In this document: one piece after another, positions 1-64,000 of the stretch
Layout: every line of letters starts with the position of its first letter
Position numbering within the stretch: position 1 is the stretch's first letter
Origin: an uncultured Chloroflexia bacterium
GTDB lineage: Bacteria > Chloroflexota > Limnocylindria > Limnocylindrales > CSP1-4
Length of the DNA: 64,000 bases
Assembly: GCA_963719285.1 (NCBI GenBank)
Contig: CAVRBO010000004.1
Span: forward strand, 324,898 to 388,897
Direction of reading: 5' to 3'
Translations under genes and position numbers: made by a program
The notes under the pieces: generated by a model
Database searches by the model: none
Told to the model about the DNA's origin: nothing
The model's input: only the letters and a program-made list of their open reading frames with translations

Positions 1-10
1 GCCGCCGTCG

Positions 11-130
11 GCGTTCGGAACGCCGTTGCCCGGTCCAACGCCGTTGCCCGGTCCATCGGACCGGGACCCACGGTTGACTCGGCGTTCGGAACGCTCCGCG
101 ATCCGGGGAGGCTGGAACGCCCCGGTCGGC
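11..130. repeat. cluster of short direct repeats (ggcgttcggaacgc / aacgccgttgcccggtcc motifs)
   Basis: Repeated 14-18 nt motifs seen directly in the first 130 nt. No convincing coding signal: the ORF at 26..409 is low-complexity. Confidence 0.3.
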
Positions 131-147
131 AGCCTGGCGGTGGCGTG

Positions 148-292
148 TTGGCACGCCCAGCGTGCCAACGAGCGAACGGGCGGTCCGGAAACGGTCTTCT
201 CCCTCGGGATGGCACGCCCAGCGAGCGAACCAGCGGCTGAGGCCCGGGATCCGACGCCTCAACCTCCCGTTGGCACGCCCGGCGAGCAGAAG
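148..292. promoter_or_regulatory. perfect palindrome TTGGCACG-N5-CGTGCCAA (148-168) plus two further GGCACGCCC(A/G)GCGAGC half-site copies at ~60 nt spacing (211, 273); possible regulator-binding array upstream of the ilv operon
   Basis: Inverted repeat with 8-nt arms seen in sequence. The half-site recurs three times with ~6 helical turns between copies. Confidence 0.25.
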
Positions 293-564
293 GCGCGCCA
301 AGCGAGCGGCGGCACGTTCAGCGACCAGCGGCACGTCCAACGAGGGGCAGTCACAGGTCCCCACGCCCGGGCACCGGTGGAGCCGGCCTCGTTGGGTCCG
401 GTGCGGTGAGGGTGGTTGCGCGTTCGGCGAGTCATGCTAGACTGCCCGACACGCACGGTTTTCGGCCGCGCGTCAGCAGCGCATCGGAGACCGCCAACGT
501 GGGTCTGAGCAACGGTCGGGATCGCCGCCCAGTCGCCGTCGTCGTGACGGCGGATGGTCGTCGC

Positions 565-711
565 GTGAACGTCCCGATCCAGACCGGTGGCCTGGTCGAC
601 GTATCGCTCCTTGGCTTCATCCGCTCGCTCCTCCTTGGGCTGGACGGCCTTATCGGCCTTATCACCGGCTCCCGGCGGGAGAACGGAGGAACGCGGAGGA
701 CGGGGCGCTAG
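565..711 (+). CDS. candidate ilvB leader peptide (Val/Leu/Ile-rich: ...LVDVSLLGFIRSLLLGLDGLIGLITG...)
   Basis: In-frame GTG at 565 inside ORF 406..711. The C-terminal half is dominated by branched-chain codons. It ends 26 nt before an intrinsic-terminator-like hairpin and ~100 nt before ilvB. Start is uncertain: an alternative tiny ORF ATG-GTC-GTC-GCG-TGA (MVVA) lies at 554. Confidence 0.3.
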   Translation: MNVPIQTGGLVDVSLLGFIRSLLLGLDGLIGLITGSRRENGGTRRTGR

Positions 712-736
712 CACCGAAGACCGCAGACCGATGGGA

Positions 737-769
737 CCCTCGCCGGAAGGCGGGGGTTTTTCGTTTTCC
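737..769 (+). terminator. attenuator / intrinsic terminator in the ilvB leader: CCCTCGCC-GGAA-GGCGGGGG + TTTTTCGTTTTCC
   Basis: 8-bp GC stem with GGAA loop followed by a T-rich tract, which is exceptional in ~70% GC DNA. Lies between the leader ORF stop (711) and the ilvB RBS AGGAGA (795-800). Confidence 0.6.
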
Positions 770-808
770 AGCTCACGACGCGCACAGGACCACCAGGAGA
801 CCGGACCG

Positions 809-2659
809 ATGACGATGACCGGGGACCCGGCGAAACCGCCGATCAGAACGAGTCACGTGCCTGCCGACGGGACGGCGGGGGCGGCCGCGATCGAGCAGGC
901 CCGCAGGGACATGCTCCACGAGGCCAAGCCGCTGAACCGGACGCGGATCGGCGCCGACGTCGTGTGCGAGGCGCTGATCCGCCAGGGCGTCGATGTCTTC
1001 TTCGGCTACCCCGGCGGCGTGGTCCTGCCGCTGTACGACGTCCTGGGCGACTACCCGGAGCTCCGTCACGTCCTCGTCCGCCACGAGCAGGGTGGCGCCC
1101 ACGCCGCGGATGGCTACGCCCGGGTCACGGGCCGGGTCGGGGTCTGCCTCGGGACGAGCGGTCCGGGAGCCACGAACCTCGTCACCGGCATCGGCACCGC
1201 CCTCCTGGACTCCGTGCCCATGGTCGCGATCACCGGCAACGTGCCCTCCGCGCTCATCGGCAAGGACGCCTTCCAGGAGATCGACATCAACGGCATCACC
1301 CTGCCGATGACCAAGCACAACTACCTCATCCGCGATGCCGACGAGCTGCCCCGCGCGTTCGCCGAGGCCTTCCACATCGCCCGCTCGGGGCGCCCGGGTC
1401 CGGTCCATATCGACATCACCAAGGACGCGCTCCAGCAGGAGACGCGGGCCCAGCACCCCACCGAGGCCGAGGTCATCGCCGGCCTGCCGGGGTTCCGCCC
1501 GAACATGGACGGTCACCCGCGCCAGCTCAAGCTCGCGGCGGCCGAGATCGCGGCGGCCAAGCGCCCGGTCATCCTGGCCGGTCACGGCGTCCTGCACGCC
1601 CGGGCCTGGGACGATCTCGTCGCGTTCGCCGAGAAGGCCCAGATCCCGGTCGCCCACACGCTCCTGGGCGTGGGTGCGATCGCCGAGGACCATCCCCTGA
1701 GCTATGGCTTCATGGGGATGCACGGCTGGAAGCACGTCAACCGGGCGATCCAGAGCGCCGACCTGCTCATCGCCATCGGGATGCGCTTCGACGACCGGGT
1801 GACCGGCAACGTGCGGACATACGCGCCGTACGCTCGGATCGTCCACGTCGACATCGACCCGGCCGAGATCGGCAAGAACGTGGCCGTCGAAGTGCCCATC
1901 GTGGGAGACGCCGGGCGCGTCCTGCGCGCCCTCACGCCGATGATCGACGCCGTCGACCCCGCCAGCCGGGCGGCCTACCTCGGGGAGCTGGCCGAGTGGC
2001 GCCGCGAATCCGAGGCGAGCAGCTGGCACGGTTCCGGGGCCTGGCGCGACGGCCTCCTGTCGGCCGACTACGTCGTCCACCGGATCGGCGAGCTGACCGA
2101 GCACAAGGCGACCTACGTCGCCGACGTTGGCCAGAACCAGATGTGGCTCGCCCGCTACGCCGGCTTCCGGATCCCCAACCAGCACGTGTCATCGGGCGGC
2201 CTGGGCACGATGGGCTTCGGCGTGCCGGCGGCGATGGGCGCCGCGCTGGGCGCACCCGAGCGCGAGACCTGGGCGATCACCGGTGACGGTGGCTTCCAGA
2301 TGACGTTCCAGGAGCTCATGACCCTGGTCCAGGATCACATCCCGGTGAAGATCGCCCTGTTCGACAACAAGAAGCTCGGGATGATCCGCCAGTGGCAGGA
2401 GATCATCTATGCCGGGAACTACCACTCGGCGACGCTGATGGGTCCCGACTTCGCGAAGCTCGCCGACGCGTTCGGCGTCCCGTCGTTCCGGGCGGCGCGC
2501 CCGGAGGACGTGGACCCCGCGATCCGGGCCGCCCAGGCCGTCGACGGCCCGGCCCTCATCTGGTTCGAGATCGCCGAGGAGCAGAACGTGTTCCCGATGA
2601 TGCCCGCCGGCAAGGGCCTGTCGGATCTCATCGAGAAGTGGGGCGGGGCGGACGAATGA
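809..2659 (+). CDS. ilvB: acetolactate synthase large (catalytic) subunit
   Basis: ThDP-enzyme motifs ([52 protein letters not shown]). ATG at 809 has RBS AGGAGA 8 nt upstream. The longer ORF from 587 is an Arg/Gly-rich artefact. Stop overlaps ilvN start (ATGA). Confidence 0.9.
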
Positions 2660-3228
2660 GCGACCCGTCCGCTGCGCCCGCGCACTCCGCGCCGCCCCGG
2701 GCCCTGCCCGGCGGCGGCCAGCTCCGTCGCCACGTCCTGGTGGCCATCGTCAACAACCGTCCCGGCGTCCTGAACCGCGTGGCCAGCCTCATGCGGGCGC
2801 GCAACTTCAACATCGAATCGTTGGCGGTCAGCCACACGGACGACATCGACATCAGCCGGATGACGCTCACCCTGCGCGGCGACGACGTCGCGGTCGAGCA
2901 GGCCGCCAAACAGCTCTACCGGCTCATCGACGTGCTCAAGGTCCAGGACCTGACCGCCGAGCGGACCGTCGAGCACGAGCTCGCGCTGGTGAAGGTCCGC
3001 GCGACCGACGCCGACCGGGCCGAGGTCATCAAGGTCGTCGAGATGTACAAGGGGAGGGTCGTCGACGTGGCCGACGGGTCGGTCGTGGTCGAGGCGACCG
3101 GCACGGAAGGGGAGGTCGACTCGCTCATCGCCCTGCTCCGCGGGTTCGGCATCAAGGAGCTCGTCCGCACGGGGACCATCGTGATGACCCGTGGCGCGCA
3201 ATCGATCGAGGAGGCCACCAAGCGATGA
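2656..3228 (+). CDS. ilvN: acetolactate synthase small (regulatory) subunit, ACT domain
   Basis: [32 protein letters not shown]... is typical of IlvN/IlvH. ATG at 2656 overlaps the ilvB stop. Confidence 0.9.
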
Positions 3229-4274
3229 CCGCGAAGATGTACTACGACAACGATGCCGATCCGTCCGCCCTGGCCGGCCAGACGGTCGCCATCGTCGGCT
3301 ACGGCAGCCAGGGCCATGCGCATGCGCTCAACCTGCACGAGTCGGGCGTGGACGTCGTCGTCGGGCTCCAGCCCGGCTCCAAGAGCCGTCCCCTGGCCCA
3401 GGAGGCGGGCCTCCGGGTGGCCGACGTCGGCGACGCCGTACGGGCGGCGGACGTGATCATGATCCTGGTCCCCGACACGGGCCAGAAGGCCGTCTACGAC
3501 ACGGACATCGCCCCGAACCTGCGGGCGGGCCAGCTCCTGATGTTCGCCCACGGCTTCAACATCCACTTCGGGCGGATCGACCCGCCCGGCGACGTGGACG
3601 TCGGCATGGTCGCGCCGAAGGGCCCGGGCCACCTCCTGCGCAGCGTCTACCAGGCCGGCGGCGGCGTGCCCGCGCTGTTCGCCGTTCATCGCGACGCGAG
3701 TGGCACCGCGCGTGCCCGTGTCCTGGCCTATGCCCGAGCCCTTGGCTCGACCCGGGCCGGCGTCCTCGAGACCACCTTCGCCGAGGAGACCGAGACCGAC
3801 CTGTTCGGGGAGCAGTCCGTCCTGTGCGGCGGCACCGCCTCGCTCGTCAAGATGGCGTTCGAGACGCTCGTCGAGGCGGGCTACCAGCCCGAGCTCGCGT
3901 ACTTCGAGACGATGCACGAGCTGAAGCTCATCGTCGACCTGATGTATCGCGGCGGGCTCAACTTCATGCGCTTCTCGGTCAGCGACACGGCCGAGTATGG
4001 CGACTACGTCAGCGGCCCCCGGATCATCGACGAACGCGTCCGCGAGACGATGCGCCAGGTTCTCGGCGAGATCCAGGACGGCACGTTCGCCCGGAACTGG
4101 ATCGCCGAGAGCGACGGTGGCCGTCACGAGTTCGAACGGCTGCGCGCCGCCGACCGCGACCATCAGATCGAACAGGTCGGCGCCGAGCTGCGCAGCCAGA
4201 TGGCGTTCCTCAACCCGGTGACGGTCGTGGCCGGCCAGGCCCAGGCGGCCGCCAGTTCGGGCTCTCGGTCGTGA
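3225..4274 (+). CDS. ilvC: ketol-acid reductoisomerase (class I KARI)
   Basis: N-terminus [33 protein letters not shown] and the [11 protein letters not shown] motif. ATGA overlap with ilvN. Confidence 0.92.
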
Positions 4275-5923
4275 GCGCCGCCGGCGTACCCGGCGCCGGG
4301 GCGGGCGACGGCGGCCCAGGAGTCGCCGCCGGCACGGTCCGGATCTTCGACACCACCCTGCGGGACGGGGAGCAGGCGCCCGGCGCGGGCCTGACCGCGG
4401 CCGAGAAGCTCGAGGTCGCCCGCCAGCTCGCCCGGCTCAACGTCGACGTCATCGAGGCCGGCTTCCCGGCCGCCTCGCCCGGCGACTTCGAGGCCGTCCA
4501 GCGGATCGCCCGGGAGACGAAGGGCGTCGCGATCGCCGCGCTTGCCCGGTGCCGCGACGGCGACCCGCAGCGAGCCGTGGAGGCGATCCGGGTCGCCGAG
4601 CGACCGCACCTCCACGTGTTCATCGCCACGAGCGACATCCACCTTAAGCACAAGCTCCGGATCGACCGCGACCAGGCCCTCGCCGAGGCCCGCAAGTGGG
4701 TCGCCTACGGGCGCGAGGCGCTGGGCCGCGACGCCGAGATCGAGTTCTCCGCCGAGGACGCATCGCGCACCGACACCGACTACCTCATGCAGGTCTACGA
4801 GGCCGTCGTCGAGGCCGGTGCCTCGACCGTGAACATCCCGGACACGGTCGGGTACGCGATCCCGGCCGAGTTCGGCGCCCTGGTGGGTCGCGTCGTCAAG
4901 CTCGTCGGCCGCGACGCCACCGTGTCGGTCCATTGCCACAACGATCTCGGGCTGGCCACCGCCAACACGCTCGCGGCGGTCCAGGCCGGCGCCCGCCAGG
5001 TCGAGGTGACGATCAACGGCCTGGGCGAGCGCGCCGGCAACGCGTCGCTCGAGGAGGTCGTGATGGCCCTCCGGACGCGTCCCACCCAGTTCCCCAAGCT
5101 CGGGTCTCGCGTCGCCACGGAGCAGTTGACCGCCGCCAGCCGGCTCGTCAGCTACCTGACCGGATTCGCCGTGCAGCCGAACAAGGCGATCGTGGGCGGC
5201 AATGCCTTCGCCCACGAGAGCGGGATCCACCAGGACGGGGTCATCAAGAACCCGCTCACGTACGAGATCATGACCCCCCAGTCGATCGGGCTGACCGGCA
5301 GCCAGCTCACGATCGGCAAGCTGTCCGGCCGGCGCGGGCTGCAGGGCAAGCTGCGCGAGCTCGGCCACGACATCGAGGGCGACCGACTGGACATCGTCTA
5401 CCGCGCGGCGATCGCGCTCGCCGACGCCAAGAAGGAGGTCACCGACGCGGATCTCCTCGCGCTCGTCGAGCAGAACACCGCCGAGGTGCCGGCGTCCGTC
5501 ATCCTCGAGGGCTGGAGCGTCACGTCCTCACACGGTGGCAACGCGACCGGGACGGTCACGCTCACGGTGGCCGGCCAGGAGCGGAGCGCCGAGGCGACCG
5601 GCAATGGACCGGTGAACGCGCTCTACGGAGCGGTCGACAAGGCCATCGAGCCGGTGCTCGGCTGGACGCCCGTCCTCAGCGAGTACGAGATCAAGGCGGT
5701 CTCAGCCGGCGAGGACGCCCAGGGACAGACCCTCGTCCGGTGCCGCCGTTCCACGGATACCGGGACCGGGGCGTTCACCGTGACCGGCCACGGGTTGTCG
5801 ACGAACATCATCGAGGCGAGCCTCGAGGCGTATCTCGTCGCGGTCAACAAGCTCCATGGGGCCGAGATCGGCAGCGTGAGCTCCGCGTTCGTGGCGCGCA
5901 CGAGCTCCGAGGAAGCCCCGTGA
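4271..5923 (+). CDS. leuA: 2-isopropylmalate synthase
   Basis: [18 protein letters not shown]...[17 protein letters not shown]... plus C-terminal LeuA_dimer regulatory domain ([13 protein letters not shown]). GTG at 4271 overlaps the ilvC stop (GTGA). The Arg-rich 5' part of ORF 3191..5923 is rejected. Confidence 0.85.
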
Positions 5924-7134
5924 CCGACGAGCGGACGATCGCCGACGTCCGGGCCCAGGCGGGTGTCGGCGCCGAGGCGGGCGCCGGCGGCCCGTCGTAC
6001 CGGCTCGCGTCGATCCGGGGCGACGGCGTCGGTCCGGAGGTCGTCGGTCACGCCCGGTCGGTCCTCGAGGCCGCCGCGACGGCATTCGGGTTCCGGCTCG
6101 ACTGGGTCGAGGTCCTCGCCGGCGGCGCCGCGATCGACACCCATGGAGTCGCCATCCGGCCGGCCGACGTGGAGCTGTGCGGCACGGCGGACGCCGTCCT
6201 TTTGGGCGCGGTCGGCGGGCCGCGCTGGGACGACCCGAACGCGAAGGTCCGTCCGGAACAGGCCCTGTTCGCCCTGCGTGGTGGTCTCGGGCTGTACGCG
6301 AACCTGCGGCCGATCACGATCCATCCGGTCCTCATCCCGTCCTCGCCATTGCGGCCGGAGCTGCTCGCCGGGGTCGACCTGCTCATCGTCCGCGAACTGA
6401 CCGGCGGCATCTACTTCGGGCGACCCTCGGAGGAGCGAGAGACGCCGGCGGGGCGCGTCGCCGTCGACACGCTCTGGTACACCGACGCGGAGATCGCCCG
6501 GATCGTCCGCCTCGCCTTCACGCTCGCCCGGACCCGGCGGGGCCGGGTCACCCAGGTCGACAAGGCCAACGTGCTGGCCTCCAGCCGGCTGTGGCGCAAG
6601 GTCACCGAAGAGGTCCGGACGGAGTTCCCGGACGTGGAGCTCGAGCACCGACTCGTGGACTCGGCGGCGATGCTCCTCGTCACCCGGCCGTCCGCCTTCG
6701 ACGTCGTCGTCACCGAGAACCTGTTCGGCGACATCCTGTCGGACGAGGCGGCCGTCCTGGCGGGCTCGCTGGGGATGCTCCCCTCGGCCTCGCTGGGGGA
6801 GCGCCGGACCGCCCACGGCACGTTCGGCCTGTACGAGCCCATCCACGGCTCCGCGCCGGACATCGCCGGGCAGGACCGGGCGAACCCGATCGGGACGGTC
6901 CTGTCGGCGGCGATGCTGTGCCGCTGGTCGCTCGGCCGGGCCGATGTGGCCGAGGCGATCGAGGCCGCCGTCAGCGGTGCCCTGACCGACGGATTCCGCA
7001 CGCAAGACCTCACCGCCCCGGCCGGCCACGCGCACGTGACCGTGGGCGGGGGCCGGGAGATGGCCCAGGCAGTGGTGGACAGGATCGCGATTCCACGGGC
7101 GGCGCCGGCGACGGCAGCCGCCCGGACCGCGTGA
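5920..7134 (+). CDS. leuB: 3-isopropylmalate dehydrogenase
   Basis: SIRGDGVGPEVV..., NLRP..., ELTGGIYFG..., NLFGDILSDEAA..., EPIHGSAPDIAG are isocitrate/isopropylmalate dehydrogenase family motifs. GTG at 5920 overlaps the leuA stop. Confidence 0.85.
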   Translation: MTDERTIADVRAQAGVGAEAGAGGPSYRLASIRGDGVGPEVVGHARSVLEAAATAFGFRLDWVEVLAGGAAIDTHGVAIRPADVELCGTADAVLLGAVGGPRWDDPNAKVRPEQALFALRGGLGLYANLRPITIHPVLIPSSPLRPELLAGVDLLIVRELTGGIYFGRPSEERETPAGRVAVDTLWYTDAEIARIVRLAFTLARTRRGRVTQVDKANVLASSRLWRKVTEEVRTEFPDVELEHRLVDSAAMLLVTRPSAFDVVVTENLFGDILSDEAAVLAGSLGMLPSASLGERRTAHGTFGLYEPIHGSAPDIAGQDRANPIGTVLSAAMLCRWSLGRADVAEAIEAAVSGALTDGFRTQDLTAPAGHAHVTVGGGREMAQAVVDRIAIPRAAPATAAARTA

Positions 7135-7168
7135 CCCCCCGCACCCGATCGTCCACCAGGAGCCTTCC

Positions 7169-8866
7169 GTGACCCGCCAGACCGCCGCCCAGCCGACATC
7201 GTCCCCATCCGCCGCCCCGCCCGACCGCCCGGTCGTCCTGTACGACACGACCCTGCGCGACGGGACCCAGGGCGAGAACATCATCCTGTCGCTCGCCGAC
7301 AAGCTCCGGATCGCCCGGATGCTCGACGAGTTCGGGATGCCCTACATCGAGGGCGGCTGGCCGGGCTCGAACCCCAAGGACGTCGACTTCTTCGCCGCCG
7401 CCAAGACCATGACCTGGCGGACCGCCCGGCTGGCGGCCTTCGGCTCGACCCGCCACCGCGCGAACCGGCCAGAGGCGGACCCGAACCTGCAGGCACTCGT
7501 CGCCGCCGAGACGCCGGTCGTGACGATCTTCGGCAAGAGCTGGCTCCTCCATGTCGTGGAGGTCCTGGGTGCGAGCCCGGCCGAGAACCTCGACATGGTC
7601 GCCGACTCCGTGGGCTTCGTGGTCGACCGGGGACGCGAGGCCGTCTACGACGCGGAGCACTATTTCGACGGCTACAAGGCCGACCGCGACTACGCGCTCG
7701 CCACGCTCGGTGCCGCGCGCCAGGCCGGCGCCCGCTCGATCGTGCTGTGCGACACGAACGGCGGGACGCTCACCGACGACCTCATCGCGATCGTGCGCGA
7801 CACGATGGCCGCGCTTGATGGGGACCCGTCCGCACCTTCGGTCGCCTGGGGCATCCACACCCACAACGACGCCGAGCTGGCCGTCGCCAACTCCATGGCC
7901 GCCGTGGCCAGCGGCGTGCGCCACGTCCAGGCGACGATCAACGGGTACGGCGAGCGCTGCGGCAACGCGAACATGGTCAGCATCCTGGCCAATCTCGCGC
8001 TCAAGACCCCCCACGTGCTCGTACCGACCGGCGGCGGGGACCTGGCCGATCTCACGACCCTCGCCCGGAGCGTGGCCGAGATCGCCAACATCACCCCGAA
8101 CGACTTCCAGCCGTACGTCGGCCGCTCCGCGTTCGCCCACAAGGGCGGCGTCCACGGCGCGGCGGTGGCCAAGGTGGAGCGGAGCTACCAGCACGTCGAC
8201 CCGGCGAGCGTGGGCAACGAGGGCCGGCTCGTCGTGTCGGAGCTCGGCGGCCGGGCCAACACCCAGCTTCGTGCGGAGCAGCTCGGTCACAAGCTGGAGG
8301 GCGTGGTGGATGCGCGGGCCCTCTCGGTCATCATCAAGCAGCTCGAATCGGATGGCCTCGCGTTCGAGGGCGCCGAAGCCTCGTTCGAGCTCCTCATCCG
8401 GCGCAACCAGCCGGGCTATGTCGCCCCGTTCCGGATCGTCGACTTCACCGTCCTGGTGGAGCAGCGGGACGGCCAGGAGCTGCGGGCCGAGGCGACCGTG
8501 AAGGTCGCCGTGGACGGCGAGACGCTGCACACCGCGGCGGACGGCAACGGGCCCGTGAACGCGCTGGACACCGCGTTGCGCAAGGCGCTCGGTGCCTTCT
8601 ATCCGGTCCTCGACGACGTCCATCTCGTCGACTACAAGGTCCGTATCCTCGACGGCGAGGCGGCCACGGGCGCCCGTACCCGGGTCGTCATCGATTCGCG
8701 CGACGGCGACCGGTCGTGGTCGACGATGGGCAGCGACACGAACATCATCACCGCTTCCTGCGTCGCCCTCGGCGACTCGCTCGAGTACGCGATCTGGAAG
8801 TCCGACGCCCTGCTCCAACGGCGCGATGAGCGCCACTTCACCACCGCATCGAATACCGGGAGATAG
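7169..8866 (+). CDS. cimA: (R)-citramalate synthase (LeuA/HCS family, CimA clade), threonine-independent 2-oxobutanoate route
   Basis: LYDTTLRDGTQGE...IEGGWPGSNPKDVDFF is the CimA-type signature (cf. Geobacter/Leptospira CimA). C-terminal LeuA_dimer domain present. Confidence 0.75.
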   Translation: MTRQTAAQPTSSPSAAPPDRPVVLYDTTLRDGTQGENIILSLADKLRIARMLDEFGMPYIEGGWPGSNPKDVDFFAAAKTMTWRTARLAAFGSTRHRANRPEADPNLQALVAAETPVVTIFGKSWLLHVVEVLGASPAENLDMVADSVGFVVDRGREAVYDAEHYFDGYKADRDYALATLGAARQAGARSIVLCDTNGGTLTDDLIAIVRDTMAALDGDPSAPSVAWGIHTHNDAELAVANSMAAVASGVRHVQATINGYGERCGNANMVSILANLALKTPHVLVPTGGGDLADLTTLARSVAEIANITPNDFQPYVGRSAFAHKGGVHGAAVAKVERSYQHVDPASVGNEGRLVVSELGGRANTQLRAEQLGHKLEGVVDARALSVIIKQLESDGLAFEGAEASFELLIRRNQPGYVAPFRIVDFTVLVEQRDGQELRAEATVKVAVDGETLHTAADGNGPVNALDTALRKALGAFYPVLDDVHLVDYKVRILDGEAATGARTRVVIDSRDGDRSWSTMGSDTNIITASCVALGDSLEYAIWKSDALLQRRDERHFTTASNTGR

Positions 8867-8868
8867 CC

Positions 8869-9414
8869 GTGAGCCCCACCGCCGACCCGCCGCCCGCCGA
8901 CAGGGCCGCACCCACGCTCCATCTCAGCCGCTGGACGATCTCATCGGGCAGCAACACCCGCAGCCGCGGGGCGGTCGTCCTGGTCGCCGGCGATCACGCC
9001 TGGGACGCCGTCGCCGAGGGCAACGGGCCGGTCGACGCGCTCTACCGGGCGGTCGACTCGGCACTCTCGGGCGTCCTCGCCGGGCACCCGCGGCTGGTCG
9101 CCTACGACATCCACGCCGTGTCCGAGGGCCCGGAGTCGGAAGGCGTCGTGACCGTCACGATCGAGCCGCCCGCCGGCGCGATGGGGCCACGCGCGAGCGG
9201 CCGCTACGGGGGCAAGGCCACGAGCACGAACATCATCGCCGCGTCGATCGAGGCCTACCTCGAGGCGGTCAACGCGCTGCTCGCCGAGGAGCACTGGTCG
9301 GGCGCGACCGAGGAGGCCGGCAATCGCCGGCGGGCCAAGGGCGCCACCCAACGGCGAGCGGAGATGGACGAGGACGAGGGCCACCACGACACGACCGCCT
9401 GGTTCGAGCGCTGA
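8869..9414 (+). CDS. stand-alone LeuA allosteric/dimerisation (LeuA_dimer-like) domain protein with acidic His-rich tail
   Basis: GDHAWDAVAEGNGPVDALYRAVD...STNIIAASIEAYLEAVNALL matches the C-terminal regulatory domain of LeuA/CimA. There is no catalytic TIM-barrel. GTG start 3 nt after the cimA stop. Confidence 0.6.
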   Translation: MSPTADPPPADRAAPTLHLSRWTISSGSNTRSRGAVVLVAGDHAWDAVAEGNGPVDALYRAVDSALSGVLAGHPRLVAYDIHAVSEGPESEGVVTVTIEPPAGAMGPRASGRYGGKATSTNIIAASIEAYLEAVNALLAEEHWSGATEEAGNRRRAKGATQRRAEMDEDEGHHDTTAWFER

Positions 9415-9421
9415 CTCGGGG

Positions 9422-10276
9422 ATGACCGCGGTCTCCTCGTCGGTGGCCGTCGCGTTCTCCGGCGAGCCCGGTTCGTTCGCGGAGGACGCGGTGCTCCGCG
9501 CACTCGGCGAGGTCACCCGCGTGGGCGTGCCCGGCTTTCCGGCCGTCTTCGACGCCGTGGCCCGCGGCTCGGCGGCGGTCGGCGTCGTCCCGATCGAGAA
9601 CGTCGTCGCCGGCACGATCCGGGAGACGCTCGATCTTCTCCTCGCCCACGAATTGCTGATCGTCGGCGAGGTCGTCGTTCCCGTCCGGCTCTGCCTGGCG
9701 GCCATGCCCGGCCAGCGCATCGAGGACATCGAGCGCGTCTCGTCGCACGTCCAGGCGCTCGAGCAGGCGAGCGACTTCCTGCGCTCGCGGCCGTGGACGC
9801 TCGTCTCGACCTACAACACGGCCGGCGCGGGCAAGGACATCGTGGAACGTGCCGAGCGCGGGAGTGGCGCGGTCCTCTCCCCGCGGGCGGCGGCACTGTT
9901 CGGCCTGGAGGTGCTGGCCCCCGACATCGCCTCGGATCCGTTGAACCGGACGCGCTTCTGGCTCGTCGCGCGGCCCGACACGGTCGTACCGGGGATCCAT
10001 GCCGGCGCGCCCGCCGGCCACCGGACGACCGTCGTGTTCGGCGTCCGCAACGAGCCCGGGACGCTGCTCGCGGCGCTCCACGCATTCGCCGACCGGGGCG
10101 TCAACCTGTCGAAGCTCGAGTCGCGGCCCAGCCGGGAACGGGCCTGGGAGTACGTCTTCTGGGCCGACCTGGACGCCGCGGTCTCGGATCCGGCGACGGC
10201 CGCCGCGCTCTCCGACCTCGCCGGGCGCGCCACGCTCGTGCGCGTCCTCGGCTCGTACCCCCGCGCCGCCGACTGA
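9422..10276 (+). CDS. pheA: prephenate dehydratase (PDT + ACT domain)
   Basis: VAFSGEPGSFAEDAVL..., ESRPSR...WEYVFWADL are PheA hallmarks. Confidence 0.85.
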   Translation: MTAVSSSVAVAFSGEPGSFAEDAVLRALGEVTRVGVPGFPAVFDAVARGSAAVGVVPIENVVAGTIRETLDLLLAHELLIVGEVVVPVRLCLAAMPGQRIEDIERVSSHVQALEQASDFLRSRPWTLVSTYNTAGAGKDIVERAERGSGAVLSPRAAALFGLEVLAPDIASDPLNRTRFWLVARPDTVVPGIHAGAPAGHRTTVVFGVRNEPGTLLAALHAFADRGVNLSKLESRPSRERAWEYVFWADLDAAVSDPATAAALSDLAGRATLVRVLGSYPRAAD

Positions 10277-10282
10277 CGCCGT

Positions 10283-11113
10283 TCAGGTCACCACGACGCC
10301 CGGCGGCAGGTCGTCGCGGGCGGGATATGCAGGGTGGAGGTCCTCGAGCACGTCGGCCAGGATCTCTCCGACCGCCAGGTCCCGGAACCACTTGCGGTTG
10401 GCCGGGATCACGTACCACGGCGCGGTCTCGGTCGAGCAGCGGGTCAGGGTATCCTCGAATGCGGCGGTGTAGTCGTCCCAGCGGGCCCGCTCGTCGAGAT
10501 CGGCCATGTTGAACTTCCAGCGCTTCGTCGGGTCGTCGTAGCGAGCCTGGAGCCGCTCCCGCTGCTCGTCCCGGTCGATGAGCAGGAAGAACTTCACGAT
10601 CGTCGTGCCCTCCTCGGAGAGCATCCGCTCGAAGTCGTTGATCTGATCGTAGCGGCGCGACCAGATCGCCTTCGGCACGATGTCGTGGACCCGGACGATC
10701 AGGACGTCCTCGTAGTGCGACCGGTTGAAGATGGCGATCTCGCCCCGTCGCGGCATCGCCGCGTGGACCCGCCACAGGTAGTCGTGGGCGAGGTCCGTCG
10801 AGGACGGGACCCCGAACGGGGTGACCGGCGCGCCCTGCGGGTTCAGCGCCGACAGCACGTGCTTGATCGTGCCGTCCTTGCCCGCCGCGTCGATCCCCTG
10901 GAGGACCACGAGGACCCGGTGCGCGCGTTCGGCCCACAACCGCTCCTGGGCATCGGTCAGGCGGGCCAGGTCGGCGGCGACCTTGGCGCGAACGCTTCCC
11001 TTCGTCCAGCCGTGCGTCGCGGACGGGTCGCGCGCCGCCAGGCGCACGTTCGAACCCGGTTCGACCCTCAGGTGGTCGCGCAGCCTGGAGGTCGCGAGGG
11101 GCTTCTTGGGCAT
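10283..11113 (-). CDS. ppk2: polyphosphate kinase 2 family (polyphosphate:nucleotide phosphotransferase)
   Basis: VLVVLQGIDAAGKDGTIKHV (Walker A) and the conserved PPK2 core ...FNRSHYEDVLIVRVH...WYVIPANRKW. Confidence 0.85.
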   Translation of the reverse strand: MPKKPLATSRLRDHLRVEPGSNVRLAARDPSATHGWTKGSVRAKVAADLARLTDAQERLWAERAHRVLVVLQGIDAAGKDGTIKHVLSALNPQGAPVTPFGVPSSTDLAHDYLWRVHAAMPRRGEIAIFNRSHYEDVLIVRVHDIVPKAIWSRRYDQINDFERMLSEEGTTIVKFFLLIDRDEQRERLQARYDDPTKRWKFNMADLDERARWDDYTAAFEDTLTRCSTETAPWYVIPANRKWFRDLAVGEILADVLEDLHPAYPARDDLPPGVVVT

Positions 11114-11188
11114 CGGTGACCTCGTCCTGCCGGCGCGGTGGCGTTGGTTCCGGGCCGGCCGGCCCGGAGACCGGCAGGATAGCCCCGC

Positions 11189-12478
11189 TCAGGGCGTCGT
11201 GGAGCCGATCCAGACGCTGAAGCCCGTCGCTCCCTCGATCGGCGAGCCGACGGCCACGATCCGCGGACCGTCGGCGGCGAGGTCGGTGACGACCCCGACG
11301 GGTCCGCCCACCAGCGGCGAGGCCGTCCACCGATGGCCGTCCACCGTGGTCCAGATCCCGAACCGGCCGTCGGCTCCGGCGCCGCCGGCCGCGTATCCGC
11401 CCTTGATCGCCGCGACGGTCCGCGAGGCGCCACCCACGAGGGCGTCGACGGCTGGGACGGTGTTCCAGGCGCCGGGTTCGCCGGACCACCACGCCCAGCC
11501 GTCACCCTCGGACGGACCCTGACCCACAGCCACGCACTGGACGCGGACGCAGGCGACGGAATTGGCCGAGCTCTCGGACCCGAAGCCACCGCCGACGGGC
11601 GGCTGCGGGACGACATGGGTCCAGGCGACGCCGTCGCGCGACAGCCAGAACGCCGCCGCGGCGTCGCGGATCCCGGTCGCGACCCAGCCCGGACCTCCGC
11701 GGGCCACGGCCTGGACCTGGGCCCGGCCGCCCGCGCCGTCCACGACCGACGCGTGCCAGGTGACACCGCCGTCGTGCGATATCCAGGCGATCGCCACGCG
11801 TCGAGTGAACCCATCCGCGAACCCGCCGGCGACGATCGCGCCGCCCGACGCGGCCGCGACCGAGGTCATGGCGGCGGCGGTTGCGCCGGCCATGCCGCGC
11901 GTCACATCGTCGCTCAGCGACCACCGCCGACCGTCGACCGACGTCCACGCCCGCGGGTTCGTCGTCGCGGCGTCCGTCCCGACCGCCACGAAGCCCGCCC
12001 CGACCGCCACCACCGCCGTCACGATCCCGTCGCCGGCGGCTGGCACGTGGGTCGCCACCGTCCAGTTGACGGTGTCGCTCGACGACCAGAAGGCGATCCG
12101 TCCGGTGGGCGTGCCGTCGAGCGCCTGGCTGTCGACCGCCACGACCATCCGATCGGGCCCGATGGCGATCCGCTCCATCGTCGCCGCGACACCGGGGACC
12201 GCCACGCGGCGCCAGGCGATGCCGGGTCCGGGAGGCGCCGTGGGGGTCGGCGGCTCGGTCGGGTCGAGGGTCGGTGGGGGCTCAGACGCTCCGCCGGGCG
12301 AGGACTGCGCGCCCCCGGTCGGGTTCGAACCGGTCGGTGCAGCGGCAGTGGCGGGATCGGTCGGCGTCGGTATCGCGGCCCCGCAGGCGGCGAGGACGAG
12401 GGACGCCACGGCCACGGCGGCGAGCGCCAGGATCGGCGTCCGGACCGCGCGCGGCCGCGCCCGGGAACGATGGGGCAT
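11189..12478 (-). CDS. secreted lipoprotein with BNR/Asp-box-like (Ycf48-like) repeats
   Basis: Signal peptide with lipobox LVLAAC. Repeated S-x-D-G-x-x-W motifs (WTSVDGRRW, SHDGGVTWHAS, SRDGVAWTHV, TTVDGHRWTAS). Confidence 0.6.
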   Translation of the reverse strand: MPHRSRARPRAVRTPILALAAVAVASLVLAACGAAIPTPTDPATAAAPTGSNPTGGAQSSPGGASEPPPTLDPTEPPTPTAPPGPGIAWRRVAVPGVAATMERIAIGPDRMVVAVDSQALDGTPTGRIAFWSSSDTVNWTVATHVPAAGDGIVTAVVAVGAGFVAVGTDAATTNPRAWTSVDGRRWSLSDDVTRGMAGATAAAMTSVAAASGGAIVAGGFADGFTRRVAIAWISHDGGVTWHASVVDGAGGRAQVQAVARGGPGWVATGIRDAAAAFWLSRDGVAWTHVVPQPPVGGGFGSESSANSVACVRVQCVAVGQGPSEGDGWAWWSGEPGAWNTVPAVDALVGGASRTVAAIKGGYAAGGAGADGRFGIWTTVDGHRWTASPLVGGPVGVVTDLAADGPRIVAVGSPIEGATGFSVWIGSTTP

Positions 12479-12564
12479 CGGCCTAAGGATAGAATGGCGG
12501 CCTTGCCCCAGGAGCCCGCGGAACCGTCCGGGTCGCGCCGACCACGCCCGACGAGGAGCCAGCC

Positions 12565-14010
12565 ATGACCACGATCACCGGCGCCAAGCCGCACCCCATC
12601 TTCCTCGCCGGCCGGTGGGTCGATTCCCCGGACCCGCTGCCGGTCTCCAACCCGGCGAACGCCGACGATCCTGCCGGCTCCACGTTCAACGCCACGGACA
12701 GCCAGTACGAGGAGGCGGTCGAGGCCGCCGTTGCCGCGTTCCAGGTCACCCGGACCCTGCCCGCCTACGAACGGGGCCGGATCCTGCGCGAGATCGGTGC
12801 GGGGATCAAGGGCCGCCGCGAGGAACTCGGGCGGCTCCTGGCGACGGAGGCCGGCAAGCCGATCCGCGACGCGCTCGTCGAGGTGGACCGGGCGGCGCTC
12901 ACGTTCCGGCTCGGCGCGGAAGAGGCCGAGCGGATGGTCGGCGAGACGATCCCGCTCGATCTCCTGCCGGCTGCGAAGGGCCGGATGGGCATCACCCGGC
13001 GGTTCCCGATCGGCCCCGTCGCGGGGATCAGCCCGTTCAATTTCCCGTTGAACCTGGCGGTCCACAAGATCGCCCCGGCGATCGCGGCCGGCTGCTCGAT
13101 CGTGCTCAAGCCGCCGTCCAAGGACCCGCTCACGATGCTCACGGTGGGCGAGATCATCGAGGCCGCCGGCCCGCCGGCCGGGTCGGTGAGCATCCTGCCG
13201 ATGACCCGAGAGCTCGGCGACCGGATGGTGGCGGACCCGCGGTTCAAGCTCCTCACGTTCACCGGCAGCCCGTCGGTCGGCTGGCGGATGAAGGAGCGGG
13301 CGGGCAAGAAGAAGGTCGTCCTCGAGCTCGGCGGCAACGCCGGGGTCATCGTGGACAAGACGGCCGACCTCGATTGGGCGGTCCGGCGCACGCTGGTCGG
13401 CGCGTTCGCCTATGCCGGCCAGGTCTGCATCAGCGTCCAGCGGATGTTCGTCCACGAGGACATCTGGGACACGTTCATGAGCCGGGTCGTGGAAGGTGTG
13501 AAGAGCCTGAAGGTGGGCGATCCGCTCGACGCGTCGACCGACGTCGGCCCGATGGTCGACGGCGCGGCGGCCCAGCGGACCCAGCGCTGGGTGGACGAGG
13601 CGGTCGCCCTCGGGGGCAAGCTGCTGGCCGGCGGCAAGGCCGACGGCAACTACTTCGCCCCCACCATCCTCACGGACGTGCCGGTGACGGCCCAGGTCTG
13701 CTCGAACGAGGCATTCGCGCCGCTCGTGGTCGCCTTCCCGTTCCGCGACTTCGATGACGCGATCCGCCAGGTGAACGACTCGTTCTTCGGCCTCCAGACC
13801 GGCCTGTTCACGAACGACCTGACCCACGCGTGGCAGGCGTTCAACGAGCTCGAGGTCGGCGGGGTGATCGTCAACGACGTCCCGACCTACCGGGCCGACC
13901 ACATGCCCTACGGCGGGGTCAAGGACTCCGGCCTTGGCCGAGAGGGCCTGCGCTGGGCGATCGAGGACATGACCGAGCTGCGCATCATGGTCCTCGCCCA
14001 ACCGCAGTAG
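12565..14010 (+). CDS. NAD(P)-dependent aldehyde dehydrogenase
   Basis: ALDH family architecture; catalytic-Cys region ...FAYAGQVCISVQRMFVHE..., LELGGNA. Confidence 0.85.
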   Translation: MTTITGAKPHPIFLAGRWVDSPDPLPVSNPANADDPAGSTFNATDSQYEEAVEAAVAAFQVTRTLPAYERGRILREIGAGIKGRREELGRLLATEAGKPIRDALVEVDRAALTFRLGAEEAERMVGETIPLDLLPAAKGRMGITRRFPIGPVAGISPFNFPLNLAVHKIAPAIAAGCSIVLKPPSKDPLTMLTVGEIIEAAGPPAGSVSILPMTRELGDRMVADPRFKLLTFTGSPSVGWRMKERAGKKKVVLELGGNAGVIVDKTADLDWAVRRTLVGAFAYAGQVCISVQRMFVHEDIWDTFMSRVVEGVKSLKVGDPLDASTDVGPMVDGAAAQRTQRWVDEAVALGGKLLAGGKADGNYFAPTILTDVPVTAQVCSNEAFAPLVVAFPFRDFDDAIRQVNDSFFGLQTGLFTNDLTHAWQAFNELEVGGVIVNDVPTYRADHMPYGGVKDSGLGREGLRWAIEDMTELRIMVLAQPQ

Positions 14011-14029
14011 AGCGGGATCGTCGAAGTCC

Positions 14030-14659
14030 GTGGGCGAGGGATCGACGGCCAAGCTGACCGACACCGGCGAGGCCGGACCGAGCCTTGTCGTGCCCGGCGG
14101 TGTCGAGTGGCGCCGTGGGCCCTATCGCGTCAGCACGGACCCAGCGCGGCTCGACGTCGAGGGCACGGCGGACTTCCTCGGGACGACCTACTGGGCACAG
14201 GGGAGGCCCATGTCGATCGTCCGCCGGTCGATCCAGGGCTCGATCGCCTTCGGCGTCTACGACGGGGAGGACCAGGTCGGATTCGCCCGCGTCGTCACCG
14301 ATCGGGCGACTTTCGGCTGGGTCTGCGATGTGTTCCTCCGCGACAGCCATCAGGGCCGCGGCCTTGGGATATGGCTGATGCGCTGCGTGTTGGCGCATCC
14401 GGAGCTTCAGGACCTGCGCCGCTGGCTGCTCGCTTCGACCGGCGCGCGCGGGCTCTACGCGCGGCTCGGCTTCGTGCCGCTCCCCGCCGCGGAACGGTTC
14501 ATGCAGATCGACAACCGGGCGTCCGCGGGCCTCGAGGACCGTCTCCCGAAGCCATCCGAGCGCATGGCGAGCATCGATCGTCACATCTCGGACGGGGTGG
14601 ACCCGTTGGAGCCGATCCGCCAGGATCGTGACGACCGGGAGGCCCAGCGCGGGCGTTGA
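14030..14659 (+). CDS. GNAT family N-acetyltransferase
   Basis: ...TDPARLDVEGTADFLGTTYWAQGR...FGVYDGEDQVGFARVVTD...RGRGLG... fits the GNAT fold. The true start may be an internal GTG (VEWRRG...). Confidence 0.7.
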   Translation: MGEGSTAKLTDTGEAGPSLVVPGGVEWRRGPYRVSTDPARLDVEGTADFLGTTYWAQGRPMSIVRRSIQGSIAFGVYDGEDQVGFARVVTDRATFGWVCDVFLRDSHQGRGLGIWLMRCVLAHPELQDLRRWLLASTGARGLYARLGFVPLPAAERFMQIDNRASAGLEDRLPKPSERMASIDRHISDGVDPLEPIRQDRDDREAQRGR

Positions 14660-14734
14660 TCCCGGTCAGGAACTGAGTCCCACCGCCCGCGACGCCGGGC
14701 GCTGACGCGGAGCGGGCCGTGTCACGATGGGGGC

Positions 14735-15910
14735 ATGGACTTCGCCCTCGGCCCCGAGCTCCAGGCGCTGCGCGAGCGCGCCCGGCGGTTCGTCGTCGAT
14801 GAGCTCCAGCCGCTCGAGGTCCCGTTCGAGAGGGCCGGCGGCAGGCTCCCGAAGGAGCTGGGCCGGGAACTGAGGCGGAAGGCGATCGCTGCCGGTCTCG
14901 TCGGCGGCAACATGCCAAGGGCCGTCGGTGGGCTCGAATGGTCGAACATGGAGCAGGTCGTCGTCCAGGAGCAATGCGGGCAGGTCACCGGCGGCCTCTG
15001 GTCGTACATCCCGGGCGCGTACAACGTGCTGGCGATCGCCGATGCCGGCCAGCGCCAGCGCTACCTCGAGCCGAGCCTCCGTGGCGAGCGCTCCGGTAGC
15101 TACGCCATCACGGAACCCAATGCCGGCTCCGACCCTCGGACGCTCGAATCCAGTGCGGTGCGCGACGCCGCCACAGGGGAGTGGATCCTCAACGGCGAGA
15201 AGTGGTTCGTCACCGGCCCCGACGACACCGACTTCATGATCCTCCACGCCGTGGTCATCGACGGCGACGCACGACGCCCGACCCTCTTCCTGGTGGACTA
15301 CGAGACCCCCGGGCTCCGCATGAGCCACGATCCCGATTACACCCACACGTTCGCCGATCGCCATCCGCAGTTCGTGCTCGAGGACGTCCGCGTGCCGGAC
15401 GAGGCGCGACTTGGCGCGATCGGGGCGGCGGACGACCTGACCAACGAGTGGTTCGTCGAGGAGCGCATCCACATCGGGGCGCGCTGCTACGGGGCGATGG
15501 AGCGCCTGCTCGCGCTGGCCGTCGATTGGGCCACAGACCGGGTCCAGTTCGGCCAGCGGATCTACGACTTCCAGGGCGTGAGTTTCCCGCTGGCCGATTC
15601 CGCGGCCGACGCCTCGGCGGCCCGGCTCCTCACCCGCGAGGCCGCCTGGCTGGCCGACGACGGGGCGGACCGCAAGGTCGTCCACGCCAAGGCCTCGGTG
15701 GCCAAGCTGTTCGCGTCCGAGGCCGCCTACCGGTGCGCGGACCGCGTGGTCCAGGTGTTCGGCGGGCGCGGCTACATGCGCGAGTTCCCGGCCGAGCGGT
15801 ACCTGCGCGAGCTGCGGGTCGACCGGATCTGGGAAGGCACGAGCGAGATCCAGCGACTGGTCATCGCCCGGGCCCTCGAACGGCGAGGCGTCGACCGGGT
15901 GGTGGGATGA
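14735..15910 (+). CDS. acyl-CoA dehydrogenase
   Basis: ACAD N-terminal, middle and C-terminal motifs (GSYAITEPNAGSD; ...QVFGGRGYMREFPAERYLRELRVDRIWEGTSEIQRLVIAR). Confidence 0.85.
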   Translation: MDFALGPELQALRERARRFVVDELQPLEVPFERAGGRLPKELGRELRRKAIAAGLVGGNMPRAVGGLEWSNMEQVVVQEQCGQVTGGLWSYIPGAYNVLAIADAGQRQRYLEPSLRGERSGSYAITEPNAGSDPRTLESSAVRDAATGEWILNGEKWFVTGPDDTDFMILHAVVIDGDARRPTLFLVDYETPGLRMSHDPDYTHTFADRHPQFVLEDVRVPDEARLGAIGAADDLTNEWFVEERIHIGARCYGAMERLLALAVDWATDRVQFGQRIYDFQGVSFPLADSAADASAARLLTREAAWLADDGADRKVVHAKASVAKLFASEAAYRCADRVVQVFGGRGYMREFPAERYLRELRVDRIWEGTSEIQRLVIARALERRGVDRVVG

Positions 15911-18099
15911 CGGCGCCGGTCCGCGGCGTCGGTTTCGACCTGGAGCGTCTGTTCGCACCGCGCTCGATCGCCGTCGTCGGGGCGTCGTTGAGATCCGGTA
16001 TCGCGACCACCGTCCGCGACAACATCGCCAATGTCGGCGGGTCGCAACCGTGCTACTTCATCAATCCGAAGTACGAAGAGGTCGACGGGACCCGCTGCTA
16101 CCCGGACCTCGCGGCGCTGCCGGAGGTGCCGGACACCGTCGTCCTCGCGGTGAACCCGCTCCGTGCCGCCCGGTTCACCCGCGACGCGGCCGAGGCGGGC
16201 GTGCGGACCGTCGTCATCCCCGGTGGCGGCGTCGTGGAGGGCGGCGAAGCGGCCGCCCGGATGCAGGCCGAGGTCCGCAAGATCGGCATCGCGACCGGCA
16301 CGTCCATCCTCGGCCCGAACTGCATGGGCATGGTCGATCTCACGACCCGGAGCGCGACCTACATCGGCGATGTGACGCCCTGGCTGCGGCGCGGTGGCGT
16401 GGCCGGGATCGCCCAGTCCGGGAGCGTTTCGGACGCGTTCATCCACGCGGGCACCCGGATCGGCTGGTCTCGCGTCGTGAGCTGCGGCTCGGAGGTCGTG
16501 CTCGACCTGTGCGACTACCTCGCCTACTGCCTCGACGATGCGGCGACCCAGGCGGTCATCCTGTTCGTCGAGGGCTTCAAGCGGCCTGAACGGTTCCTGG
16601 CCCTGGCCGACCACGCGCTGGCGATCGGCAAGCCGATCCTCGCGGTCAAGGTCGGCAGCAGTCACCAGGCCCAGACCTCGGCGGTCGCGCACTCCGGGTC
16701 GCTCGCCGGCGAGGACCGGATCGTCGACGCGGCATTGCGCGCCGCGGGCGTCATCCGCTGCTCGGACCTCGACGAGCTGCTCGAGGCGGCCGAGCTCGTC
16801 GCCGGGGCGCGCCGCCTGCAGCGGTCCGTCGGGCGCGGTCGGACCGGCGTCGTGACCGTCTCGACCGGGGAGGCGTCGCTCATCGCCGACCTTGCGCCCC
16901 GGACGGGCGTCGACCTCCCGCCGATCCCCCACGCGGCCCGGGCGCGCATCCACTCGGAACTGCCGACGTTGGGCTACATCGGCAACCCGATGGACCCGTG
17001 GGGCGCCGACGAGACCGAGCTCGCCTACGGAGCCTGCCTGCGCGCCTTCGCCGAGTCCGGGGCGTACGACGTGGTCGCCGTGGTCCACGACTTCCCGTAC
17101 CGGTCACAGGCGGGCGAGGTCGAGCTCGCCACCGAGCTGGCGACCGAGCTGATCAAGGCCACCACGGACCGGCCCGACGTACTGCCGGTATTCATCTCGC
17201 TCACCTCGGGCGACGCCACGCCGGAGATCCAGGCCGCTCTCGATGCCGGCGGCGGGATCCCGCTCCTGCGCGGAACCGTCGAGGCGTTCAGCGCCATCGC
17301 CCGGGTCGCCTGGTGGGAGGGCCGTCGCGCGGAGCGGCTGGCCGACGGCCCGTGGCGCGATCGCTGGCCGGCCCTCGCCGCCGACCGGACGAAGTGCGGC
17401 CAGGACGACGTTGCGCCCACGGCCGCGGATCCGACCGTGCGGGCTCTCCCCGAGCGTGACTCGCTACGGCTGCTGCGGGAGGCAGGGATCCCCGTCACTG
17501 CGGCGATCGCCGCCGCCGATGCGGTGGCCGCGGTGGCCGCCGCCGACCGCCTGGGCTATCCGGTCGCACTGAAGCTCGATGCGCGCGGCATCGCCCACAA
17601 GAGCGATATCGGCGGTGTGAGACTGGGTCTCGATGATGAGGGAGCGGTCCGGGCCGCGGTGCCGGAGCTGCTCTCGGCGGGGCGCAGCGCTCACGTCGAC
17701 ATCCGTGGCGTCCTCGTCGAGCCGATGGCCGCCGCCGGCGTCGAGCTGATCGTCGGACTCGAGCGCGACCCGATGTTCGGCCCCGCGGTGCTCGTGGGCT
17801 CCGGGGGTGTCCTCGCCGAGATCCTCGACGATGTCGCGATCCGCCTCGCGCCGATCGGTCCGGCGACCGCCCGGACGATGCTCGACGAGCTCCGGATCGC
17901 GCCGATCCTCGACGGCGTCCGCGGTCGCGGGCCCGTCGACCGCTCTGCCCTGGCCGGCCTCATCGCCGGCGTCGCCCGTCTCGGTATCGATCGCCCGGAT
18001 ATCGTCGAGATCGACCTCAACCCGGTCATCGCCCACCCGGACGGCGCCGTGGCCGTGGACGCCCTCGTCGTCCTCGCCGAGGACCCCGGACGTGCCTGA
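15907..18099 (+). CDS. acetate/acyl--CoA ligase (ADP-forming) family protein: CoA-binding, succinyl-CoA-synthetase-like and ATP-grasp domains
   Basis: SIAVVGAS...GPNCMGMVD... then a C-terminal ATP-grasp (GYPVALKLDARGIAHKSDIGGV). ATG at 15907 overlaps the acd stop (ATGA). The upstream part of ORF 15181..18099 is another frame of the acd gene. Confidence 0.8.
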   Translation: MTAPVRGVGFDLERLFAPRSIAVVGASLRSGIATTVRDNIANVGGSQPCYFINPKYEEVDGTRCYPDLAALPEVPDTVVLAVNPLRAARFTRDAAEAGVRTVVIPGGGVVEGGEAAARMQAEVRKIGIATGTSILGPNCMGMVDLTTRSATYIGDVTPWLRRGGVAGIAQSGSVSDAFIHAGTRIGWSRVVSCGSEVVLDLCDYLAYCLDDAATQAVILFVEGFKRPERFLALADHALAIGKPILAVKVGSSHQAQTSAVAHSGSLAGEDRIVDAALRAAGVIRCSDLDELLEAAELVAGARRLQRSVGRGRTGVVTVSTGEASLIADLAPRTGVDLPPIPHAARARIHSELPTLGYIGNPMDPWGADETELAYGACLRAFAESGAYDVVAVVHDFPYRSQAGEVELATELATELIKATTDRPDVLPVFISLTSGDATPEIQAALDAGGGIPLLRGTVEAFSAIARVAWWEGRRAERLADGPWRDRWPALAADRTKCGQDDVAPTAADPTVRALPERDSLRLLREAGIPVTAAIAAADAVAAVAAADRLGYPVALKLDARGIAHKSDIGGVRLGLDDEGAVRAAVPELLSAGRSAHVDIRGVLVEPMAAAGVELIVGLERDPMFGPAVLVGSGGVLAEILDDVAIRLAPIGPATARTMLDELRIAPILDGVRGRGPVDRSALAGLIAGVARLGIDRPDIVEIDLNPVIAHPDGAVAVDALVVLAEDPGRA

Positions 18100-18913
18100 C
18101 CCGGGGCCGATCCTCCTGCGCGAACCGACGGCGTGGGGGGTGCGCCTCACGCTGAACCGCCCGGCCAAGCTCAACGCGCTGTCCGCCGAGCTGCGCGACG
18201 CGCTGACCGCCGCGGTCGCCGATGCCGAGGCGGATGCGGACGTCCGGGTCATCGCGATCGCCGGTGCCGGCCGCGCCTTCTGCTCGGGCTACGACCTGTC
18301 CGAGGAGGCGCCTGCCGATGTCTGGGGTTGGCGGGCGATCCTCGCCGAGGACGTCGCCGCGACCCTGGCCATCTGGCGCTGCCCGAAGCCGGTCATCGCC
18401 CAGGTCCACGGCTTCGCACTCGCCGGCGGGCTGGAGCTCGCGATGGCCTGCGATCTCGTGGTCGCCTCCGATGACGCCCGCCTGGGCGAGCCCGAGATCC
18501 GGTTCGGGTCTGCGCCGGTCACCCTGCTCATGCCGTTCCTCATCGGCCAGAAGGCCACCCGCGAACTGTTGATGACGGGCGACCTCGTCGATGCGTCGGA
18601 GGCGCGCCGGATGGGCCTCGTCAACCGCGTGGTGCCGCTCGACAGCCTCGCCGCCGAGGTGGATGCGCTCGCCGAGACCCTCGCCAAGGTCGAGCCCGAC
18701 GTGATGGCCCCCACCAAGCTCATGCTCAATCGGGCGATGGAGGCCTCGGGCTTCCTCGCGGCGGTCGAGTCCGGCCTCGACCTGCAGTCGATCGTGAACA
18801 CGAGCGCGACCGCGCGCGCGTTCGACGAGATCGTCCGGCGCGACGGCCTGAAGGCCGCGCTCCACTGGCGCGACAGGCGCTACGAGGAACGGCTGGCCGA
18901 TCGAGGCCGCTGA
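18092..18913 (+). CDS. enoyl-CoA hydratase/isomerase (crotonase) family
   Basis: LNRPAKLNALS..., GAGRAFCSGYDL..., HGFALAGGLELAMACD. GTG at 18092 overlaps the preceding stop. Confidence 0.85.
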   Translation: MPDPGPILLREPTAWGVRLTLNRPAKLNALSAELRDALTAAVADAEADADVRVIAIAGAGRAFCSGYDLSEEAPADVWGWRAILAEDVAATLAIWRCPKPVIAQVHGFALAGGLELAMACDLVVASDDARLGEPEIRFGSAPVTLLMPFLIGQKATRELLMTGDLVDASEARRMGLVNRVVPLDSLAAEVDALAETLAKVEPDVMAPTKLMLNRAMEASGFLAAVESGLDLQSIVNTSATARAFDEIVRRDGLKAALHWRDRRYEERLADRGR

Positions 18914-18970
18914 GGACGGCACCGCCCCGTGGGACCTTGGTCCCGCGACCCCCCCCGGCGTTGCGCACCG

Positions 18971-18989
18971 GCTCCGAGTGGCTCGGAGC
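18971..18989 (+). terminator. hairpin gctccgag-tgg-ctcggagc downstream of the enoyl-CoA hydratase gene (no T tract)
   Basis: 8-bp perfect inverted repeat seen in sequence. High-GC organisms often lack U-tracts. Confidence 0.25.
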
Positions 18990-19238
18990 GCGGTCCACGC
19001 ACGACCCACCCTCGTGGCGGAACCAATCCGATGGGACCAAGGTACCGCCCCGACTGGTCCCCTCGTCCGATGGAGTGGTGCGCATCTGGTCCGTTTAGAT
19101 GAGGCCCATCAGCTGGATGGGCTACCGAGACCGGGTATCGCGAGACCTCAGACCCGTCGGACGCCCCTGCAGACCCGCGCCAACACCGCCCGGCAGTCGC
19201 CGGACGGCCCGTTTCAGCCAGACAAAGGGGTTTCTGTC

Positions 19239-19823
19239 ATGCCTGAGATCGCCACCACGGACCCCGACCGGAACCGCCGCCGGCGGCGCCGGGGCCTCAT
19301 CGTCCTCATCCTCGCCCTGTCCGTGGCCAGCCTGGGGGCCGGTGCCTTCTCGCTCGCTATCTTCACGGACTCCGATGCCTCGACCGGCACGTTCACCGCC
19401 GGCACGATCGACATCGCGACGAATCCGACCACGCTGTTCACGGTCGCCGCGCTCATGCCCGGCGACTCCGGCAGCGCGACCCTCACCGTCAACAACAACG
19501 GCACGGGCCAGCTCCGCTACGCGATGACAAGCGCCTCGACGAACGCGGACACGAAGTCCCTGCGCGACCAACTCCAGCTGACCGTCCGTCCGGGCGCGTG
19601 CCCGAGCGCGGCGGCGACGATCTACAACGGCGCACTCAGCGGAGCGGCCTTCGGCAGCACCGCACAGGGCGCGCAGGCTGGCGACCGGACCCTGAACGCG
19701 GCCTCCAGCGAACAGCTCTGCTTCGGCTGGTCGTTCGCCCTCGCGAGCGGCAACGGCTATCAGGGCGCGACCACGACGACCACGTTCACCTTCACCGCGG
19801 AGCAGACCTCGAACAACCCGTAA
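19239..19823 (+). CDS. TasA/camelysin-like secreted protein with SipW-cognate class signal peptide
   Basis: N-terminus ...RRRRRGLIVLILALSVASLGAGAFSLAIFTDSDASTGTFTAGTIDI carries the A-x-F-T/S-D...F-x-x-G-T-(I/L)-D-(I/L) signature of TasA/SipW-cognate proteins. RBS AAAGGGG upstream of ATG 19239. Confidence 0.7.
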   Translation: MPEIATTDPDRNRRRRRRGLIVLILALSVASLGAGAFSLAIFTDSDASTGTFTAGTIDIATNPTTLFTVAALMPGDSGSATLTVNNNGTGQLRYAMTSASTNADTKSLRDQLQLTVRPGACPSAAATIYNGALSGAAFGSTAQGAQAGDRTLNAASSEQLCFGWSFALASGNGYQGATTTTTFTFTAEQTSNNP

Positions 19824-19937
19824 CCCTCCGGCTGCGCTCGTTCGCCGCGGCTCGCCTGGATCACCTCATCCGGCTGAGTCGCGGCTGACGGGTCGCCAGC
19901 CCGGTGTGGGCCTTCTCCCCCAGAGAGGCAGGCACCC

Positions 19938-20654
19938 ATGGGCATCACGCCCGCGCCGATCGCTGCGGTGGCGCAGCGGCACCAGAACCCATATCGCATC
20001 GTCCGCTGGATCCTCGATGCCGCGCTCATCGGGCTGATCGTCGTCGCCCTCGCAGGAGCCGCACTCGGCAGGCTCGTGCCATTGACCGGTCGCGAGACGC
20101 TCATCATCGGGGGCGCGTCGATGGAGCCGGAGATCGCGCTCGGGGCGGCCGTCGTCATCGAGCCCGTCAGCCCGGACCAGATCGCCGTCGGCGACATCGT
20201 GAGCCTTCGTTCGGGCGAGGGCCTCAAGAGCATCTTCACCCACCGGGTCACGCGGGTCATCAACCGCTCGGACGGGATCTGGATCGAAACCAAGGGCGAC
20301 GCGAACCGGATCATCGACGCGTCGATCACGCCGGCGACGAACGTCATCGGGCGGGTCGTCCTGAACGTTCCCTACGGCGGGTTCCTGCTGAAGCTGCTGT
20401 CCATCCCGAGCGGGGTGACCCTGATGATCTGCCTCGCCGGCGCCCTCGTCGCGTCGACCTGGCTGGTCGAGACCGTGGAGATCGAGCGCCGTCGCTGGCC
20501 CCGTCCGGTGCCCGCCGGCGCCAGGTCGGCCGAGGGCAGACCAGCAGACGCCGCGACTCCGGCGGTCGGCCCGGTCCGCAGGGCACGGAAGCGGCGCGCC
20601 GCCGCCCAGGGTCCCTCCGCGGCGGCGGCCGGCGCCGGGGACGACGGGGCATGA
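19938..20654 (+). CDS. sipW: signal peptidase I, SipW (archaeal/ER) type
   Basis: TM helix then ...IIGGASMEPEIALGAAVV...IWIETKGDANRIID... (SipW/Sec11 type catalytic Ser-His motifs). Basic/Ala-rich C-terminal tail. Confidence 0.8.
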   Translation: MGITPAPIAAVAQRHQNPYRIVRWILDAALIGLIVVALAGAALGRLVPLTGRETLIIGGASMEPEIALGAAVVIEPVSPDQIAVGDIVSLRSGEGLKSIFTHRVTRVINRSDGIWIETKGDANRIIDASITPATNVIGRVVLNVPYGGFLLKLLSIPSGVTLMICLAGALVASTWLVETVEIERRRWPRPVPAGARSAEGRPADAATPAVGPVRRARKRRAAAQGPSAAAAGAGDDGA

Positions 20655-21649
20655 CCTCGTCGACGATCCGGCGGGCGCGCGACCGTCACGCCGGCGGGCG
20701 GCCCCACCTGCCGCGGATCCTGGCAGCGCTCGTCACCGTGAGCCTTGTCGCGGCCGGGGTCGCGTCGGTGCGGACGACACTGGCCGTCTTCACGGATTCC
20801 TCGACCGCGTCGTCGACGATCACCGCCGCGACGCTCCACCCGCCGACCGGGCTGTCCGCGGCCGCCGGCGCCACGGTCACGCTGTCGTGGACACCCACGG
20901 TCGACCCGGTCGCGGCCGGCTACTACGTGCTCCGGTCGACGACGAGCGGGTCGGGCTACGCCCAGATCGCCACCGTGACCCCGAAGTCCGTCGCGTCCAC
21001 GACGAACACTCCGTCTGCGTCCGGCCGGTACTACTACGTGCTCCAGACCGAATTCCAGAATTGGACGAGCTCCAACAGCACAGAGGCCTCGGCGCTGTTC
21101 CTCCTGCCGGCGGTGACGACCGCGACCGTGCCCTGCGCCAGCGGCCTGAATGCCGCTGAGGCGGGCGGCGACAACAACGGTTACCAGACCCGGCCGAACT
21201 CGGCCTGCGACCTGGGTGCGAATTTCGCCGCGGACAACAACACGGGATCGGCCGGTCATGACGCGACGTGCAACAACGCCGCCAACGACCGCCACCAGTT
21301 CTGGGGCTTCAACCTGGGCCTCGGCGCGACCGTGTTCCAGGTCAACTCCATCACCGTTCGGGCCGACGCATCGCGAACCAAGAACACCGCGGGCACCAAC
21401 AACCTGTGCGCCCAGCTTTCGTGGGACGGCGGCGCGAACTGGTCGAATATCCAGTCCGTCGCCGTCACGTCGACCACCCTGACGACCTACACGATCGGCG
21501 GTTCTGTGGCCGGCTGGGGCGCTCACGCCTGGACGAAGGCCGACCTCACGTCACCGAACCTCCGGGTCCGGGTCTACGACGCGACCGATGTCGCGACCCA
21601 GTCGTACCGCCTGGACTACCTCGCGGTGACCGTCGACTACAACCCGTAG
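20651..21649 (+). CDS. second, larger (333 aa) SipW-cognate signal-peptide secreted protein (TasA-like N-terminus, Ser/Thr/Asn-rich body)
   Basis: ...LVTVSLVAAGVASVRTTLAVFTDSSTASSTITAATL... shows the same signature as gene 19239. ATG overlaps the sipW stop (ATGA). Confidence 0.7.
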   Translation: MTSSTIRRARDRHAGGRPHLPRILAALVTVSLVAAGVASVRTTLAVFTDSSTASSTITAATLHPPTGLSAAAGATVTLSWTPTVDPVAAGYYVLRSTTSGSGYAQIATVTPKSVASTTNTPSASGRYYYVLQTEFQNWTSSNSTEASALFLLPAVTTATVPCASGLNAAEAGGDNNGYQTRPNSACDLGANFAADNNTGSAGHDATCNNAANDRHQFWGFNLGLGATVFQVNSITVRADASRTKNTAGTNNLCAQLSWDGGANWSNIQSVAVTSTTLTTYTIGGSVAGWGAHAWTKADLTSPNLRVRVYDATDVATQSYRLDYLAVTVDYNP

Positions 21650-21667
21650 CAGGCCGGCGCCGCAGGC

Positions 21668-22138
21668 CTACCCGCGACCGGCGTCGACCGGGCCCGGACC
21701 CTCGAACGCGGCTACAGCCGACCGATACGCCGCCGGGATCGGGGTCGGTCGGCGCTCCTGCACGTCCACGAGCACCAGGGTCTGGGTCACGGTGCACATG
21801 AGCCGGTCGTCGGCGACCCGGTAGGCGGCGCACTCGGCCGTCACGCTCGTCCGCCCGATCCGGGTCGTCCGGGTGAACACCTCGAGGAGGTCGTCGAAGC
21901 GCGCAGGCGCCTCGTACGCGATCGACATCGCCCGCATCACGAATTCCGGATCGCCCGGCTCACGCAGCAGGAGCCCCAGGTGGCGGTGATACTCGAGCCG
22001 CGCATGATCCGTGTACGGCAGGTAGCGGCCGTAGTACACGACACCCTGGGCGTCCGTGTCGCTGAACCAGACGCGCACGTGGGCCGAGAAATGGAACGGT
22101 GGCCGGCGCTCGGTCGGGGCGCCCGTGACGAACTCCAT
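21668..22138 (-). CDS. acyl-CoA thioesterase (4HBT / YbgC-like hotdog fold)
   Basis: ...VRVWFSDTDAQGVVYYGRYLPYTDHARLEYHRHLG... Start is taken at internal Met (MEFVTG); the ORF extends to 22189. Confidence 0.7.
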   Translation of the reverse strand: MEFVTGAPTERRPPFHFSAHVRVWFSDTDAQGVVYYGRYLPYTDHARLEYHRHLGLLLREPGDPEFVMRAMSIAYEAPARFDDLLEVFTRTTRIGRTSVTAECAAYRVADDRLMCTVTQTLVLVDVQERRPTPIPAAYRSAVAAFEGPGPVDAGRG

Positions 22139-22211
22139 CGCCCGATCGTAGCGGACGCGGAGAGTCCGGTCCGCCGCCGCCGGGGACATCGCACGCGCGG
22201 GAGGGCTGTCC

Positions 22212-23573
22212 TTACAGGCGATGCACCCGAGTGCAGTCGGAGATCCTGAGGACCGATCCCGATGACAGCGGCTGGTGGTTGCCTCCCACCGTCAGGCCAT
22301 CGACGTGCGCGAACCGGAGGATCGGCCCGGGTCCCTCCACCGTGGAGGTGTTGTTCGTGAACACGATGCTCCTGCGGCGGGCGATCGTGATGTTCGTCCG
22401 CAGAGTCCCGCCGGTGATCCGGTTGCCGCTCACGGTGACGTTGCTGACGCGCGATCCAGGGGCTCCGTTCGCGGTGAGGAACGCGTTCGTCCAGGTCCCC
22501 GCGGTGTTGGACAGGAACTTGATCGAGACGGCACCCTGGCTCGCGTTGTCGGGCTTGATCGCGAACACGTTGTGGCCGTTCGTCCGGAAGTCGACCCGCT
22601 GCACGGTCACCATCCGCCCGGCGGTGACGGACACGCCGTTACGCCCCGCGGACAGGCAATCCGAGTCGTGGAAGGTGACGTCGGACGCCCACGACCTGAC
22701 GGTGAGGCAGTCGCCCCACACGCCGCTCACGGTCAGATGATGGATGTCGATGTGGCTGCCGCCGGCGACCAGGATGCCCGCGGCACCATCTCGTCCCGCC
22801 TGGAAGACGCCGGGCGACGGGTCGTCGCCGATGAGCCTGAAGTTCTCGATCGTGATCCCGGTGTCGCCCCCGCCGGACGAGGCGAGCCAGAACAGCGACC
22901 CGGCTTCGGTGGCCGGTCCATGGGACCGCAGCGTGGCGCCATTCCCGTTGAGGGTCAGGCCGTGCCGCCGGACGAGCCTGATCGCGCCGTCCAGGCGATA
23001 GACCCCCTGGGCCCGGAATACGATGGTCGAGCCATCCTTGACCCTGCCGATGAACGCGTTGAGGGCCGCGCTGGCGTCGCGCGAGCCGGTTGAGTCGATC
23101 GCCGCCGGGACGGAGATCCCGGCCGGCGCGGAGGGTGGCTCCGGCGTGGGCCGGGCGGACGGCTTCGGCGCCGGCCGCGTCGCCGGGATGGGCGGCGGCT
23201 CGAGGGTCACGGTCAGCCTGGCCGGCCCGGGTTTCGGTGTCGACAGCGGCGTGGGTGCGGGGCTCGATCCGAGGCCACCGTCCCAACCGGGGCTCCCGGG
23301 GAACCAGGCATCGGCGGGCCGGTCCGATGGGTCGCCGAGCGCCGGCCCGTCAGCCGGCCCGACCGGACCACCGCCCCAGGGATCGGCTTCCTGGTCCGCC
23401 AGTCGCGCCGCGATGGAAGCCCAGGCCAGGGTGAACATGAGGGCGGCGACCAGCACCAGGCCGATGGCTTGGGCCACTCGCTGCGGGAACGGTGCCGCGA
23501 GCCCAAGAGGTGGATCGTCGTCCGGCGATGGCGTGCCCTGTGGCGCCGTGAGGCGCAGGTCGACGAGACGCAC
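22212..23573 (-). CDS. membrane-anchored right-handed parallel beta-helix (pectin-lyase-fold) protein, putative polysaccharide-active enzyme
   Basis: N-terminal TM anchor, Pro-rich linker, then repetitive beta-helix coils (NGNGATL..., ITIENFRLIGDD..., HIDIHHLTVSGVWGDCLTV..., SDCLSAGRNGVSV..., VSNVTVSGNRITGG). Confidence 0.65.
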   Translation of the reverse strand: MRLVDLRLTAPQGTPSPDDDPPLGLAAPFPQRVAQAIGLVLVAALMFTLAWASIAARLADQEADPWGGGPVGPADGPALGDPSDRPADAWFPGSPGWDGGLGSSPAPTPLSTPKPGPARLTVTLEPPPIPATRPAPKPSARPTPEPPSAPAGISVPAAIDSTGSRDASAALNAFIGRVKDGSTIVFRAQGVYRLDGAIRLVRRHGLTLNGNGATLRSHGPATEAGSLFWLASSGGGDTGITIENFRLIGDDPSPGVFQAGRDGAAGILVAGGSHIDIHHLTVSGVWGDCLTVRSWASDVTFHDSDCLSAGRNGVSVTAGRMVTVQRVDFRTNGHNVFAIKPDNASQGAVSIKFLSNTAGTWTNAFLTANGAPGSRVSNVTVSGNRITGGTLRTNITIARRRSIVFTNNTSTVEGPGPILRFAHVDGLTVGGNHQPLSSGSVLRISDCTRVHRL

Positions 23574-23811
23574 GTGTGATCCTCCCTGGCAGGACGTCGC
23601 GCGGGAAGGCGCGAGCGAGCGAAGGACGGCGCCGGAGCACGGCCGGGAAGCATCGTTGTCCGGATCGGTGAGCGTCGACCGGGACGTGGCGGGGGTGGTT
23701 CTCCGCCGTGCGACGGCGATGGCGGGTTGTGCCTTCTGATGTTGACCCCGTCACCGGGCACGGTAGCACGCACGGCCGACTCGCGGCTCCGGGGCACTCG
23801 TCCCGAGGCCG

Positions 23812-24970
23812 TCAGGCCGCGCTCGCGGCCTCGATCAGGGCCTCGCACACGTAGGCGATATCCGCGTCCGTGTGGCGGCTCGAGAACGGCAGGGCCAGGG
23901 TGGACGCGGCGACGCGCTCCGTGACCGGGAAGTCACCCGGCTTGTAGCCGAAGCGCGAACGGTAGAACGGCTGGAGGTGGAGGGGGCTGAAGTAGGGCCG
24001 CGACGGCACGCCGAGGTCCTTGAGCCGGCCGATGACCGCGTCCCGGTCGATCGCGGCGTCGAGCCTGACCACGTACACGAACCAGTCGACCGATTCGCCC
24101 GGGCCGGCCTTCGGGAGGCGGACCCAGTCCCGCCCATCGAGCCCTCGCTCGTACGCAGCGGCGACCCGGTCACGGCCCGCGCGCAGACTCGGCCAGGCGC
24201 TCGATCTGGGCGACGCCGACGGCCGCCGAGAGCTCGTCGAGCCGGTAGTTGTAGCCGAGACGCACATGGCGGAGCCAGGTCCCGTCCGTGTCGCGGCCCT
24301 GGTTGCGCAGGCTCCGCATGATGTCGGCCAGGCCGGGGTCGTCGGTGACGGCCATGCCGCCCTCGCCGGTCGTGATCTGCTTGTTGGGGTAGAAGGCGAA
24401 CACCGCGATGTCGCCGAACCCGCCGAGCGGGCGCCCGTTGAGGCTCGAACCGAGCCCTTCGCACGAGTCCTCGACGATCGCGAGCCCGGCCCCGCGCGCA
24501 TGCGCGACGATGGGTTCGATCCGGCACGGCCGGCCGAAGACGTGGACCGGCAGGACCGCCTTCGTCTTGTTCGTCGTCGCGTGCTCGACGAGCTCCGGGT
24601 CGATGCCCAGGCTGTCCTCCTCGATGTCGACGAACGTCGGGATGGCACGTTCATAGAGCAGGCAGTTGGCCGAGGCGACGAAGCTGAACGGGCTCGTGAT
24701 GACCTCGTCGCCTTCGCCGATGTCGAGCGCCCGGACGGCCATGTGCAACCCCGCCGTCCCGCTCGAGCAGGCGACGCCGAACCGCCGGGTCGAGAGGTCT
24801 GCGATCCCGGCCTCGAAACGCTCGGTGAACGGGCCGATCGCGAGGACGTCGCTCGTCAGGACCTGGGTCACGAGTTCGAGCTCGCGCGGTCCGATGTCGG
24901 GCCGGGCGAGGGGCACGCTGCGGCGGACGGTGGTGGTCTTCATGGTGTCCCCGAGTTTAGACGATTGCAT
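23812..24970 (-). pseudogene. DegT/DnrJ/EryC1/StrS family PLP-dependent sugar aminotransferase, split by an apparent 1-nt frameshift near 24185-24195
   Basis: ORF 24170..24970 encodes the N-terminal 266 aa through ...GVAQIERLAESARGP*. ORF 23812..24654 continues in another frame with ...RVAAAYERGLDG...ALPFSSRHTDADIAYVCEAL (DegT C-terminus). Confidence 0.6.
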
Positions 24971-25089
24971 CGTCCGGTCAGGACGAGAGGTTGCTCGCGC
25001 GCGCCGGGCAGTTGCGTCGCCCGTCGTCCCGGTCCTAGGATGCGAGACCGTCGCGGTCGGCCGACGGACCAGGTGTGTAGCGGGCGGGA

Positions 25090-25821
25090 GTGGGGATGAG
25101 CGCGCGGAGGCGTCGCCGGCTGGCGGTCAAACGGGTGATCGACGTGCTCGGCGCCGTCGTCGGGCTCGTCGTGCTGTCGCCGGTCGTCGCCGTGACGGCG
25201 CTCGCCCTCCTCGTCACTCAGGGCCGGCCGATCTTCTTCCGCCAGGAGCGACCGGGACTCCACGGTGAGTTGTTCTCCATCGTGAAGTTCCGGACGATGC
25301 GGTCGCCCCGTCCCGGCGAGGTCTGGTACTCCAGCGACACCCAACGGGTGACCCGTGTCGGCAGGTTCCTCCGCCGGTCGAGCCTGGATGAGCTGCCCGA
25401 GCTGTGGAACGTCCTGCGCGGGGAGATGAGCCTCGTCGGCCCGCGACCGCTCCTCGTGGAGTTCCTGCCGAACTACACGCCGGAGGAGGCCCGCCGCCAC
25501 GAGATGCGCCCGGGCGTCACCGGCTGGGCCGTCGTGAACGGCCGCCAGGAGGCCAGCTTCGAGGAGCGGTTCCGGCTCGATGTCTGGTACATCGACCACT
25601 GGAGCCTGGCCCTCGACCTCCGGATCCTCGGCCGGACCGTCGCCCAGGTTCTCCGGCGGACGGACGCGACGGCGGCCCAGGGGATGGACGACATCGACCT
25701 GCCGGAGCGGCTCGAAAGCGGTCTGGCGGCGACGACCGCTGCCTCGACCCCTGCCGCGTCGACGACCCCGGCGGCGGGCGCCCCCCAGGACCCTGAGGGC
25801 GGCGGGCCCGATCCGGTCTGA
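25090..25821 (+). CDS. sugar transferase (small PglC/WbaP-C-type initiating phosphoglycosyl transferase)
   Basis: VIDVLGAVVGLVVLSPV...KFRTM...DELPELWNVLRGEMSLVGPRP motifs. Confidence 0.8.
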   Translation: MGMSARRRRRLAVKRVIDVLGAVVGLVVLSPVVAVTALALLVTQGRPIFFRQERPGLHGELFSIVKFRTMRSPRPGEVWYSSDTQRVTRVGRFLRRSSLDELPELWNVLRGEMSLVGPRPLLVEFLPNYTPEEARRHEMRPGVTGWAVVNGRQEASFEERFRLDVWYIDHWSLALDLRILGRTVAQVLRRTDATAAQGMDDIDLPERLESGLAATTAASTPAASTTPAAGAPQDPEGGGPDPV

Positions 25822-25825
25822 GGCG

Positions 25826-26848
25826 TCAGCCCTTCCGGTAGAGCGGGAAGAACCCGTCGAGGTCGGCCGGGTCGAGGGCGGAGTCGCGCGCCGCGACGAG
25901 GCGTGCGTAGGCTGCCTCGTCGACCACGACCCGGAGCGTGTGGAAGACGTGCCGCTCGTCCGAGAAGCCGGCCTTGAAATGCATCAGTGAGTCATCGGCC
26001 CCGCCGACGCCGCCGCCGAGATGCAGGCGCCGGTCGCCGCGCTCCTTGGCCCAGGCGGTCACCGTGCGGATGAGGAGCTTCGTCGGTCGAGCCCAGGCAT
26101 GCTCCTCGTCCGTGCCGGCGAGGTGGTACTGGACGATGCCCCCGGTCTCGACGAACAGCACCGCGGCCGCGACGGCATCCTCGTTCGTCACGACCCACAG
26201 CCAGGCCGACGGTCCGAGCGCCTCGCGGAGCGCCCCGAAGTAGCGCTCGTCGAACATGTAGCGGTCCTCTGCCGCCAACCGCTCCATCGTCGCGCGGTAC
26301 AGGCGCACGAACGTGCCGAAGTGCTCCCAGTCCGCGTCCACGTGGGCGACGTAGCCCATCCGCTCCGACTTTCCGATATCGCGCCGGTGGTTGTTCCGGG
26401 TGTGAGACCAGATCTCGTCGAGGGACTGGGTCAGGTCGATGCTCACCGTCTCGCCATGGGTCAGGAGCTTGCCGACTCCCTCCGGCGGGTGCTCGTCGAG
26501 GATCGGGTGGAGGCGGACGAACAACGACACGATCCCCTCGGACCGCAGGCGGTCGACCCCGGCCTCGAATGCCTCGCGCACGAAGTCCGGATCGCTCGTG
26601 CCCCAGACGAGTGGGCCCGGGTACCCATATGGCGATGCGGCGTCCGACCCGCCACCGGGGATGGGCCGGATGACGATCGGCAGGAGCAGGCCGCGCGGGC
26701 CGTCCTCCACGAGCAGGGCCCGGGCGACGCCGCCTTCGTAGTCGGCCGACAGGGTCAGGTAGGCCGGCAGGTGGTAGAAGTCGTGTCGGACTCGGTCCAG
26801 GACCTCGGTCCAGATCGGGGCGTCCACCCCGATCAGGTCGGTCCTCAC
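25826..26848 (-). CDS. FemAB-like / BioF2-like GNAT-fold aminoacyl- or acyl-transferase
   Basis: ...YHLPAYLTL...YPGPLV... and ...GGIVQYHLAGTDEEHAWARPTKLLIRTVTAWAKERGDRRLHLGGG...MHFKAGF... are typical of the FemAB/peptidoglycan-bridge family found in glycan loci. Confidence 0.65.
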   Translation of the reverse strand: MRTDLIGVDAPIWTEVLDRVRHDFYHLPAYLTLSADYEGGVARALLVEDGPRGLLLPIVIRPIPGGGSDAASPYGYPGPLVWGTSDPDFVREAFEAGVDRLRSEGIVSLFVRLHPILDEHPPEGVGKLLTHGETVSIDLTQSLDEIWSHTRNNHRRDIGKSERMGYVAHVDADWEHFGTFVRLYRATMERLAAEDRYMFDERYFGALREALGPSAWLWVVTNEDAVAAAVLFVETGGIVQYHLAGTDEEHAWARPTKLLIRTVTAWAKERGDRRLHLGGGVGGADDSLMHFKAGFSDERHVFHTLRVVVDEAAYARLVAARDSALDPADLDGFFPLYRKG

Positions 26849-27651
26849 GTATCCGCGGTTTCGGTCGGGGTGTCGGCGGATGCGACCGCGGGAGCCTTGC
26901 CCTCCCCGTGGGTCGCGTCGGCGGATGCGACCGCTGGAGCCTCGCCCTCCCCGTCAGGCGGGTCGGCCGAGCGAGCCTCCTCCGCCGCCCTCGCCGCGGC
27001 CTCCTCGGCGGCCTTGGCCTGGCGGATCTTCGAGAGCGGATGGAGCCCGACATCGTCGATGTCGACCACATTCGGATCGGCGATCACCCCTTCGCGATGG
27101 AAGACGCTGCCGATCGTCCCGGCGATGATCTCCAGGTCGAGACGGAGGCTCAGGTTGTCCGCGTACCAGACATCCATGTTGAGCCGCTCGCTGCGCAACA
27201 GCGTGTTGCGACCCTTGATCTGGGCCCAACCGGAGATGCCGGGGCGCACCTCGTGGCGGCGACTGTGCTCGGGCGTGTAGTAGCCGATGTATTCCATGAG
27301 CAGCGGTCGAGGTCCGACGAGGCTCATCTCGCCCCTGATCACGTTGAACAGCTCGGGCAGCTCGTCCAGGCTGGTCGATCGGATCAGCCGGCCGAACTTC
27401 GTGAGCCGTTCGGTCTGGCTGAGCTGGCGGCCGTCCGCGGTGTATTCGTCGAGCATGGACCGGAACTTGTAGATCGTGAACGGCTTCTCGTCCCGGCCCG
27501 GACGGCGCTGGCTGAAGATGACCGGCGAGCCGAGCTTGATCCGGACGAGGACGGCCACGATCAGGAAGATCGGGGACCCGACGACGACCGCCGGGACCGC
27601 GATGACGAGGTCGAGCAGGCGCTTGCCGAAGGCTCGATAGAGGTTCATGCG
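26845..27651 (-). CDS. second sugar transferase (PglC-type initiating phosphoglycosyl transferase) with acidic repeat tail
   Basis: RLLDLVIAVPAVVVGSPIFLIVAVLVR...KFRSM...DELPELFNVIRGEMSLVGPRP. Start taken at MNLYRAF (27651). C-terminus has (GEGxAPAVASAD)x2. Confidence 0.75.
   Translation of the reverse strand, partial: RMNLYRAFGKRLLDLVIAVPAVVVGSPIFLIVAVLVRIKLGSPVIFSQRRPGRDEKPFTIYKFRSMLDEYTADGRQLSQTERLTKFGRLIRSTSLDELPELFNVIRGEMSLVGPRPLLMEYIGYYTPEHSRRHEVRPGISGWAQIKGRNTLLRSERLNMDVWYADNLSLRLDLEIIAGTIGSVFHREGVIADPNVVDIDDVGLHPLSKIRQAKAAEEAAARAAEEARSADPPDGEGEAPAVASADATHGEGKAPAVASADTPTETADT
26870..26965. repeat. 48-bp tandem direct repeat x2 (gtcggcggatgcgaccgc(g/t)ggagcct(t/c)gccctccccgt..) inside the 3' end of the sugar transferase gene
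   Basis: Seen directly in sequence; encodes the duplicated GEG(E/K)APAVASAD peptide. Confidence 0.5.
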
Positions 27652-28682
27652 TGCTCCTCGGGGTCCGAGACCCGCCCGGCGACGACGAATTGATCGTACC
27701 GCGCGATCGTAACGTCGGAACGGATCTCCAGCCAAGCAGGGTCCGGCTCCCGACCCTGCGCCCAGGCGATGAGCGCATCGGGCACTCTCGCCCCGGCGAG
27801 GTGGGAGAACGGGTACCCGCCGCCGAAGCGCGGGTTGAGGTCGATCACGCAGACGCCCTCGCGATCGATGAACAGGTCGCAGTCGAGGATCCCGCGGTGG
27901 CCCAGCCCACTCCCGATCAGCTCCCCCAACGACACGAGGCGCGGATCGTCCACGGTGGCCGCACGGTCCGTCTGCCCGGCTCGCATCCGGAGCTTGCGCT
28001 TGACGAAGGTCGCGGCGTACCGACCGTCGAGGTCGTTGACGATGTCGAGTCCGTACTCGTCACCGGTGAGGGCCTCCTGGACGAGGACGGCCGTGTCCGG
28101 ATCGGCTGCGCTCGACGGGGCCAGGAACGTGGCGGCGATCTGCTTGCGGCACTGCCGCACGAAGAAGTCGAGCTCCTCGTCATCGTCCGCAAGGTGGTTC
28201 CCGATCGAACTCACCCCGAACCGCGGCTTGACCATCACGGGGAATGCCAGCTCGCCCCCGCGCAGCGCCGTTCGCGCGCCCTGGAGCGTGGCGTACGTCC
28301 GCGGCGAGCGGATGCCGCAGCCCGCGAGGAACGCGGCGGTCCGGACCTTGTCGTAACAGGTCGCGATGACGTCGGGCGATGACACCAGGACGAGCGTGCC
28401 GAGCGCCTCGAAATCGGCCCGGCGTGCGGCGAGGATCGGCAGCTCGGGCTCGAATGCCGGGACGACCAGGCCGACATCGTTGCGCCTGCACAGCTCGAGC
28501 AGCTCGTCGACGTACCCGTCGGCCTCGATGCGCGAGACGATGAACGCGGCATCGGCTATCCCGATCGCCGGGGCGTTGGGGTCCGCGTCGCAGGCGAGGA
28601 CGCGTCCGCCGGCCCCGACCGCCTCCTTGAACGCCTCGATCTCGTAGCTGCGCCGGCCGGCGCAGGTCAGGAGCACGTTCAT
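27645..28682 (-). CDS. ATP-grasp domain ligase (carbamoyl-phosphate-synthase-like fold)
   Basis: MNVLLTCAGRR..., FPVMVKPRFGVSSIG..., LVQEALTGDEYGLDIV..., VIDLNPRFGGGYP. Confidence 0.7.
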   Translation of the reverse strand: MNVLLTCAGRRSYEIEAFKEAVGAGGRVLACDADPNAPAIGIADAAFIVSRIEADGYVDELLELCRRNDVGLVVPAFEPELPILAARRADFEALGTLVLVSSPDVIATCYDKVRTAAFLAGCGIRSPRTYATLQGARTALRGGELAFPVMVKPRFGVSSIGNHLADDDEELDFFVRQCRKQIAATFLAPSSAADPDTAVLVQEALTGDEYGLDIVNDLDGRYAATFVKRKLRMRAGQTDRAATVDDPRLVSLGELIGSGLGHRGILDCDLFIDREGVCVIDLNPRFGGGYPFSHLAGARVPDALIAWAQGREPDPAWLEIRSDVTIARYDQFVVAGRVSDPEEHA

Positions 28683-28718
28683 CGGCCGGAGTTCGACCCG
28701 ACGTTCGGCCGGGGCGGT

Positions 28719-29540
28719 CTAGGCACGAGCGGCCCCGACGTCCGCCCTGGTCAGGAGGAACGTCCGGGCTTCGTCGCTGTACGAGATGTCGGGCAGGTGC
28801 GTAGCGGAGATCTCGGGATGGGTCGAGATCCAGTCCTCGAAGGCGGCCTTCTCGCCGAGTCCGTGCTTCTCCAGGTCGAAGATGGCCCAGTCGTCGAAGA
28901 ACACGATCGTGCGATCCGTGATGAGGGGCAGGAGGAAGTCGAGCGCGGTCCGCGTCGCGGACTCGATCACGCAGTCCACCATCACGATATCGGCGCTGTT
29001 GATGCCGAGCCGCTCCCGCGTGGCGTCTGTGAGCGAATCCTCGAACCAGCCGGGCACGAGCTCGACCTTCTTGAGCGGCACCTTGAGCCTGGTGAGGTTC
29101 TGCTGGGTCAGCCGGACGTCGGAGTAGAGCTCGCCCTTCTTCCAGTGGCTGCCCTCCTCCTTCTCGACGCCTTCAGGGAAGCCCTCGAACGAGTCGAAGC
29201 CGATGATCCGGAGGTTGCTCGCGCCGACGGTCTCTCCCGCGTGGTACATGCACGCGAGCGACGTCCCGATGTACACCCCGAACTCGAGGTAGACGGCCGG
29301 CTTGTCGGCCGAGTCCTTGCCGAGATAGCGCAGCGCCGCTGCGAACGTGTCGGGCAGGGTGTCCTCGGGGACGAGGGTCATGCCCTGCATGTAACCCAGG
29401 CGGAGCTGGAGCTTGCTCAGCTGGAGGCGCATCTTGGGAGGCAGGTGGTTGGCGAACCAGCGCGCGATCCAGAAGAGATGCAACGCGTGGAGCAGGCGGG
29501 CGAGCCCGCGCAGAAGCCGACCGAGGAGTGTGGAAACCAT
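28719..29540 (-). CDS. TylF/MycF (macrocin-O-methyltransferase) family class I SAM-dependent O-methyltransferase
   Basis: ...AVYLEFGVYIGTSL..., IIGFDSFEGFPE..., IVFFDDW. Confidence 0.75.
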   Translation of the reverse strand: MVSTLLGRLLRGLARLLHALHLFWIARWFANHLPPKMRLQLSKLQLRLGYMQGMTLVPEDTLPDTFAAALRYLGKDSADKPAVYLEFGVYIGTSLACMYHAGETVGASNLRIIGFDSFEGFPEGVEKEEGSHWKKGELYSDVRLTQQNLTRLKVPLKKVELVPGWFEDSLTDATRERLGINSADIVMVDCVIESATRTALDFLLPLITDRTIVFFDDWAIFDLEKHGLGEKAAFEDWISTHPEISATHLPDISYSDEARTFLLTRADVGAARA

Positions 29541-29685
29541 GCTCTGAGAGTATCAGAGGTCGCTCAGCCGGCAAGGCCGAGCGTGGACCGCACGCACCGC
29601 GCGCGATGCGCCGGGCTCCCGGCCGCGACCGCCGTATCCTTCGGGTTCGGCACCCGGACCACGGAAAGGCAGGACTCCAGGACCC

Positions 29686-30219
29686 ATGCGCGGCTTCAAC
29701 GTCCTGCCGTGGCTCCTGCCCGGGCTCGTCCTCTCGGCGATCGTGGGACTCGTCGCCGGGCGGCGGGTCGGGCGGATCTTCGGAGCCTCACCGGCCATCG
29801 GCTGGGGACTCGTCGTCGGGTTCGGGCTCGTCGTCTCGGCGACCCTCACCCCGCTCCGGGCCGGGCTCGATCTCGGGACGAGCGGGATCGGCACGTGCGA
29901 CCTCTCGCGGATCGGGATCGCTCCGCTCGGTGAGCTCGTCCACCTCGGCGACACGAGCCTCAACGTCCTGCTGTTCATCCCGCTCGGCCTGGCAATCGGG
30001 CTGGTGCCGGGGTCGCGCCGACGCAACATCCTGGCGCTCGTCGCCGTCCTGTCCCCGGTCGCCATCGAGACCACGCAGCTTCTCCTGCCGATCCTCGGCC
30101 GGGGCTGTCAGAGCGCCGATGTCTTCGACAACCTGAGCGGGCTCGTGGTGGGCTCGGTCATCGGCGGCGGCGCCCGGATCCTGGCGGGTTGGACGGAGAC
30201 ACCATCCGGGGCCGCCTAG
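29686..30219 (+). CDS. VanZ-like family membrane protein
   Basis: Four hydrophobic segments; ...NVLLFIPLGLAIGL...ETTQLLLP...DNLSGLVVG resembles VanZ/RDD-like proteins common in glycan loci. Confidence 0.6.
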   Translation: MRGFNVLPWLLPGLVLSAIVGLVAGRRVGRIFGASPAIGWGLVVGFGLVVSATLTPLRAGLDLGTSGIGTCDLSRIGIAPLGELVHLGDTSLNVLLFIPLGLAIGLVPGSRRRNILALVAVLSPVAIETTQLLLPILGRGCQSADVFDNLSGLVVGSVIGGGARILAGWTETPSGAA

Positions 30220-30252
30220 TCCGAGATGGTGCGGCGGAGCACCCCTCGTGGT

Positions 30253-30280
30253 CAGAATCGGCGAGGGCTTGGGCTATAGT
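30253..30280 (+). promoter_or_regulatory. candidate sigma70-like promoter TCAGAA-N16-TATAGT upstream of the Wzc-like gene
   Basis: AT-rich hexamers stand out in GC-rich intergenic DNA. Confidence 0.2.
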
Positions 30281-30318
30281 GTCCCGGCGCTGAGTCGGGA
30301 TCAAACGGCCCGAAGGCG

Positions 30319-32004
30319 TTGTTCGGGTCTACGAGACACCCCCGGGAGAGCTCATTGGATCGTCATCGCGAACTGGCCATCATCCGCTCGAGGCTGCTGC
30401 TCATCATCGCAGCGGTCATCCTCTCCGCGGGCGCCGCGTTCGGATACAGCATGATCCAGTCCAAGGTCTACGAGGCCAGGGCGACGCTGATCGTGGGCGG
30501 CGCGCTGAACCAGTCGAACGTGGACATCTCCGGGCTCCAGGCATCGCAGGCCGTGTCCGCCACGTACGCGAGGATCGCCACCACCCGGCCGGTCCTCGAC
30601 GCGGTCATCAAGAAGCTCAACCTGCGGACGACGGCCGAGGAGCTGCTCAAGAGCGTGACGGCCATCACGGGCAGTGACAGCACACTGGCCATCACGGCCC
30701 GCGACGGCGACCCGGCCCGGGCGGCCGACATCGCGAACTCGATCGTCGACGAGCTCATCGCCGATTTGCCGGCCCTGTCCGGCCAGTCCGCGGAGATCCG
30801 GGCCTCGGTCACCGCCTATCTCAAGGCGACCCAGGACCAGATCACCGCCGCCCAGGCGCAGGCCGTGAACCTGGCCAATGTCCAGAACCGGACGGCGGCA
30901 CAGGACGCCCAGCTGGTCGCCCTCCAGGACCAGCTCGTCAACCTGCGGGCGACGTACGCGTCGCTCCTCGCCTACCTGTCGGCCGGGGCCACGAACCTGC
31001 TCAGCGTCATCGAGCCGGCGGTCGCTCCCGACATCCCGATCTCGCCCCGTCCGGCGATCAACACGATCATCGCCGCCATCCTCGGCCTGCTCATCGCCGG
31101 TGCCGTCGTCCTCATCGCGGCGTATCTCGACGACCGGATCAAGACCCCCGAGGACGTCGAGGAGGTCGTCGGCCTGCCGACCCTCGGCTCGGTCATGAAG
31201 ATGGGCAACGAGCGGGGCCGGAGCGAGATCTACCGCCTCGTGACGCTGCTGTACCCGCGGTCCGCGGTCGCCGAGTCGTACCGGATGCTCCGCTCGAACC
31301 TCGAGTTCGCGCGGGTCGACCGACCGATCCACACGATCCTCGTGACCAGCTCCCTGCCCGGAGAAGGCAAGACCGTCACGGCCGCGAACTTGGCCATCGC
31401 GTTCGCGCTGGAGGGACGGCGGGTCCTCCTCGTCGACGCGGACCTGCGCAAGCCCGCGGTCCACACGCTGTTCGACGTGCCGAACACTCAGGGCCTCACG
31501 ACGATGCTCCGGAGCGACTCGGTCAGCCTCGAGTCCGTGGCCCACACGAACGAGCAGGAGCGCCTGAAGGTCCTGACGTCCGGCCCGCTCCCGCCGAACC
31601 CGGCCGAGATGCTCGGCTCGCAACGGATGCTCACGGTCCTCCAGCGGCTCCAGGCCAGCCAGGATGTCCTCATCATCGACAGCGCCCCCCTGCGGGTCGT
31701 CACCGACGCCGCGATCCTCAGCGCGTTCGTCGACGGCACGCTCCTCGTGATCGACGCGAGCAAGAGTCGCCGCGCCGCCGTCCGCCTGGGTCGCGAGGCG
31801 CTCACCCGGGTCAACGCCCAGGTGCTCGGCGTGGTCCTCAACCGCGTCCCGACACCGTCGCACGTCGGCAACCCGCTCCTGGACGGCTACCACGAGGGGA
31901 CGGTCGAAGAGCCGGCGCCGCCGTCGGGATCGTGGCCCAAGGTCCGGACCACGCTCGAGGACCGCCTCCGCGGCCGGCCCGCCGGGGGTCCCGACCAGCC
32001 CTGA
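30319..32004 (+). CDS. polysaccharide co-polymerase + tyrosine autokinase (Wzz domain fused to CpsD/BY-kinase, Wzc-like)
   Basis: N-terminal TM, long periplasmic coiled region and second TM (Wzz). C-terminal Walker A (SSLPGEGKTVTAANLAIAFA) and ...VLLVDADLRKP... TTG start is uncertain. Confidence 0.75.
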   Translation: MFGSTRHPRESSLDRHRELAIIRSRLLLIIAAVILSAGAAFGYSMIQSKVYEARATLIVGGALNQSNVDISGLQASQAVSATYARIATTRPVLDAVIKKLNLRTTAEELLKSVTAITGSDSTLAITARDGDPARAADIANSIVDELIADLPALSGQSAEIRASVTAYLKATQDQITAAQAQAVNLANVQNRTAAQDAQLVALQDQLVNLRATYASLLAYLSAGATNLLSVIEPAVAPDIPISPRPAINTIIAAILGLLIAGAVVLIAAYLDDRIKTPEDVEEVVGLPTLGSVMKMGNERGRSEIYRLVTLLYPRSAVAESYRMLRSNLEFARVDRPIHTILVTSSLPGEGKTVTAANLAIAFALEGRRVLLVDADLRKPAVHTLFDVPNTQGLTTMLRSDSVSLESVAHTNEQERLKVLTSGPLPPNPAEMLGSQRMLTVLQRLQASQDVLIIDSAPLRVVTDAAILSAFVDGTLLVIDASKSRRAAVRLGREALTRVNAQVLGVVLNRVPTPSHVGNPLLDGYHEGTVEEPAPPSGSWPKVRTTLEDRLRGRPAGGPDQP

Positions 32005-32059
32005 GGCATCGGTTGTCGGCTTGAGCAGCGGCCCTCGGCCCGTGCAGCGGCCCGAGGCC

Positions 32060-33199
32060 TCAGCTCGGGGTAGGGCCCGGCAGCAGGCCCATCGCCTCGA
32101 CGATCGTCCGGTTGACCGCGCGGACGTCGAACCGTTCCTCGGCCAGCGTGCGGCTCTGGGCACCCATCTCGGCGAGCCGACCCGGCTCCTCGATGAGCCT
32201 GACCATGGCAGCCGCGAGCGCCGGCCCGTCGCGTACGGGGACGACATAGCCGTTCCGGCCATCGACGACCGTCTCCCGGCAGCCGGGCACATCGGTCACG
32301 ATCGCCGGCCGGCCCATCGCCATGGCCTCGAGCACGGATCGGGGCATCCCCTCGCCGTACGAGGGGAGGACGCAGACGTGGGCCGCGGCGAGGTTCGGGC
32401 GCACGTCGTTCGTGCGCCCGAGGTACTCGATCGCGCCCGTGGCGACCCAGCCGTCGAGCTCCGCCGGCGAGATCGCCGACGGATTGGTGTCCATCGGCCC
32501 GAGGAGCTGGAATCGCGCCTCCGGATGCGTCTTTCCCACGATCGTGGCGGCCTCCACGAACTCCGCCACGCCCTTGTCCCGGATGACCCTCCCGATCAGC
32601 AGGAAGGTGATTGGGCCCTCGGGCAGCGGGGTCGGACCGAACTTCGCGAGGTCCACGCCGGACCCGCCGACGCGAAGGATGCGCTGGCCCCGTCGGCCGA
32701 CCAGGCCGAGCGACCGGAACAGCGCCTCGTCGTCGGGGTTCTGGAAGAACACGACATGGACCCCCGCGAGCCCGGCCCGGTAGAGCCGCCGGACCAGCCA
32801 CGAGACCAGGCGCCGCTTCCGGCTGTCCCCTCCGCTGAACGCGGAGCCGGTCCCCGTGATCATGGCGACCCGCAACGGGACGCGGGCGAGACGTGCGGCC
32901 AGCGAGCCATAGATGACCGGCTTGACCGCGTACACGAACACCGCGTCCGGACGGAACCGGCGGAAGGCCCGCGCGAGGGCGATGGTCGTCCCCGCGTCGC
33001 GGACGGGGTTCATCCCGGTCCGGCGGAGTGGCACCGACCGGTAGCGGACGCCCATCTCCTTGAGCGCGGCGGCGACCGCCGGGTCGTCCTCCGGCGCCAT
33101 CGCGAGGACGTCATGGCCGAGCTCCACCATCGAGCGGAGCATGTCGCCTCGGAAGGCGATGAGCGAGTTCGCGAAACCGCCGACGACGGCGATCTTCAT
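32060..33199 (-). CDS. glycosyltransferase family 4 (GT-B, retaining)
   Basis: MKIAVVGG... and C-terminal E-x7-E-type motif region (LPSYGEGMPRSVLEAMAMGRPAIVTDVPG). ATG at 33199 with CAT verified on the plus strand. Confidence 0.8.
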   Translation of the reverse strand: MKIAVVGGFANSLIAFRGDMLRSMVELGHDVLAMAPEDDPAVAAALKEMGVRYRSVPLRRTGMNPVRDAGTTIALARAFRRFRPDAVFVYAVKPVIYGSLAARLARVPLRVAMITGTGSAFSGGDSRKRRLVSWLVRRLYRAGLAGVHVVFFQNPDDEALFRSLGLVGRRGQRILRVGGSGVDLAKFGPTPLPEGPITFLLIGRVIRDKGVAEFVEAATIVGKTHPEARFQLLGPMDTNPSAISPAELDGWVATGAIEYLGRTNDVRPNLAAAHVCVLPSYGEGMPRSVLEAMAMGRPAIVTDVPGCRETVVDGRNGYVVPVRDGPALAAAMVRLIEEPGRLAEMGAQSRTLAEERFDVRAVNRTIVEAMGLLPGPTPS

Positions 33200-35157
33200 G
33201 CCGGCGTCCCGGCGGACTCCTGCCTGTCCAGCCAGGCCTCGAACATGAGCACCACCCAGAGCGGGTACTGGACGTTGCGCCGGCCTTCCAGGTGGTCGCG
33301 CAGCGCCGCCGTGATCGGGGCCGGGTCGAAGTAGCCCTCGCGCTTGAGGCGCGACTCGGACAGCAGGTCCGTCGCCCACTCGCGCAGCGGCCCCCGGAGC
33401 CAGCGGTCGATGGGGATGCCGAAGCCCTGCTTCGGCCGATCGATGAGCGGCTTGGGCACGTGCCGGTCGAGCACCTGCCGGAGCAGCCACTTGCCTTCGC
33501 CGCCGCGGATCCGCTGCTCGAGCGGCAGGCGCCAGGCGAATTCCACGACGCGGTGGTCGAGGAGCGGTGCGCGCGCCTCGAGGCTCGCGCCCATGCTCGC
33601 CCGGTCGACCTTGGCCAGGATGTCGTCCGGCAGGTAGCCGACGAGGTCGAACAGCATCATCCGCTCGGCCGGCTCCATGAGGGTCGATCGGACGGACTTG
33701 AACGGCAGCGGTGGCTCGACCCCTCCGACGACCATGCCGGCCGGCTCCGGCCAGGTCGACACGAGGCGGGTGTACATCTCGTCGACCGACCCGAGGGCCA
33801 GCACGGAGGCGAGCTTGTGGACGCGGTTCCCGCTCACGAACCCGCGCCGACCGGACGGCAGGACCCGGTCGATGATCCGCCCGGCGCGATCCCACGTGCG
33901 TGGCCTGATCCCCTCCGCGAGCCGGGCCGCTCCGCGACGGGCAGGCCGGGGTACGCGGGAGAGACGCTTCCAGGTCCGCATCCCGGTCACGTAGCGGTTG
34001 TAGCCGCCGAACACCTCGTCGCCGCCGTCGCCCGACAAGGCGACGGTCACGCTCCGACGGGCCAGCTCCGAGACGAGGAACGTGGGGATCTGCGAGGCGT
34101 CGGCGAACGGCTCGTCGTACAGGTCCGGGAGGCGGGGGATGACCGCCTGCATCTCGGCCGGGGTCACCCGGAGCTCCGTGTGGTCGGTGCCCAGATGGGC
34201 GGCGACGGCTTTGGCCGCGACCGACTCGTCGTACTCGGTGTTGTCATAGCCGATCGTGAACGTGCGGACCGGCCGCGAGCTGTGCGCCTGCATGAGCGCC
34301 ACGACGGTGGACGAATCGATCCCGCCCGACAGGAACGCCCCGAGCGGCACGTCCGAGACCATCCGCAGCTTCACGGCGTCGCCGAGCAGCGACTCGAGCG
34401 CGTCGACCGCTTCCTCGTCCGTGTAGTCCGACCGGTCGCGCTGCCCGGCGTCCGCCATCGCGACCGGATCCCAGTACGGGCGGGGCTCGGGCAGCTCGCC
34501 CGGCCGGTCCGGCCCGAACGTGATCCAGGTCGCCGGCGGGAGCTTGTGGATCCCGACGTGGATGGACCGCGGCGCGGGCACGTAGCAGAAGCGCAGGAAG
34601 GCCGTCAGCGCGTCGCGGTCGACCGGAGCGCGGAACGCGGGGTGTGCGCGCAACGCTTTCAGTTCCGACCCGAAGAGCAGCGTCCCGTCCTGCCAGCCGT
34701 AATACAGCGGCTTCTTGCCGAGGCGGTCGCGGACGAGGTGAAGCTGCCGCTCCTGGGCGTCCCAGACCCCGAACGCGAACATGCCCCAGAAGCGCGGGAT
34801 CGTCTCTTCGACGCCCCAGTGGCTCAGTGCCTCGACGAGGACCTCGGTGTCCGAGTGGCCGCGGAACGTGCAGCCGGCCGCCTCGAGCTCCGTGCGGATC
34901 GCCTGGAAGTTGTAGGCCTCGCCGTTGTACGCGACCGTGTACCGCCCGTCGGCCGACGACATCGGCTGATGCCCGAGTGGCGACACGTCGATGATCGCCA
35001 GCCGCTGCGACCCGAAGCCGACCTCGCCGTTCGGGTCCGACCAGTTGCCCGCGTCGTCCGGCCCCCGGTGGGCGAGCGTCGCCGACATCCGGCCGGCCAT
35101 CGCCGCGCGCTCCGAGGGGTCGCCGGGCGCCCCGAGCAGGCCTGCGAATCCACACAC
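33196..35157 (-). CDS. asparagine synthase (glutamine-hydrolysing) family amidotransferase (AsnB/WbpS-like)
   Basis: N-terminal nucleophile (M)CGFAGLLG..., then SGGIDSS PP-loop. GTG start at 35157 gives Cys2 after Met removal. Upstream ORF extension is rejected. Confidence 0.8.
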   Translation of the reverse strand: MCGFAGLLGAPGDPSERAAMAGRMSATLAHRGPDDAGNWSDPNGEVGFGSQRLAIIDVSPLGHQPMSSADGRYTVAYNGEAYNFQAIRTELEAAGCTFRGHSDTEVLVEALSHWGVEETIPRFWGMFAFGVWDAQERQLHLVRDRLGKKPLYYGWQDGTLLFGSELKALRAHPAFRAPVDRDALTAFLRFCYVPAPRSIHVGIHKLPPATWITFGPDRPGELPEPRPYWDPVAMADAGQRDRSDYTDEEAVDALESLLGDAVKLRMVSDVPLGAFLSGGIDSSTVVALMQAHSSRPVRTFTIGYDNTEYDESVAAKAVAAHLGTDHTELRVTPAEMQAVIPRLPDLYDEPFADASQIPTFLVSELARRSVTVALSGDGGDEVFGGYNRYVTGMRTWKRLSRVPRPARRGAARLAEGIRPRTWDRAGRIIDRVLPSGRRGFVSGNRVHKLASVLALGSVDEMYTRLVSTWPEPAGMVVGGVEPPLPFKSVRSTLMEPAERMMLFDLVGYLPDDILAKVDRASMGASLEARAPLLDHRVVEFAWRLPLEQRIRGGEGKWLLRQVLDRHVPKPLIDRPKQGFGIPIDRWLRGPLREWATDLLSESRLKREGYFDPAPITAALRDHLEGRRNVQYPLWVVLMFEAWLDRQESAGTPA

Positions 35158-35326
35158 GTGCCATGTTCTCCGATAAGGTGGGCGGCGGACCCTGGGCAGG
35201 CGCGACGAAGGTACCCCCGCCACGATCCGGTCCGTCCTCTATCGTACGACCGGTGCTCCAAGCGTGGAGCCCGGGTCGCCCACCCGGGGCTCTCCGGCGC
35301 TCGCCCCAGTCCCAGCGGAGAACATC

Positions 35327-36298
35327 GTGAACACCCTCGTGACCGGCGGCGCCGGGTTCATCGGCCATCATCTCGTGCGCGGCCTGCTCGCCCGCGGCGA
35401 CGAGGTGACGGTCATCGACGACCTGTCGACCGGGTTCAGGAGCCGGCTCGAGCCCGTCATCGGCTCGATCAGGTTCGTCGAGGGCAGCATCCTGGATCCG
35501 GACGCGCTCGACCGGGCGGTCGCCGGCAACGAGGTGATCCTTCACGAGGCCGCCATCCCGTCCGTCGCCCGATCGCTCCTCAAGCCCGAGCTCTCGAATG
35601 CGGTCAACGCCGGGGGCACCATCCAGGTGATGCTCGCGGCCGCCCGCCATGGCGTCCGTCGGGTCGTCTACGCGGGCTCGTCGTCGGTGTACGGGATCCC
35701 TGCGACGCTGCCCTGCGTCGAGACGATGAAGCCCGACCCGCGATCGCCGTACGGGGTGAGCAAGATCGCCGCCGAGCTGTACCTCCACACGCTCGGCGAC
35801 CTGCACGGGATCGAGACGGTCGTCCTGCGCTACTTCAACGTGTTCGGTCCGGGTCAGGATCCGAACTCCGAGTACGCCGCGGTCGTGCCCAAGTTCGTGA
35901 CCGCCGCCCTCACCGGAGAACGCCCCACCGTGAACGGGACGGGCGACGTGTCGCGCGATTTCACGTTCATCGACAACGTCGTCTCGGCGAACCTGCTCGC
36001 GTCGCTCGCCACGAGCGGCTCACCGCTCACCTGCAACGTGGCGTGCGGCACGCGGTTCAGCCTGCTGGAGCTGCTCGACGCGATATCGGCCGTGACCGGC
36101 CGACCGGCCGACCCGATCTTCGGGCCGCCGCGCAAGGGCGACATCCGGGACTCCGAGGCCGACATCTCGGTCGCCCGGCGCGAGCTCGGCTACGAGCCGC
36201 TCGTCCAGTTCAGGGAGGGGATCGCCCGCACGGTCGCCTGGTATCGGGACAACGAAGCGGGCGGGGCCACCGGCCCCGGGGCGTCGGCGCGCGCGTGA
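35327..36298 (+). CDS. NAD-dependent epimerase/dehydratase (UDP-sugar 4-epimerase, SDR family)
   Basis: TLVTGGAGFIGHHL..., YGVSK catalytic YxxxK. GTG at 35327 with RBS GGAGA 7 nt upstream gives a canonical N-terminus; the ORF extends to 35264. Confidence 0.75.
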   Translation: MNTLVTGGAGFIGHHLVRGLLARGDEVTVIDDLSTGFRSRLEPVIGSIRFVEGSILDPDALDRAVAGNEVILHEAAIPSVARSLLKPELSNAVNAGGTIQVMLAAARHGVRRVVYAGSSSVYGIPATLPCVETMKPDPRSPYGVSKIAAELYLHTLGDLHGIETVVLRYFNVFGPGQDPNSEYAAVVPKFVTAALTGERPTVNGTGDVSRDFTFIDNVVSANLLASLATSGSPLTCNVACGTRFSLLELLDAISAVTGRPADPIFGPPRKGDIRDSEADISVARRELGYEPLVQFREGIARTVAWYRDNEAGGATGPGASARA

Positions 36299-36341
36299 CC
36301 GACCGTCACGGCGAGTGGGTCCCACAGAGCGAGCGCCTGCG

Positions 36342-37697
36342 ATGAGGATCCCCGACCGGATCGCCCGCCGGATCCCCGGCGCCGAGTTCGTGCGCGGCTC
36401 GCTCAAGATCGTGGCCGGGACGGGGGTCGCCCAGGTCCTGTCGGTCCTGGCCGCGCCGATCATCACCCGCCTCTACAGCCCGGACGACTACGGCGTGTTC
36501 GCGGTGGCGACCGCGCTCCTCTCCGTGTTCGTCGCGATCACCTGCCTGCGCTACGAGTTCGCGATCCCGTTGCCCAAGGACGACGTCACCGCGGCGAACG
36601 TGCTGGCGCTGTCGGCCATCGCGAACACGGTCCTGAGTGCGGTCATCGCGATCGTGCTCATCCTGTTCGGCACGACGATCCTCAACGTCTTCGGGGCCGG
36701 CGTGGCCGGTCCGTACATCGCCCTGATCGCGATCGCCCAGTTCGGCGGTGGGTTGAGCTCGGCGCTTGCGAACTGGGCCGTGCGGACCAAGGACTTCTCG
36801 TCGATCGCGGTGGCCAACCTCGCCCAGGGGATCGGCGGCAATGTCGTGCCGGTGACGCTCGGGCTCCTGGGGACGGGCGTCATCGGGCTCGTGATCGGTG
36901 CGGTCGCCGGCAACCTGGCCGGCCTGTGGCGCCTGGGCCGGGCGGCCTGGCGGGCGAACGCCGACGCGTTCCGCCTCGTGACCTGGGCGGGCATCGCCGC
37001 CGCCGCCGATCGCTACCGCCGCTTCCCGATCTTCTCGAGCCCGTCAGCCCTCCTCGGCCAGATCGGCCAGCGCGCACCGGTACTCCTGGTCGTGGCGTTC
37101 TTCGGCACGATCGCCGGCGGGCAATACGCGCTCGCCGAACGGCTGTGCGGCCTGCCCGTGACGCTCGTCGCCGGCGCGGTCGGGCAGGTCTACATCGCCG
37201 AATCGGCGCTTCTCGCCCGGGAGGACCCGGCCGGCCTCGCCGGCCTCTTCCGCCGAACGACGCTGTCGCTGGCCAAGATCGCCATCCTGCCCGCCGTCGC
37301 CGTGGCGATCGGCGCCCCGCTCGCCTTCGGCCTCGTGTTCGGCGACCGCTGGACGCTGGCCGGCCAGTTCGTGGCGGTCCTCGTGCCGATGTTCTACGTG
37401 GCGTTCGTGACGACGGCGACCGGCGACGTGCTCTACGTCCTCGAGCGCCAGGGACTCCACCTGGTGCGCGAGGTCCTGCGCTTCGGGTTCCTGGCCGGGA
37501 GCGTCGTCCTGGCGTCCGCCCTGTCCCTGCCGGCCCTCGGGGCCGTCGCCGTCCTGAGCGCGGCCGGCTGCCTGGCCTACCTCCTGTACGGGATCATCTC
37601 GTGGCGGGCCATCGCCACCTACCAGCCGCGCCACGGGCCCGGTGCGACCGGTGACGGGCTCGGACCGGGCGTCCCGGAGCCGACCTCGGCCAGCTGA
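36342..37697 (+). CDS. wzx: oligosaccharide flippase (Wzx, MOP superfamily)
   Basis: ~12 predicted TM helices. N-terminus KIVAGTGVAQVLSVLAAPIITRLYSPDDYGVFAVATALLSV is typical of Wzx/polysaccharide biosynthesis proteins. Confidence 0.7.
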   Translation: MRIPDRIARRIPGAEFVRGSLKIVAGTGVAQVLSVLAAPIITRLYSPDDYGVFAVATALLSVFVAITCLRYEFAIPLPKDDVTAANVLALSAIANTVLSAVIAIVLILFGTTILNVFGAGVAGPYIALIAIAQFGGGLSSALANWAVRTKDFSSIAVANLAQGIGGNVVPVTLGLLGTGVIGLVIGAVAGNLAGLWRLGRAAWRANADAFRLVTWAGIAAAADRYRRFPIFSSPSALLGQIGQRAPVLLVVAFFGTIAGGQYALAERLCGLPVTLVAGAVGQVYIAESALLAREDPAGLAGLFRRTTLSLAKIAILPAVAVAIGAPLAFGLVFGDRWTLAGQFVAVLVPMFYVAFVTTATGDVLYVLERQGLHLVREVLRFGFLAGSVVLASALSLPALGAVAVLSAAGCLAYLLYGIISWRAIATYQPRHGPGATGDGLGPGVPEPTSAS

Positions 37698-37734
37698 CCT
37701 GGTCGCGGCCGGGCCGCGAGCCCGGCGCCGGCCC

Positions 37735-39171
37735 TCAGGACCCGAACAGCTCCCGGAGGAGGGTCAGGTAGGTATCCTTCGCGGTCGGCGTCTCGAGGCT
37801 GCTGTTGTGCCAAAGGAGCGACAGATCGCCGCCGTGGCGACGGGTCCGGCGGGCCATGTCGGCGACGGTCGCCAGGCGGTCGGGGAGCGCCGTGGACATC
37901 CGCTGGAGGAGCGTGACGTCCATGACGTGGAGCGGCCGGACCCGCAGCGCGAGCGGCGCCCCGGCCACGATGTCCCACGCCGGGAAGCTGCGCGCGGTCC
38001 CGGCCCGATACCCCACGGCGTCCGCGAAGCCGAGCGATTCGTCCTCAGTGAGGCCGGCCTCGGCCTGCAGGCGCCAGGTGTCGCCGGCCCGGAACCGCAG
38101 GAAGTGCTGGCGGATGGCGCGGCGCAGGACGCCCGGCGGGAGGTCGGCGCCGGCCCGCTCCAGGAGTGCCCACTCGGCCCGGAGACGCTCCACGTCGTCG
38201 AAGCTGTTGTAGCTCCCGTGGAGTCCGATGTGGTGACCGCGCCGGCCGATCTCGGCGATCAGCCGCCGGGCCCACGGCCGGTCGATCCGGTATCGCGATC
38301 CGTCGGGCACCTCGGTCTCGCGGGTGAGGAAGAAGAACGTGCTCTTGACGCCCCTTGCCTCGCTCGCGGTCATCAGGAAATCGAAGACGGTGTACGGGTC
38401 GAGCGGCCCGACGCCGCTCGGCGTCGGCAGGAACGAGGCGGCCCGTCGTAACGCGAGGCGCGGGTCGCGCCGGTGGATCGCATCCCCGGCGACGACCCGC
38501 AGGGCGTGGGTGCCACGCCAGTGCGCCCGCGATGACGGGTGATCGACGTCGTGGCTCACGATCGCCCGTCCCGGACCGCCAGCCTCGAGCGCTAGGCCCG
38601 ACCAGGCGCGCTCGATGAGGCCCCGGAAGGCGGTCAGGTACATGTCCAGGACCGGCCATTCAAGCCAGCCGGTCCGTCCGAGGACCGACGCGCCTGCCGG
38701 CGACCGGTCGCGGTCGTCCCGTGCGGCGCCGTCGACCGCCTCCTCGTACCGGCTGAGCAGGAAGAAGACGCTCGCGACGAGGTCGAGCCGGAACTCGAAC
38801 CGGTCGCCGTCCACGGCCACGAGGCCGTCGCCCGCCGGCGGGACGGCGAACAGGAGCGGCAGCATGCCGTCGAAGCCCGCCCAGGCCGGCGCGTCGATCG
38901 ACGCCAGCGCGGCGCCCGGGAGGCTGTCCGGCGAGAGCCACGCGGTGGCCGGGCCCAGCAGCGTCTCGGGCAGCACGATCACGGGCCCCCTGTCGCGACC
39001 GGCGAGCCGGATCCGGGTCTCAGCCAGGGCCGGGTCGATGTGGACGGTGTGGCCGACGCCGAGCCACTCCCCGAACAGGACGCCCAGGGCGTACGCCCGC
39101 TCCGGCCCGCGACCGGCGGGCGTCTCGACGAGGAACTCCGCCGGGCGCGCGGAGGTGGGCGCGGTGGCCAT
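37735..39171 (-). CDS. polysaccharide deacetylase-like (CE4/DUF2334-like) protein
   Basis: ...IVSHDVDHPSS... (D-x-D-H), ...IGLHGSY... (H-x-x-H-like). Assignment is tentative. Confidence 0.5.
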   Translation of the reverse strand: MATAPTSARPAEFLVETPAGRGPERAYALGVLFGEWLGVGHTVHIDPALAETRIRLAGRDRGPVIVLPETLLGPATAWLSPDSLPGAALASIDAPAWAGFDGMLPLLFAVPPAGDGLVAVDGDRFEFRLDLVASVFFLLSRYEEAVDGAARDDRDRSPAGASVLGRTGWLEWPVLDMYLTAFRGLIERAWSGLALEAGGPGRAIVSHDVDHPSSRAHWRGTHALRVVAGDAIHRRDPRLALRRAASFLPTPSGVGPLDPYTVFDFLMTASEARGVKSTFFFLTRETEVPDGSRYRIDRPWARRLIAEIGRRGHHIGLHGSYNSFDDVERLRAEWALLERAGADLPPGVLRRAIRQHFLRFRAGDTWRLQAEAGLTEDESLGFADAVGYRAGTARSFPAWDIVAGAPLALRVRPLHVMDVTLLQRMSTALPDRLATVADMARRTRRHGGDLSLLWHNSSLETPTAKDTYLTLLRELFGS

Positions 39172-39175
39172 CCCG

Positions 39176-40306
39176 TCAGCCCCGCTCGGTCCGGGCTCCC
39201 TGGACGGAGGCGTAGATCTCCTCCCAGCGGTCGGCGACCTTCTCGAGATCGAACCCAGCCCGGACGTTCGCCTGGAGCGCCTTGCCGATCGCCGCTCGCT
39301 CCTCGGGCGTCTTGTCCAGCATCGCCGTCATCGCCGCGGCGATCGAGTCCACCGTCGGCTCGCACAGGATCGCGCCGAGGTCGGCCCGCGCGATGTCGCG
39401 GTTGCCGCCGACGTCCGTGGATACGATCGGGAGCGCCTGGGCGGCCGCCTCGAGCAGGACCATCGGCAGGCCCTCCCAGTGCGAGGCCATCACGAACGCG
39501 TCGGAGCTCGCGAGGAGTGCCGCGACGTCGTGCCGTTCACCGAGCTGGTAGACGACATCGCCGAGGCCCCGGTCCGCCACGACCTGCGCGACGTGGGTCT
39601 CCTCGACCCCGTAACCCACGATCGCGAGACGGATCTCCGGGTGCGTCCGGCGAACCACGTCGAACGCCTCGACGAGCATCGCGTGGCCCTTCTCCGGCAC
39701 GAGCCGGCCGACACAGATCCACACGAATCCGTCGGGACCGCCGAGCTCCCGCCGGGTCGCCGCTCGGGTCTCGGCGGTCACGTCCTCGTCGGCGAGGTCG
39801 ATCCCGTTGGGGACCGTGATGATCCGCCCCCGCCCGACCGCCTTGATCCGCTCGTAGCGCTCGGAGATGACGCTCGAGACGGCCGTCGTCTGGCTCGACG
39901 CCCGATCCGTGAGGCGGTAGGCGATCTCGCGCCAGTGCGCCCCTTCGTTGACGTTGTGGGCGGTCCCGACGACCGGCACCGACCAATCGAACACCCGCCC
40001 CGCCCGGGCCAGCAGGTTGGCGTGGACCATGTGGCTGTGGATGACGTCCGGGCGCCACTTGCGCACGAACCGGACGTACCTCATGAACCCTCGCGGCGTG
40101 GGCCGGGCGCGTTGCATGTCGAGGCTCACGACCTCGGCGCCGGCCGCCAGCAGCTCCTCGACGTGGGCCCACGGCTCGGTCATCGACACGACCGCGACCG
40201 CCCAGCCGCGGCGCCGGAAGCGTACGGTGAGGTCGACGATCTGCCGCTCCGCTCCGCCCCTGCCGAGCGACGTGATGAGCAGGAGCAGTCGGCGCTCCCT
40301 AGCCAT
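39176..40306 (-). CDS. glycosyltransferase family 4
   Basis: LLLLITSLGRGGAERQIVDL... and ...ASHWEGLPMVLLEAAAQALPIVSTDVGGN... GT4 motifs. Confidence 0.8.
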   Translation of the reverse strand: MARERRLLLLITSLGRGGAERQIVDLTVRFRRRGWAVAVVSMTEPWAHVEELLAAGAEVVSLDMQRARPTPRGFMRYVRFVRKWRPDVIHSHMVHANLLARAGRVFDWSVPVVGTAHNVNEGAHWREIAYRLTDRASSQTTAVSSVISERYERIKAVGRGRIITVPNGIDLADEDVTAETRAATRRELGGPDGFVWICVGRLVPEKGHAMLVEAFDVVRRTHPEIRLAIVGYGVEETHVAQVVADRGLGDVVYQLGERHDVAALLASSDAFVMASHWEGLPMVLLEAAAQALPIVSTDVGGNRDIARADLGAILCEPTVDSIAAAMTAMLDKTPEERAAIGKALQANVRAGFDLEKVADRWEEIYASVQGARTERG

Positions 40307-41657
40307 GGGCGACGGCCTGTCGTCCGGCGAGCGCCTGCTCCGGAACGGCGGCGCGCCCCCGGATCAGGGGGAACCGGGCGACCGCGAAGGCCGAGCACAG
40401 CCAGAATTCCACGTTCGAGGCCAAGCTGCCGCTGAACAACGTGAACAGCCCGGTCGCGACGACGAGCGCCATGAGGATCGGCGAGCCGGCCGCCCCGCGG
40501 ACCGCGAAGGCCACCCACGGCACCACGAGGAGGATCCCGAGGACGCCCAGCTCGGCCGCGATCTCGAACACGAGGTTGTGGGGATACGTGTCGAAACCGG
40601 TCGCCGCGAAGCCGCCGAGCCCGACACCCAGGAACGGGTGGCTCCAGAACAGGCGCCCGGATTCGCCGATGTACGACGCCCTCGACGTGACGTCCGGCTC
40701 GGCCAGGAAGCTCGTCAGGATCGACGAGACCCGGTCGAAGAACCCGAGGCCGGCCACGATGCCGAGGGCCGTGGTGATCCCGATCCCGGCCCAGGCGAGC
40801 TGGATCCGCCGGTCGTGCCGATCGAACGTCCGGAGCTTCTCCGCGCCGCCTGCGCACATCCCGAGCACGAACCCGATCGCCGGACCACGCGACACGGGGA
40901 GGATGCCGGCGTACACGACGAGCGGGACGAGGAGCAGCTTCCAGCCGCGCGGGATCGGGGCGAACAGGATGACGATCGCGCCGATGAACAGGGCGCGTGA
41001 CTCCCAGATGGGATTCGCCCCGAACAGCGAGATCCGGCCCGGGTACGTGGGCGAGTCGGTCCCGAACGCCAGCATCGCCATGGCGGTCAGGACCCCGGCG
41101 ACGACGACCGGCCGCCAGTCGATGGACGACGTGGCCGGGGCGAGCACGAGGATGAACGCGGCGGGGATGAGACCCGCGAGGATCCAGACGCTGAGCTTGT
41201 CCGAGCCGAAGGCCGCGTCCGGCGACCAAGACAGCGACGCGGCCGCGAACGCGAGCAGCAGGAGCAGCGGCGCGAGCAGGGCGAGCCGCGGCCTGGCCTC
41301 GCGATGGAGCGCGAACGCCGCCACCGTGAACGGCAGGAACCCGCCCACGATCGCGGCGACGACCGACACGCCGATCTTGAACGAGAGGAGCAGGGTCCCG
41401 ATGGGCCCCACGAGGAAGATCGCTGCGACGAGCACCCACGAGGCGTTGAGGATCAATCCGAACCGGCTCATCGCGAGGGCGACCACGATGACGATCGCGA
41501 TCCCGAGCAGCATGAGCTGGAGCGAGAAGGACGGCAGCGCGGCGACGAGCACCCCGATCCCCCCGGTCGTGAGCAGGAGGGCGAGCGCCAGGCGGCTCAG
41601 CCCGATCGAGGGTCGCCCGAACGACGGCCGGCGGACCGTCGCCCTAACCGTGGACAA
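40299..41657 (-). CDS. O-antigen ligase / Wzy_C family polytopic membrane protein (polymerase, ligase or O-oligosaccharyltransferase)
   Basis: About 10-12 TM segments with a large extracytoplasmic loop. The Wzy_C-like region ...WSHPFLGVGLGGFAATG...YPHNLVFEIAAELGVLG is typical of WaaL/Wzy/PglL-type proteins. Confidence 0.7.
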   Translation of the reverse strand: MSTVRATVRRPSFGRPSIGLSRLALALLLTTGGIGVLVAALPSFSLQLMLLGIAIVIVVALAMSRFGLILNASWVLVAAIFLVGPIGTLLLSFKIGVSVVAAIVGGFLPFTVAAFALHREARPRLALLAPLLLLLAFAAASLSWSPDAAFGSDKLSVWILAGLIPAAFILVLAPATSSIDWRPVVVAGVLTAMAMLAFGTDSPTYPGRISLFGANPIWESRALFIGAIVILFAPIPRGWKLLLVPLVVYAGILPVSRGPAIGFVLGMCAGGAEKLRTFDRHDRRIQLAWAGIGITTALGIVAGLGFFDRVSSILTSFLAEPDVTSRASYIGESGRLFWSHPFLGVGLGGFAATGFDTYPHNLVFEIAAELGVLGILLVVPWVAFAVRGAAGSPILMALVVATGLFTLFSGSLASNVEFWLCSAFAVARFPLIRGRAAVPEQALAGRQAVAHG

Positions 41658-42720
41658 GCTCGTCGAACAGCGCCAGGCGCTGCGCCTCCTTGACCGCGAC
41701 GTCGATGTGGGCGACGTCCGGACGCGGGACCCGGACGCCGCGCGAGCGGGTCACGAAGTCGTCGATGGCGTCCAGGGCGTCGATCACGTTGGTCTCCGTG
41801 TTGTCGATCCGCAGGGTGTATCGGCCGAGCGCGTCGGCATCGGGATCCGCGTACCCGTACAGGATGGGCAATCCTACCGCTAGATACTCGCGCACCTTGA
41901 GCGGGCACGCCTCGGTCATCGACTTGCGATGGAGGGCCAGGGTGCCGACTCCGATATCGGCCGTCGCGAGGACCTCGACCACCTGGGCCCGATCCAGCGG
42001 ACCGTGCCATGCGACGTTGGCCGGCGCCGGACCGCCGATCAGCGCCGTGTCCGCGTCGAGGCCCATGATGTCGAACCGCCAGGCGGGCCGCCGCGCGGCC
42101 AGCTCCACGAGCTTGTCGACGCCGTGCCATGGCTGGTCCGCCGTCCCGACGAAGGCGAGCCTCGGCGCCGGTCCCTCGACGGCGGGAGGGCTCGGGTAGG
42201 CCGACAGCTCGATCCCGTTCGTGACCACGCGATGGACGGCCCTGAACCCGGCGAAGCTCGGCTTCGCGCTCAGCTCCGAGGTGACGAAGACGAACCCCCG
42301 GGCCCGTCCGAGGAGCAGCCCTCGGGTGAGCCGGTTGTAGGTCGAACGGACGCGTGAGCCGAGCGCCGACTCGGCCTCGTCGTCAGTGTTCAGTTCGACG
42401 ACCAGCGGCACGCGCCGCGGGAACCGCAGCATCGGCGGGTAGAAGAGGTCCCAGCGCAGGTACACGAGGCTCGGGCGGAAGGCCCGCACGCTCTCGACCA
42501 GCCTGGCCATGGCCTTGATCCGCGAGAACGGGCTGTCGTAGCGGCGGACGACGACTTTCGTGCCGAGCCGCTCGGACCACGGGTCGTCGCGATCGCGCGT
42601 CGCGATGTACAGCCGGACCTCGTGGCCGGCGGCGGTCCACCGGTCGACCTGGCCGGCGACCTTGTGGAGCACGCCGGACCGGCGGGCGGCGTTGACGTGG
42701 GCGAAGTAGGCGATGCGCAT
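41644..42720 (-). CDS. glycosyltransferase (GT-B, GT4-like)
   Basis: C-terminal ...EACPLKVREYLAVGLPILYGY... motif. First gene of a run of overlapping minus-strand genes (GT, Wzy_C, GT4, CE4-like). Confidence 0.7.
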   Translation of the reverse strand: MRIAYFAHVNAARRSGVLHKVAGQVDRWTAAGHEVRLYIATRDRDDPWSERLGTKVVVRRYDSPFSRIKAMARLVESVRAFRPSLVYLRWDLFYPPMLRFPRRVPLVVELNTDDEAESALGSRVRSTYNRLTRGLLLGRARGFVFVTSELSAKPSFAGFRAVHRVVTNGIELSAYPSPPAVEGPAPRLAFVGTADQPWHGVDKLVELAARRPAWRFDIMGLDADTALIGGPAPANVAWHGPLDRAQVVEVLATADIGVGTLALHRKSMTEACPLKVREYLAVGLPILYGYADPDADALGRYTLRIDNTETNVIDALDAIDDFVTRSRGVRVPRPDVAHIDVAVKEAQRLALFDELVHG

Positions 42721-42810
42721 GGCGAGCCCGAACCTTACCCGACGGGTGCCCCCGGACGTGCCCGGTGGGCCGCACGACCGGTGCGCCGGTTCACCGGAAG
42801 TAGAACCGAT

Positions 42811-44065
42811 TCACCGGAAGTAGAACTGGAGGTCGGTCGGACTCTTGTCGAACAGGTCGGTCCAGCGCGAGCCGTCCGGCGAGCCCTGGGCGGTGCCCTC
42901 GCGGAAGGCGAACGACTCCAGCCCCACGTCCGTGCCCTCGCGGATCGGCGCCGCCGTGTAGGTGCTCGATGGCGCGGTCGTGAGCACCAGGTCGTAGGTC
43001 GTTCCGGCCGCCAGGGTCATGGTTGGGAACGTCACCGACGCCCAGACCGAGCCACCGTTGTCGCCACCGGCGGCCGAGGCCGGGATTTCGGTGGCGGCGA
43101 CCTCGCCCGACGCGAGGACCGTGTCGCCCTGGCGGATCGAGATGACGAGAGGGTCGGAGCCGGAGGAGCGCCGGACCCGGACCGCGGCCGAGCTCACGAT
43201 CCGGCCGTTGCCCACGACCGTGAAGTGCTCGCGCACGGACGCGGCGCCCGAGACGGTCCCGAAGTACTCGGTCATGTTCTGGACGTAGGCCACACCGTCG
43301 TGGCCGCCGTCGGCATAGGTGATGTCCATGTCGGCGGTGAAGTTGTCCTGGACCTGCCAATGGCCCGGGGTCGCATACAGGACCGCGTAGTCCGCGTCCG
43401 CCAGCCCGGGCTGGCGGGGCACCAGGGTGGGGCCGTAGACGAACAGTTCGTTCACGCTGATGTAGTTCGCCTCGGGATCGGCGTCGGTGTTCTCGAAGAC
43501 CACGTAGTAGAGCTTGCCCTTGGTCACAGGGACCGGCGCGGGCAGTTGCAGGACGTCGAACTTCGCCCACGCCTGGGAGGGGTTGCCCGGCGTGTAGTCC
43601 ACCGAGCCGAGGACGGTTCCGGACGGCACGCCGTCGGCGTCGGCCTGGATCGTGATCCTGATCGTCCCGCCCGTGCCGCCGGAGTAGACCGAGCCGCCCC
43701 GCTGGGCGAACCGGACGCTCAGGATCATCGAGCTCGTGCTCGCCCGGAAGCGGTGGGCGAGCCGCGCCCCGTCCGTCCAGCCGACCTGAAGGTTCGCCTT
43801 GGTGTCCACGTTCAGGGCGGTGCCGTAGATGCCCTTGACGGCTGGTCCGGGCGTCGCGGTGGGCGTGGGTGCCGGCAGGCTCAGGTGAGGCCGGCTCGCG
43901 ACGTAGTACACCCCGATCCCGCCGCCGACGACGACGACGGTCGCGAGGGCGGCCAGCGCCAGCCAGAGGCGCAGTCTGCGGGCCCTGCCGGGCGGTCCAA
44001 TGGGTGATGCTTCCAGGATATGTCCTGCCAGTCCGAGGTCGGCCCGGCGCGCGGATGCGCGTCAC
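42811..44065 (-). CDS. paralog A of the secreted-protein array (shortest member: RR signal anchor + PT linker + conserved ~340 aa C-terminal domain). N-terminus is ambiguous, with a possible 1-nt frameshift near 43985-44000
   Basis: Conserved domain GIYGTALNVDTKANLQVGWTD...DLQFYFR from the GTG at 43911. The same frame continues upstream as ...RARRLRLWLALAALATVVVVGGG (signal anchor) but with no ATG/GTG/TTG. An ATG at 44065 lies in the +1 frame (MTRIRAPGRPRTGRTYPGSITHWTAR...). So a frameshift or a non-canonical start is needed. Confidence 0.5.
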
Positions 44066-44173
44066 GGCCGGCCGCTGGTTCCGCGTCGCGCAGGCTGCGC
44101 GACGGACGGCTCGGTCAAGAGGATAGCGTGGCGACGCCGCGAACCCGCGGACGCCCGTCGCGGTCCGGGCATG

Positions 44174-44205
44174 GAACGAGGCCGGGCGTCGGCCCGGCCT
44201 CGTTC
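44174..44205 (-). terminator. perfect 14-bp stem hairpin (gaacgaggccgggc-gtcg-gcccggcctcgttc) 20 nt downstream of paralog B
   Basis: Seen in sequence. No U-tract, so it may also be a protein-binding palindrome. Confidence 0.35.
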
Positions 44206-44225
44206 GTTCCGCGCTGCGCGGGCGG

Positions 44226-46226
44226 CTACTTCAGGTAGAACTGCAGGTCGAGCTGCGCCCACTGGTAGAGGGCCGCCCAGGACGAACCGTTGGTCGTCCG
44301 CTGGGCCTGTCCATCGCCGAAGACGAACGACCGGAAGCCGACGTCCGTGCCCTCCCGGATGGGAGTCGCCGTGTACGTCGTCCCACTCGCCGTCGAGAGT
44401 CGGATGCTGTAGGTGGAACCCTTGGCCAGGGTATGGGTCTTGCCGAAGGATGCCCTGACCCAGACCTGGCCGCCGTTGTCGCCGCCGGGGGAGGTGGCCG
44501 GCACCGAGCTCGCCGGGATGCTCACCGAGTCGATGAGCGCCCCGGAACTGGACTCGAGCCGGATGATGAGCGGGCTCGAACCGCTCGACCGGCGCATCCG
44601 GACCGCGACGCTCGAGATCTTGCGACTGCTGCCGCTGACCTTGAACCGCTCCCGGACCATGTGGGTCGAGCCGGAGATGGTGCCGTAGTAGTCGATCTGG
44701 GCGGCCACGTAGCCGTCGCCATCGTGGACCCCGTTGGAGTACCCGACGTCCATGTCGGCGGTGTACTTGCCCATGACCGCCCACGACCCGCCTCCGTTGG
44801 CGAGCACGGCGTAGTTCGTGTCGGTCCAGCGAGGCTGGCGCGGCGAGAGCACGCTGCCGTAGACGAACGTCTCGTTGACCGAGATGAAGTTCGACCGGGG
44901 CGACGAGCTGGTGTTCTGGAACACGATGTAGTAGAGGTGCCCGGCCGTGAGCCTGGCCGGCTTCGAGAACGTGACCCGGTCGAAGGTGTTGATCCCGGAA
45001 CTGCCCGGGGTGTACGACGCCGACGTCAGGATCGTGCCTGACGGCCGCCCGTGGCCGTCGTCCGGCCTGACGCTGATGCGCATCGTGCCGCCGTTGCCGC
45101 CCGAGTAGCCGGCTCCACGTCGCTGTGCGAAGCGGACGCTCACGACATTGGACGTGGTGCTCGCCCGGAACCGGTGCGCGACCATGTTGTTGGCCGAGCT
45201 CGTGTCCGTGCCACCGACCTGGATCTGCGCCTTCGTGTCGGCGTTGATCCCGGTCCCGTAGAGGCCGGACGTACCGCCACTGGCGGCGACCGGCGGCGCG
45301 GCTGGCGGCGGTGGCGTGGCCACCGGGATCCCGAGCCGGACCTCGGCGGTCGACGTGCTCGTCGGATGGCCCGCGATGGAACGATAGAAACCGGAGCTGG
45401 ACGACTTCGTATCGGTCCGGCCGACCCAGCTGTGACCGCGGGTCGAGCTGAACGTCTTCACGTGGTCGTAGTTGCCCGAGGCGTTCCGCCACATCCGGTC
45501 GACTGACATGTTCTTCGTGAACACGCCCCGGATGTACGTGAGCGGGTAGTGGAACTGGTCCGCGATCACGGCTCCCGCGCCCGCGTAGAGGAACCCCGCG
45601 GCGTAGTTCGAGATCCGCTTCCGGGCGACCGTGAGTGACGGAGCCGACTGGCCCGGCTCACTCCCGCCCGAGGCGTACGCGGCCCGGGACAGGACGACCA
45701 CGGCGTGGGCGGACAGGTTGACTGTCCGGATGTACTTCTCGCCGTAGAACTTGATGGCCGTGCTGCCATGATTCTCGCGTGGATTGAGCCCGAGACCGTC
45801 CTCGCTCACCTGGTTGAGCTTGGAGCTGTAAGGGGACGGGAATCCGCGACCGCGGCCGATGTACACGACCAGCGATGCGCCTTCCATGGCGGCCTTGACC
45901 TTGGTCCAAGTGGCCCGCGGCGAGAAGACCGTGACGACATTCGATGTGTAGCGCCGGGCCTCGGTCGCGGCGGCGCGACCCCAGCTCAGGTTGGTCGAGG
46001 TCTGGGTACCGGCGGGGCCGACGATGATCGCGACTTTCGGCGCGACGGCGGCGGCGGCGGGGGCCGCGACCGCGAATTGGAGGCCCATCAGCGCGAGCGT
46101 GATGATCGCGCCGGCGATGAGCGGCCGGACGGGACGACGGGACGCCCTCTGGGCGCCGTTGGCGGTGGACCGCAATAGATTCTCCTCTCCACCAGAACAC
46201 CGCACGGCATGCGGCGACGGAGTCAT
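44226..46226 (-). CDS. paralog B of the secreted-protein array (RR signal anchor, unique ~330 aa N-terminal module, PPPP linker, conserved C-terminal domain)
   Basis: Start taken at MTPSPHAVRC (46226; CAT verified on the plus strand), giving ...RASRRPVRPLIAGAIITLALMGL signal anchor. C-terminus ...TSGLYGTGINADTKAQIQVGGTD...QLDLQFYLK is homologous to A, C and D. Confidence 0.7.
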   Translation of the reverse strand: MTPSPHAVRCSGGEENLLRSTANGAQRASRRPVRPLIAGAIITLALMGLQFAVAAPAAAAVAPKVAIIVGPAGTQTSTNLSWGRAAATEARRYTSNVVTVFSPRATWTKVKAAMEGASLVVYIGRGRGFPSPYSSKLNQVSEDGLGLNPRENHGSTAIKFYGEKYIRTVNLSAHAVVVLSRAAYASGGSEPGQSAPSLTVARKRISNYAAGFLYAGAGAVIADQFHYPLTYIRGVFTKNMSVDRMWRNASGNYDHVKTFSSTRGHSWVGRTDTKSSSSGFYRSIAGHPTSTSTAEVRLGIPVATPPPPAAPPVAASGGTSGLYGTGINADTKAQIQVGGTDTSSANNMVAHRFRASTTSNVVSVRFAQRRGAGYSGGNGGTMRISVRPDDGHGRPSGTILTSASYTPGSSGINTFDRVTFSKPARLTAGHLYYIVFQNTSSSPRSNFISVNETFVYGSVLSPRQPRWTDTNYAVLANGGGSWAVMGKYTADMDVGYSNGVHDGDGYVAAQIDYYGTISGSTHMVRERFKVSGSSRKISSVAVRMRRSSGSSPLIIRLESSSGALIDSVSIPASSVPATSPGGDNGGQVWVRASFGKTHTLAKGSTYSIRLSTASGTTYTATPIREGTDVGFRSFVFGDGQAQRTTNGSSWAALYQWAQLDLQFYLK

Positions 46227-46495
46227 GGGCCGCGCCAGCGACAAGATGGACGCAGGTAGGCGTAAGGCGGTGAGGTGCGATCGCACCCGACCACCTGCGG
46301 CGGCGCGGCATGTCTGCGGACGGACCTGCACACGGGGACGCCAGGCCGACCGTTGGACGCGATCCGGACTGAGCTGGCCACGTCGGTGAGCGACTGGCCC
46401 GTTCCCGGGATGTCCCGGCTCCCGGAGGATCACGGTGCCCTAGAGCAACGTCGGGATTATGGCGCATCCCGCCGGATCGCGTCGCGCCCCGGCGA

Positions 46496-48511
46496 TCAGC
46501 GGAAGTAGAACTGGATATCCACCGGGCTGTACTGGTAGAGGTCCGCCCAGGTCGTGCCATTGCCGGAGCTCTGGCCGGAGCCGTCCCGGAAGGCCGTGGA
46601 CATGAGGCCCACGTCGGTGCCTTCGCGGATCGGCGCGGCCGTGTACTCCGTCCCGGACGGCGTGGTGAGGCGGAGGTTGTACGACGTTCCGTTGACCAGC
46701 GTGTGCGCCGAGCCGAAGGTCACTCCGACCCACACCGAACCGCCGTTGTCGCCGCCCGCCGCGCTCGCCGGGACGGAGCTGGCGGCGACATTGGCCGAAT
46801 CGATGAGCGTGCCGGAGCCTGTCTCCAGGCGGATCGTGAGCGGGCTCGAGCCGCTCGTCCGGCGGACCCGGACGAAGGCCTTGCTGATCGTGCGGTCGCC
46901 GCCCGAGACCGTGAAGTGCTCGCGGACGGACGCCGAGCCCGAGATCGTCCCGTAGAGTTCGACGATGTTCGCGATGTAGGCCATCCCGTCGTGGACGCCG
47001 TTCGAGTAGGCGAGGTCCATGTCCGCGGTGTACCTGCCCTCGACCGACCAGCTCGACGGGGCGGCGGTCAGGACGGCGTAGTCGGCGTCGGCGAACGCCG
47101 GCTGGCGGGGGGTCAGGGTGGAGCCGTAGACGAAGAGCTCATTGACGCTGAAGTAGTTCCCGACGGGATTCGCGTCGATGTTCTCGAACACGATGTAGTA
47201 GCGCGAGCCCTTCGTGAGCGTGGCCGGCGACGGGAAGGTCACCGCGTCGTACGTGGTCCAGGCGCCGGACGGGTTGCCCGGCGAGTACGTGGCCGCGGCG
47301 AGCACGGTGCCGGACGGAACGCCGCTGGCGTCGGTCTGGACGGTGATCCGGTATGTCCCGCCGTTACCTCCGGAATAGATCGGCCCGCCGCGTTGCTGGA
47401 AGCGCACGCTCTTGAGCGCGGAGGTCGTGCTCGCGACGAACCGGTGGGCGACCTTCGCCCGATCCGTCCAGCCGACCTGCAGGTTGGCCTTGGTGTCGAA
47501 GTTGAACGCGGCCCCGTAGATCCCGCCGGACCCGGGCTGGGGTGTGGTCGTGGGATCCGGGGTCTGGGTCGCGCCCGGCGTCGCCGTCGGCTTCGCGGTG
47601 GGATCCGGCGTGGCGGTCGGGTCCGTGGTCGCGGTCGGATCGGGCGTCCCGGTCGGATCGGGGCTTGCCGTCGCGGTGGGATCCGGCGTCGCGGTCGGGT
47701 CCGCGCCGCTGGGCATGGTCGTGAACGTGAAGTCGGTCGAGACCGACAATCGGCCACCGGCGTCCTGCGAACGGACCCGGTAGTGATACTGCGTGCCGGG
47801 CGCGAGGCCCGAGACCTTCTGAGCGTGGGCGGTGTACTGGAGCGACTTCTCCGGCGCGGTCTCCTGGCCGTAGGCCGTCGTCGTGCCGTAGTCGACCTGC
47901 CCGGTGGCGGGTTCGTCCAGTCGCCAGGTGACGAGTGCCGCCGTGTCACTGACGCTCGTCGCCTTCACCAGGCTGATCGATGGAGGCGTCGTCCTTCCCG
48001 GGTTCTTGCGCGTGACCCGGACATTCACGGTCGTGACCGCGGGTGTGTGCGGGAGCGCCGAACGGGCGAGCGTGCCGGCGACGACCCTGACGGCCGAGGT
48101 GCGATCGACCCGCGAGAAGGTCGCGCTGTGGACCCCGCTCGTGGCCGTGCCGGGGATCCGCAGATGGCCGTGGAACGTGCCCTTGACGCTCGGCCAGACG
48201 AGCCGGATCGCCCTCGGGACCGAATCCCAGTGGACCTGGTAGACCGCATGGGCCTTGAAGCCGCGCCCGTCGATGATGACCGTCTGGCCGGGGGCACCCG
48301 ACCCGGTCACGGAGACCGTGGGCCCGCTCGCGGCGTTGTCGATGTCATCGGGCGCCGGTGATGCGCTCCAGGCGAGGGCCGGGACGAAGAGCAGGAGGCC
48401 GATCGCGACGGTGAGGATGGGCAGTCGGCGCTTCGAGCTCGATCGTCTGGCCGGGGTCGACGGCGCGACGGCCGGGTCGGTGACCCAGGCGGTTCCATTC
48501 CAGAACGTCAT
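46496..48511 (-). CDS. paralog C of the secreted-protein array (N-term MTFWNGTAWVTD tail, RR signal anchor, Ig/Fn3-like modules, Pro/Thr/Asp linker, conserved C-terminal domain)
   Basis: Fn3-like segment ...LVTWRLDEPATGQVDYGTTTAYGQ...SGLAPGTQYHYRVRSQDAGG..., linker TATPDPTATASPDPTGTPDPTATTDPTATPDPT, then GIYGAAFNFDTKANLQVGWTD...VDIQFYFR. Confidence 0.75.
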   Translation of the reverse strand: MTFWNGTAWVTDPAVAPSTPARRSSSKRRLPILTVAIGLLLFVPALAWSASPAPDDIDNAASGPTVSVTGSGAPGQTVIIDGRGFKAHAVYQVHWDSVPRAIRLVWPSVKGTFHGHLRIPGTATSGVHSATFSRVDRTSAVRVVAGTLARSALPHTPAVTTVNVRVTRKNPGRTTPPSISLVKATSVSDTAALVTWRLDEPATGQVDYGTTTAYGQETAPEKSLQYTAHAQKVSGLAPGTQYHYRVRSQDAGGRLSVSTDFTFTTMPSGADPTATPDPTATASPDPTGTPDPTATTDPTATPDPTAKPTATPGATQTPDPTTTPQPGSGGIYGAAFNFDTKANLQVGWTDRAKVAHRFVASTTSALKSVRFQQRGGPIYSGGNGGTYRITVQTDASGVPSGTVLAAATYSPGNPSGAWTTYDAVTFPSPATLTKGSRYYIVFENIDANPVGNYFSVNELFVYGSTLTPRQPAFADADYAVLTAAPSSWSVEGRYTADMDLAYSNGVHDGMAYIANIVELYGTISGSASVREHFTVSGGDRTISKAFVRVRRTSGSSPLTIRLETGSGTLIDSANVAASSVPASAAGGDNGGSVWVGVTFGSAHTLVNGTSYNLRLTTPSGTEYTAAPIREGTDVGLMSTAFRDGSGQSSGNGTTWADLYQYSPVDIQFYFR
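47530..47705. repeat. degenerate tandem repeats encoding the (D/T)PTAT(P/A) linker in paralog C
   Basis: Repeated ggtgggatccggcg / gtcgcggtcgg(g/a)tc units seen in sequence. Confidence 0.4.
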
Positions 48512-48517
48512 GCGATC

Positions 48518-48605
48518 GTGTCTCCGTTCGGCAGCCCGGCTGACTCAGGGAGTTCCGTGGCTTTGCGACCCCGTCTCGCGGCGGGTGTGCTATTTCGTGG
48601 GACAT
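48518..48605 (-). ncRNA. candidate c-di-GMP-I (GEMM) riboswitch in the 5' leader of paralog C
   Basis: Minus-strand RNA: CACGAAAUAGCACACCCGCC-GCGA-GACGGGGUCGCAAAGCCACGGAACUCCCUGAGUCAGCCGGGCUGCCGAACGG, followed by GAGACACGAUCGC-AUG. Matches remembered GEMM-I hallmarks: GCA(A/c)ACC before a GNRA-capped P1 hairpin, then GGG(A/u)CGCAAAGCCACGG, then AGCCGGG..CCGAA. A near-identical copy lies upstream of paralog D. Confidence 0.45.
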
Positions 48606-48783
48606 CGGATCGAGGACCATCCGGTCCGACAGGCCAACTCGCAGGATGGCCAACCACCATCCGCTCGGGTATGGGGTGATGGTCCCGGCGGCCGTGGGAC
48701 GAAGCGGGGCCCGGACCGACCCTGAGCGCACCGGTGTGGCACGCACGGCACAGCCCGCCTCATCCGGGCGCGCCGGGAATCGG

Positions 48784-48811
48784 ACCGCGGGACCCGTCGA
48801 TGGGTCCCGCG
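48784..48811 (-). terminator. hairpin ccgcgggaccc-gtcgat-gggtcccgcgg ~45 nt downstream of the paralog D stop
   Basis: 11-bp perfect stem seen in sequence, followed on the minus strand by the U-containing stretch UCCGAUUCC. Likely separates the D and C transcripts. Confidence 0.35.
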
Positions 48812-48853
48812 GAAGGAAGGTTTCGATCGCCGCCGGGCAGCGGCGTCCGGTGA

Positions 48854-50959
48854 TCAGCGGAAGTAGAACTGGATGTCGACCGGGCTGTAGGCGTACAGGT
48901 CCGCCCAGCTCGTCCCGTTGCTCGAGCTCTGGCCCGAGCCGTCGCGGAAGGCGGGGGAGAGGAGACCCACGTCGGTCCCTTCGCGGATCGGCGCGGAGGT
49001 GTACGTGGTGCCCGACGCCGTCGCCAGGCGCAGGTTGTAGGCCGTCCCGTTGGCGAGAGTGTGCGGGCTGCTGAAGGTCACCGTGACCCAGACCGACCCG
49101 CCGTTGTCGCCGCCCGGCGCGCTTGCGGCGATGGAGCTCGCCGGGACGTCGACCGCCTCGATGAGCGTGCCCGCGCCGGTCTCGAGCCGGATGGTCAGCG
49201 GGCTGGAGCCGCTCGTCCGGCGCACCCGGACCGATGCCTTGGTGACGGTGCGGTTTTCGCCGCTGACCGTGAAATGCTCACGGACCGACGCGCTGCCCGA
49301 GACCGTCCCGTACAGCTCGATGATGTTGGCGATGTAGGCCATCCCGTCATGGGTCCCATCCGCGTAGGTGAGATCCATGTCGGCGGTGTACTTGCTCTGG
49401 ACGGACCAGGTCGAGGGAGCCGCATAGAGGACCGCGTAGTCCGCGTCGGCGAAGGCCGGCTGACGGGGGGTCACGGCGCTGTAGGTGTACAGCTCGTTGA
49501 CGCTGAAGTAGTTGGCGGCCGAGTTCGCGTCGACGTTTTCGAACACGATGTTGTAGCGGATGCCCTTGGTCAGAGTGGCGGGGCTGCTGAACGTGACCAG
49601 GTCGTAGTGGGTCCACACGCCCGAGTTGCCCGGCGTGTAGCTGGCCGTCGCGAGGATCGTCCCGGAAGGCACGCCGTTCGAGTCGGTCTGGACGGTGATC
49701 CTGAGGGTGCCGCCGGTGCCGCCGGAGTAGATGGGCCCGCCGCGCTGCTGGAAGCGGATGCTCTTGAGGGCCGAGGTCGTCGTGGCCACGAACCGGTGGG
49801 CGACCTTCGCGTGATCGGTCCAACCGACCTGCAGGTTGGCCTTGGTATCGAAGTTGAACGCGGCTCCGTACGTCCCGGTCTGGCCGGGAGCCGGGGTCGC
49901 GGTCGGGGCGACGGTCGGAGTCGCCGTCGGGGCGACGGTCGGAGTCGCGGTCGGGGCGACGGTCGGAGTCGCCGTCGGGGCGACGGTCGGTGTCGCCGTC
50001 GGGGCGACGGTCGGTGTCGCCGTCGGCGTCGCGGTCGGGGCGCTCGTCGGTGTCGCCGTCGGGGTCGCGGTCGGAGCGACGGTCGGAGCGACCGTCGGGG
50101 TCGGGCTCGCCGCTCCGCCGATCGTCTTGAACGTGTCGTCGGACGAGACCGACAGGCGGCCGGCGGCATCCTGCGATCGGACCCGGAAGTGATAGACGGT
50201 CCCGGCGAGGAGGCCGCTCACCTGCTGGACGTGAGCGGAGTAGCGGAAGGATGTCTCGGCGGTCGTCAGGCGACCGTAGGCGGTCGTGGTGCCGAATTCG
50301 ACCTGGCCGGTGGCCGGCTCATCCAGGCTCCAGGACACGATCGCGCCGCTCGAACCGATGCTCGTCGCCGTCACGGCGCTGATGCGCGGTCCCGTCGCCG
50401 TCGTCGGGGCCGGGGTCGGGGTCGGCGTGGCGGTCCCGTTGGCGACCACGAACGTCGCGCTCGTGGTGGCGCGGCCGGCGGCAGTGACCGCGGTGACCGA
50501 GATCGTGTGCGAACCATTCGCCACCGTGGAGGTGTTCCAGGCGTTCGCGGTCTCGTTGTCGGCGGTCCCACGGAGGTCCCATGGAGCCGCCGCTTCGACG
50601 CGCATCGGCGTCGTGGTCATCGCGACGTCATCGAGCCAGAAGGTGACGCTGCTGGCGACGGTCTTGGTGGCCAGGAAGACGTAGCGATTGCCGGCGAGCG
50701 TGGCACCGTTGAGGGCGAACGGCTTGCTGCGGGTCCGGGCGGCAGAGGCGTCCAGCATGAAGCCGGTATTGGGCGTGGCGGCCGTGGACGAACGGTGGGC
50801 GGCTGCGACGGGCAGCTGGGGGAGGGCGACGGCGGCGGCGACGGCGAGGGTCACCACGGCCAGGAAGGGCACGCGGGCGAGGCGATGGAGACGCCGGGCG
50901 GGGACATGAGCGGGAGTGGTCGTTTCAGTGACCCAGGAGGTCCCATTCCAGGACGACAT
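48854..50959 (-). CDS. paralog D of the secreted-protein array (N-term MSSWNGTSWVTE tail, RR signal anchor, beta-sandwich module, Fn3-like module, long PT linker, conserved C-terminal domain)
   Basis: ...SWSLDEPATGQVEFGTTTAYGR...SGLLAGTVYHFRVRSQDAAG..., (ATPTVAPT)n linker, then GTYGAAFNFDTKANLQVGWTD...VDIQFYFR. RBS GGAG 10 nt upstream. Confidence 0.75.
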   Translation of the reverse strand: MSSWNGTSWVTETTTPAHVPARRLHRLARVPFLAVVTLAVAAAVALPQLPVAAAHRSSTAATPNTGFMLDASAARTRSKPFALNGATLAGNRYVFLATKTVASSVTFWLDDVAMTTTPMRVEAAAPWDLRGTADNETANAWNTSTVANGSHTISVTAVTAAGRATTSATFVVANGTATPTPTPAPTTATGPRISAVTATSIGSSGAIVSWSLDEPATGQVEFGTTTAYGRLTTAETSFRYSAHVQQVSGLLAGTVYHFRVRSQDAAGRLSVSSDDTFKTIGGAASPTPTVAPTVAPTATPTATPTSAPTATPTATPTVAPTATPTVAPTATPTVAPTATPTVAPTATPTVAPTATPAPGQTGTYGAAFNFDTKANLQVGWTDHAKVAHRFVATTTSALKSIRFQQRGGPIYSGGTGGTLRITVQTDSNGVPSGTILATASYTPGNSGVWTHYDLVTFSSPATLTKGIRYNIVFENVDANSAANYFSVNELYTYSAVTPRQPAFADADYAVLYAAPSTWSVQSKYTADMDLTYADGTHDGMAYIANIIELYGTVSGSASVREHFTVSGENRTVTKASVRVRRTSGSSPLTIRLETGAGTLIEAVDVPASSIAASAPGGDNGGSVWVTVTFSSPHTLANGTAYNLRLATASGTTYTSAPIREGTDVGLLSPAFRDGSGQSSSNGTSWADLYAYSPVDIQFYFR
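49893..50112. repeat. 24-bp tandem repeat (~9 copies, cgtcggggcgacggtcgg(a/t)gtcgc) encoding (TPTVAPTA)n in paralog D
   Basis: Near-perfect tandem copies seen in sequence. They are in-frame and length-variable in principle. Confidence 0.65.
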
Positions 50960-50967
50960 GCGATCTT

Positions 50968-51052
50968 GGCTCCATTCGATGACCCGGCTGACTCAGTGAG
51001 TCCCGTGGCTTTGCGGCCCCGTCTCGCGGCGGGTGTGCCATTTCGTGGTCCC
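50968..51052 (-). ncRNA. second candidate c-di-GMP-I (GEMM) riboswitch, in the 5' leader of paralog D
   Basis: Minus-strand RNA: CACGAAAUGGCACACCCGCC-GCGA-GACGGGGCCGCAAAGCCACGGGACUCACUGAGUCAGCCGGGUCAUCGAAUGG, followed by AGCCAAGAUCGC-AUG. The aptamer core is ~90% identical to the paralog C copy. Differences are concentrated in the 3' segment adjoining the RBS. Confidence 0.45.
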
Positions 51053-51769
51053 GAGATCGGCGCGTCGCCGGTGCCAGGCTCGACGCTCGCGGGGGACGAT
51101 CTGACCGCCGCCCGCCGTTTCGGCGGACCGGTGGCGACCGGACCCGTGTCCGTGAGTCATCGCTACCTGAACCATGGCTCGCGGCGGCGCGGCAGGGCAT
51201 CGAACGGAGGTCGCCGCGCGGGCGGCCCGTGGTCCACGAAGCGCCTAAGCCAAACAGACGACACGCGTCGTCAGCCGTGGTCGGCGGAGGTGGTGGCGGA
51301 GTATTCGGCGACTGGTCCGGCCGGTGCCGAGACGACCGTCTTCCGGAACCCGGACCGGCGGGACGCATCGGCGGTGTCGCCCGGGGCGGCCCGTCCGCGG
51401 TCAACCTAGCAACGCCGACTTACCATCCGCTTACCTGAGCCGATGACGCTTCCGGCGCCCGATCCGCCGATGGGGTCCACCATGGAGCGGTCGTTCCACC
51501 AAGCGGGAAGCATCGCCACGGTCGACATCCGATCGCCACCGAGCGACGGATCCAGCCATACCCGCTCGGTGCAAGCGCGCACCGTCGAGCGCTCCTGGGA
51601 CTAGCCACGGTGGTACTTCCGGGCTATCGTTGGAACCCCCGGTGAGGTTGGTTCAGCGGGGGCATTCATCAGGGCCATGGCGCCGTACCAGAAACGCCGC
51701 GGCTCACACAACGAACGGCGTCTTTCTCTTTTCATCCTGCGCGCCGTCCGTGCTCAATCGGGGGAAACC

Positions 51770-53905
<2,136 letters not shown>

Positions 53906-53943
53906 CGATCGGGCCCACGTCGACCGGCGAGAGGCCGGCCGGA

Positions 53944-54714
53944 CTAGCTCGCGCGGTTCGCGCCCGCCATCGCTCCCGCCTCGCTGGCGAGGCTGCCCCC
54001 GGGCACCAGCGCATGGACCTCGACCTCGTCGAGGCCGCGTGCGCCGAGTTCGGTCCGCAGCTGGTCCGGCGTGCCGGCCAGGATCGGGAATGTCCCGTAG
54101 TGGATCGGCAGGACGTGCCTGACGCCGAGGAGCTCGACCGCCAGGGCAGCCTCGCGGGGCCCCATCGTGAAGTGGCCGCCGATCGGCAGGAGCGCGATGT
54201 GCGGCTGGTACAGCTCGCCGATCAGGCGCATGTCCCCGAAGACGGCCGTATCGCCGGCGTGGTAGATCCGGAAGCCGTTCTCCATCGTCAGGACGAACCC
54301 GGCTGGCTCCCCGAGGTAGAGGGGCACGCCGCCGTCCGGGTTCCAGTCACCGGCCGAGTGGTCGGCGCCCGTCATCGTCACGCCGATCCCGGCCGCCTCG
54401 ATCGTGCCGCCCTTGTTCATCCCGGTGACCGCGTCCGCGCCGCCGGGCAGTCGGCGGGCCAGCCACAGGCTCATCTCGTGGATGCACGGCCAGGCCGGCC
54501 GGAGCCGGCTCGCGAGCGCGACGCCCTCGCCCATGTGATCGCCGTGGCCGTGGGTCACGAGCAACAGGTCGCACTTCGCGATCGAGTCCGCCGAGCGCGT
54601 GCTCAGCGGGTTGCCGAACCACGGGTCGATGAGGATCGTCCGGCCACCGGGTGAGGTCACCTCAACGCAGGCGTGCCCGTACCACGTGATCGTCGTGTTG
54701 TTCGCCACTGCCAT
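53944..54714 (-). CDS. metal-dependent hydrolase, MBL fold (UPF0173 family)
   Basis: ...ITWYGHACVEV...LLVTHGHGDHMG...GDTAVFGDM... are MBL-fold motifs. Start taken at MAVANNTT. Confidence 0.7.
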   Translation of the reverse strand: MAVANNTTITWYGHACVEVTSPGGRTILIDPWFGNPLSTRSADSIAKCDLLLVTHGHGDHMGEGVALASRLRPAWPCIHEMSLWLARRLPGGADAVTGMNKGGTIEAAGIGVTMTGADHSAGDWNPDGGVPLYLGEPAGFVLTMENGFRIYHAGDTAVFGDMRLIGELYQPHIALLPIGGHFTMGPREAALAVELLGVRHVLPIHYGTFPILAGTPDQLRTELGARGLDEVEVHALVPGGSLASEAGAMAGANRAS

Positions 54715-54841
54715 GGGTCCACCTCCGGGGCGCATCGTAGTCCCGCGGCCCGCCGTTCGCGCTCCGACCGCCGCGCTCCGTTCGCCACGCTCGGACCCGG
54801 CGAGGGGCGGGCGGTGGACCGACCGCGCCTACAATCGACGG

Positions 54842-55672
54842 GTGCCCGCCGAGCGTATCGCCGAGAACCTCGCCTTCATCAACTGGACCGTCCTGACGGG
54901 CCTGGCGGTCGGCGCGTTCGCGGCCGTCGTCCTGGGCCGGCTGGCCACGACGGCGACGCGCGGCTACCTCGCGTTCACGGCCTTCTGCGCGGCGGGCCTG
55001 GGTGGGCTGGCGTACCTGAGCGACACGGGCCTGCCCGCCGCGATCGCCGGCGCCGCCGTCCGCGCCGATGCCGATTGGGACCTCCCAAGACGGATCGCGC
55101 TCGTCGCGTTCGTCGTCGTCGCGGCCGCGTACACCATCGCGCTGGCGCGCGGGCGACGCGCACCGGCACTCGCGATCCTGGGTCTCGTCGCCGGCGGAGC
55201 CACGCTCCTGACCGGGGCGATCGGGTGGGCCGGCGGGCCGGCCGGGGCCCTGTTCCTCGTCGTCCAGCTGGGTCTGCTCGCGGCGGCGACCGGCGGCGTC
55301 TTCGCCGCGATGATCCTGGGACACTGGTACCTCGTCACGCCCAAACTGCCCGAAGCCCCGCTCGTCCTGTTCAGCCGTGCCCTCTTCACGGTCGTGGCGA
55401 TCCAGCTCGTCCTGTTCGTGGCCTGGGTCGCGGCGGGCACCGGCGGCGGCGGGCCGTTCGGGGCGCTCGGCGGACCGTGGGCGCTGTTCGTCTGGCTGCG
55501 GCTGCTCGTGGGCCTGGGCTTCCCGCTCATCGTCTCGTGGGCGGCCATCCAGACGGCGCGCAGCCGGTCGATGGAGTCCGCGACCGGCCTCCTGTACATC
55601 AACGTCGGGTCGATCGCCGCCGGGACGATCCTCGCCGCCGGGCTCTACTTCGGCGCCGGCATGCTCGTCTAG
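54842..55672 (+). CDS. polytopic integral membrane protein of unknown function
   Basis: Seven or more hydrophobic helices with no recognisable motifs. GTG start is uncertain. Confidence 0.45.
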   Translation: MPAERIAENLAFINWTVLTGLAVGAFAAVVLGRLATTATRGYLAFTAFCAAGLGGLAYLSDTGLPAAIAGAAVRADADWDLPRRIALVAFVVVAAAYTIALARGRRAPALAILGLVAGGATLLTGAIGWAGGPAGALFLVVQLGLLAAATGGVFAAMILGHWYLVTPKLPEAPLVLFSRALFTVVAIQLVLFVAWVAAGTGGGGPFGALGGPWALFVWLRLLVGLGFPLIVSWAAIQTARSRSMESATGLLYINVGSIAAGTILAAGLYFGAGMLV

Positions 55673-55691
55673 AGGTGATGCGATGGTGAAG

Positions 55692-56351
55692 AGCGACCGG
55701 TCCTACGAGATCGGCCCCCAAGACCGGGCCTGGATCGAGTCCCTGGCCGAGCCCATCGCGCCGGCCCTCGCCGCGATCGAGGCCGCCGCGGAACCCGAGC
55801 GGATCCCGATCCTCGACCGCGAATCCGGGCGGGTGCTGGCCGTCCTGGCCGCGGGGCGGCGGCGGATCTGCGAGGTCGGGACGGCGATCGGCTACTCGAC
55901 CCTCTGGATGGCCCTGGCCCAGGGGGCCGGCTCGACCATCGTGACGATCGACCCGGACCGCTCGCGGACCGACCTTGCGCGCGGCTTCTGGCGCCAGGCG
56001 GGCGTCGCCATCGGCCGGATCGAGGTCGTCAACCGGCCGGCCCTCGAGGCGTTCGCGGCCAACGACCCGGCCCTCGCCGGTCCGTTCGACCTCGTGTTCA
56101 TCGACGCACTCAAGCACGAGTACCGGGCCTACCTGGAGGCCCTCGTCCCGCGGCTCGTCCAGGGCGCCCTGGTCGTGGCCGACAACGTGCTGTGGAGTGG
56201 ACGCGTGTCGGGCGGGGTGCCCGTCGCCGCGGACGACGAGTCGACCACCGCCCTCCGCGCCTTCGACGCGGCGATGCTCCGCGATGACCGGTTCGGGGCG
56301 ACGATCCTGCCCGTCGGCGACGGCCTCCTCGTCGCCCACTACCGCGGCTGA
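55692..56351 (+). CDS. class I SAM-dependent O-methyltransferase (caffeoyl-CoA OMT-like)
   Basis: ...ICEVGTAIGYSTLWMA...FDLVFIDALKHEY...VVADNVLWSG. RBS GAGGTG upstream. Confidence 0.75.
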   Translation, partial: SDRSYEIGPQDRAWIESLAEPIAPALAAIEAAAEPERIPILDRESGRVLAVLAAGRRRICEVGTAIGYSTLWMALAQGAGSTIVTIDPDRSRTDLARGFWRQAGVAIGRIEVVNRPALEAFAANDPALAGPFDLVFIDALKHEYRAYLEALVPRLVQGALVVADNVLWSGRVSGGVPVAADDESTTALRAFDAAMLRDDRFGATILPVGDGLLVAHYRG

Positions 56352-56361
56352 GGCGGCGATC

Positions 56362-57180
56362 GTGCGCATCCGGATCCGCCTGTTCGCGCTCCAGCGCGAG
56401 CTGGTGGGAGCCCGCGAGGTCGCGCTCGACCTGCCCGAGGGTGCGACCGTGGAGGCGGGCTGGCAGGCGATCGTCGATCGCCATCCGGTCCTGGCTCCGG
56501 GACGGCCGTCGATGCGCTTCGCGCGCAATGGGTCGTACGCGGAGGTGACCGATACGCTCGCCGACGGGGACGAACTCGCGTTCATCCCGCCCGTGAGCGG
56601 CGGGCAGGGCGACGAGACCCGGGCCGACGGTCCGGGGTCGAGCCGGATCCTCGAGCTGCGGGCCGAGCCATTCGGGACGGCGATCGTGGACGAGCTGACC
56701 GAACGCCTCGCCACGCCGGCCGACGGGGCGGTCGTGGCGTTCCTCGGCCGCACCCGGATCACGCCGGGGACACCGGCGCCCGACCAGGTCCGGGAGGCCG
56801 CCCGGCACGCCGGGCGCGACGTCGAGACGCTCGAGTACGAGGCCCACGAGTCCATGGCGATCCGGATCCTGAGTGAGATCGCCGACGAGATCGCCGCCCG
56901 CTTCGGCGTGGAGCGGCTGGCCATCGTCCATCGGACCGGCGACGTCCCGCTCGGCCAGCCGAGCATCGCGGTCGTGGCCGTCTCGCCGCACCGCGGGGCC
57001 GCGTTCGATGCGGCCCGCTACGCGATCGACGAGACGAAGGCCCGGGCACCCATCTGGAAAGCCGAGCATTTCGCCGACGGCCACGTGTGGACGGGCGCCC
57101 CCGCCCGGACTCGTGCGCCGGACATGACCGGCACCCACGCGCCGGACAACCCCGACACCCGCCACGAGGAGCACGTGTGA
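56362..57180 (+). CDS. molybdopterin synthase MoaD-MoaE fusion (sulfur-carrier + catalytic subunit)
   Basis: N-terminal MoaD ([12 protein letters not shown]...[13 protein letters not shown]) fused to MoaE (...[10 protein letters not shown]...LEYEAH...[39 protein letters not shown]). Confidence 0.7.
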   Translation: [272 protein letters not shown]

Positions 57181-58004
57181 AGGTCTACCTCAGCGTCGAC
57201 ATGGAGGGGATCGGCGGGATCAGCCATGCCGATCCCACGTCCAGGGGCGATCTCGGATACCCGGCGGCGGTCGAGCTGATGGTCGGCGAGGCGAATGCCG
57301 CGATCGAGGGTGCGTACGCCGGCGGCGCGACCGAGGTGGTCGTCAACGACAGCCACGGATCGATGTTCAACCTGACCCCGATCGACCTGGATCGCCGCGC
57401 CGTCGTCATCCAGGGCCAGAAGCCGTGGTCGATGGTCGAGGGCGCGGGACCCGGCCGGGGCTTCGGCGTCGCTCTGTTCGTCGGCTACCACACCCGGGCC
57501 GGCCATCCCACCGGCACGATCGCCCACACGTACTCGAGCGCCCCGGTGGCCACGCGACTCAACGGTCGGCTGGTCGGTGAGAGCGGCATCAATGCGTCCG
57601 TCCTCGGAGCGTGGGGCGTGCCCGTCGGCCTGGTGACGGGCGACGAGATGCTGGCCGAGGAGATCGCCGAGTGGTTGCCATGGGCTGAACGCGTCGTCGT
57701 CAAGGGCGTCGTCAGTCGCAAGGCCGCCGCGTCGGTGCATCCGTTCGTGGCCCGCGACCTGGTGCGGGCCGGCGCGGATCGGGCGGTCCGCCAGGCGGTC
57801 GCGGGTGCGCTGAGGCCGCTGGACGTCGGCACGCCCGTCACGATCGAGGCGGAGTACCGGAACGCCGGGGAGGCCGACCACGCCGCGATCGTCCCGGGCG
57901 CGGAGCGATACGGCGACACCGGGGTCCGCTTCAGCGCACCGGACGCCCCGACCGCCTTCCGGGGCTTCCTCGCCGGATTGCGTTTGGCCGGCCTCGTCGG
58001 CTGA
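57177..58004 (+). CDS. dppA: D-aminopeptidase DppA (peptidase M55)
   Basis: VKVYLSVDMEGIGGISH..., VVVNDSHGSM. GTG overlaps the moaDE stop. Confidence 0.75.
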   Translation: MKVYLSVDMEGIGGISHADPTSRGDLGYPAAVELMVGEANAAIEGAYAGGATEVVVNDSHGSMFNLTPIDLDRRAVVIQGQKPWSMVEGAGPGRGFGVALFVGYHTRAGHPTGTIAHTYSSAPVATRLNGRLVGESGINASVLGAWGVPVGLVTGDEMLAEEIAEWLPWAERVVVKGVVSRKAAASVHPFVARDLVRAGADRAVRQAVAGALRPLDVGTPVTIEAEYRNAGEADHAAIVPGAERYGDTGVRFSAPDAPTAFRGFLAGLRLAGLVG

Positions 58005-58079
58005 CGAGCGGCGTGCGGTGCCGGCCGAGGGCATACTTGGCGGACGGCCCCAGCGCCGCGCCCAATCGAGTCGCCGGAG

Positions 58080-59291
58080 ATGCCCGTGACATCCGTCCCT
58101 GTCGCCGGCCCACCGCCCCAGCGGGCGCGCGTCCGCGACCTCGGGTTACGGGTGGGGTTGCTCACGCCGGGGCCCACGAACACGATCGTCGACGTGCCGG
58201 GCGTCGCCGTCGGGCATCGGACGGTCTGGCGGGACGAACCCGCCCCGCCCGATGGGCGGGGCATCGCCCGGACCGGCGTCACCGCGATCCTGCCGCTTCC
58301 GCTCGCCGAGCACGCCCGGGTGCGGATCCCGGCCGGGACCTCGATCCTGAACGGGGCTGGCGACATGACCGGGCGGATCGCGATCGACGAGTGGGGCATG
58401 CTCGACACGCCGATCTTCCTGACGAGCTCGATGGCCATCGGTCAGGTCTACGACGGCGCGGTCACCGCCCTCGCCGGCCCGTTCGAGGCAGGGTTCCAGG
58501 GCGAGCCGATCATGCCGGTCGTGACCGAGTGCGATGACAGCGACCTGAACCGCCCGTTGCCGGTCCAGGTGGACGCGGCGGACGTGCGCGCCGCGATCGA
58601 CGACGCGCGGGGCTCCTGGGCCGGGCCGATCCGCCTCGGCGTCGTCGGGGCGGGGGCCGGCATGAGCGCGTTCGAGTTCAAGGGCGGCATCGGCAGTGCG
58701 TCGCGCCATGTGCGGCCGATCCACCGCTGGGCGGACGCGCCGGCGCCGGGGGCGCCGACGTTCACGGTCGGCGTCCTGGTCATGGCCAACTTCGGGGCCA
58801 TCGGCCGGCTGACGGTCGACGGGATCCGGGTCGGCGAAGTCCTCGAGGGTGAGGGCTGGCCGGGGCGGGGCGGCGGACAGGCCCGCACCGGGGCTCGCGG
58901 CGCGGAAGGCAGCTGCATCGTCGTCGTCGCGACGGACGCGCCGCTGTTCGCCCTGCCGCTCCAGCGCCTGGCCCGGCGGGCCGGGCTCGGGCTCGCCCGG
59001 ACCGGGAGCGTCGGCCACCACGGCTCGGGCGAGATCTTCGTGGCGTTCTCGACCGGCATCCGGATCCCTCGCGGGCGCAACGAGCCGGTCCGGACGACGG
59101 AACACGTCGATGACGAGCACCTGGACCCGTTCTTCGCCGCCGTCGTCGAGGCGACCGAGGAGGCGGCACTCGATGCGATGGCCACGGCCGACACCGTCAC
59201 GGGGCGCGACGGGCACGTCACGCCGGGCCTGCCGATCGAGCGGACGCTCGAGCTGCTGCTGGCCGCCGGCCGGATCGGGGCGACTTCGTGA
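58080..59291 (+). CDS. DmpA/OAT (peptidase S58) family L-aminopeptidase/D-esterase
   Basis: ...GVTAILP..., GSGEIFVAFSTG and the self-processing Gly-Ser region. Confidence 0.7.
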   Translation: MPVTSVPVAGPPPQRARVRDLGLRVGLLTPGPTNTIVDVPGVAVGHRTVWRDEPAPPDGRGIARTGVTAILPLPLAEHARVRIPAGTSILNGAGDMTGRIAIDEWGMLDTPIFLTSSMAIGQVYDGAVTALAGPFEAGFQGEPIMPVVTECDDSDLNRPLPVQVDAADVRAAIDDARGSWAGPIRLGVVGAGAGMSAFEFKGGIGSASRHVRPIHRWADAPAPGAPTFTVGVLVMANFGAIGRLTVDGIRVGEVLEGEGWPGRGGGQARTGARGAEGSCIVVVATDAPLFALPLQRLARRAGLGLARTGSVGHHGSGEIFVAFSTGIRIPRGRNEPVRTTEHVDDEHLDPFFAAVVEATEEAALDAMATADTVTGRDGHVTPGLPIERTLELLLAAGRIGATS

Positions 59292-60880
59292 GCGGCGAGC
59301 TGGGGCCGGTCGACCGGCTCATCGACCGGGCGACGACGCTCGCCGGCGCCTGGGAGGCGCGAGCCCGGATCGCGACGACGCTCGGGCAGGAACGCGCCCT
59401 GCTTCGCCTGTTCGGGGTGAGCGGTCTCGATCGGGCGGGCCGGCCCCTGGCCGGCGAGGTCGTCGACCGCTATCTGGCCGGTGGGACGCGCCGCCTGGCC
59501 GGCGGGGTGGCGCTCCCGTTCGCCGCCGCACTGCTCGAATACGAGATGGCGGCCCAGCCGCTGGCCATGGAGGTGGCCGCCGGGACGATCGACCTGGGGC
59601 TCGAGGCGGAGGTGCTGCGCGACGCCGGGCGCCGGGCCGCGGCCGAGGCCGAGGTCGTCCGGCTCACCGGCGCGGCCCTCGACCGGATCGGCGCGAACCG
59701 GATCGCTCGTCGCGAGCTGCTCGACGTCCTCGGCGACGCCCCGAGGCCGTGGATCGGCGTGCCGCTCGGTGAGGCGGACGCGATGACCGCCCGGGCCGTG
59801 GTCGGCGGCCTGGTCCGCGATGGGGCGGACCTGGCGGTCGTGGCCGTGCCCGTCGGGCGCGAGCTCGCGGACCGCCTCCACGATGCCGGGGTGGACGTGC
59901 CCGGCCGACGCGCGTACGACCTCGCGGACGCCGCGGGCATCGGCGGGCCGGACGACACCGAGGAGCCACCGTCCGGGAGCCAACGCGGGCTGGCCATCCT
60001 CCGCCAGGCGGCCGACGAGGCCGCTGCCGAGCGCCGCCGGTACGTCCGCCTGGCGAGCACGGCGCCGGGCCTGGCCGCCCCGGAGCAGGCCGTGGTCGCC
60101 GCCTTCGAGCGGATCGACATCGTCGTCGCCGACCCTGTCGCCGAGATCGTGGATGGGCGGATCGACCCGGACCGGGCACTGGCCGACCACTCGTTCGCTC
60201 ACCGCCTGCATCGTCGGGCGGGCGCCCAGGTGCTCGTCGGTCCCGGTCCGCTCGTGGTCGCACCCGACCTCGCCCGAGGCCAGCCGTCCGACCCTCTCAC
60301 CCGCGCCGGCCGTGCGCTCGCGCTCCAGGCGCTCGGGGTCGCCATGGCCCGCCACGGCGGGCTGGCCGCGGATCAAGTCGTGATCGGCGCGTTCCCGGCC
60401 TGGCTGCTCGAGGAGCGTGAACCGACGGCCCTCGCCATCGCCCAGGTCGCGGTGCGACGGGCGGTCTTCGAGGGCCACCCCGCCGCGTTCAGTGAACCGC
60501 TGCGTGACGCCGGCTCCGAGTCGGTCATCGACGCGCGCTGGCCGTTCGTGCTCGCCGCGACCCTGCCCTACGCAGGTGGCACGGCAGTCATCCTGCGCGA
60601 CGCCGCCCCATCACGGGTCGGCTTCGCCACGGCCGGTGCGCGGGCCGCCGTGGCGGTCGCGGCGGAGGTCGCCGCATCGTCCGGTCCGCCACCCCTCGCC
60701 GGCCCCGCCCTCGACTACGCCAAGGCCACCGTGACGGCAGCGTTGCGGACCCTGGAGCGGCTCGCCGATCTCGGCTGGCGCGACGTCCTCGGCGAGCCGA
60801 TGGGTGGTCGTCGCCGGGAACGCCTTGGCGCCGACGCGGTGGTCGAGCGCGTGGAGGCCTTCGACCCGCTGTCGGACTGA
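59288..60880 (+). CDS. lysine 5,6-aminomutase alpha-subunit (KamD)-like protein, orphan (no adjacent B12-binding partner)
   Basis: ...ERALLRLFGVSGLD... and ...PWIGVPLGEADAMTARAVVGGLVRDGADLAVVAVPVGRELAD parallel remembered KamD motifs. Assignment is tentative. Confidence 0.45.
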   Translation: MSGELGPVDRLIDRATTLAGAWEARARIATTLGQERALLRLFGVSGLDRAGRPLAGEVVDRYLAGGTRRLAGGVALPFAAALLEYEMAAQPLAMEVAAGTIDLGLEAEVLRDAGRRAAAEAEVVRLTGAALDRIGANRIARRELLDVLGDAPRPWIGVPLGEADAMTARAVVGGLVRDGADLAVVAVPVGRELADRLHDAGVDVPGRRAYDLADAAGIGGPDDTEEPPSGSQRGLAILRQAADEAAAERRRYVRLASTAPGLAAPEQAVVAAFERIDIVVADPVAEIVDGRIDPDRALADHSFAHRLHRRAGAQVLVGPGPLVVAPDLARGQPSDPLTRAGRALALQALGVAMARHGGLAADQVVIGAFPAWLLEEREPTALAIAQVAVRRAVFEGHPAAFSEPLRDAGSESVIDARWPFVLAATLPYAGGTAVILRDAAPSRVGFATAGARAAVAVAAEVAASSGPPPLAGPALDYAKATVTAALRTLERLADLGWRDVLGEPMGGRRRERLGADAVVERVEAFDPLSD

Positions 60881-60977
60881 AGCGGCGCCACGCCCGCAGG
60901 CTGCGCGATCGAGCGTCGGCCGAGCATCGGCGCGACTCCCGCCCCCGGGTGGTCGTCGCGCGACGCCCCGGTACTCG

Positions 60978-61496
60978 TCAGTTCGGGCGGGGGCCTTCGG
61001 CGCGGACCGATTCCACGCCGGCGATCGCCGTCCGGAGCGCTTCGATCCATTCGCTCTCGTGCTCGCCGACGAGCTTCACGCACCAGGCGAGCGCCTCGCT
61101 CCGGCTGCGGGCGACCCCCGCGTCGACGAGCGTGTCGAGCACGCCCCGCTCGCGCAGGCGGAGCCGGGTCATGACCGGCACGCTGAGCGTCGTGAACATG
61201 TGCTTCTCGCCACCGACCGAGACGCCCCAGGCGACCTTGCGCCCGAAGCGATGCTCGGCGTCAGCGGCGATCCGCATCCGCCCCTCGCGGGTGTCCTCGC
61301 GGAAGCCATCGGCACGCGACGACCGGGCGGCGGCGCGCTCGGCGTCCGAGGCGCCCTTGGCGAGGGTCACGTCGGCGAGCTCGCCGGTCACGATGATCTC
61401 CTCGCGGTCGCCCGCCAGCTCGATCGGGGCGGTGAACCAGTCGGTCGGGATGCGGCCGGCGAACCAGCCGCGGATCTCTTCGTCGGTGTGGTGCAT
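60978..61496 (-). CDS. hypothetical protein
   Basis: 172 aa ORF with good coding character and no recognised motif. Confidence 0.45.
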   Translation of the reverse strand: MHHTDEEIRGWFAGRIPTDWFTAPIELAGDREEIIVTGELADVTLAKGASDAERAAARSSRADGFREDTREGRMRIAADAEHRFGRKVAWGVSVGGEKHMFTTLSVPVMTRLRLRERGVLDTLVDAGVARSRSEALAWCVKLVGEHESEWIEALRTAIAGVESVRAEGPRPN

Positions 61497-61673
61497 GTGA
61501 TCGGGTCCTCGCGTGGGGCGGGCTAGCGTGATATGCGGAGATTACATCATTACATCGTTGCGTCAAGAGTTGACCACGACGCCAGGCTCGCGCGCCGGCG
61601 GCCCGCCTCGGCAACGATCGCGACCCGACGTCGTGACCCGGGCGTACGGACCTCGGCCGGTACACTGTGCGCG

Positions 61674-63002
61674 GTGGAGCGGACGACGGACCCGGACGAC
61701 GCACGCGCGGTGGCGCCCGGCGCCTTCCCGCATCTGCGGTTGCGGGCGCGCGCGACGGGGCTCTTCGACCTTCCGTGGGACCTCCCGCTCGCGGCGTGGA
61801 CCAGCGACGTGGCCACGTTCCGTCGTCTCGATGTCGGGCCGTCCCGCCACCTCGTCCGCTTCCTCGAGCACGAGGGTGTCCTCTTCGCGCTCAAGGAAGA
61901 GCCGATCGGGATCGCCCGCAAGGAATTCGAGGTCCTCCGCCACCTCGAGGACAAGGGCCTCCCGGCGGTCGCCGCGGTCGGCCTGGCCGAGGCGCCCGAG
62001 CGCGACAGTGCGATCCTCGTGACCGAGTACCTGGTCCACTCGCTCCAGTACCGGCGTCTGCTCATGCGCTTCCCGCTCGGACCGGGCGGTTACCGCGACC
62101 GCCTCCTCGACGCCATGGCCTGGCTCCTGTTCGACCTGCACCGCGGCGGCGTCTACTGGGGGGACTGCTCACTCGCCAACACGCTCTTCCGGCGGGACGG
62201 CGATCGGATCCAGGCGTACCTCGTGGATGCGGAGACGAGCGAGGTCCACGAGACGCTGTCCGACGGCCAGCGCGAGTACGACCTCGAGATCCTCGTCGAG
62301 AACGTCGCCTTCGGCCTGGCCGATCTCGCTGCGCTCCAGGGCCGCGACGAGGGTCCGGACGACGCGATCGCCGCGGCCGACGCCGTGGTCAAGCGCTATC
62401 GCGTGCTGTGGGACGAGCTGCACGATACGCCGGACCTGCCGCCCGGCGACCGGCAGGCGGTCAGGCGCCGGATCCGCAAGCTCAACGAGCTCGGCTTCTC
62501 GGTCGACGAGATCGAGCTCGAGCCGACGGGGCGCGGCCCGACCGTGCGCCTGCGCCTGACGGTGGCCCGCCGCGCCTTCCACGCCCGCGAGCTCCGCCGC
62601 CAGACCGGGATCGTGGCCCTCGAGAACCAGGCCCGCCTGCTGCTCAACGACCTCCACGAGTACGGGGCCTGGCTCCAGTGGTACGAGCGTCGGGCGATCG
62701 ACCCGGCCGTGCTCGCCCGGCGCTGGAAGGCGGAGGCCTACGAGCCCGCGATCGAGCGGATCGCCCGGGTCGTGGGTCCGGGCCGCGACATCGTCCAGGC
62801 GTACTGCGATCTGCTCGAGCACAAGTGGCTCCTCTCCGAGCGTGCCGGGCGTGACATCGGCATGCAGGCCGCCCTGGATTCCTACCTCGCGAGCGGCGCC
62901 CCCGCACCCGAGGTCGCCGGGTCGGAGGCCGCCGCCGACGAGGCTGCCGACGCCGACGAGGCTGCCGCCGAGCTGGCGGATGCCGCCGAGGCGGCCGGCT
63001 GA
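61674..63002 (+). CDS. DUF4032 / lipopolysaccharide-kinase-like domain protein with acidic Ala-rich tail
   Basis: ...LVRFLEHEGVLFALKEE...YLVDAETSE... resembles the Kdo/WaaP-like kinase fold. GTG start is uncertain. Confidence 0.5.
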   Translation: MERTTDPDDARAVAPGAFPHLRLRARATGLFDLPWDLPLAAWTSDVATFRRLDVGPSRHLVRFLEHEGVLFALKEEPIGIARKEFEVLRHLEDKGLPAVAAVGLAEAPERDSAILVTEYLVHSLQYRRLLMRFPLGPGGYRDRLLDAMAWLLFDLHRGGVYWGDCSLANTLFRRDGDRIQAYLVDAETSEVHETLSDGQREYDLEILVENVAFGLADLAALQGRDEGPDDAIAAADAVVKRYRVLWDELHDTPDLPPGDRQAVRRRIRKLNELGFSVDEIELEPTGRGPTVRLRLTVARRAFHARELRRQTGIVALENQARLLLNDLHEYGAWLQWYERRAIDPAVLARRWKAEAYEPAIERIARVVGPGRDIVQAYCDLLEHKWLLSERAGRDIGMQAALDSYLASGAPAPEVAGSEAAADEAADADEAAAELADAAEAAG

Positions 63003-63028
63003 GCCGGCTCGACCGACCGCCGAGTCCG

Positions 63029-63990
63029 TTGACGACCGAGCCCCGCCACGAGGCGATCCGTCACCGCGTCCGGCGAGTGCCCGGCGGCGTGCCCCGTTTG
63101 TCGTGGCGGACCCTGCGCAACCCGTTCCGGCCGCTCGAGGTCGTCAGCGCCGACGAGCTCGAGGCGATCCACCGGGCCTCGCTCCGGATCCTCCAGGAGG
63201 TCGGCGTGGAGTGCCTGGGCGACCGCGCCATCGACGCCTTCGCTCGAGCGGGCGCGACCGTCGACCGTGAGCGGCGCTCGGTCCGCCTGGACGGCGCCCA
63301 GGTCGAGGAGCTCGTCGCGCTCGCGCCGGCCGAGTTCACGCTCCATGCCCGGAACGCGGCCCGGGACCTCGCCTTCGGTGGCGACCACCTCGTCTTCGGC
63401 GCCGTGGGCGGCCCGGCCTTCTCGTCGGACCTGGACCGAGGGCGGCGGGCTGGCACGTTCGAGGTGATGAAGGAGTTCGTCCGCTGCATCGGCAGCCTCG
63501 ACGTCATCCACCAGGAGGGCGGCGGCCCGCTCGAGCCGACGGACCTGCCGGTCGCGACCCGCCATCTCGACATGTACGGGGCGTTCGTGACGTTGCTCGA
63601 CAAGTCGTGGCAGTGCCTGGGCGCCGGGCGGATGCTGGTCGACGACGCGATCGAGGTCATGTGCCTCGCCCGGGGGGTCGACCGGGACACGCTCGCGCGC
63701 GAGCCGAGCTGCATGACGATCATCAACACGAATTCGCCGCTCCGGCTCGACGGACCGATGGGCGACGGGCTCATCGAGATGGCGCTCCACGGCCAGCCGG
63801 TCGTCGCGACGCCGTTCACGCTGGCCGGGGCGATGAGCCCGGTGTCGCTCGCCGGCGCGCTCGCCCAGCAGAACGCCGAAGCCCTGTTCCTGGTCGCGCT
63901 CGCCCAGATCGTCCGGCCGGGCGCGCCGATGGTCTACGGCGCGTTCACCTCGAACGTGGACATGCGGACGGGCTCACCGGCGTTCGGGAC
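63029..63990 (+). CDS. trimethylamine methyltransferase (MttB) family protein, 3' end truncated by the window
   Basis: ...ELEAIHRASLRILQEVGVEC..., TPFTLAGAMSPVSLAGALAQQNAE. TTG start 63029; continues past 63990. Confidence 0.6.
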
Positions 63991-64000
63991 GCCCGAGACG

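Follow-up and report, generated by a model that had tools for sequence, protein, structure and literature searches.

A conserved three-gene cassette of soil Chloroflexota for a predicted TasA-like fibre

What do three adjacent genes of an uncultured Limnocylindria bacterium build, and is the product a fibre of the kind specified by the tapA-sipW-tasA operon of Bacillus subtilis? To our knowledge, experiments on TasA fibres have so far dealt almost exclusively with Bacillus and a few archaea, and our literature search found no paper on TasA in Limnocylindria. These are abundant, mostly uncultured Chloroflexota of soil and freshwater, and their surface biology is poorly known.

The genes are three co-directional open reading frames, here called A, B and C, at positions 19239-21649 on the plus strand of the window (the whole 64-kb stretch of DNA that was analysed). 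The locus starts at 18914, the first base after the stop codon of an upstream enoyl-CoA hydratase gene, and the stop codon of B overlaps the start codon of C (ATGA). The order A-B-C is kept in 59 loci (about 60 loci overall, at 33-90% identity) from other genomes, mostly Limnocylindria metagenome-assembled genomes; four further loci have A and C together with a weak match to B that falls under the threshold. C accompanies A and B in essentially every locus that could be evaluated. A-B-C is a conserved three-gene cassette of soil Chloroflexota (Table 1).

A sequence-only reading of this DNA had drawn the boundary more widely, as a matrix island that also took in an adjacent EPS locus and c-di-GMP riboswitch genes. 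An EPS cluster does adjoin the cassette, but this neighbourhood recurs in some relatives and not in all, so that the conserved unit is the cassette rather than an island. The riboswitch genes do not belong to it: the two c-di-GMP-I riboswitches (48527-48601 and 50975-51049) are on the minus strand, 27-29 kb from the cassette, and precede other genes, and no SipW-type signal occurs in the riboswitch-controlled proteins at 46.5-51 kb.

Table 1. Features of the A-B-C cassette in window coordinates.
Feature	Position	Strand	Basis or remark
Conserved upstream DNA motif, ~44 nt	19031-19074	+	~165-205 nt before A start codon
Gene A, TasA-family protein, 194 aa	19239-19823	+	PF12389 match
A signal peptide, aa 1-40	19239-19358	+	predicted cleavage SLA↓IFTD
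A putative N-terminal donor strand, aa 41-59	19359-19415	+	
A predicted beta-sandwich body, aa 60-194			
Long stable hairpin directly 3' of A stop codon	19830-19901	+	MFE, z-score
Second small hairpin, CCUUCUC paired with GAGAGG Shine-Dalgarno-like sequence of B	19903-19936	+	MFE and centroid structures
Gene B, ER/archaeal-type signal peptidase I (SipW-like), 238 aa	19938-20654	+	TIGR02228 match
Gene C, accessory protein, 332 aa	20651-21649	+	287 homologues; no Pfam or NCBIfam family
C SipW-type signal, aa 1-45	20651-20785	+	predicted cleavage TLA↓VFTD
C donor-strand-like segment, aa 46-63	20786-20839	+	
C FN3 domain, ~aa 64-150	20840-21100	+	profile match to 3mpc
C Asp-box beta domain, ~aa 160-332	21128-21646	+	

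The TasA-family protein and its peptidase

Gene A matches the Pfam family PF12389 (Peptidase_M73/TasA) at 57 bits against a cut-off of 22.5, over profile positions 7-86 of 196 only, in the N-terminal part of the model. The same family is carried by all 120 listed A homologues, and NCBI gives the name 'TasA family protein' to one with 90% identity. With the TasA equivalog model NF046066, A scores 19.5 bits, far below the cut-off of 450. Judged from its sequence, A is a distant member of the TasA family and not the Bacillus protein.

A profile search of the PDB with A matched TasA (8aur, 5of1) at the N-terminal strand and at a C-terminal YQG..F.F.A.Q motif, and in the profile alignment F42 and F52 of A fall on F29 and F39 at the mature N-terminus of TasA. 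In the structure of the TasA fibre, residues 28-38 form the donor strand and contacts are made by F29, I32 and F39 (PMC9674648). F52, G55 and T56 are invariant across the A family. The AF2 model of A (pLDDT 77.8), searched against the PDB with Foldseek, returned TasA 5of2 (E 5e-4, TM 0.46) and 5of1 (E 9.5e-4) in second and third place, amid many generic beta-sandwiches and at modest TM values of 0.39-0.47.

The Pfam family of A is named for a reported metalloprotease activity, A is shorter than TasA (about 154 residues in the mature protein vs 234), and only its N-terminal part is matched by the family; it could be a non-polymerising secreted protein, for example a protease of the camelysin type or a surface protein that stays monomeric, in which case the cassette would be a small, fibreless secretion unit. 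However, no protease model matches A, for which PF12389/TasA is the sole family to reach its cut-off, and all structurally characterised members of the TasA superfamily polymerise by donor-strand complementation (PMC9245690, PMC9674648). In A, moreover, conservation is highest at the putative donor-strand residues. We consider a fibreless unit very unlikely.

Gene B matches the ER/archaeal-type model TIGR02228 at 76 bits (cut-off 51.85), compared with 14.5 bits for the bacterial P-type model TIGR02227 (cut-off 47) and 69.4 bits for the SipW equivalog NF046067 (cut-off 190). Among 57 syntenic homologues there is little or no variation at S61, M62, H102, R103, G120, D121, N123 and D127. Four invariant residues, S61 (in SMEP), H102 (in THR), D121 (in GDAN) and D127, we take to be catalytic from what is established for SipW, which uses Ser-His(-Asp) and not a Ser-Lys dyad. 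Two hydrophobic segments (about residues 19-51 and 148-180) correspond to N- and C-terminal transmembrane segments, and the C-terminal tail is basic and Ala-rich.

Matching signals and a proposed role for C

The link between B and its two neighbours lies in their signal peptides. The peptide AIFTDSDASTGTFTAGTIDI of A, like AVFTDSSTASSTITAATL of C, comes after a basic n-region and a hydrophobic segment, and when the whole window was scanned in six frames for [LTS][LA]A-x-[FYW]-[TSN]-D preceded by a hydrophobic stretch, exactly two SipW-type sites were found, those of A and C, which flank B. The signal model TIGR04088, which the sequence-only reading had named together with Peptidase_M73/TasA as a check, fared less well than the latter: A is matched over the full model (1-34 of 34, E 0.0024) at 18.0 bits and so misses the cut-off of 19 by one bit, and C gives no match at E <= 1. 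Only two of 31 aligned C-family proteins are matched at E < 0.1; several A and C homologues carry the name of this model as their JGI label. The cleavage sites in Table 1 are predicted from an alignment with mature TasA and the -3/-1 rule. Both place a Phe at P2', a residue to which the poor cleavage of the TasA signal by LepB is attributed (PMC10269814).

The resemblance between A and C extends past the signal. When the two family profiles were compared with hhalign, the signal and N-terminal strand aligned at a probability of 95.5% (E 1.5e-8), over 27 columns only, from the cleavage site to about +18 (residues 37-63 of C). Counted from the predicted cleavage site, three features are conserved across 31 C homologues: P2' is aromatic or Leu, +12 is hydrophobic, and +16/+17 read T-L.

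The remainder of C is of another kind. Pfam and NCBIfam hold no family for it, and 287 homologues were found. Its body consists of an FN3 domain (profile match to 3mpc, E 4e-9) and an Asp-box beta domain of about 170 residues for which there is no Pfam model; the AF2 model has a pLDDT of 84.4. Searched alone, the C-terminal domain finds 855 clusters at 50% identity, in many different architectures, and it also occurs on subtilases, TadG/vWA proteins and giant CPR surface proteins that have no link to TasA. We considered and rejected C as a second TasA-like protein, since a comparison of its C-terminal domain with the A family by hhalign gives a probability of 0.1%.

The sequence-only reading was thus correct that two cargo proteins with SipW-type signals flank the peptidase, but not that the second is TasA-like. 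Because the body of C is unrelated to TasA, the layout is fibre-peptidase-accessory, the mirror image of tapA-sipW-tasA, rather than fibre-peptidase-fibre. C is indeed rich in Ser, Thr and Asn (30.7%), as had been pointed out, and A is similar (29.9%). What stands is the core of that proposal, one cassette with a SipW/Sec11-type peptidase, a protein of the TasA family and matching signals on both cargo proteins (PF12389, TIGR02228 and the 59-locus synteny). As far as sequence can tell, the cassette encodes a TasA-like fibre protein, the SipW-type signal peptidase dedicated to it and an accessory protein not described before.

We propose, at a probability of roughly 0.6, that A-B-C form an operon whose products build an extracellular fibre of TasA-superfamily type, with A as its subunit, B as its peptidase and C as an accessory at the fibre end. 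The family assignments, common N-terminal segment, synteny, hairpin and motif are results of the analysis, whereas the cleavage sites, polymerisation, the part played by C and the regulation of the genes are inferred. A would be the abundant major subunit, exported by Sec with a signal peptide that, through its aromatic P2' residue, ordinary LepB-type peptidases would cleave poorly. B would cut this signal after Ala40 and free the N-terminal strand IFTDSDASTGTFTAGTIDI, which would insert into the beta-sandwich of the next subunit by donor-strand complementation, as in B. subtilis TasA. C would be a minor component, cut by B after Ala45, whose free N-terminus VFTDSSTASSTITAATL would mimic the donor strand of A. 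Because its FN3 and Asp-box body offers no TasA-like acceptor fold, C would be confined to one end of the fibre. There it would play the part of TapA, AbpB or a tip protein, supplying the first donor strand and nucleating the fibre, with its C-terminal domain displayed as an adhesin or as a binder of matrix or cell wall.

TapA itself resembles the donor strand of TasA and nucleates fibres (PMC9674648, PMC10151520). The donor-strand-like N-terminus of C and its place in an operon with the peptidase support the view that C may work like TapA, which is not to say that it is a member of the TapA family; it would be a TapA-like initiator or an end adhesin. No membrane or cell-wall anchor motif that would hold a fibre on the cell was found in C.

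C might, on the other hand, have no part in the fibre and be an independent secreted protein that binds, for instance, glycans or matrix and uses the SipW-type peptidase for its export, so that its A-like N-terminus would reflect recognition by the peptidase. TIGR04088 is by definition a signal-peptide model, the C-terminal module is mobile among proteins without a TasA connection, and the body of C is unrelated to A, all of which would suit such a protein. Against it, the conservation between A and C reaches about 18 residues beyond the predicted cleavage site, longer than signal peptidases normally read, and preserves the hydrophobic pattern of the TasA donor strand; C also co-occurs with A and B almost without exception, and a fibre-end protein has precedents in TapA and in the predicted tip proteins of other TasA-superfamily loci (PMC9674648; bioRxiv 10.64898/2026.01.04.697558). 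We judge an independent C to be unlikely, though not negligibly so, and retain the fibre-end role.

Upstream motif and intercistronic hairpins

The 325-nt leader between 18914 and 19238 is long, contains local inverted repeats and includes a strongly conserved block of about 44 nt, features that would befit a structured cis-regulatory RNA such as a riboswitch, and structured is how the sequence-only reading had described it. The structural evidence points the other way. The leader has no Rfam match at the gathering threshold in a search of the whole window, and at E <= 10 the interval 18700-19400 yields only a chance-level match to ASpks (E 6.9). Its MFE z-score is -1.19, RNAalifold finds no consensus pairs in 46 aligned upstream regions, and changes in the GGGACC/GGTCCC arms of the block are not compensatory. 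The block behaves instead as a DNA motif at fixed spacing, and we regard an RNA controller as very improbable.

This motif, GGGACCAAGGTACC-N9-TGGTCCC-N4-GTCC..T, lies at the same distance before the A homologue in about 45 relatives. A sequence-only model of it, R1, scores 45.1 bits (E 5e-13) at the window copy, which is among the 39 sequences from which the model was built, and finds one full copy per locus in three loci outside the model alignment (L083, L084 and L001). The motif is probably a promoter or operator and not an RNA structure; transcription probably starts there, some 200 nt upstream of A. Readings by eye as a sigma-54 promoter, an ECF-type promoter or a BldD box were rejected, as spacing and conservation fit none of them convincingly, and scans for sigma-70 and terminator consensus sequences gave nothing useful. 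A further copy at 35204 is only a left-half match (11.9 bits, E 0.014), and relatives have one copy per locus; co-regulation with the EPS genes could only be conjectured.

A second conserved element follows A. The interval 19815-19945 folds with an MFE of -72.3 kcal/mol (z -4.68), and none of 200 shuffles is as stable. When the 113 nt that follow the A stop codon were folded for 57 related loci, the median z was -3.0 and 47 loci fell below -2, compared with 3/61 control windows inside A and 1/61 inside C. The hairpin probably serves as an attenuator or stabilises the mRNA, so that A is expressed strongly and B and C weakly; because it has no U-tract, the attenuator role is a guess. The smaller hairpin beside it, as modelled, may occlude the ribosome-binding site of B. 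Together with translational coupling of B and C, the conserved hairpin would set the stoichiometry of the fibre components.

Relation to known fibre systems

The cassette represents a variant of the biofilm-fibre system known from Bacillus and no new kind of system. With B. subtilis tapA-sipW-tasA it has in common a dedicated ER-type peptidase, a putative major subunit, predicted to be a jelly-roll, whose N-terminus would be the donor strand, a putative minor accessory with a donor-strand-mimic N-terminus whose gene overlaps that of the peptidase, and EPS genes that would contribute to the same matrix. The gene order is mirrored here, however, A is much shorter, and both A and B score far below the Bacillus equivalog cut-offs (19.5 vs 450 and 69 vs 190 bits). 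The upstream motif also differs, no SinR-type context was seen, and the host is a high-GC Chloroflexota lineage. C is set apart by its domain content: TapA has a V-set Ig-like fold, whereas C combines FN3 with the Asp-box domain and matches no Pfam or NCBIfam model. In the B. cereus sipW-tasA ... calY locus a SipW-type peptidase again stands beside TasA-family (Peptidase_M73/camelysin) cargo genes, but there are two TasA paralogues and no TapA, in place of the single TasA-like gene and non-TasA accessory found here.

Archaeal AbpA/AbpB and AbpX-type loci likewise encode a short major subunit (about 150-180 aa when mature) next to a multi-domain, beta-rich accessory proposed as fibre starter and adhesin. 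These loci often have a signal peptidase I gene as a neighbour, and the predicted folds of the tip proteins vary between lineages. In contrast to our cassette, AbpA loci have no dedicated peptidase, AbpX-associated peptidases have ten transmembrane helices rather than the two hydrophobic segments of B, and C is built from other domains than AbpB; the direct match of A to PF12389 places it in the central TasA cluster. PamR of the CPR Pam pilus resembles C in joining FnIII to an extra N-terminal strand, predicted to insert into the terminal pilin as a filament cap or anchor, but the pilins are unrelated, assembly depends on chaperones, and PamR has a C-terminal transmembrane helix that C lacks (bioRxiv 10.64898/2026.03.03.709456).

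Set against these systems, C may stand for a class of proteins, so far undescribed but widely conserved, that sit at the ends of TasA-type filaments in Chloroflexota and some Actinomycetota and in which a donor-strand mimic is joined to FN3 and a mobile Asp-box adhesin module. With the upstream motif and the post-subunit hairpin it would form a self-contained, stoichiometry-controlled fibre module distinct from the TapA solution of Bacillus, a suggestion that we make tentatively and at somewhat worse than even odds.

The cassette overturns no current idea. It does identify an unmodelled extracellular domain of wide occurrence and gives a large family of 'hypothetical' proteins a possible function. 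Compact and strictly syntenic, it pairs a very short putative major subunit with an accessory other than TapA, and it would serve as a minimal system for the nucleation and attachment of TasA-type fibres.

Organisation and conservation of the cassette

Downstream of a 325-nt intergenic region, three genes on one strand encode a TasA-family protein (A), a SipW-like signal peptidase (B) and an accessory protein (C), with the ATG of C sharing bases with the stop codon of B (ATGA). GC content is ~71% across the whole window. The sequence-only reading had described a fibre-peptidase-fibre operon; A does belong to the TasA family and B is of SipW type, but the body of C is unrelated, comprising FN3 and Asp-box domains. 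The two SipW-type signals flanking the peptidase were recovered as proposed, in that a six-frame scan of the window finds the motif at exactly two sites, in A and C, but against the SipW-cognate signal-peptide model TIGR04088 A scores 18.0 bits, 1 bit short of the cut-off of 19.

A C protein with 100% identity is found on two other contigs, one of 806 kb from an ENA metagenome and one of 5.3 kb from Logan. Close homologues carry the label Candidatus Limnocylindrales, which places the host in the class Limnocylindria of the Chloroflexota. We compared 80 loci, one genome per species, retrieved with the C family. The order A, B, C holds in all loci with full-length C and enough upstream DNA, the sole exception (L034) having only a truncated 243-aa C-type ORF. 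A and C occur together in 63 loci, with B detectable in 59 of them; C identity across syntenic loci is 33-79%, and their MAG labels include Limnocylindria, Dehalococcoidia, Acidimicrobiia, Frankiales and Mycobacteriales. The cassette has also undergone duplication and diversification, since one MAG chromosome (L065, 3747-8154) holds two complete A/B/C sets within ~4.4 kb and other loci carry an additional copy of C (L040, L053) or of A (L060).

Features of the cassette and its surroundings, in window positions
Feature	Position	Strand	Details
Intergenic region and cassette	18914-21649		325-nt leader, then A, B, C
Perfect palindrome	18932-18945		GGGACCTTGGTCCC
Leader motif	19031-19074		GGGACCAAGGTACC-N9-TGGTCCC-N4-GTCC..T
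Gene A	19239-19823	+	194 aa; arginine-rich n-region of the signal peptide within 19239-19300
Hairpin in A-B spacer	19830-19901		z -4.68
Gene B	19938-20654	+	238 aa
Gene C	20651-21649	+	332 aa; arginine-rich n-region of the signal peptide within 20651-20720
Asp-box domain of C	21128-21646		residues ~160-332
Beta-helix protein gene	22212-23573	-	453 aa
Motif half-site	35204-35236	+	GACGAAGGTACC, then CGGTCCGTCC; left-half match 35204-35222
c-di-GMP-I riboswitch	48527-48601	-	53.4 bits; before 671-aa protein gene 46496-48511
c-di-GMP-I riboswitch	50975-51049	-	52.6 bits; before 701-aa protein gene 48854-50959

The TasA-family protein and the SipW-like signal peptidase

The search proposed earlier with the Pfam Peptidase_M73/TasA model (PF12389) confirmed A at 57 bits (threshold 22.5), the match being limited to the N-terminal 80 profile positions; against the Bacillus TasA equivalog model the score is far under the cut-off. 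Among the 120 matches listed of 1,427 A homologues, all are PF12389 proteins of ~194 aa, and NCBI names a 90%-identical homologue 'TasA family protein'. A profile of 24 homologues matches the TasA fibre and monomer entries in the PDB (8aur, 5of1), pairing FTDSDASxGSFTAGTIDI, the mature N-terminal strand, with FNDIKSKDATFASGTLDL and, at the C-terminal strand, YQGATTTATFTFSAEQ with YQGNSIKLQFSFEATQ. This alignment places the predicted cleavage after Ala40 (SLA/IFTD) and maps F42 and F52 of A onto TasA F29 and F39, which in the fibre structure make two of the donor strand's three hydrophobic contacts (PMC9674648). Modelled by AF2 (pLDDT 77.8), A has a signal helix followed by an all-beta sandwich, for which Foldseek returns TasA at ranks 2 and 3 with modest TM scores (0.39-0.47).

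The signal peptides of A and C have unusually long, arginine-rich n-regions (RNRRRRRRG in A, with R16-R18 nearly invariant across the family). These could be just the high-GC counterpart of the KKK of TasA; a Tat-like feature is also possible.

B exceeds the cut-off of TIGR02228, the model for archaeal/ER-type signal peptidase I (76 bits against 51.85), and stays below those of the P-type bacterial model and of the SipW equivalog from Bacillus. Across 57 syntenic homologues S61-M62, H102-R103, G120-D121-x-N123 and D127 show little or no variation, the Ser/His/Asp pattern that, judged by sequence, marks SipW/Sec11-type enzymes; the catalytic domain has hydrophobic segments on both sides. B is intact in the window, unlike in the 806-kb ENA assembly (L001, 9111-9998, equivalent to window 19760-20650), where an indel falls within the peptidase gene and the gene caller reports a 195-aa antisense ORF in place of sipW. 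The peptidase can be missed in annotation of these contigs, because its precomputed Pfam entry is empty in every contig looked up.

The accessory protein

Searches of both Pfam and NCBIfam gave no match for C, and its 287 homologues (~305-335 aa) are nearly all unnamed or 'hypothetical'. In the family alignment L-A is invariant at the predicted cleavage site (TLA/VFTD), a segment F-T-D-x3-S-T-x-[hydrophobic]-x-T-x-T-L-x-P-P-T is conserved, and the C-terminal half contains four invariant cysteines. When the family profiles of A and C are compared with each other, just 27 columns align (A 32-58, C 37-63; 95.5% probability, E 1.5e-8), and the C-terminal domain of C shows no relation to the A family (probability 0.1%). 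The AF2 model of C is confident (pLDDT 84.4, >90 over most of the mature protein). Residues ~64-150 form an FN3 domain, recognised by profile match to Fn3-like 3mpc (E 4e-9) and by Foldseek, followed by a beta domain of ~170 aa with one Asp-box (LSWDGGxxW), the only part of this domain that PDB profiles recognise. Because its domains are FN3 and Asp-box and its likeness to A is confined to those 27 columns, C is not a second TasA-like protein.

Searched alone, the C-terminal domain retrieves 855 clusters at 50% identity; it sits on secreted proteins that are otherwise unrelated, mostly at their C-terminal end and sometimes in tandem. Its hosts are subtilases, TadE/G-vWA proteins, P-domain proteins and ~1,000-aa proteins, the last from MAGs labelled Woesebacteria, Patescibacteria and Gammaproteobacteria; it also occurs in loci L070-L082. 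Pfam covers none of these occurrences, and the Asp-box beta domain with its four conserved Cys is a candidate new domain family.

Regulation, neighbourhood and a proposed mechanism

The leader, earlier thought to be structured, has no Rfam match; its folding energy is unexceptional (z -1.19), and an alignment of 46 sequences yields no consensus structure. What it does carry is a conserved DNA motif with fixed spacing, located some 170-220 nt before A in ~45 relatives. A model built on sequence only places a single full copy in each locus, always at this position; we interpret the motif as a promoter or operator. The palindrome ~100 nt further upstream (GGGACCATCGTCCC in L003) shares GGGAC/GTCCC half-sites with this motif, which may point to a protein-binding operator built from repeated half-sites. 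The spacer that separates an asparagine-synthase-like gene from a divergently oriented epimerase-flippase operon contains another half-site; since this match is marginal (11.9 bits, E 0.014), co-regulation of the cassette with EPS genes is no more than possible. Structure is found instead in the A-B spacer, with its long hairpin: for the 113 nt that follow the stop codon of A, the median z over 57 relatives is -3.0, with z < -2 in 47/57 (control windows: 3/61 inside A, 1/61 inside C). This stem-loop, with B-C translational coupling, would be the expected route to much A and little B and C.

Upstream of the cassette are genes for an acyl-CoA dehydrogenase (syntenic in 36/63 relatives), an ADP-forming CoA ligase and an enoyl-CoA hydratase (20/63). 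Downstream, on the opposite strand, follow a thioesterase, a beta-helix protein and an EPS-type cluster to ~54 kb (DegT, Bac_transf, ATP-grasp, TylF, Wzz/tyrosine kinase, GT4s, Wzy, flippase, epimerases, Polysacc_synt_2). The secreted right-handed beta-helix protein, two genes downstream of the cassette, is pectate-lyase-like with a Pro/Ser-rich linker and is possibly a matrix enzyme that modifies or degrades glycans; L084 has Beta_helix and PA14/NosD proteins in its place (13071-17020). Within the EPS cluster, the two riboswitch-preceded secreted proteins have similar N-termini and an FN3/Pur_ac_phosph_N-like domain; their signal sequences are ordinary, the six-frame scan finding no SipW-type signal in either. 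Beta-helix and EPS genes also lie downstream of the cassette in L083 and L084, and not in a third contig; in the wider locus set homologues of the window's EPS genes are rarely detected within 6 kb. A matrix neighbourhood is plausible in this genome, but the conserved unit is the three-gene cassette and not the wider island once envisaged, because EPS genes recur near it in only part of the relatives.

Chloroflexota TasA homologues are already recorded at the level of Pfam distribution (PMC9245690); no paper on either Limnocylindria TasA or the C family turned up in our literature search. The main rival to a structural role for C is that it is merely another SipW substrate. The role we propose draws on the solved TasA fibre and TapA (PMC9674648, PMC10151520), on the tip proteins and minor proteins at other loci of the TasA superfamily (PMC9245690; bioRxiv 10.64898/2026.01.04.697558) and on the incompatibility of P2'-Phe with LepB (PMC10269814). 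The cassette follows the same logic as B. subtilis tapA-sipW-tasA, but with mirrored gene order, a much shorter subunit A and a non-homologous accessory protein bearing a domain without a Pfam model. By analogy, B would cleave A and C, A would polymerise through N-terminal donor-strand complementation, and C would give the first strand and cap one fibre end, with its Asp-box domain displayed as an adhesin.

Follow-up and report, generated by a model that had tools for sequence, protein, structure and literature searches.

A GEMM-I-fold aptamer with a GEMM-Ib-type pocket, probably a translational OFF switch, in the leader of a secreted-protein gene of a Chloroflexota exopolysaccharide cluster

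Which cyclic dinucleotide is sensed by the leader of a secreted-protein gene in an uncultured member of the Chloroflexota, and what would its binding do to the gene? The window analysed in the present study (the whole stretch of 64,000 nucleotides, 64 kb) had been predicted to carry, ahead of a gene termed paralog C, a c-di-GMP-I (GEMM) riboswitch controlling translation. We find a GEMM-I-fold aptamer with a GEMM-Ib-type pocket, in which the closing helix P1 overlaps the Shine-Dalgarno (SD) sequence of paralog C. We hold with moderate confidence that the whole is a cyclic-dinucleotide riboswitch acting as a translational OFF switch on this gene; its ligand, its direction and its effect on expression we infer from the nucleotide sequence.

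Identity of the aptamer

An Infernal scan of the 64-kb window against 4227 Rfam families yielded exactly two matches at gathering thresholds, both full-length matches to RF01051 (c-di-GMP-I) on the minus strand. The match at 48527-48601 (copy 1) scores 53.4 bits against a gathering threshold of 35 (E = 1.3e-07), covers model positions 1-87 and lies directly upstream of the 671-aa open reading frame of paralog C, while the other (copy 2), at 50975-51049, scores 52.6 bits. No match to c-di-GMP-II (RF01786) was found in the window at gathering or E-value thresholds. The original prediction of a GEMM-I riboswitch in this leader, which was to be abandoned if Rfam returned no hit, is thus upheld by an RF01051 score above gathering, and the motifs that it listed are found in place on the minus strand (...UGUCCCACGAAAUAGCACACCCGCCGCGAGACGGGGUCGCAAAGCCACGGAACUCCCUGAGUCAGCCGGGCUGCCGAACGGAGACACGAUCGCAUG). 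Two details required correction: the leader had been transcribed as GCACACC followed by CCCGCC, which is two C too many (the actual text is GCACA-CCCGCC-GCGA-GACGGG-G), and the GNRA-capped hairpin, although present, is P2 (P1a) and not P1.

In the Rfam alignment copy 1 forms a P1/P2/P3 three-way junction with a GCGA tetraloop on P2, and its CCACGG and AGCCGG segments fit the consensus (Table 1). Over 15 relatives, pairing on the named structure reaches 91.9%, and with the partners slid it falls to 26-43%. The register on the 3' side was set from the Gs1761 architecture as outlined in its published description (P3 A42-U73, J1/3 G74-C75, P1 from C76, with C75 bonding the ligand), which makes 48531 the equivalent of C92 and 48564 that of A47.

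Table 1 Features of the two aptamers and of the three paralogous genes in the window
Feature	Position	Strand	Basis or description
Complete copy 1 aptamer including P1	48522..48602	-	RF01051 53.4 bits; own covariance model R1 97.1 bits
P1 5' strand UCCCACG; pyrimidine run complementary to SD (anti-SD)	48596..48602	-	Alignment A2, columns 19-25 pair with 92-100
J1/2 junction AAAUA	48591..48595	-	Rfam alignment; register against copy 2 and Gs1761 architecture
A, equivalent of Vc2 G20 / Gs1761 A14	48591	-	RF01051 model position 11
U, equivalent of Gs1761 U13	48592	-	Register against copy 2 and Gs1761 architecture
P2 hairpin CCCGCC-GCGA-GACGGG, one C.A mismatch	48570..48585	-	97.8% paired across subclass
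GNRA tetraloop of P2	48576-48579	-	Sequence
A, equivalent of Vc2 A47 / Gs1761 A41, intercalates between ligand bases	48564	-	GCAAAG invariant in 15/15 subclass leaders
Short P3 AGCC-A-CGG-AACUC / CCU / GAGUC-AG-CCG-GGCU; CcAcgG / AGCcgg elements	48533..48562	-	95% paired
J1/3 junction G-C	48531..48532	-	Gs1761 J1/3 (G74-C75) between last P3 pair and first P1 pair
C, equivalent of Vc2 C92 / Gs1761 C75, Watson-Crick partner of ligand G-beta	48531	-	Alignment A2, column 91
P1 3' strand CGAACGGAG, includes SD GGAG (48525-48522)	48522..48530	-	Sequence and alignment A2
Copy 2 aptamer upstream of paralog B; G20 (51039), A47, U92 (50979)	50970..51050	-	RF01051 52.6 bits; R1 93.4 bits; alignment A2, columns 30 and 91
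Paralog C, 671 aa	46496..48511	-	MTFWNGTAWV N-terminus, signal anchor, FN3-like domain, Pro/Thr-rich linker, C-terminal all-beta domain
Paralog B, 701 aa	48854..50959	-	58% identical to C, full length
Paralog A	44226..46178	-	Shares C-terminal domain only (55-58% identity); no aptamer

By E-value the top match within the clan is c-di-GMP-I-GGC (RF03167), which copy 1 resembles in high GC content, short P3 and annotated P1. Membership of this family was rejected: the score of 51.3 bits falls below the gathering threshold of 59, and the A47 position lacks the G that defines the variant, the segment reading GCAAAG and not GCGAAG. By these features copy 1 is a GEMM-I-fold aptamer and not a GGC variant, and we regard the GEMM-I fold, together with a purine cyclic dinucleotide as the class of ligand predicted for it, as secure. 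Like Vc2 and RF01051 generally, it has a three-helix junction, a GNRA-capped P2, the CcAcgG/AGCcgg elements of P3, the A47 and C92 equivalents, a 5'-leader site and a position suited to the repression of translation. It departs from Vc2 in having A for G at the G20 position and in placing the SD within the P1 3' strand, not in a separate downstream anti-RBS arrangement, and from the RF01051 consensus in a J1/2 that is one nucleotide shorter and a very short P3 (variable region of 6 nt versus 18). We therefore assign 48522-48602(-), on its sequence features, to a known riboswitch class as a newly found member that carries the already described GEMM-Ib pocket variant, here on a translational platform and in a host group for which it is unreported.

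Copy 1 carries three A.C mismatches, at 48574/48581 in P2, 48542/48554 in P3 and 48526/48598 in P1, and relatives pair at these sites as G-C, U-G or A-U. The mismatches could lower the stability of copy 1 or render its folding pH-sensitive.

The base-reading pocket and its ligand

RF01051 model position 11 is unpaired and lies immediately 5' of the basal G-C pairs of P2; it corresponds to Vc2 position 20 and is A in copy 1 and G in copy 2, the two leaders aligning without gaps around it (AAAUAGCAC versus AAAUGGCAC). In Vc2, G20 reads the ligand's G-alpha, and natural cGAMP (GEMM-Ib) riboswitches have A at this position (PMC6140456). The triplet at positions 20/47/92 of copy 1 is A/A/C, the GEMM-Ib signature, and it is preceded by U at position 19 as in Gs1761; copy 1 reads A-A-U-A, matching A11, A12, U13 and A14, which are among the contacts described for Gs1761. 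Copy 1 thus joins a GEMM-I fold to A20 and keeps both A47 and C92, as is expected of GEMM-Ib, and has A at 48591 where a c-di-GMP-specific sensor would have G.

The same A occurs in L001 and L002, the metagenomic contigs carrying the closest full-length homologs of protein C. On each contig a single RF01051 aptamer (56.1 and 55.7 bits, respectively) precedes the C-like gene and has A at model position 11. Judged by these leaders, A20 in copy 1 is no accident. The statement that the leader reproduces most invariant nucleotides had passed over the base before GCAC, the Vc2 G20 equivalent, which is A and not G. For the same reason c-di-GMP cannot be retained as the ligand in the form first proposed, since the base at 48591 is the defining difference that separates GEMM-I from GEMM-Ib and the A is kept in orthologous leaders.

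The nearest characterised likeness is found in the GEMM-Ib riboswitches of Geobacter (Gs1761, Gmet_0970; PDB 4YAZ), which share with copy 1 a U followed by A at the G20 position (U13-A14), the retained A41/A47 and C75/C92, and regulated genes with extracellular or surface functions. They differ in that the host of copy 1 has 71% GC, that its nearest leader relatives come from Chloroflexota and Actinomycetota MAGs and not from Deltaproteobacteria, and that the Geobacter switches are described as transcriptional ON switches, whereas copy 1 is translational and probably OFF.

Given this pocket (A20 after U, A47 and C92), 3',3'-cGAMP should bind at least as well as c-di-GMP, and we consider it likely that copy 1 would behave in this way in vitro. 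That cGAMP is also the physiological signal here is a more tentative proposition, to which we give slightly less than an even chance. c-di-GMP is itself a possible ligand of copy 1, since protonation of the adenine enables A20 aptamers to bind it; the Vc2 G20A mutant binds c-di-GMP at 53 nM and cGAMP at 120 nM, and the natural aptamer Cbe 1-2 is bispecific (PMC6140456). As some natural A20 aptamers are bispecific, sequence by itself cannot settle the choice between cGAMP and c-di-GMP, and the ligand of copy 1 may be 3',3'-cGAMP, both dinucleotides, or c-di-GMP at an altered affinity.

Distribution of the leader and of its pocket variants

Fifteen leaders, comprising the two copies in the window, L001, L002 and eleven MAG loci (mostly from Chloroflexota, with one Actinomycetes MAG), form a subclass with a short P3, an SD directly after ...CCGAA and an open reading frame starting M-F-W-[DN]-G-x-x-W. 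Position 20 is A in nine of the fifteen, G in five and C in one; A47 is invariant (15/15), and C92 is C in 14/15, the exception being copy 2 (U). Codons at the starts of these reading frames differ synonymously, which shows that selection on the peptide motif acts on the protein.

The N-terminal peptide itself, M-F-W-[DN]-G-x-x-W-[VIL]-x-[DE], precedes a signal anchor and always follows an MFW[DN]G-class riboswitch. It is present in the window at 48482-48511(-) and 50930-50959(-) and elsewhere at L001, L002, L009, L048, L053, L056, L057, L071, L081, L084, L091, L100, L118, L127, L136 and L141, its conservation as a protein sequence extending over Chloroflexota and Actinomycetota MAGs. It matched no Pfam or NCBIfam model and may be a sorting or regulatory motif.

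A scan of species-representative genomes with a pattern that left position 20 free recovered at least 120 loci (L003-L122), and 134 aptamers were aligned using a covariance model built on the subclass (alignments A4 and A5). All counts from this set refer to aptamers fitting the search pattern, among the matches listed. The triplet 20/47/92 was G/A/C in 89 of these high-GC GEMM-I aptamers, A/A/C in 33, U/A/C in three and G/A/U in two, A20 thus making up 25%. By phylum, among the matches listed, A20 was found in 19/42 aptamers from Gemmatimonadota, 7/16 from Chloroflexota, 1/29 from Actinomycetota and 0/21 from Pseudomonadota. Its strongest correlate was the preceding base, U19 occurring in 16/33 A20 aptamers versus 4/92 G20 aptamers (p about 5e-8; 134 aptamers, among the matches listed).

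Copy 2 has all helices intact, with two of the A.C mismatches of copy 1 repaired, and differs from copy 1 in the G at position 20 and in a J1/3 of A-U instead of G-C. In L001 and L002 the aptamer is present only at the C-like paralog, and copy 2 is therefore a derived duplicate. A further metagenome scan with U92 fixed (L123-L169, alignment A7) gave 41 distinct U92 aptamers, 37 with G20 and four with A20. The 37 G20/U92 aptamers have no MFW reading frame downstream; the four A20/U92 aptamers are those of L141, of L136, L146 and L161, of L127 and of L132, and the first two of these are MFWDG-class leaders. All four combinations of (A/G)20 with (C/U)92 therefore occur in one leader family. They parallel the laboratory series of Vc2 mutants G20A, C92U and G20A/C92U (PDB 3MUM, 3MUV), the pockets of which are matched by copy 1, by copy 2, and by L136 and L141, respectively; the engineered double mutant was reported to bind c-di-AMP. 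Compared with those mutants, the pockets described here are natural, conserved sequences of one leader family, and the comparison is one of sequence.

The four combinations would fit diversified specificity, graded affinity for one ligand or a relaxed pocket equally well. Under the first of these, copy 1 (A/C) may be of cGAMP type, followed in the series by copy 2 (G/U), with G/C relatives of c-di-GMP type and A/U relatives of c-di-AMP type. We considered whether copy 2 could be a flipped cGAMP pocket, with G20 reading G and U92 reading A in co-adaptation, and keep this idea as no more than speculation: there was no association to support it, and the MFW[DN]G members with U92 mostly have A20. 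It would seem unlikely that adjacent paralogous surface-protein genes have been wired to different cyclic dinucleotides through one diversified scaffold. Were this so, riboswitch signalling by cGAMP, and possibly c-di-AMP, would extend to Chloroflexota, Gemmatimonadota and Actinomycetota, for which our literature search returned no such report. In either case the two adjacent, near-identical leaders, which differ mainly at base-reading positions, amount to a compact natural experiment on pocket specificity.

That A20 is abundant in Gemmatimonadota and Chloroflexota, and that one leader family contains a natural two-by-two series of pockets, is a pattern that we do not regard as established. 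It bears on annotation, as copy 1 and about one quarter of the sampled related high-GC aptamers would automatically be called c-di-GMP riboswitches, while A20 is the one substitution known to turn the GEMM-I pocket in favour of 3',3'-cGAMP. Should cGAMP be the preferred ligand of A20 aptamers, its housekeeping signalling would be far wider than the cases of Geobacter, Myxococcus and Bdellovibrio and would reach soil phyla from which few members have been cultured; otherwise, these aptamers would constitute a natural series of affinity-tuned c-di-GMP sensors.

Clustered aptamers were also observed. L125 has four GEMM-I-like aptamers in approximately 750 nt (2917-3675), two per strand, which suggests divergent tandem riboswitches on this metagenomic contig. 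Three Actinomycetota MAGs (L082:1280-2707, L098:3848-4638 and L111:1920-2714) carry two to three G20 aptamers at a spacing of approximately 600-750 nt, each followed by a similar ...GCCUCGGCCGGCACCUCCUCGGAGG tail, an arrangement suggestive of repeated short riboswitch-controlled units.

Probable control of translation

The GGAG at 48525-48522 lies 10 nt before the AUG (48511-48509), in agreement with the ribosome-binding site originally described, and the Rfam aptamer ends 15 nt before the AUG. These 15 nt contain no terminator-like site; transcription attenuation was accordingly rejected, a terminator neither fitting nor being found before the AUG, and control is placed on translation or stability. 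This accords with the translational control first proposed, the 3' strand of the aptamer running directly into the SD.

Across the subclass the 5' flank (UCCCACG in copy 1, CACUCACG in L053, CACCCCACG in L056 and GACCCUCG in L057) pairs with ...CG-AA-(U/A/C)GGAG in alignment A2, so that the SD constitutes the distal part of the P1 3' strand. In this alignment 79% of P1 cells (columns 19-25 with 92-100) are paired and double-sided changes occur at three pairs (AU to UA, two cases; CG to UA, one case; CG to UA, two cases), a modest covariation given that the subclass sequences are approximately 90% alike. An SD within the P1 3' strand, conserved pairing and the lack of an intervening terminator are together the marks of a translational riboswitch.

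We propose that a ligand bound in the pocket would stabilise P1, the closing helix of the binding junction, which in the Gs1761 architecture as described lies next to the ligand site. Stabilised P1 would hold the SD in pairing with the pyrimidine run just 5' of the aptamer, and with the SD hidden less of the secreted paralog C would be synthesised. Ligand-stabilised P1 probably blocks ribosome binding in this manner as an OFF switch, a direction read from geometry only. GEMM-I riboswitches of both signs are known, Vc1 being ON and Vc2 a translational OFF switch that also controls RNA stability.

Folding of single sequences was dropped as an arbiter between ON and OFF, since minimum free energy (MFE) and constrained folds varied with the extent of sequence folded (70% GC) and gave no stable partner for the SD. 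A long closing helix running through the AUG was likewise rejected as a general means of blocking the SD, being strong only in the two copies of the window and in L001. A test of cognate versus non-cognate long helices in 16 leaders gave a weak result (overall permutation p about 0.02; Mann-Whitney p 0.085), and we treat this helix as lineage-specific.

Alternative explanations

The main rival to the pocket assignment holds that copy 1 is an ordinary c-di-GMP riboswitch in a host that makes no cGAMP, A20 merely lowering affinity and the paralogous leaders setting different c-di-GMP thresholds. The affinities of Vc2 G20A and Cbe 1-2 given above speak for it, as do the four pocket combinations of the leader family, which are what graded tuning to one signal would produce, and the behaviour of Vc2 C92U, in which the c-di-GMP response is strongly weakened without being abolished. 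Furthermore, cGAMP riboswitches and Hypr GGDEFs are described in the literature as narrowly distributed, our literature search found no paper tying either to Chloroflexota or Gemmatimonadota, and within the 64-kb window we found neither a cGAMP synthase (Hypr GGDEF or CD-NTase) nor an open reading frame with a GGDEF/EAL motif. We nevertheless rate this reading as rather unlikely. Experiments have proven that changes at position 20 switch selectivity either way, A20G for example turning Gmet_0970 from cGAMP-selective to c-di-GMP-selective (PMC6456294); A20 is conserved in the orthologs and is the majority state of the subclass; it is linked with U19, a combination known from a solved cGAMP riboswitch; and the strength with which it clusters by phylum points more to lineage-specific signalling chemistry than to drift.

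A different output from the same aptamer, in which the ligand activates translation by drawing the anti-SD strand into a bound-state fold and freeing the SD (ON), or acts mainly on mRNA stability, appears to us distinctly unlikely. The SD sits inside the conserved P1 3' strand and pairs with the P1 5' strand with compensatory changes, P1 is the helix that ligand stabilises in the GEMM-I fold, and no conserved alternative anti-SD partner was found. These points have to be set against the ON behaviour of Vc1 and of the Geobacter GEMM-Ib switches, the effect of Vc2 on RNA stability in addition to its OFF control, the MFE structures that shift with the sequence folded, and the more usual biology, in which cyclic dinucleotides activate matrix-associated proteins. 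It is highly improbable that the locus is a relic without function, or that it matches merely by chance because the DNA is rich in GC: the three A.C mismatches of copy 1 would be in keeping with decay, as would the absence of an aptamer from the paralog A gene and from other paralogs in L001 and L002, but the match is 18 bits over the Rfam gathering threshold (with the E-value given above), the two aptamers are approximately 90% identical while their proteins are 58% identical, and the leader is kept in metagenomic orthologs and across phyla. A GEMM-Ib-type pocket on a translational OFF switch thus continues to be the reading that we prefer.

The regulated protein and its genomic context

Paralog C comprises a hydrophobic signal anchor, a confident FN3-like domain (residues about 175-270) and a confident all-beta domain (330-671). 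A fold search with protein C gave matches to solved structures for the FN3 module alone (TM 0.1-0.2), and therefore no enzymatic function could be assigned. The C-terminal domain forms the core of a family for which Pfam has no model; in paralog A, which probably starts at a TTG near 46176, it passes the NCBIfam cutoff for 'choice-of-anchor R'. Composition-based statistics in BLASTP returned only a 32-aa HSP between B and C despite 58% identity over 700 aa, and an earlier impression that the two share only their N-terminus was overturned once these statistics were switched off; the percentage identity and coverage listed for P0005 in the homolog search are subject to the same artefact.

The three paralogs lie within a Wzx/Wzy-type exopolysaccharide cluster (window positions 30319-53905), which also encodes a Wzz-like P-loop protein, AsnB, an epimerase, a Polysacc_synt_3 flippase, a DUF7033 protein, two GT4 glycosyltransferases, a Wzy_C (Wzy-like) protein and a divergent CapD/WbpM-like gene. 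The description of the regulated product as a secreted matrix-type protein is fair, in that it is a secreted or anchored beta-sandwich protein encoded in such a cluster.

A perfect 11-bp GC-rich hairpin with a weak U tract was observed at 48785-48812(-), approximately 40 nt past the stop codon of paralog B (CCGCGGGACCC-AUCGAC-GGGUCCCGCGG). It was missed by the terminator consensus scan and is probably a terminator between the B and C transcription units.

Follow-up and report, generated by a model that had tools for sequence, protein, structure and literature searches.

Two bases of the class I cyclic di-GMP aptamer (GEMM-I, Rfam family RF01051) touch the guanines of the ligand: in the numbering of the Vc2 aptamer of Vibrio cholerae, G20 reads G-alpha and C92 pairs with G-beta (PMC6140456; the roles of C92 and C93 are also described in PMC3764141). 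Natural riboswitches for 3',3'-cGAMP (GEMM-Ib) have A at position 20, and several of them are bispecific; the natural A20 aptamer Cbe 1-2 binds c-di-GMP (30 nM) more tightly than cGAMP (463 nM), and a G20A substitution yields a Vc2 aptamer that binds c-di-GMP at 53 nM and 3',3'-cGAMP at 120 nM (PMC6140456). The opposite change, A20G, turns a Geobacter cGAMP riboswitch to c-di-GMP selectivity, and the genome of G. sulfurreducens possesses 17 GEMM-I elements, some of them in tandem (PMC6456294). When G20A is combined with C92U, the Kd of Vc2 for c-di-GMP moves from 0.011 to 4900 nM (PMC9049102).

Two aptamers of this class precede adjacent paralogous genes, here called C and D, in the 64,000-nucleotide stretch of uncultured Chloroflexia DNA that was analysed (the window). 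The riboswitch class is known and was correctly detected, and what is new is the lineage and the associated genes. To judge from sequence, the D leader is very probably a functional class I c-di-GMP riboswitch that, together with its counterpart at the C paralog, controls translation initiation of two surface proteins. The two leaders differ, among other places, at the two positions, 20 and 92, that read the ligand.

Two aptamers in an exopolysaccharide locus

Genes C and D lie within a ~30-kb exopolysaccharide or cell-surface glycan cluster (window about 22000-54000), and exopolysaccharide genes are a typical target category of cyclic dinucleotides. The cluster includes genes for a beta-helix protein, a DegT aminotransferase, a Bac_transf sugar transferase, a FemAB-like protein, an ATP-grasp protein, a methyltransferase and Wzz/BY-kinase, for an asparagine synthase, an epimerase, a flippase, a DUF7033 protein, GT1, Wzy and GT4, and for the four paralogs A-D and a Polysacc_synt_2 dehydratase. 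As to lineage, the closest named relatives of the 2-isopropylmalate/citramalate synthase encoded in the window are Chloroflexota and Candidatus Limnocylindrales MAGs, with 92-95% identity. The ORF of this synthase (HMGL-like plus LeuA_dimer; window 7040-9414) is followed by an overlapping ORF, 8830-9414, that matches LeuA_dimer only and could represent a domain duplication or a frameshift.

Gene D (48854..50959, minus strand) is an intact ORF of 701 aa, and gene C (46496..48511, minus strand) encodes a 671-aa paralog that aligns with it at 58% identity overall and about 80% in the C-terminal domain. According to domain and structure prediction, both proteins consist of a short N-terminal WNGxxW peptide, a TM anchor, an FN3/Pur_ac_phosph_N-like domain, a PT-rich linker and a C-terminal region of ~340 aa that is common to C, D and the paralogs B and A, and for which an AlphaFold (AF2) model predicts tandem beta-sandwiches (pLDDT 79). 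Foldseek searches with this model returned weak matches only, to phage receptor-binding proteins, lectins and CBMs (TM 0.2-0.34), and a sequence search of the domain against the PDB gave no match; no specific function is therefore assigned. True homologs of the surface proteins are rare, numbering about 25 in 5.8 billion sequences, and the four genome matches to the family are uncultured Chloroflexia MAGs. The PT-rich linker of protein D is encoded by a tandemly repeated, GC-rich unit of ~24 nt (PTATPTVAPTATPTVA...; window about 49880-50110), and linker length varies among paralogs and orthologs. The riboswitch-linked ORFs (50930-50959 and 48482-48511, minus strand, in the window, and those of the related loci L001-L003, L010, L011, L015, L017 and L020-L026) start with M..W[DN]G..W, and a basic stretch and a TM helix come next. 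A weak similarity links this motif to the C-terminal half of Pfam DUF2510, at sub-threshold E values of 0.14-0.24.

An earlier note on this DNA had described a riboswitch-like leader at gene D, and the description proved sound, in that the leader has a conserved fold and scores well above the threshold of a curated family. The D leader (51049..50975, minus strand) matches RF01051 with 52.6 bits against a gathering score of 35 (E 2e-07 for the 64-kb window), and the C leader (48601..48527, minus strand) matches it with 53.4 bits against the same score (E 1.3e-07 for the window), each spanning the full length of the model, positions 1-87. These are exactly the two matches above gathering score in an Rfam 15 scan of the whole window. 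A clade-specific covariance model, R1, gives 99.4 bits for the D aptamer (50972..51048, minus strand, from P1 5' strand to P1 3' strand, as delimited by RF01051, R1 and covariation) and 99.5 bits for the paralogous C aptamer (48524..48600, minus strand, by RF01051 and R1). Paralogs A and B were likewise rightly said to lack the element: a permissive Rfam rescan of 41500..52000 (E<=5) found no extra copy upstream of either, and R1 found no other convincing copy in the whole window. One candidate, a tandem second aptamer upstream of D (R1 match at 51186..51116, minus strand, 15.2 bits, E 0.18), is without the junction core and was rejected as probably a chance match rather than a degenerate copy.

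Each aptamer lies in the 5' leader of its gene and on the same strand. Both copies possess the hairpin CCCGCC-GCGA-GACGGG, with a GNRA tetraloop and a C.A mismatch, which had been labelled P1 and is in fact the P2 of the class. Although the GCGA tetraloop is present on P2, 16-18 consensus positions of P3 are deleted and there is no tetraloop receptor motif, such that the copies do not have the type 1 architecture; the tetraloop-receptor architecture is not universal in the class, and the P3 of family RF03167 is similarly short. Its score, fold, junction nucleotides and position all place the D leader genuinely within RF01051.

The comparative evidence comes from 26 related loci that were gathered and searched with Rfam and R1. 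The window and 13 of the 26 loci gave convincing matches, 18 in number and comprising 14 distinct sequences, from Chloroflexota (Limnocylindria-like) MAGs and metagenomes; Rfam matches above gathering score were likewise obtained for orthologous leaders of other genomes. In a MAFFT alignment of the 14 sequences, 94.4% of P1/P2/P3 cells are paired, and at 6 pairs both partners change. The observed covariation values were reached by none of 500 shuffles, and slid controls were 21-45% paired. The two-sided changes are A-U to U-A and G-C to A-U in P1, three pairs in P2, and A-U to G-C in P3, where the L010 leader also has an extra inserted U-A pair. The C44/G83 tertiary pair and the GNRA loop are kept in all leaders, and likewise the A47-A49 junction, except at position 48 of the D-type leader of L001. 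The P1/P2/P3 three-way junction is maintained by compensatory changes across related genomes. The exceptional leader (L001 2068) reads GCAGAGCC where all others read GCAAAGCC, which places a G at Vc2 position 48, in the ligand-binding junction.

The C and D leaders are identical at 66 of 75 positions (88%) over the Rfam-defined aptamer, against the ~90% first estimated, and at 81 of 93 when the comparison runs from the start of the aptamer to the ATG; by a manual count on the alignment, the first 66 aptamer bases differ at 5. The strings CCCGCCGCGAGACGGG and GCAAAGCCACGG are common to both leaders (minus strand), GGGCTGCCGAACGGAGAC is confined to the C leader and GGGTCATCGAATGGAGCC to the D leader, and every string that the earlier note had quoted lies on the minus strand in its proper place. 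The same note had judged that the C/D differences look compensatory or specific to the expression platform. Compensation finds no support, as the differences that fall within helices all change one partner only: D has G-C where C has A.C at pair 60-72, G.U for G-C at pair 52-81, A.C for A-U at pair 51-82 and A-U for A.C at P1 pair 15-89. The note had also pointed to divergence in the 3' segment beside the ribosome-binding site; this divergence is real, but its assignment to the expression platform only does not stand, since the divergent segment includes ligand-pairing position 92.

The identity of the two leaders begins abruptly at CCACG, in the P1 5' strand, and runs into approximately the first 18 codons. 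The 100 nt farther upstream agree at 66 of 100 positions in a gap-permissive global alignment, a likeness that we read as background for DNA of 71% GC, and the less conserved part of the CDS agrees at 354 of 540. That the duplication took in the regulatory RNA, as first proposed, agrees well with the related loci, where the element travels with the 5' end of the gene: all 18 convincing matches are directly upstream of an ORF starting M..W[DN]G..W, with G98 located 11-23 nt before the AUG, and paralogs with a different N-terminus carry no aptamer (among them L002 gene 1, L021 gene 1 and L019). In L002 gene 1 and L021 gene 1, a signal peptide stands in place of the riboswitch-linked N-terminus. 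The extracellular N-terminal domain of D is orthologous to L002 gene 1 (47% identity), and L003 gene 1 has a G20 leader on a C-like body. Together with the sharp C/D identity boundaries, these mosaic relationships suggest that a module consisting of aptamer, Shine-Dalgarno sequence and WNGxxW/TM N-terminus may have moved between paralogs by partial duplication or gene conversion.

Positions 20 and 92 and the choice of ligand

Vc2 numbering was mapped onto the leaders by means of the C22-G45 pair of P2, G14-C93 at the P1 apex, the bulged A95 and C92 in J3-1 (PMC3764141). By this mapping, position 20 falls on the base directly 5' of the G21-C22 pair, and a conserved CCGAA opens with position 92. 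In the cmscan alignment, position 20 of the D leader (51039, minus strand) is G, the base that reads G-alpha of c-di-GMP (PMC6140456), and position 92 (50979, minus strand) is U. Both the class consensus and each of the 13 related leaders carry C at this place, which forms a Watson-Crick pair with G-beta (PMC3764141, PMC6140456). In the C leader, position 20 (48591, minus strand) is A, known from the literature as the signature of GEMM-Ib, cGAMP or bispecific, and C92 is kept (48531, minus strand). Position 20 is the sole 5' difference between C and D, and the 3' differences include position 92.

A20 is found in 11 of the 14 leaders, the most divergent ones included, and on this distribution is taken as the ancestral and dominant state in the clade. 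The remaining three leaders, those of window D, L001 gene 1 and L003 gene 1, have G20, and in each of these loci (window, L001 and L003) the G20 leader is on the first gene of a pair and an A20 leader on the next. The sequence signature of GEMM-Ib, A20 with C92 kept, is thus present in the C leader and in 11 of 14 clade members, and is absent from D by virtue of its G20. A47 is present throughout. U92 occurs in the window D leader alone among the 14, the G20 leaders of L001 and L003 having C92; as a single base in sequence from a MAG, it may stem from misassembly or be a polymorphism that is mildly deleterious.

Because the C and D leaders differ at these ligand-contact bases, the different switching thresholds that the earlier note had envisaged for them are plausible, and a different ligand preference, which it had not raised, is equally allowed by the sequence. 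The D-type aptamer, with G20, would be tuned to c-di-GMP, and in this genome would be weakened by C92U, which leaves at best a wobble in place of the Watson-Crick pair between G-beta and C92. The C-type aptamer, with A20, would bind 3',3'-cGAMP, c-di-GMP or both. The adjacent paralogs would then answer either to different thresholds or to different messengers.

The strongest alternative to a difference in messenger is that both leaders sense c-di-GMP only, A20 in C and U92 in D doing nothing more than lowering affinity, such that the two genes switch at different c-di-GMP concentrations and cGAMP plays no role; we find this nearly as easy to believe as to doubt. The binding data agree with it, in that Vc2 with G20A still binds c-di-GMP at 53 nM and the natural A20 aptamer Cbe 1-2 favours c-di-GMP (30 nM) over cGAMP (463 nM), and c-di-GMP is the usual messenger for matrix and surface genes. 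Furthermore, no GGDEF, CD-NTase or other cyclase gene, and hence no cGAMP synthase, was seen among the scanned window ORFs, and we know of no cGAMP synthase for this Chloroflexota lineage. However, A20 is the ancestral and dominant state, and two diverged lineages (window/L001 and L003) have each kept a G20 copy beside an A20 copy, as is expected if the two states are functionally distinct. The recurrence of G20/A20 neighbours in window/L001 and L003 may, for its part, go back to one inherited mutation alone. A bolder proposal, in our view rather unlikely, is that 3',3'-cGAMP serves Limnocylindria-type Chloroflexota as a second messenger, read by an ancestral A20 (GEMM-Ib-like) translational riboswitch on the surface-protein family, to which a derived G20 neighbour would add c-di-GMP input, two paralogs of one polysaccharide locus thereby reading two dinucleotides. 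The G20/U92 combination of this genome could, in addition, read cGAMP in a flipped orientation.

Expression platform and direction of switching

The Shine-Dalgarno sequence of gene D, GGAG (50970..50973, minus strand), is built into the aptamer, its first two G (50973 and 50972) forming the last two pairs of P1, and the start codon (50957..50959, minus strand) follows 14 nt after G98. The GGAG of gene C (48522..48525, minus strand) likewise overlaps the P1 3' strand, and both aptamers stand 15 nt upstream of their ORFs. This arrangement is general, as the Shine-Dalgarno sequence (GGAG, GGGA or GGGG) begins with G98 and G99 in all 14 leaders, with a C-G98 pair in 14 of 14 and a C-G99 pair in 13, the other leader having U-G99. 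In the L020 leader (420-455), GGAGACACG is tandemly duplicated (GGAGACACGGGAGACACGATCGTATG), with the result that there are two Shine-Dalgarno copies and the distance from G98 to the AUG grows from 14 to 23 nt. The 11-23 nt between the aptamer 3' end and the AUG are too few to accommodate a terminator, and control must therefore fall at translation initiation or at events coupled to initiation. Since the first two G of the Shine-Dalgarno sequence are within the P1 3' strand and the AUG is 14 nt on, translational control is the likely mechanism.

On the other side of the aptamer, the 5' flank continues P1 with a CC(U)CC-like or longer complementary sequence. In D, RNAfold MFE and duplex energies predict that the flank (51049..51069, minus strand) extends P1 by pairing with the SD-AUG region (50952..50974), in a helix that spans the Shine-Dalgarno sequence and continues across the AUG (-21.8 kcal/mol, z -3.9 versus shuffles). 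The equivalent duplex of a C ortholog is predicted at -18.5 kcal/mol (z -3.4); in other leaders the extended helix is weak, and significant in some only. The extended helix would exist, and matter, only if transcription starts upstream of the 5' flank. A promoter scan of 48400..51700 found no sigma-70-like site.

Two further hairpins were noted around the leaders. A perfect 11-bp inverted repeat (ccgcgggaccc / gggtcccgcgg; window 48785-48812) with a 6-nt loop, terminator-like and with no U tract, is located 41-68 nt downstream of the gene D stop and about 185 nt upstream of the C aptamer; this suggests that D and C are separate transcription units. A terminator-like hairpin at 51257-51272 (minus strand), GACGACGCGTGTCGTC then TGTTTGGCTT, is found about 200 nt upstream of the D aptamer, in a 717-nt divergent intergenic region with no upstream minus-strand gene nearby.

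The leader architecture fits best, and we think probably, with an OFF switch, the ribosome-binding site being masked when ligand stabilises P1. In this model, a cyclic dinucleotide would bind at the junction and stabilise P1; in D and most C-type leaders, the ligand would also stabilise the longer P1 extension formed with the 5' flank; and the stabilised P1 would cover the ribosome-binding site, resulting in less translation. Folding predictions were made in two series. In the first, enforcing the aptamer left accessibility of the Shine-Dalgarno sequence lower or unchanged in 10 of 10 leaders, and in the second, which used two alternative 5' ends, this was the case in roughly 10 of 14, one or both 5' boundaries giving higher accessibility with the aptamer in L003_1, L020, L026 and L011. 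Thermodynamic modelling does not settle the choice between ON and OFF, and in D the SD-occluding fold is the MFE structure even in the absence of ligand, which puts the size of any ligand effect in doubt.

An ON switch is possible, if clearly the less favoured direction. Here the Shine-Dalgarno sequence would be trapped in an alternative pairing without ligand, and aptamer folding on ligand binding would free enough of it and of the AUG for initiation, such that the surface proteins are induced along with the polysaccharide. Induction is what one would expect, on biological grounds, of matrix and adhesin genes, and it agrees with the four leaders named above, where modelling gives the Shine-Dalgarno sequence lower accessibility in the free ensemble than under the aptamer constraint. 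Set against it are the two 5' G of the Shine-Dalgarno sequence, which are inside P1 in every leader, and the CC(U)CC-like anti-SD of the 5' flank, which is continuous with P1. Nor does the aptamer hold a conserved alternative anti-SD: the CUCC of the P3 loop was considered for this role and rejected, as it is present in 7 of 14 leaders only.

It is distinctly unlikely, to our minds, that the D copy of this genome is decaying or non-functional. In that event C92U would harm the pocket, U92 would pair with the first A of J1-2, and a long helix would sequester the Shine-Dalgarno sequence and AUG constitutively. Indeed, none of the other 13 leaders has U92, an A:U92 pair lengthens P1 in the RNAfold prediction, and the MFE structure of the D leader occludes the Shine-Dalgarno sequence whether or not the aptamer is constrained; G20A/C92U, moreover, cuts the c-di-GMP affinity of Vc2 more than 10^5-fold (PMC9049102). 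Against this, the remainder of the D aptamer is intact and its R1 score of 99.4 bits is as high as those of its relatives, with C92U by itself a G.U wobble can still form, as can an A-U pair if the ligand contains adenine, and gene D is an intact 701-aa ORF. Finally, the idea that the conserved ~100 nt is merely a duplicated promoter or UTR with no structural function, which the earlier note had reserved for the case that related genomes show no conserved structure, is barely credible: the duplication itself, and nothing more, speaks for it, whereas the leaders match curated covariance models, their secondary structure covaries in relatives with compensatory changes in P1, P2 and P3 across 14 leaders, and the ligand-junction nucleotides are strictly conserved.

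Significance and comparison with known systems

On a safe reading, this locus extends a textbook riboswitch class to an uncultured Chloroflexota lineage, which is useful for annotation and unsurprising, and ties cyclic-dinucleotide signalling to uncharacterised membrane-anchored surface proteins, with a predicted tandem beta-sandwich, in an exopolysaccharide cluster. The sole mildly novel part, as far as the alignments indicate, is the G20/A20 split between adjacent paralogs, which recurs in related genomes. Two 88%-identical aptamers on adjacent paralogs, differing at the ligand-reading bases (G20/U92 versus A20/C92), amount to a natural experiment. They bear on whether duplication led to divergence in signal specificity or in affinity only, and on whether cGAMP signalling exists beyond the currently known lineages.

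Among described systems, the leaders resemble Vc2 of V. cholerae (RF01051) in their three-helix junction, with the G21-C22 and G45-C46 pairs, A47-A49, C44-G83 and a GNRA loop on P2, and in G14-C93 atop P1 followed by bulged AA; the D leader, in addition, shares G20. Unlike Vc2, they have a P3 of 10 bp with a 7-nt loop and no 11-nt tetraloop receptor, a J1-2 that is one nucleotide shorter and, in D, U92 versus C92. They also differ from Vc2 in that the Shine-Dalgarno sequence is built into P1, which leaves an expression platform of just about 15 nt.

The C leader and 10 of its 13 relatives have the A20 and C92 of Geobacter GEMM-Ib (Gs1761, Gmet_0970) and of the bispecific Cbe 1-2 of Clostridium beijerinckii, and the targets, as in Geobacter GEMM-Ib, are extracellular or surface functions. 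The host, however, is a member of the Chloroflexota, not of the Desulfobacterota or Firmicutes, and control, to go by the leader sequences, would be translational here versus by terminator there. In overall sequence, short P3 and annotated P1, the leaders also resemble RF03167, the c-di-GMP-I-GGC variant, and the relatives L015, L017 and L003_1 pass its gathering score. The RF03167 consensus differs, however, in having G after G45-C46 (GCGAA), where the leaders described here have A47 (GCAAA). Membership of the window copies in that family was rejected, given scores of 52.2 and 51.3 bits versus a gathering score of 59 and the A at position 47.

As in the multi-GEMM-I regulons exemplified by G. 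sulfurreducens, several copies of one class are deployed on related extracellular functions within one genome. The arrangement differs from the G. sulfurreducens tandems in that each of two adjacent paralogs carries a single aptamer, with G20 on one and A20 on the other.
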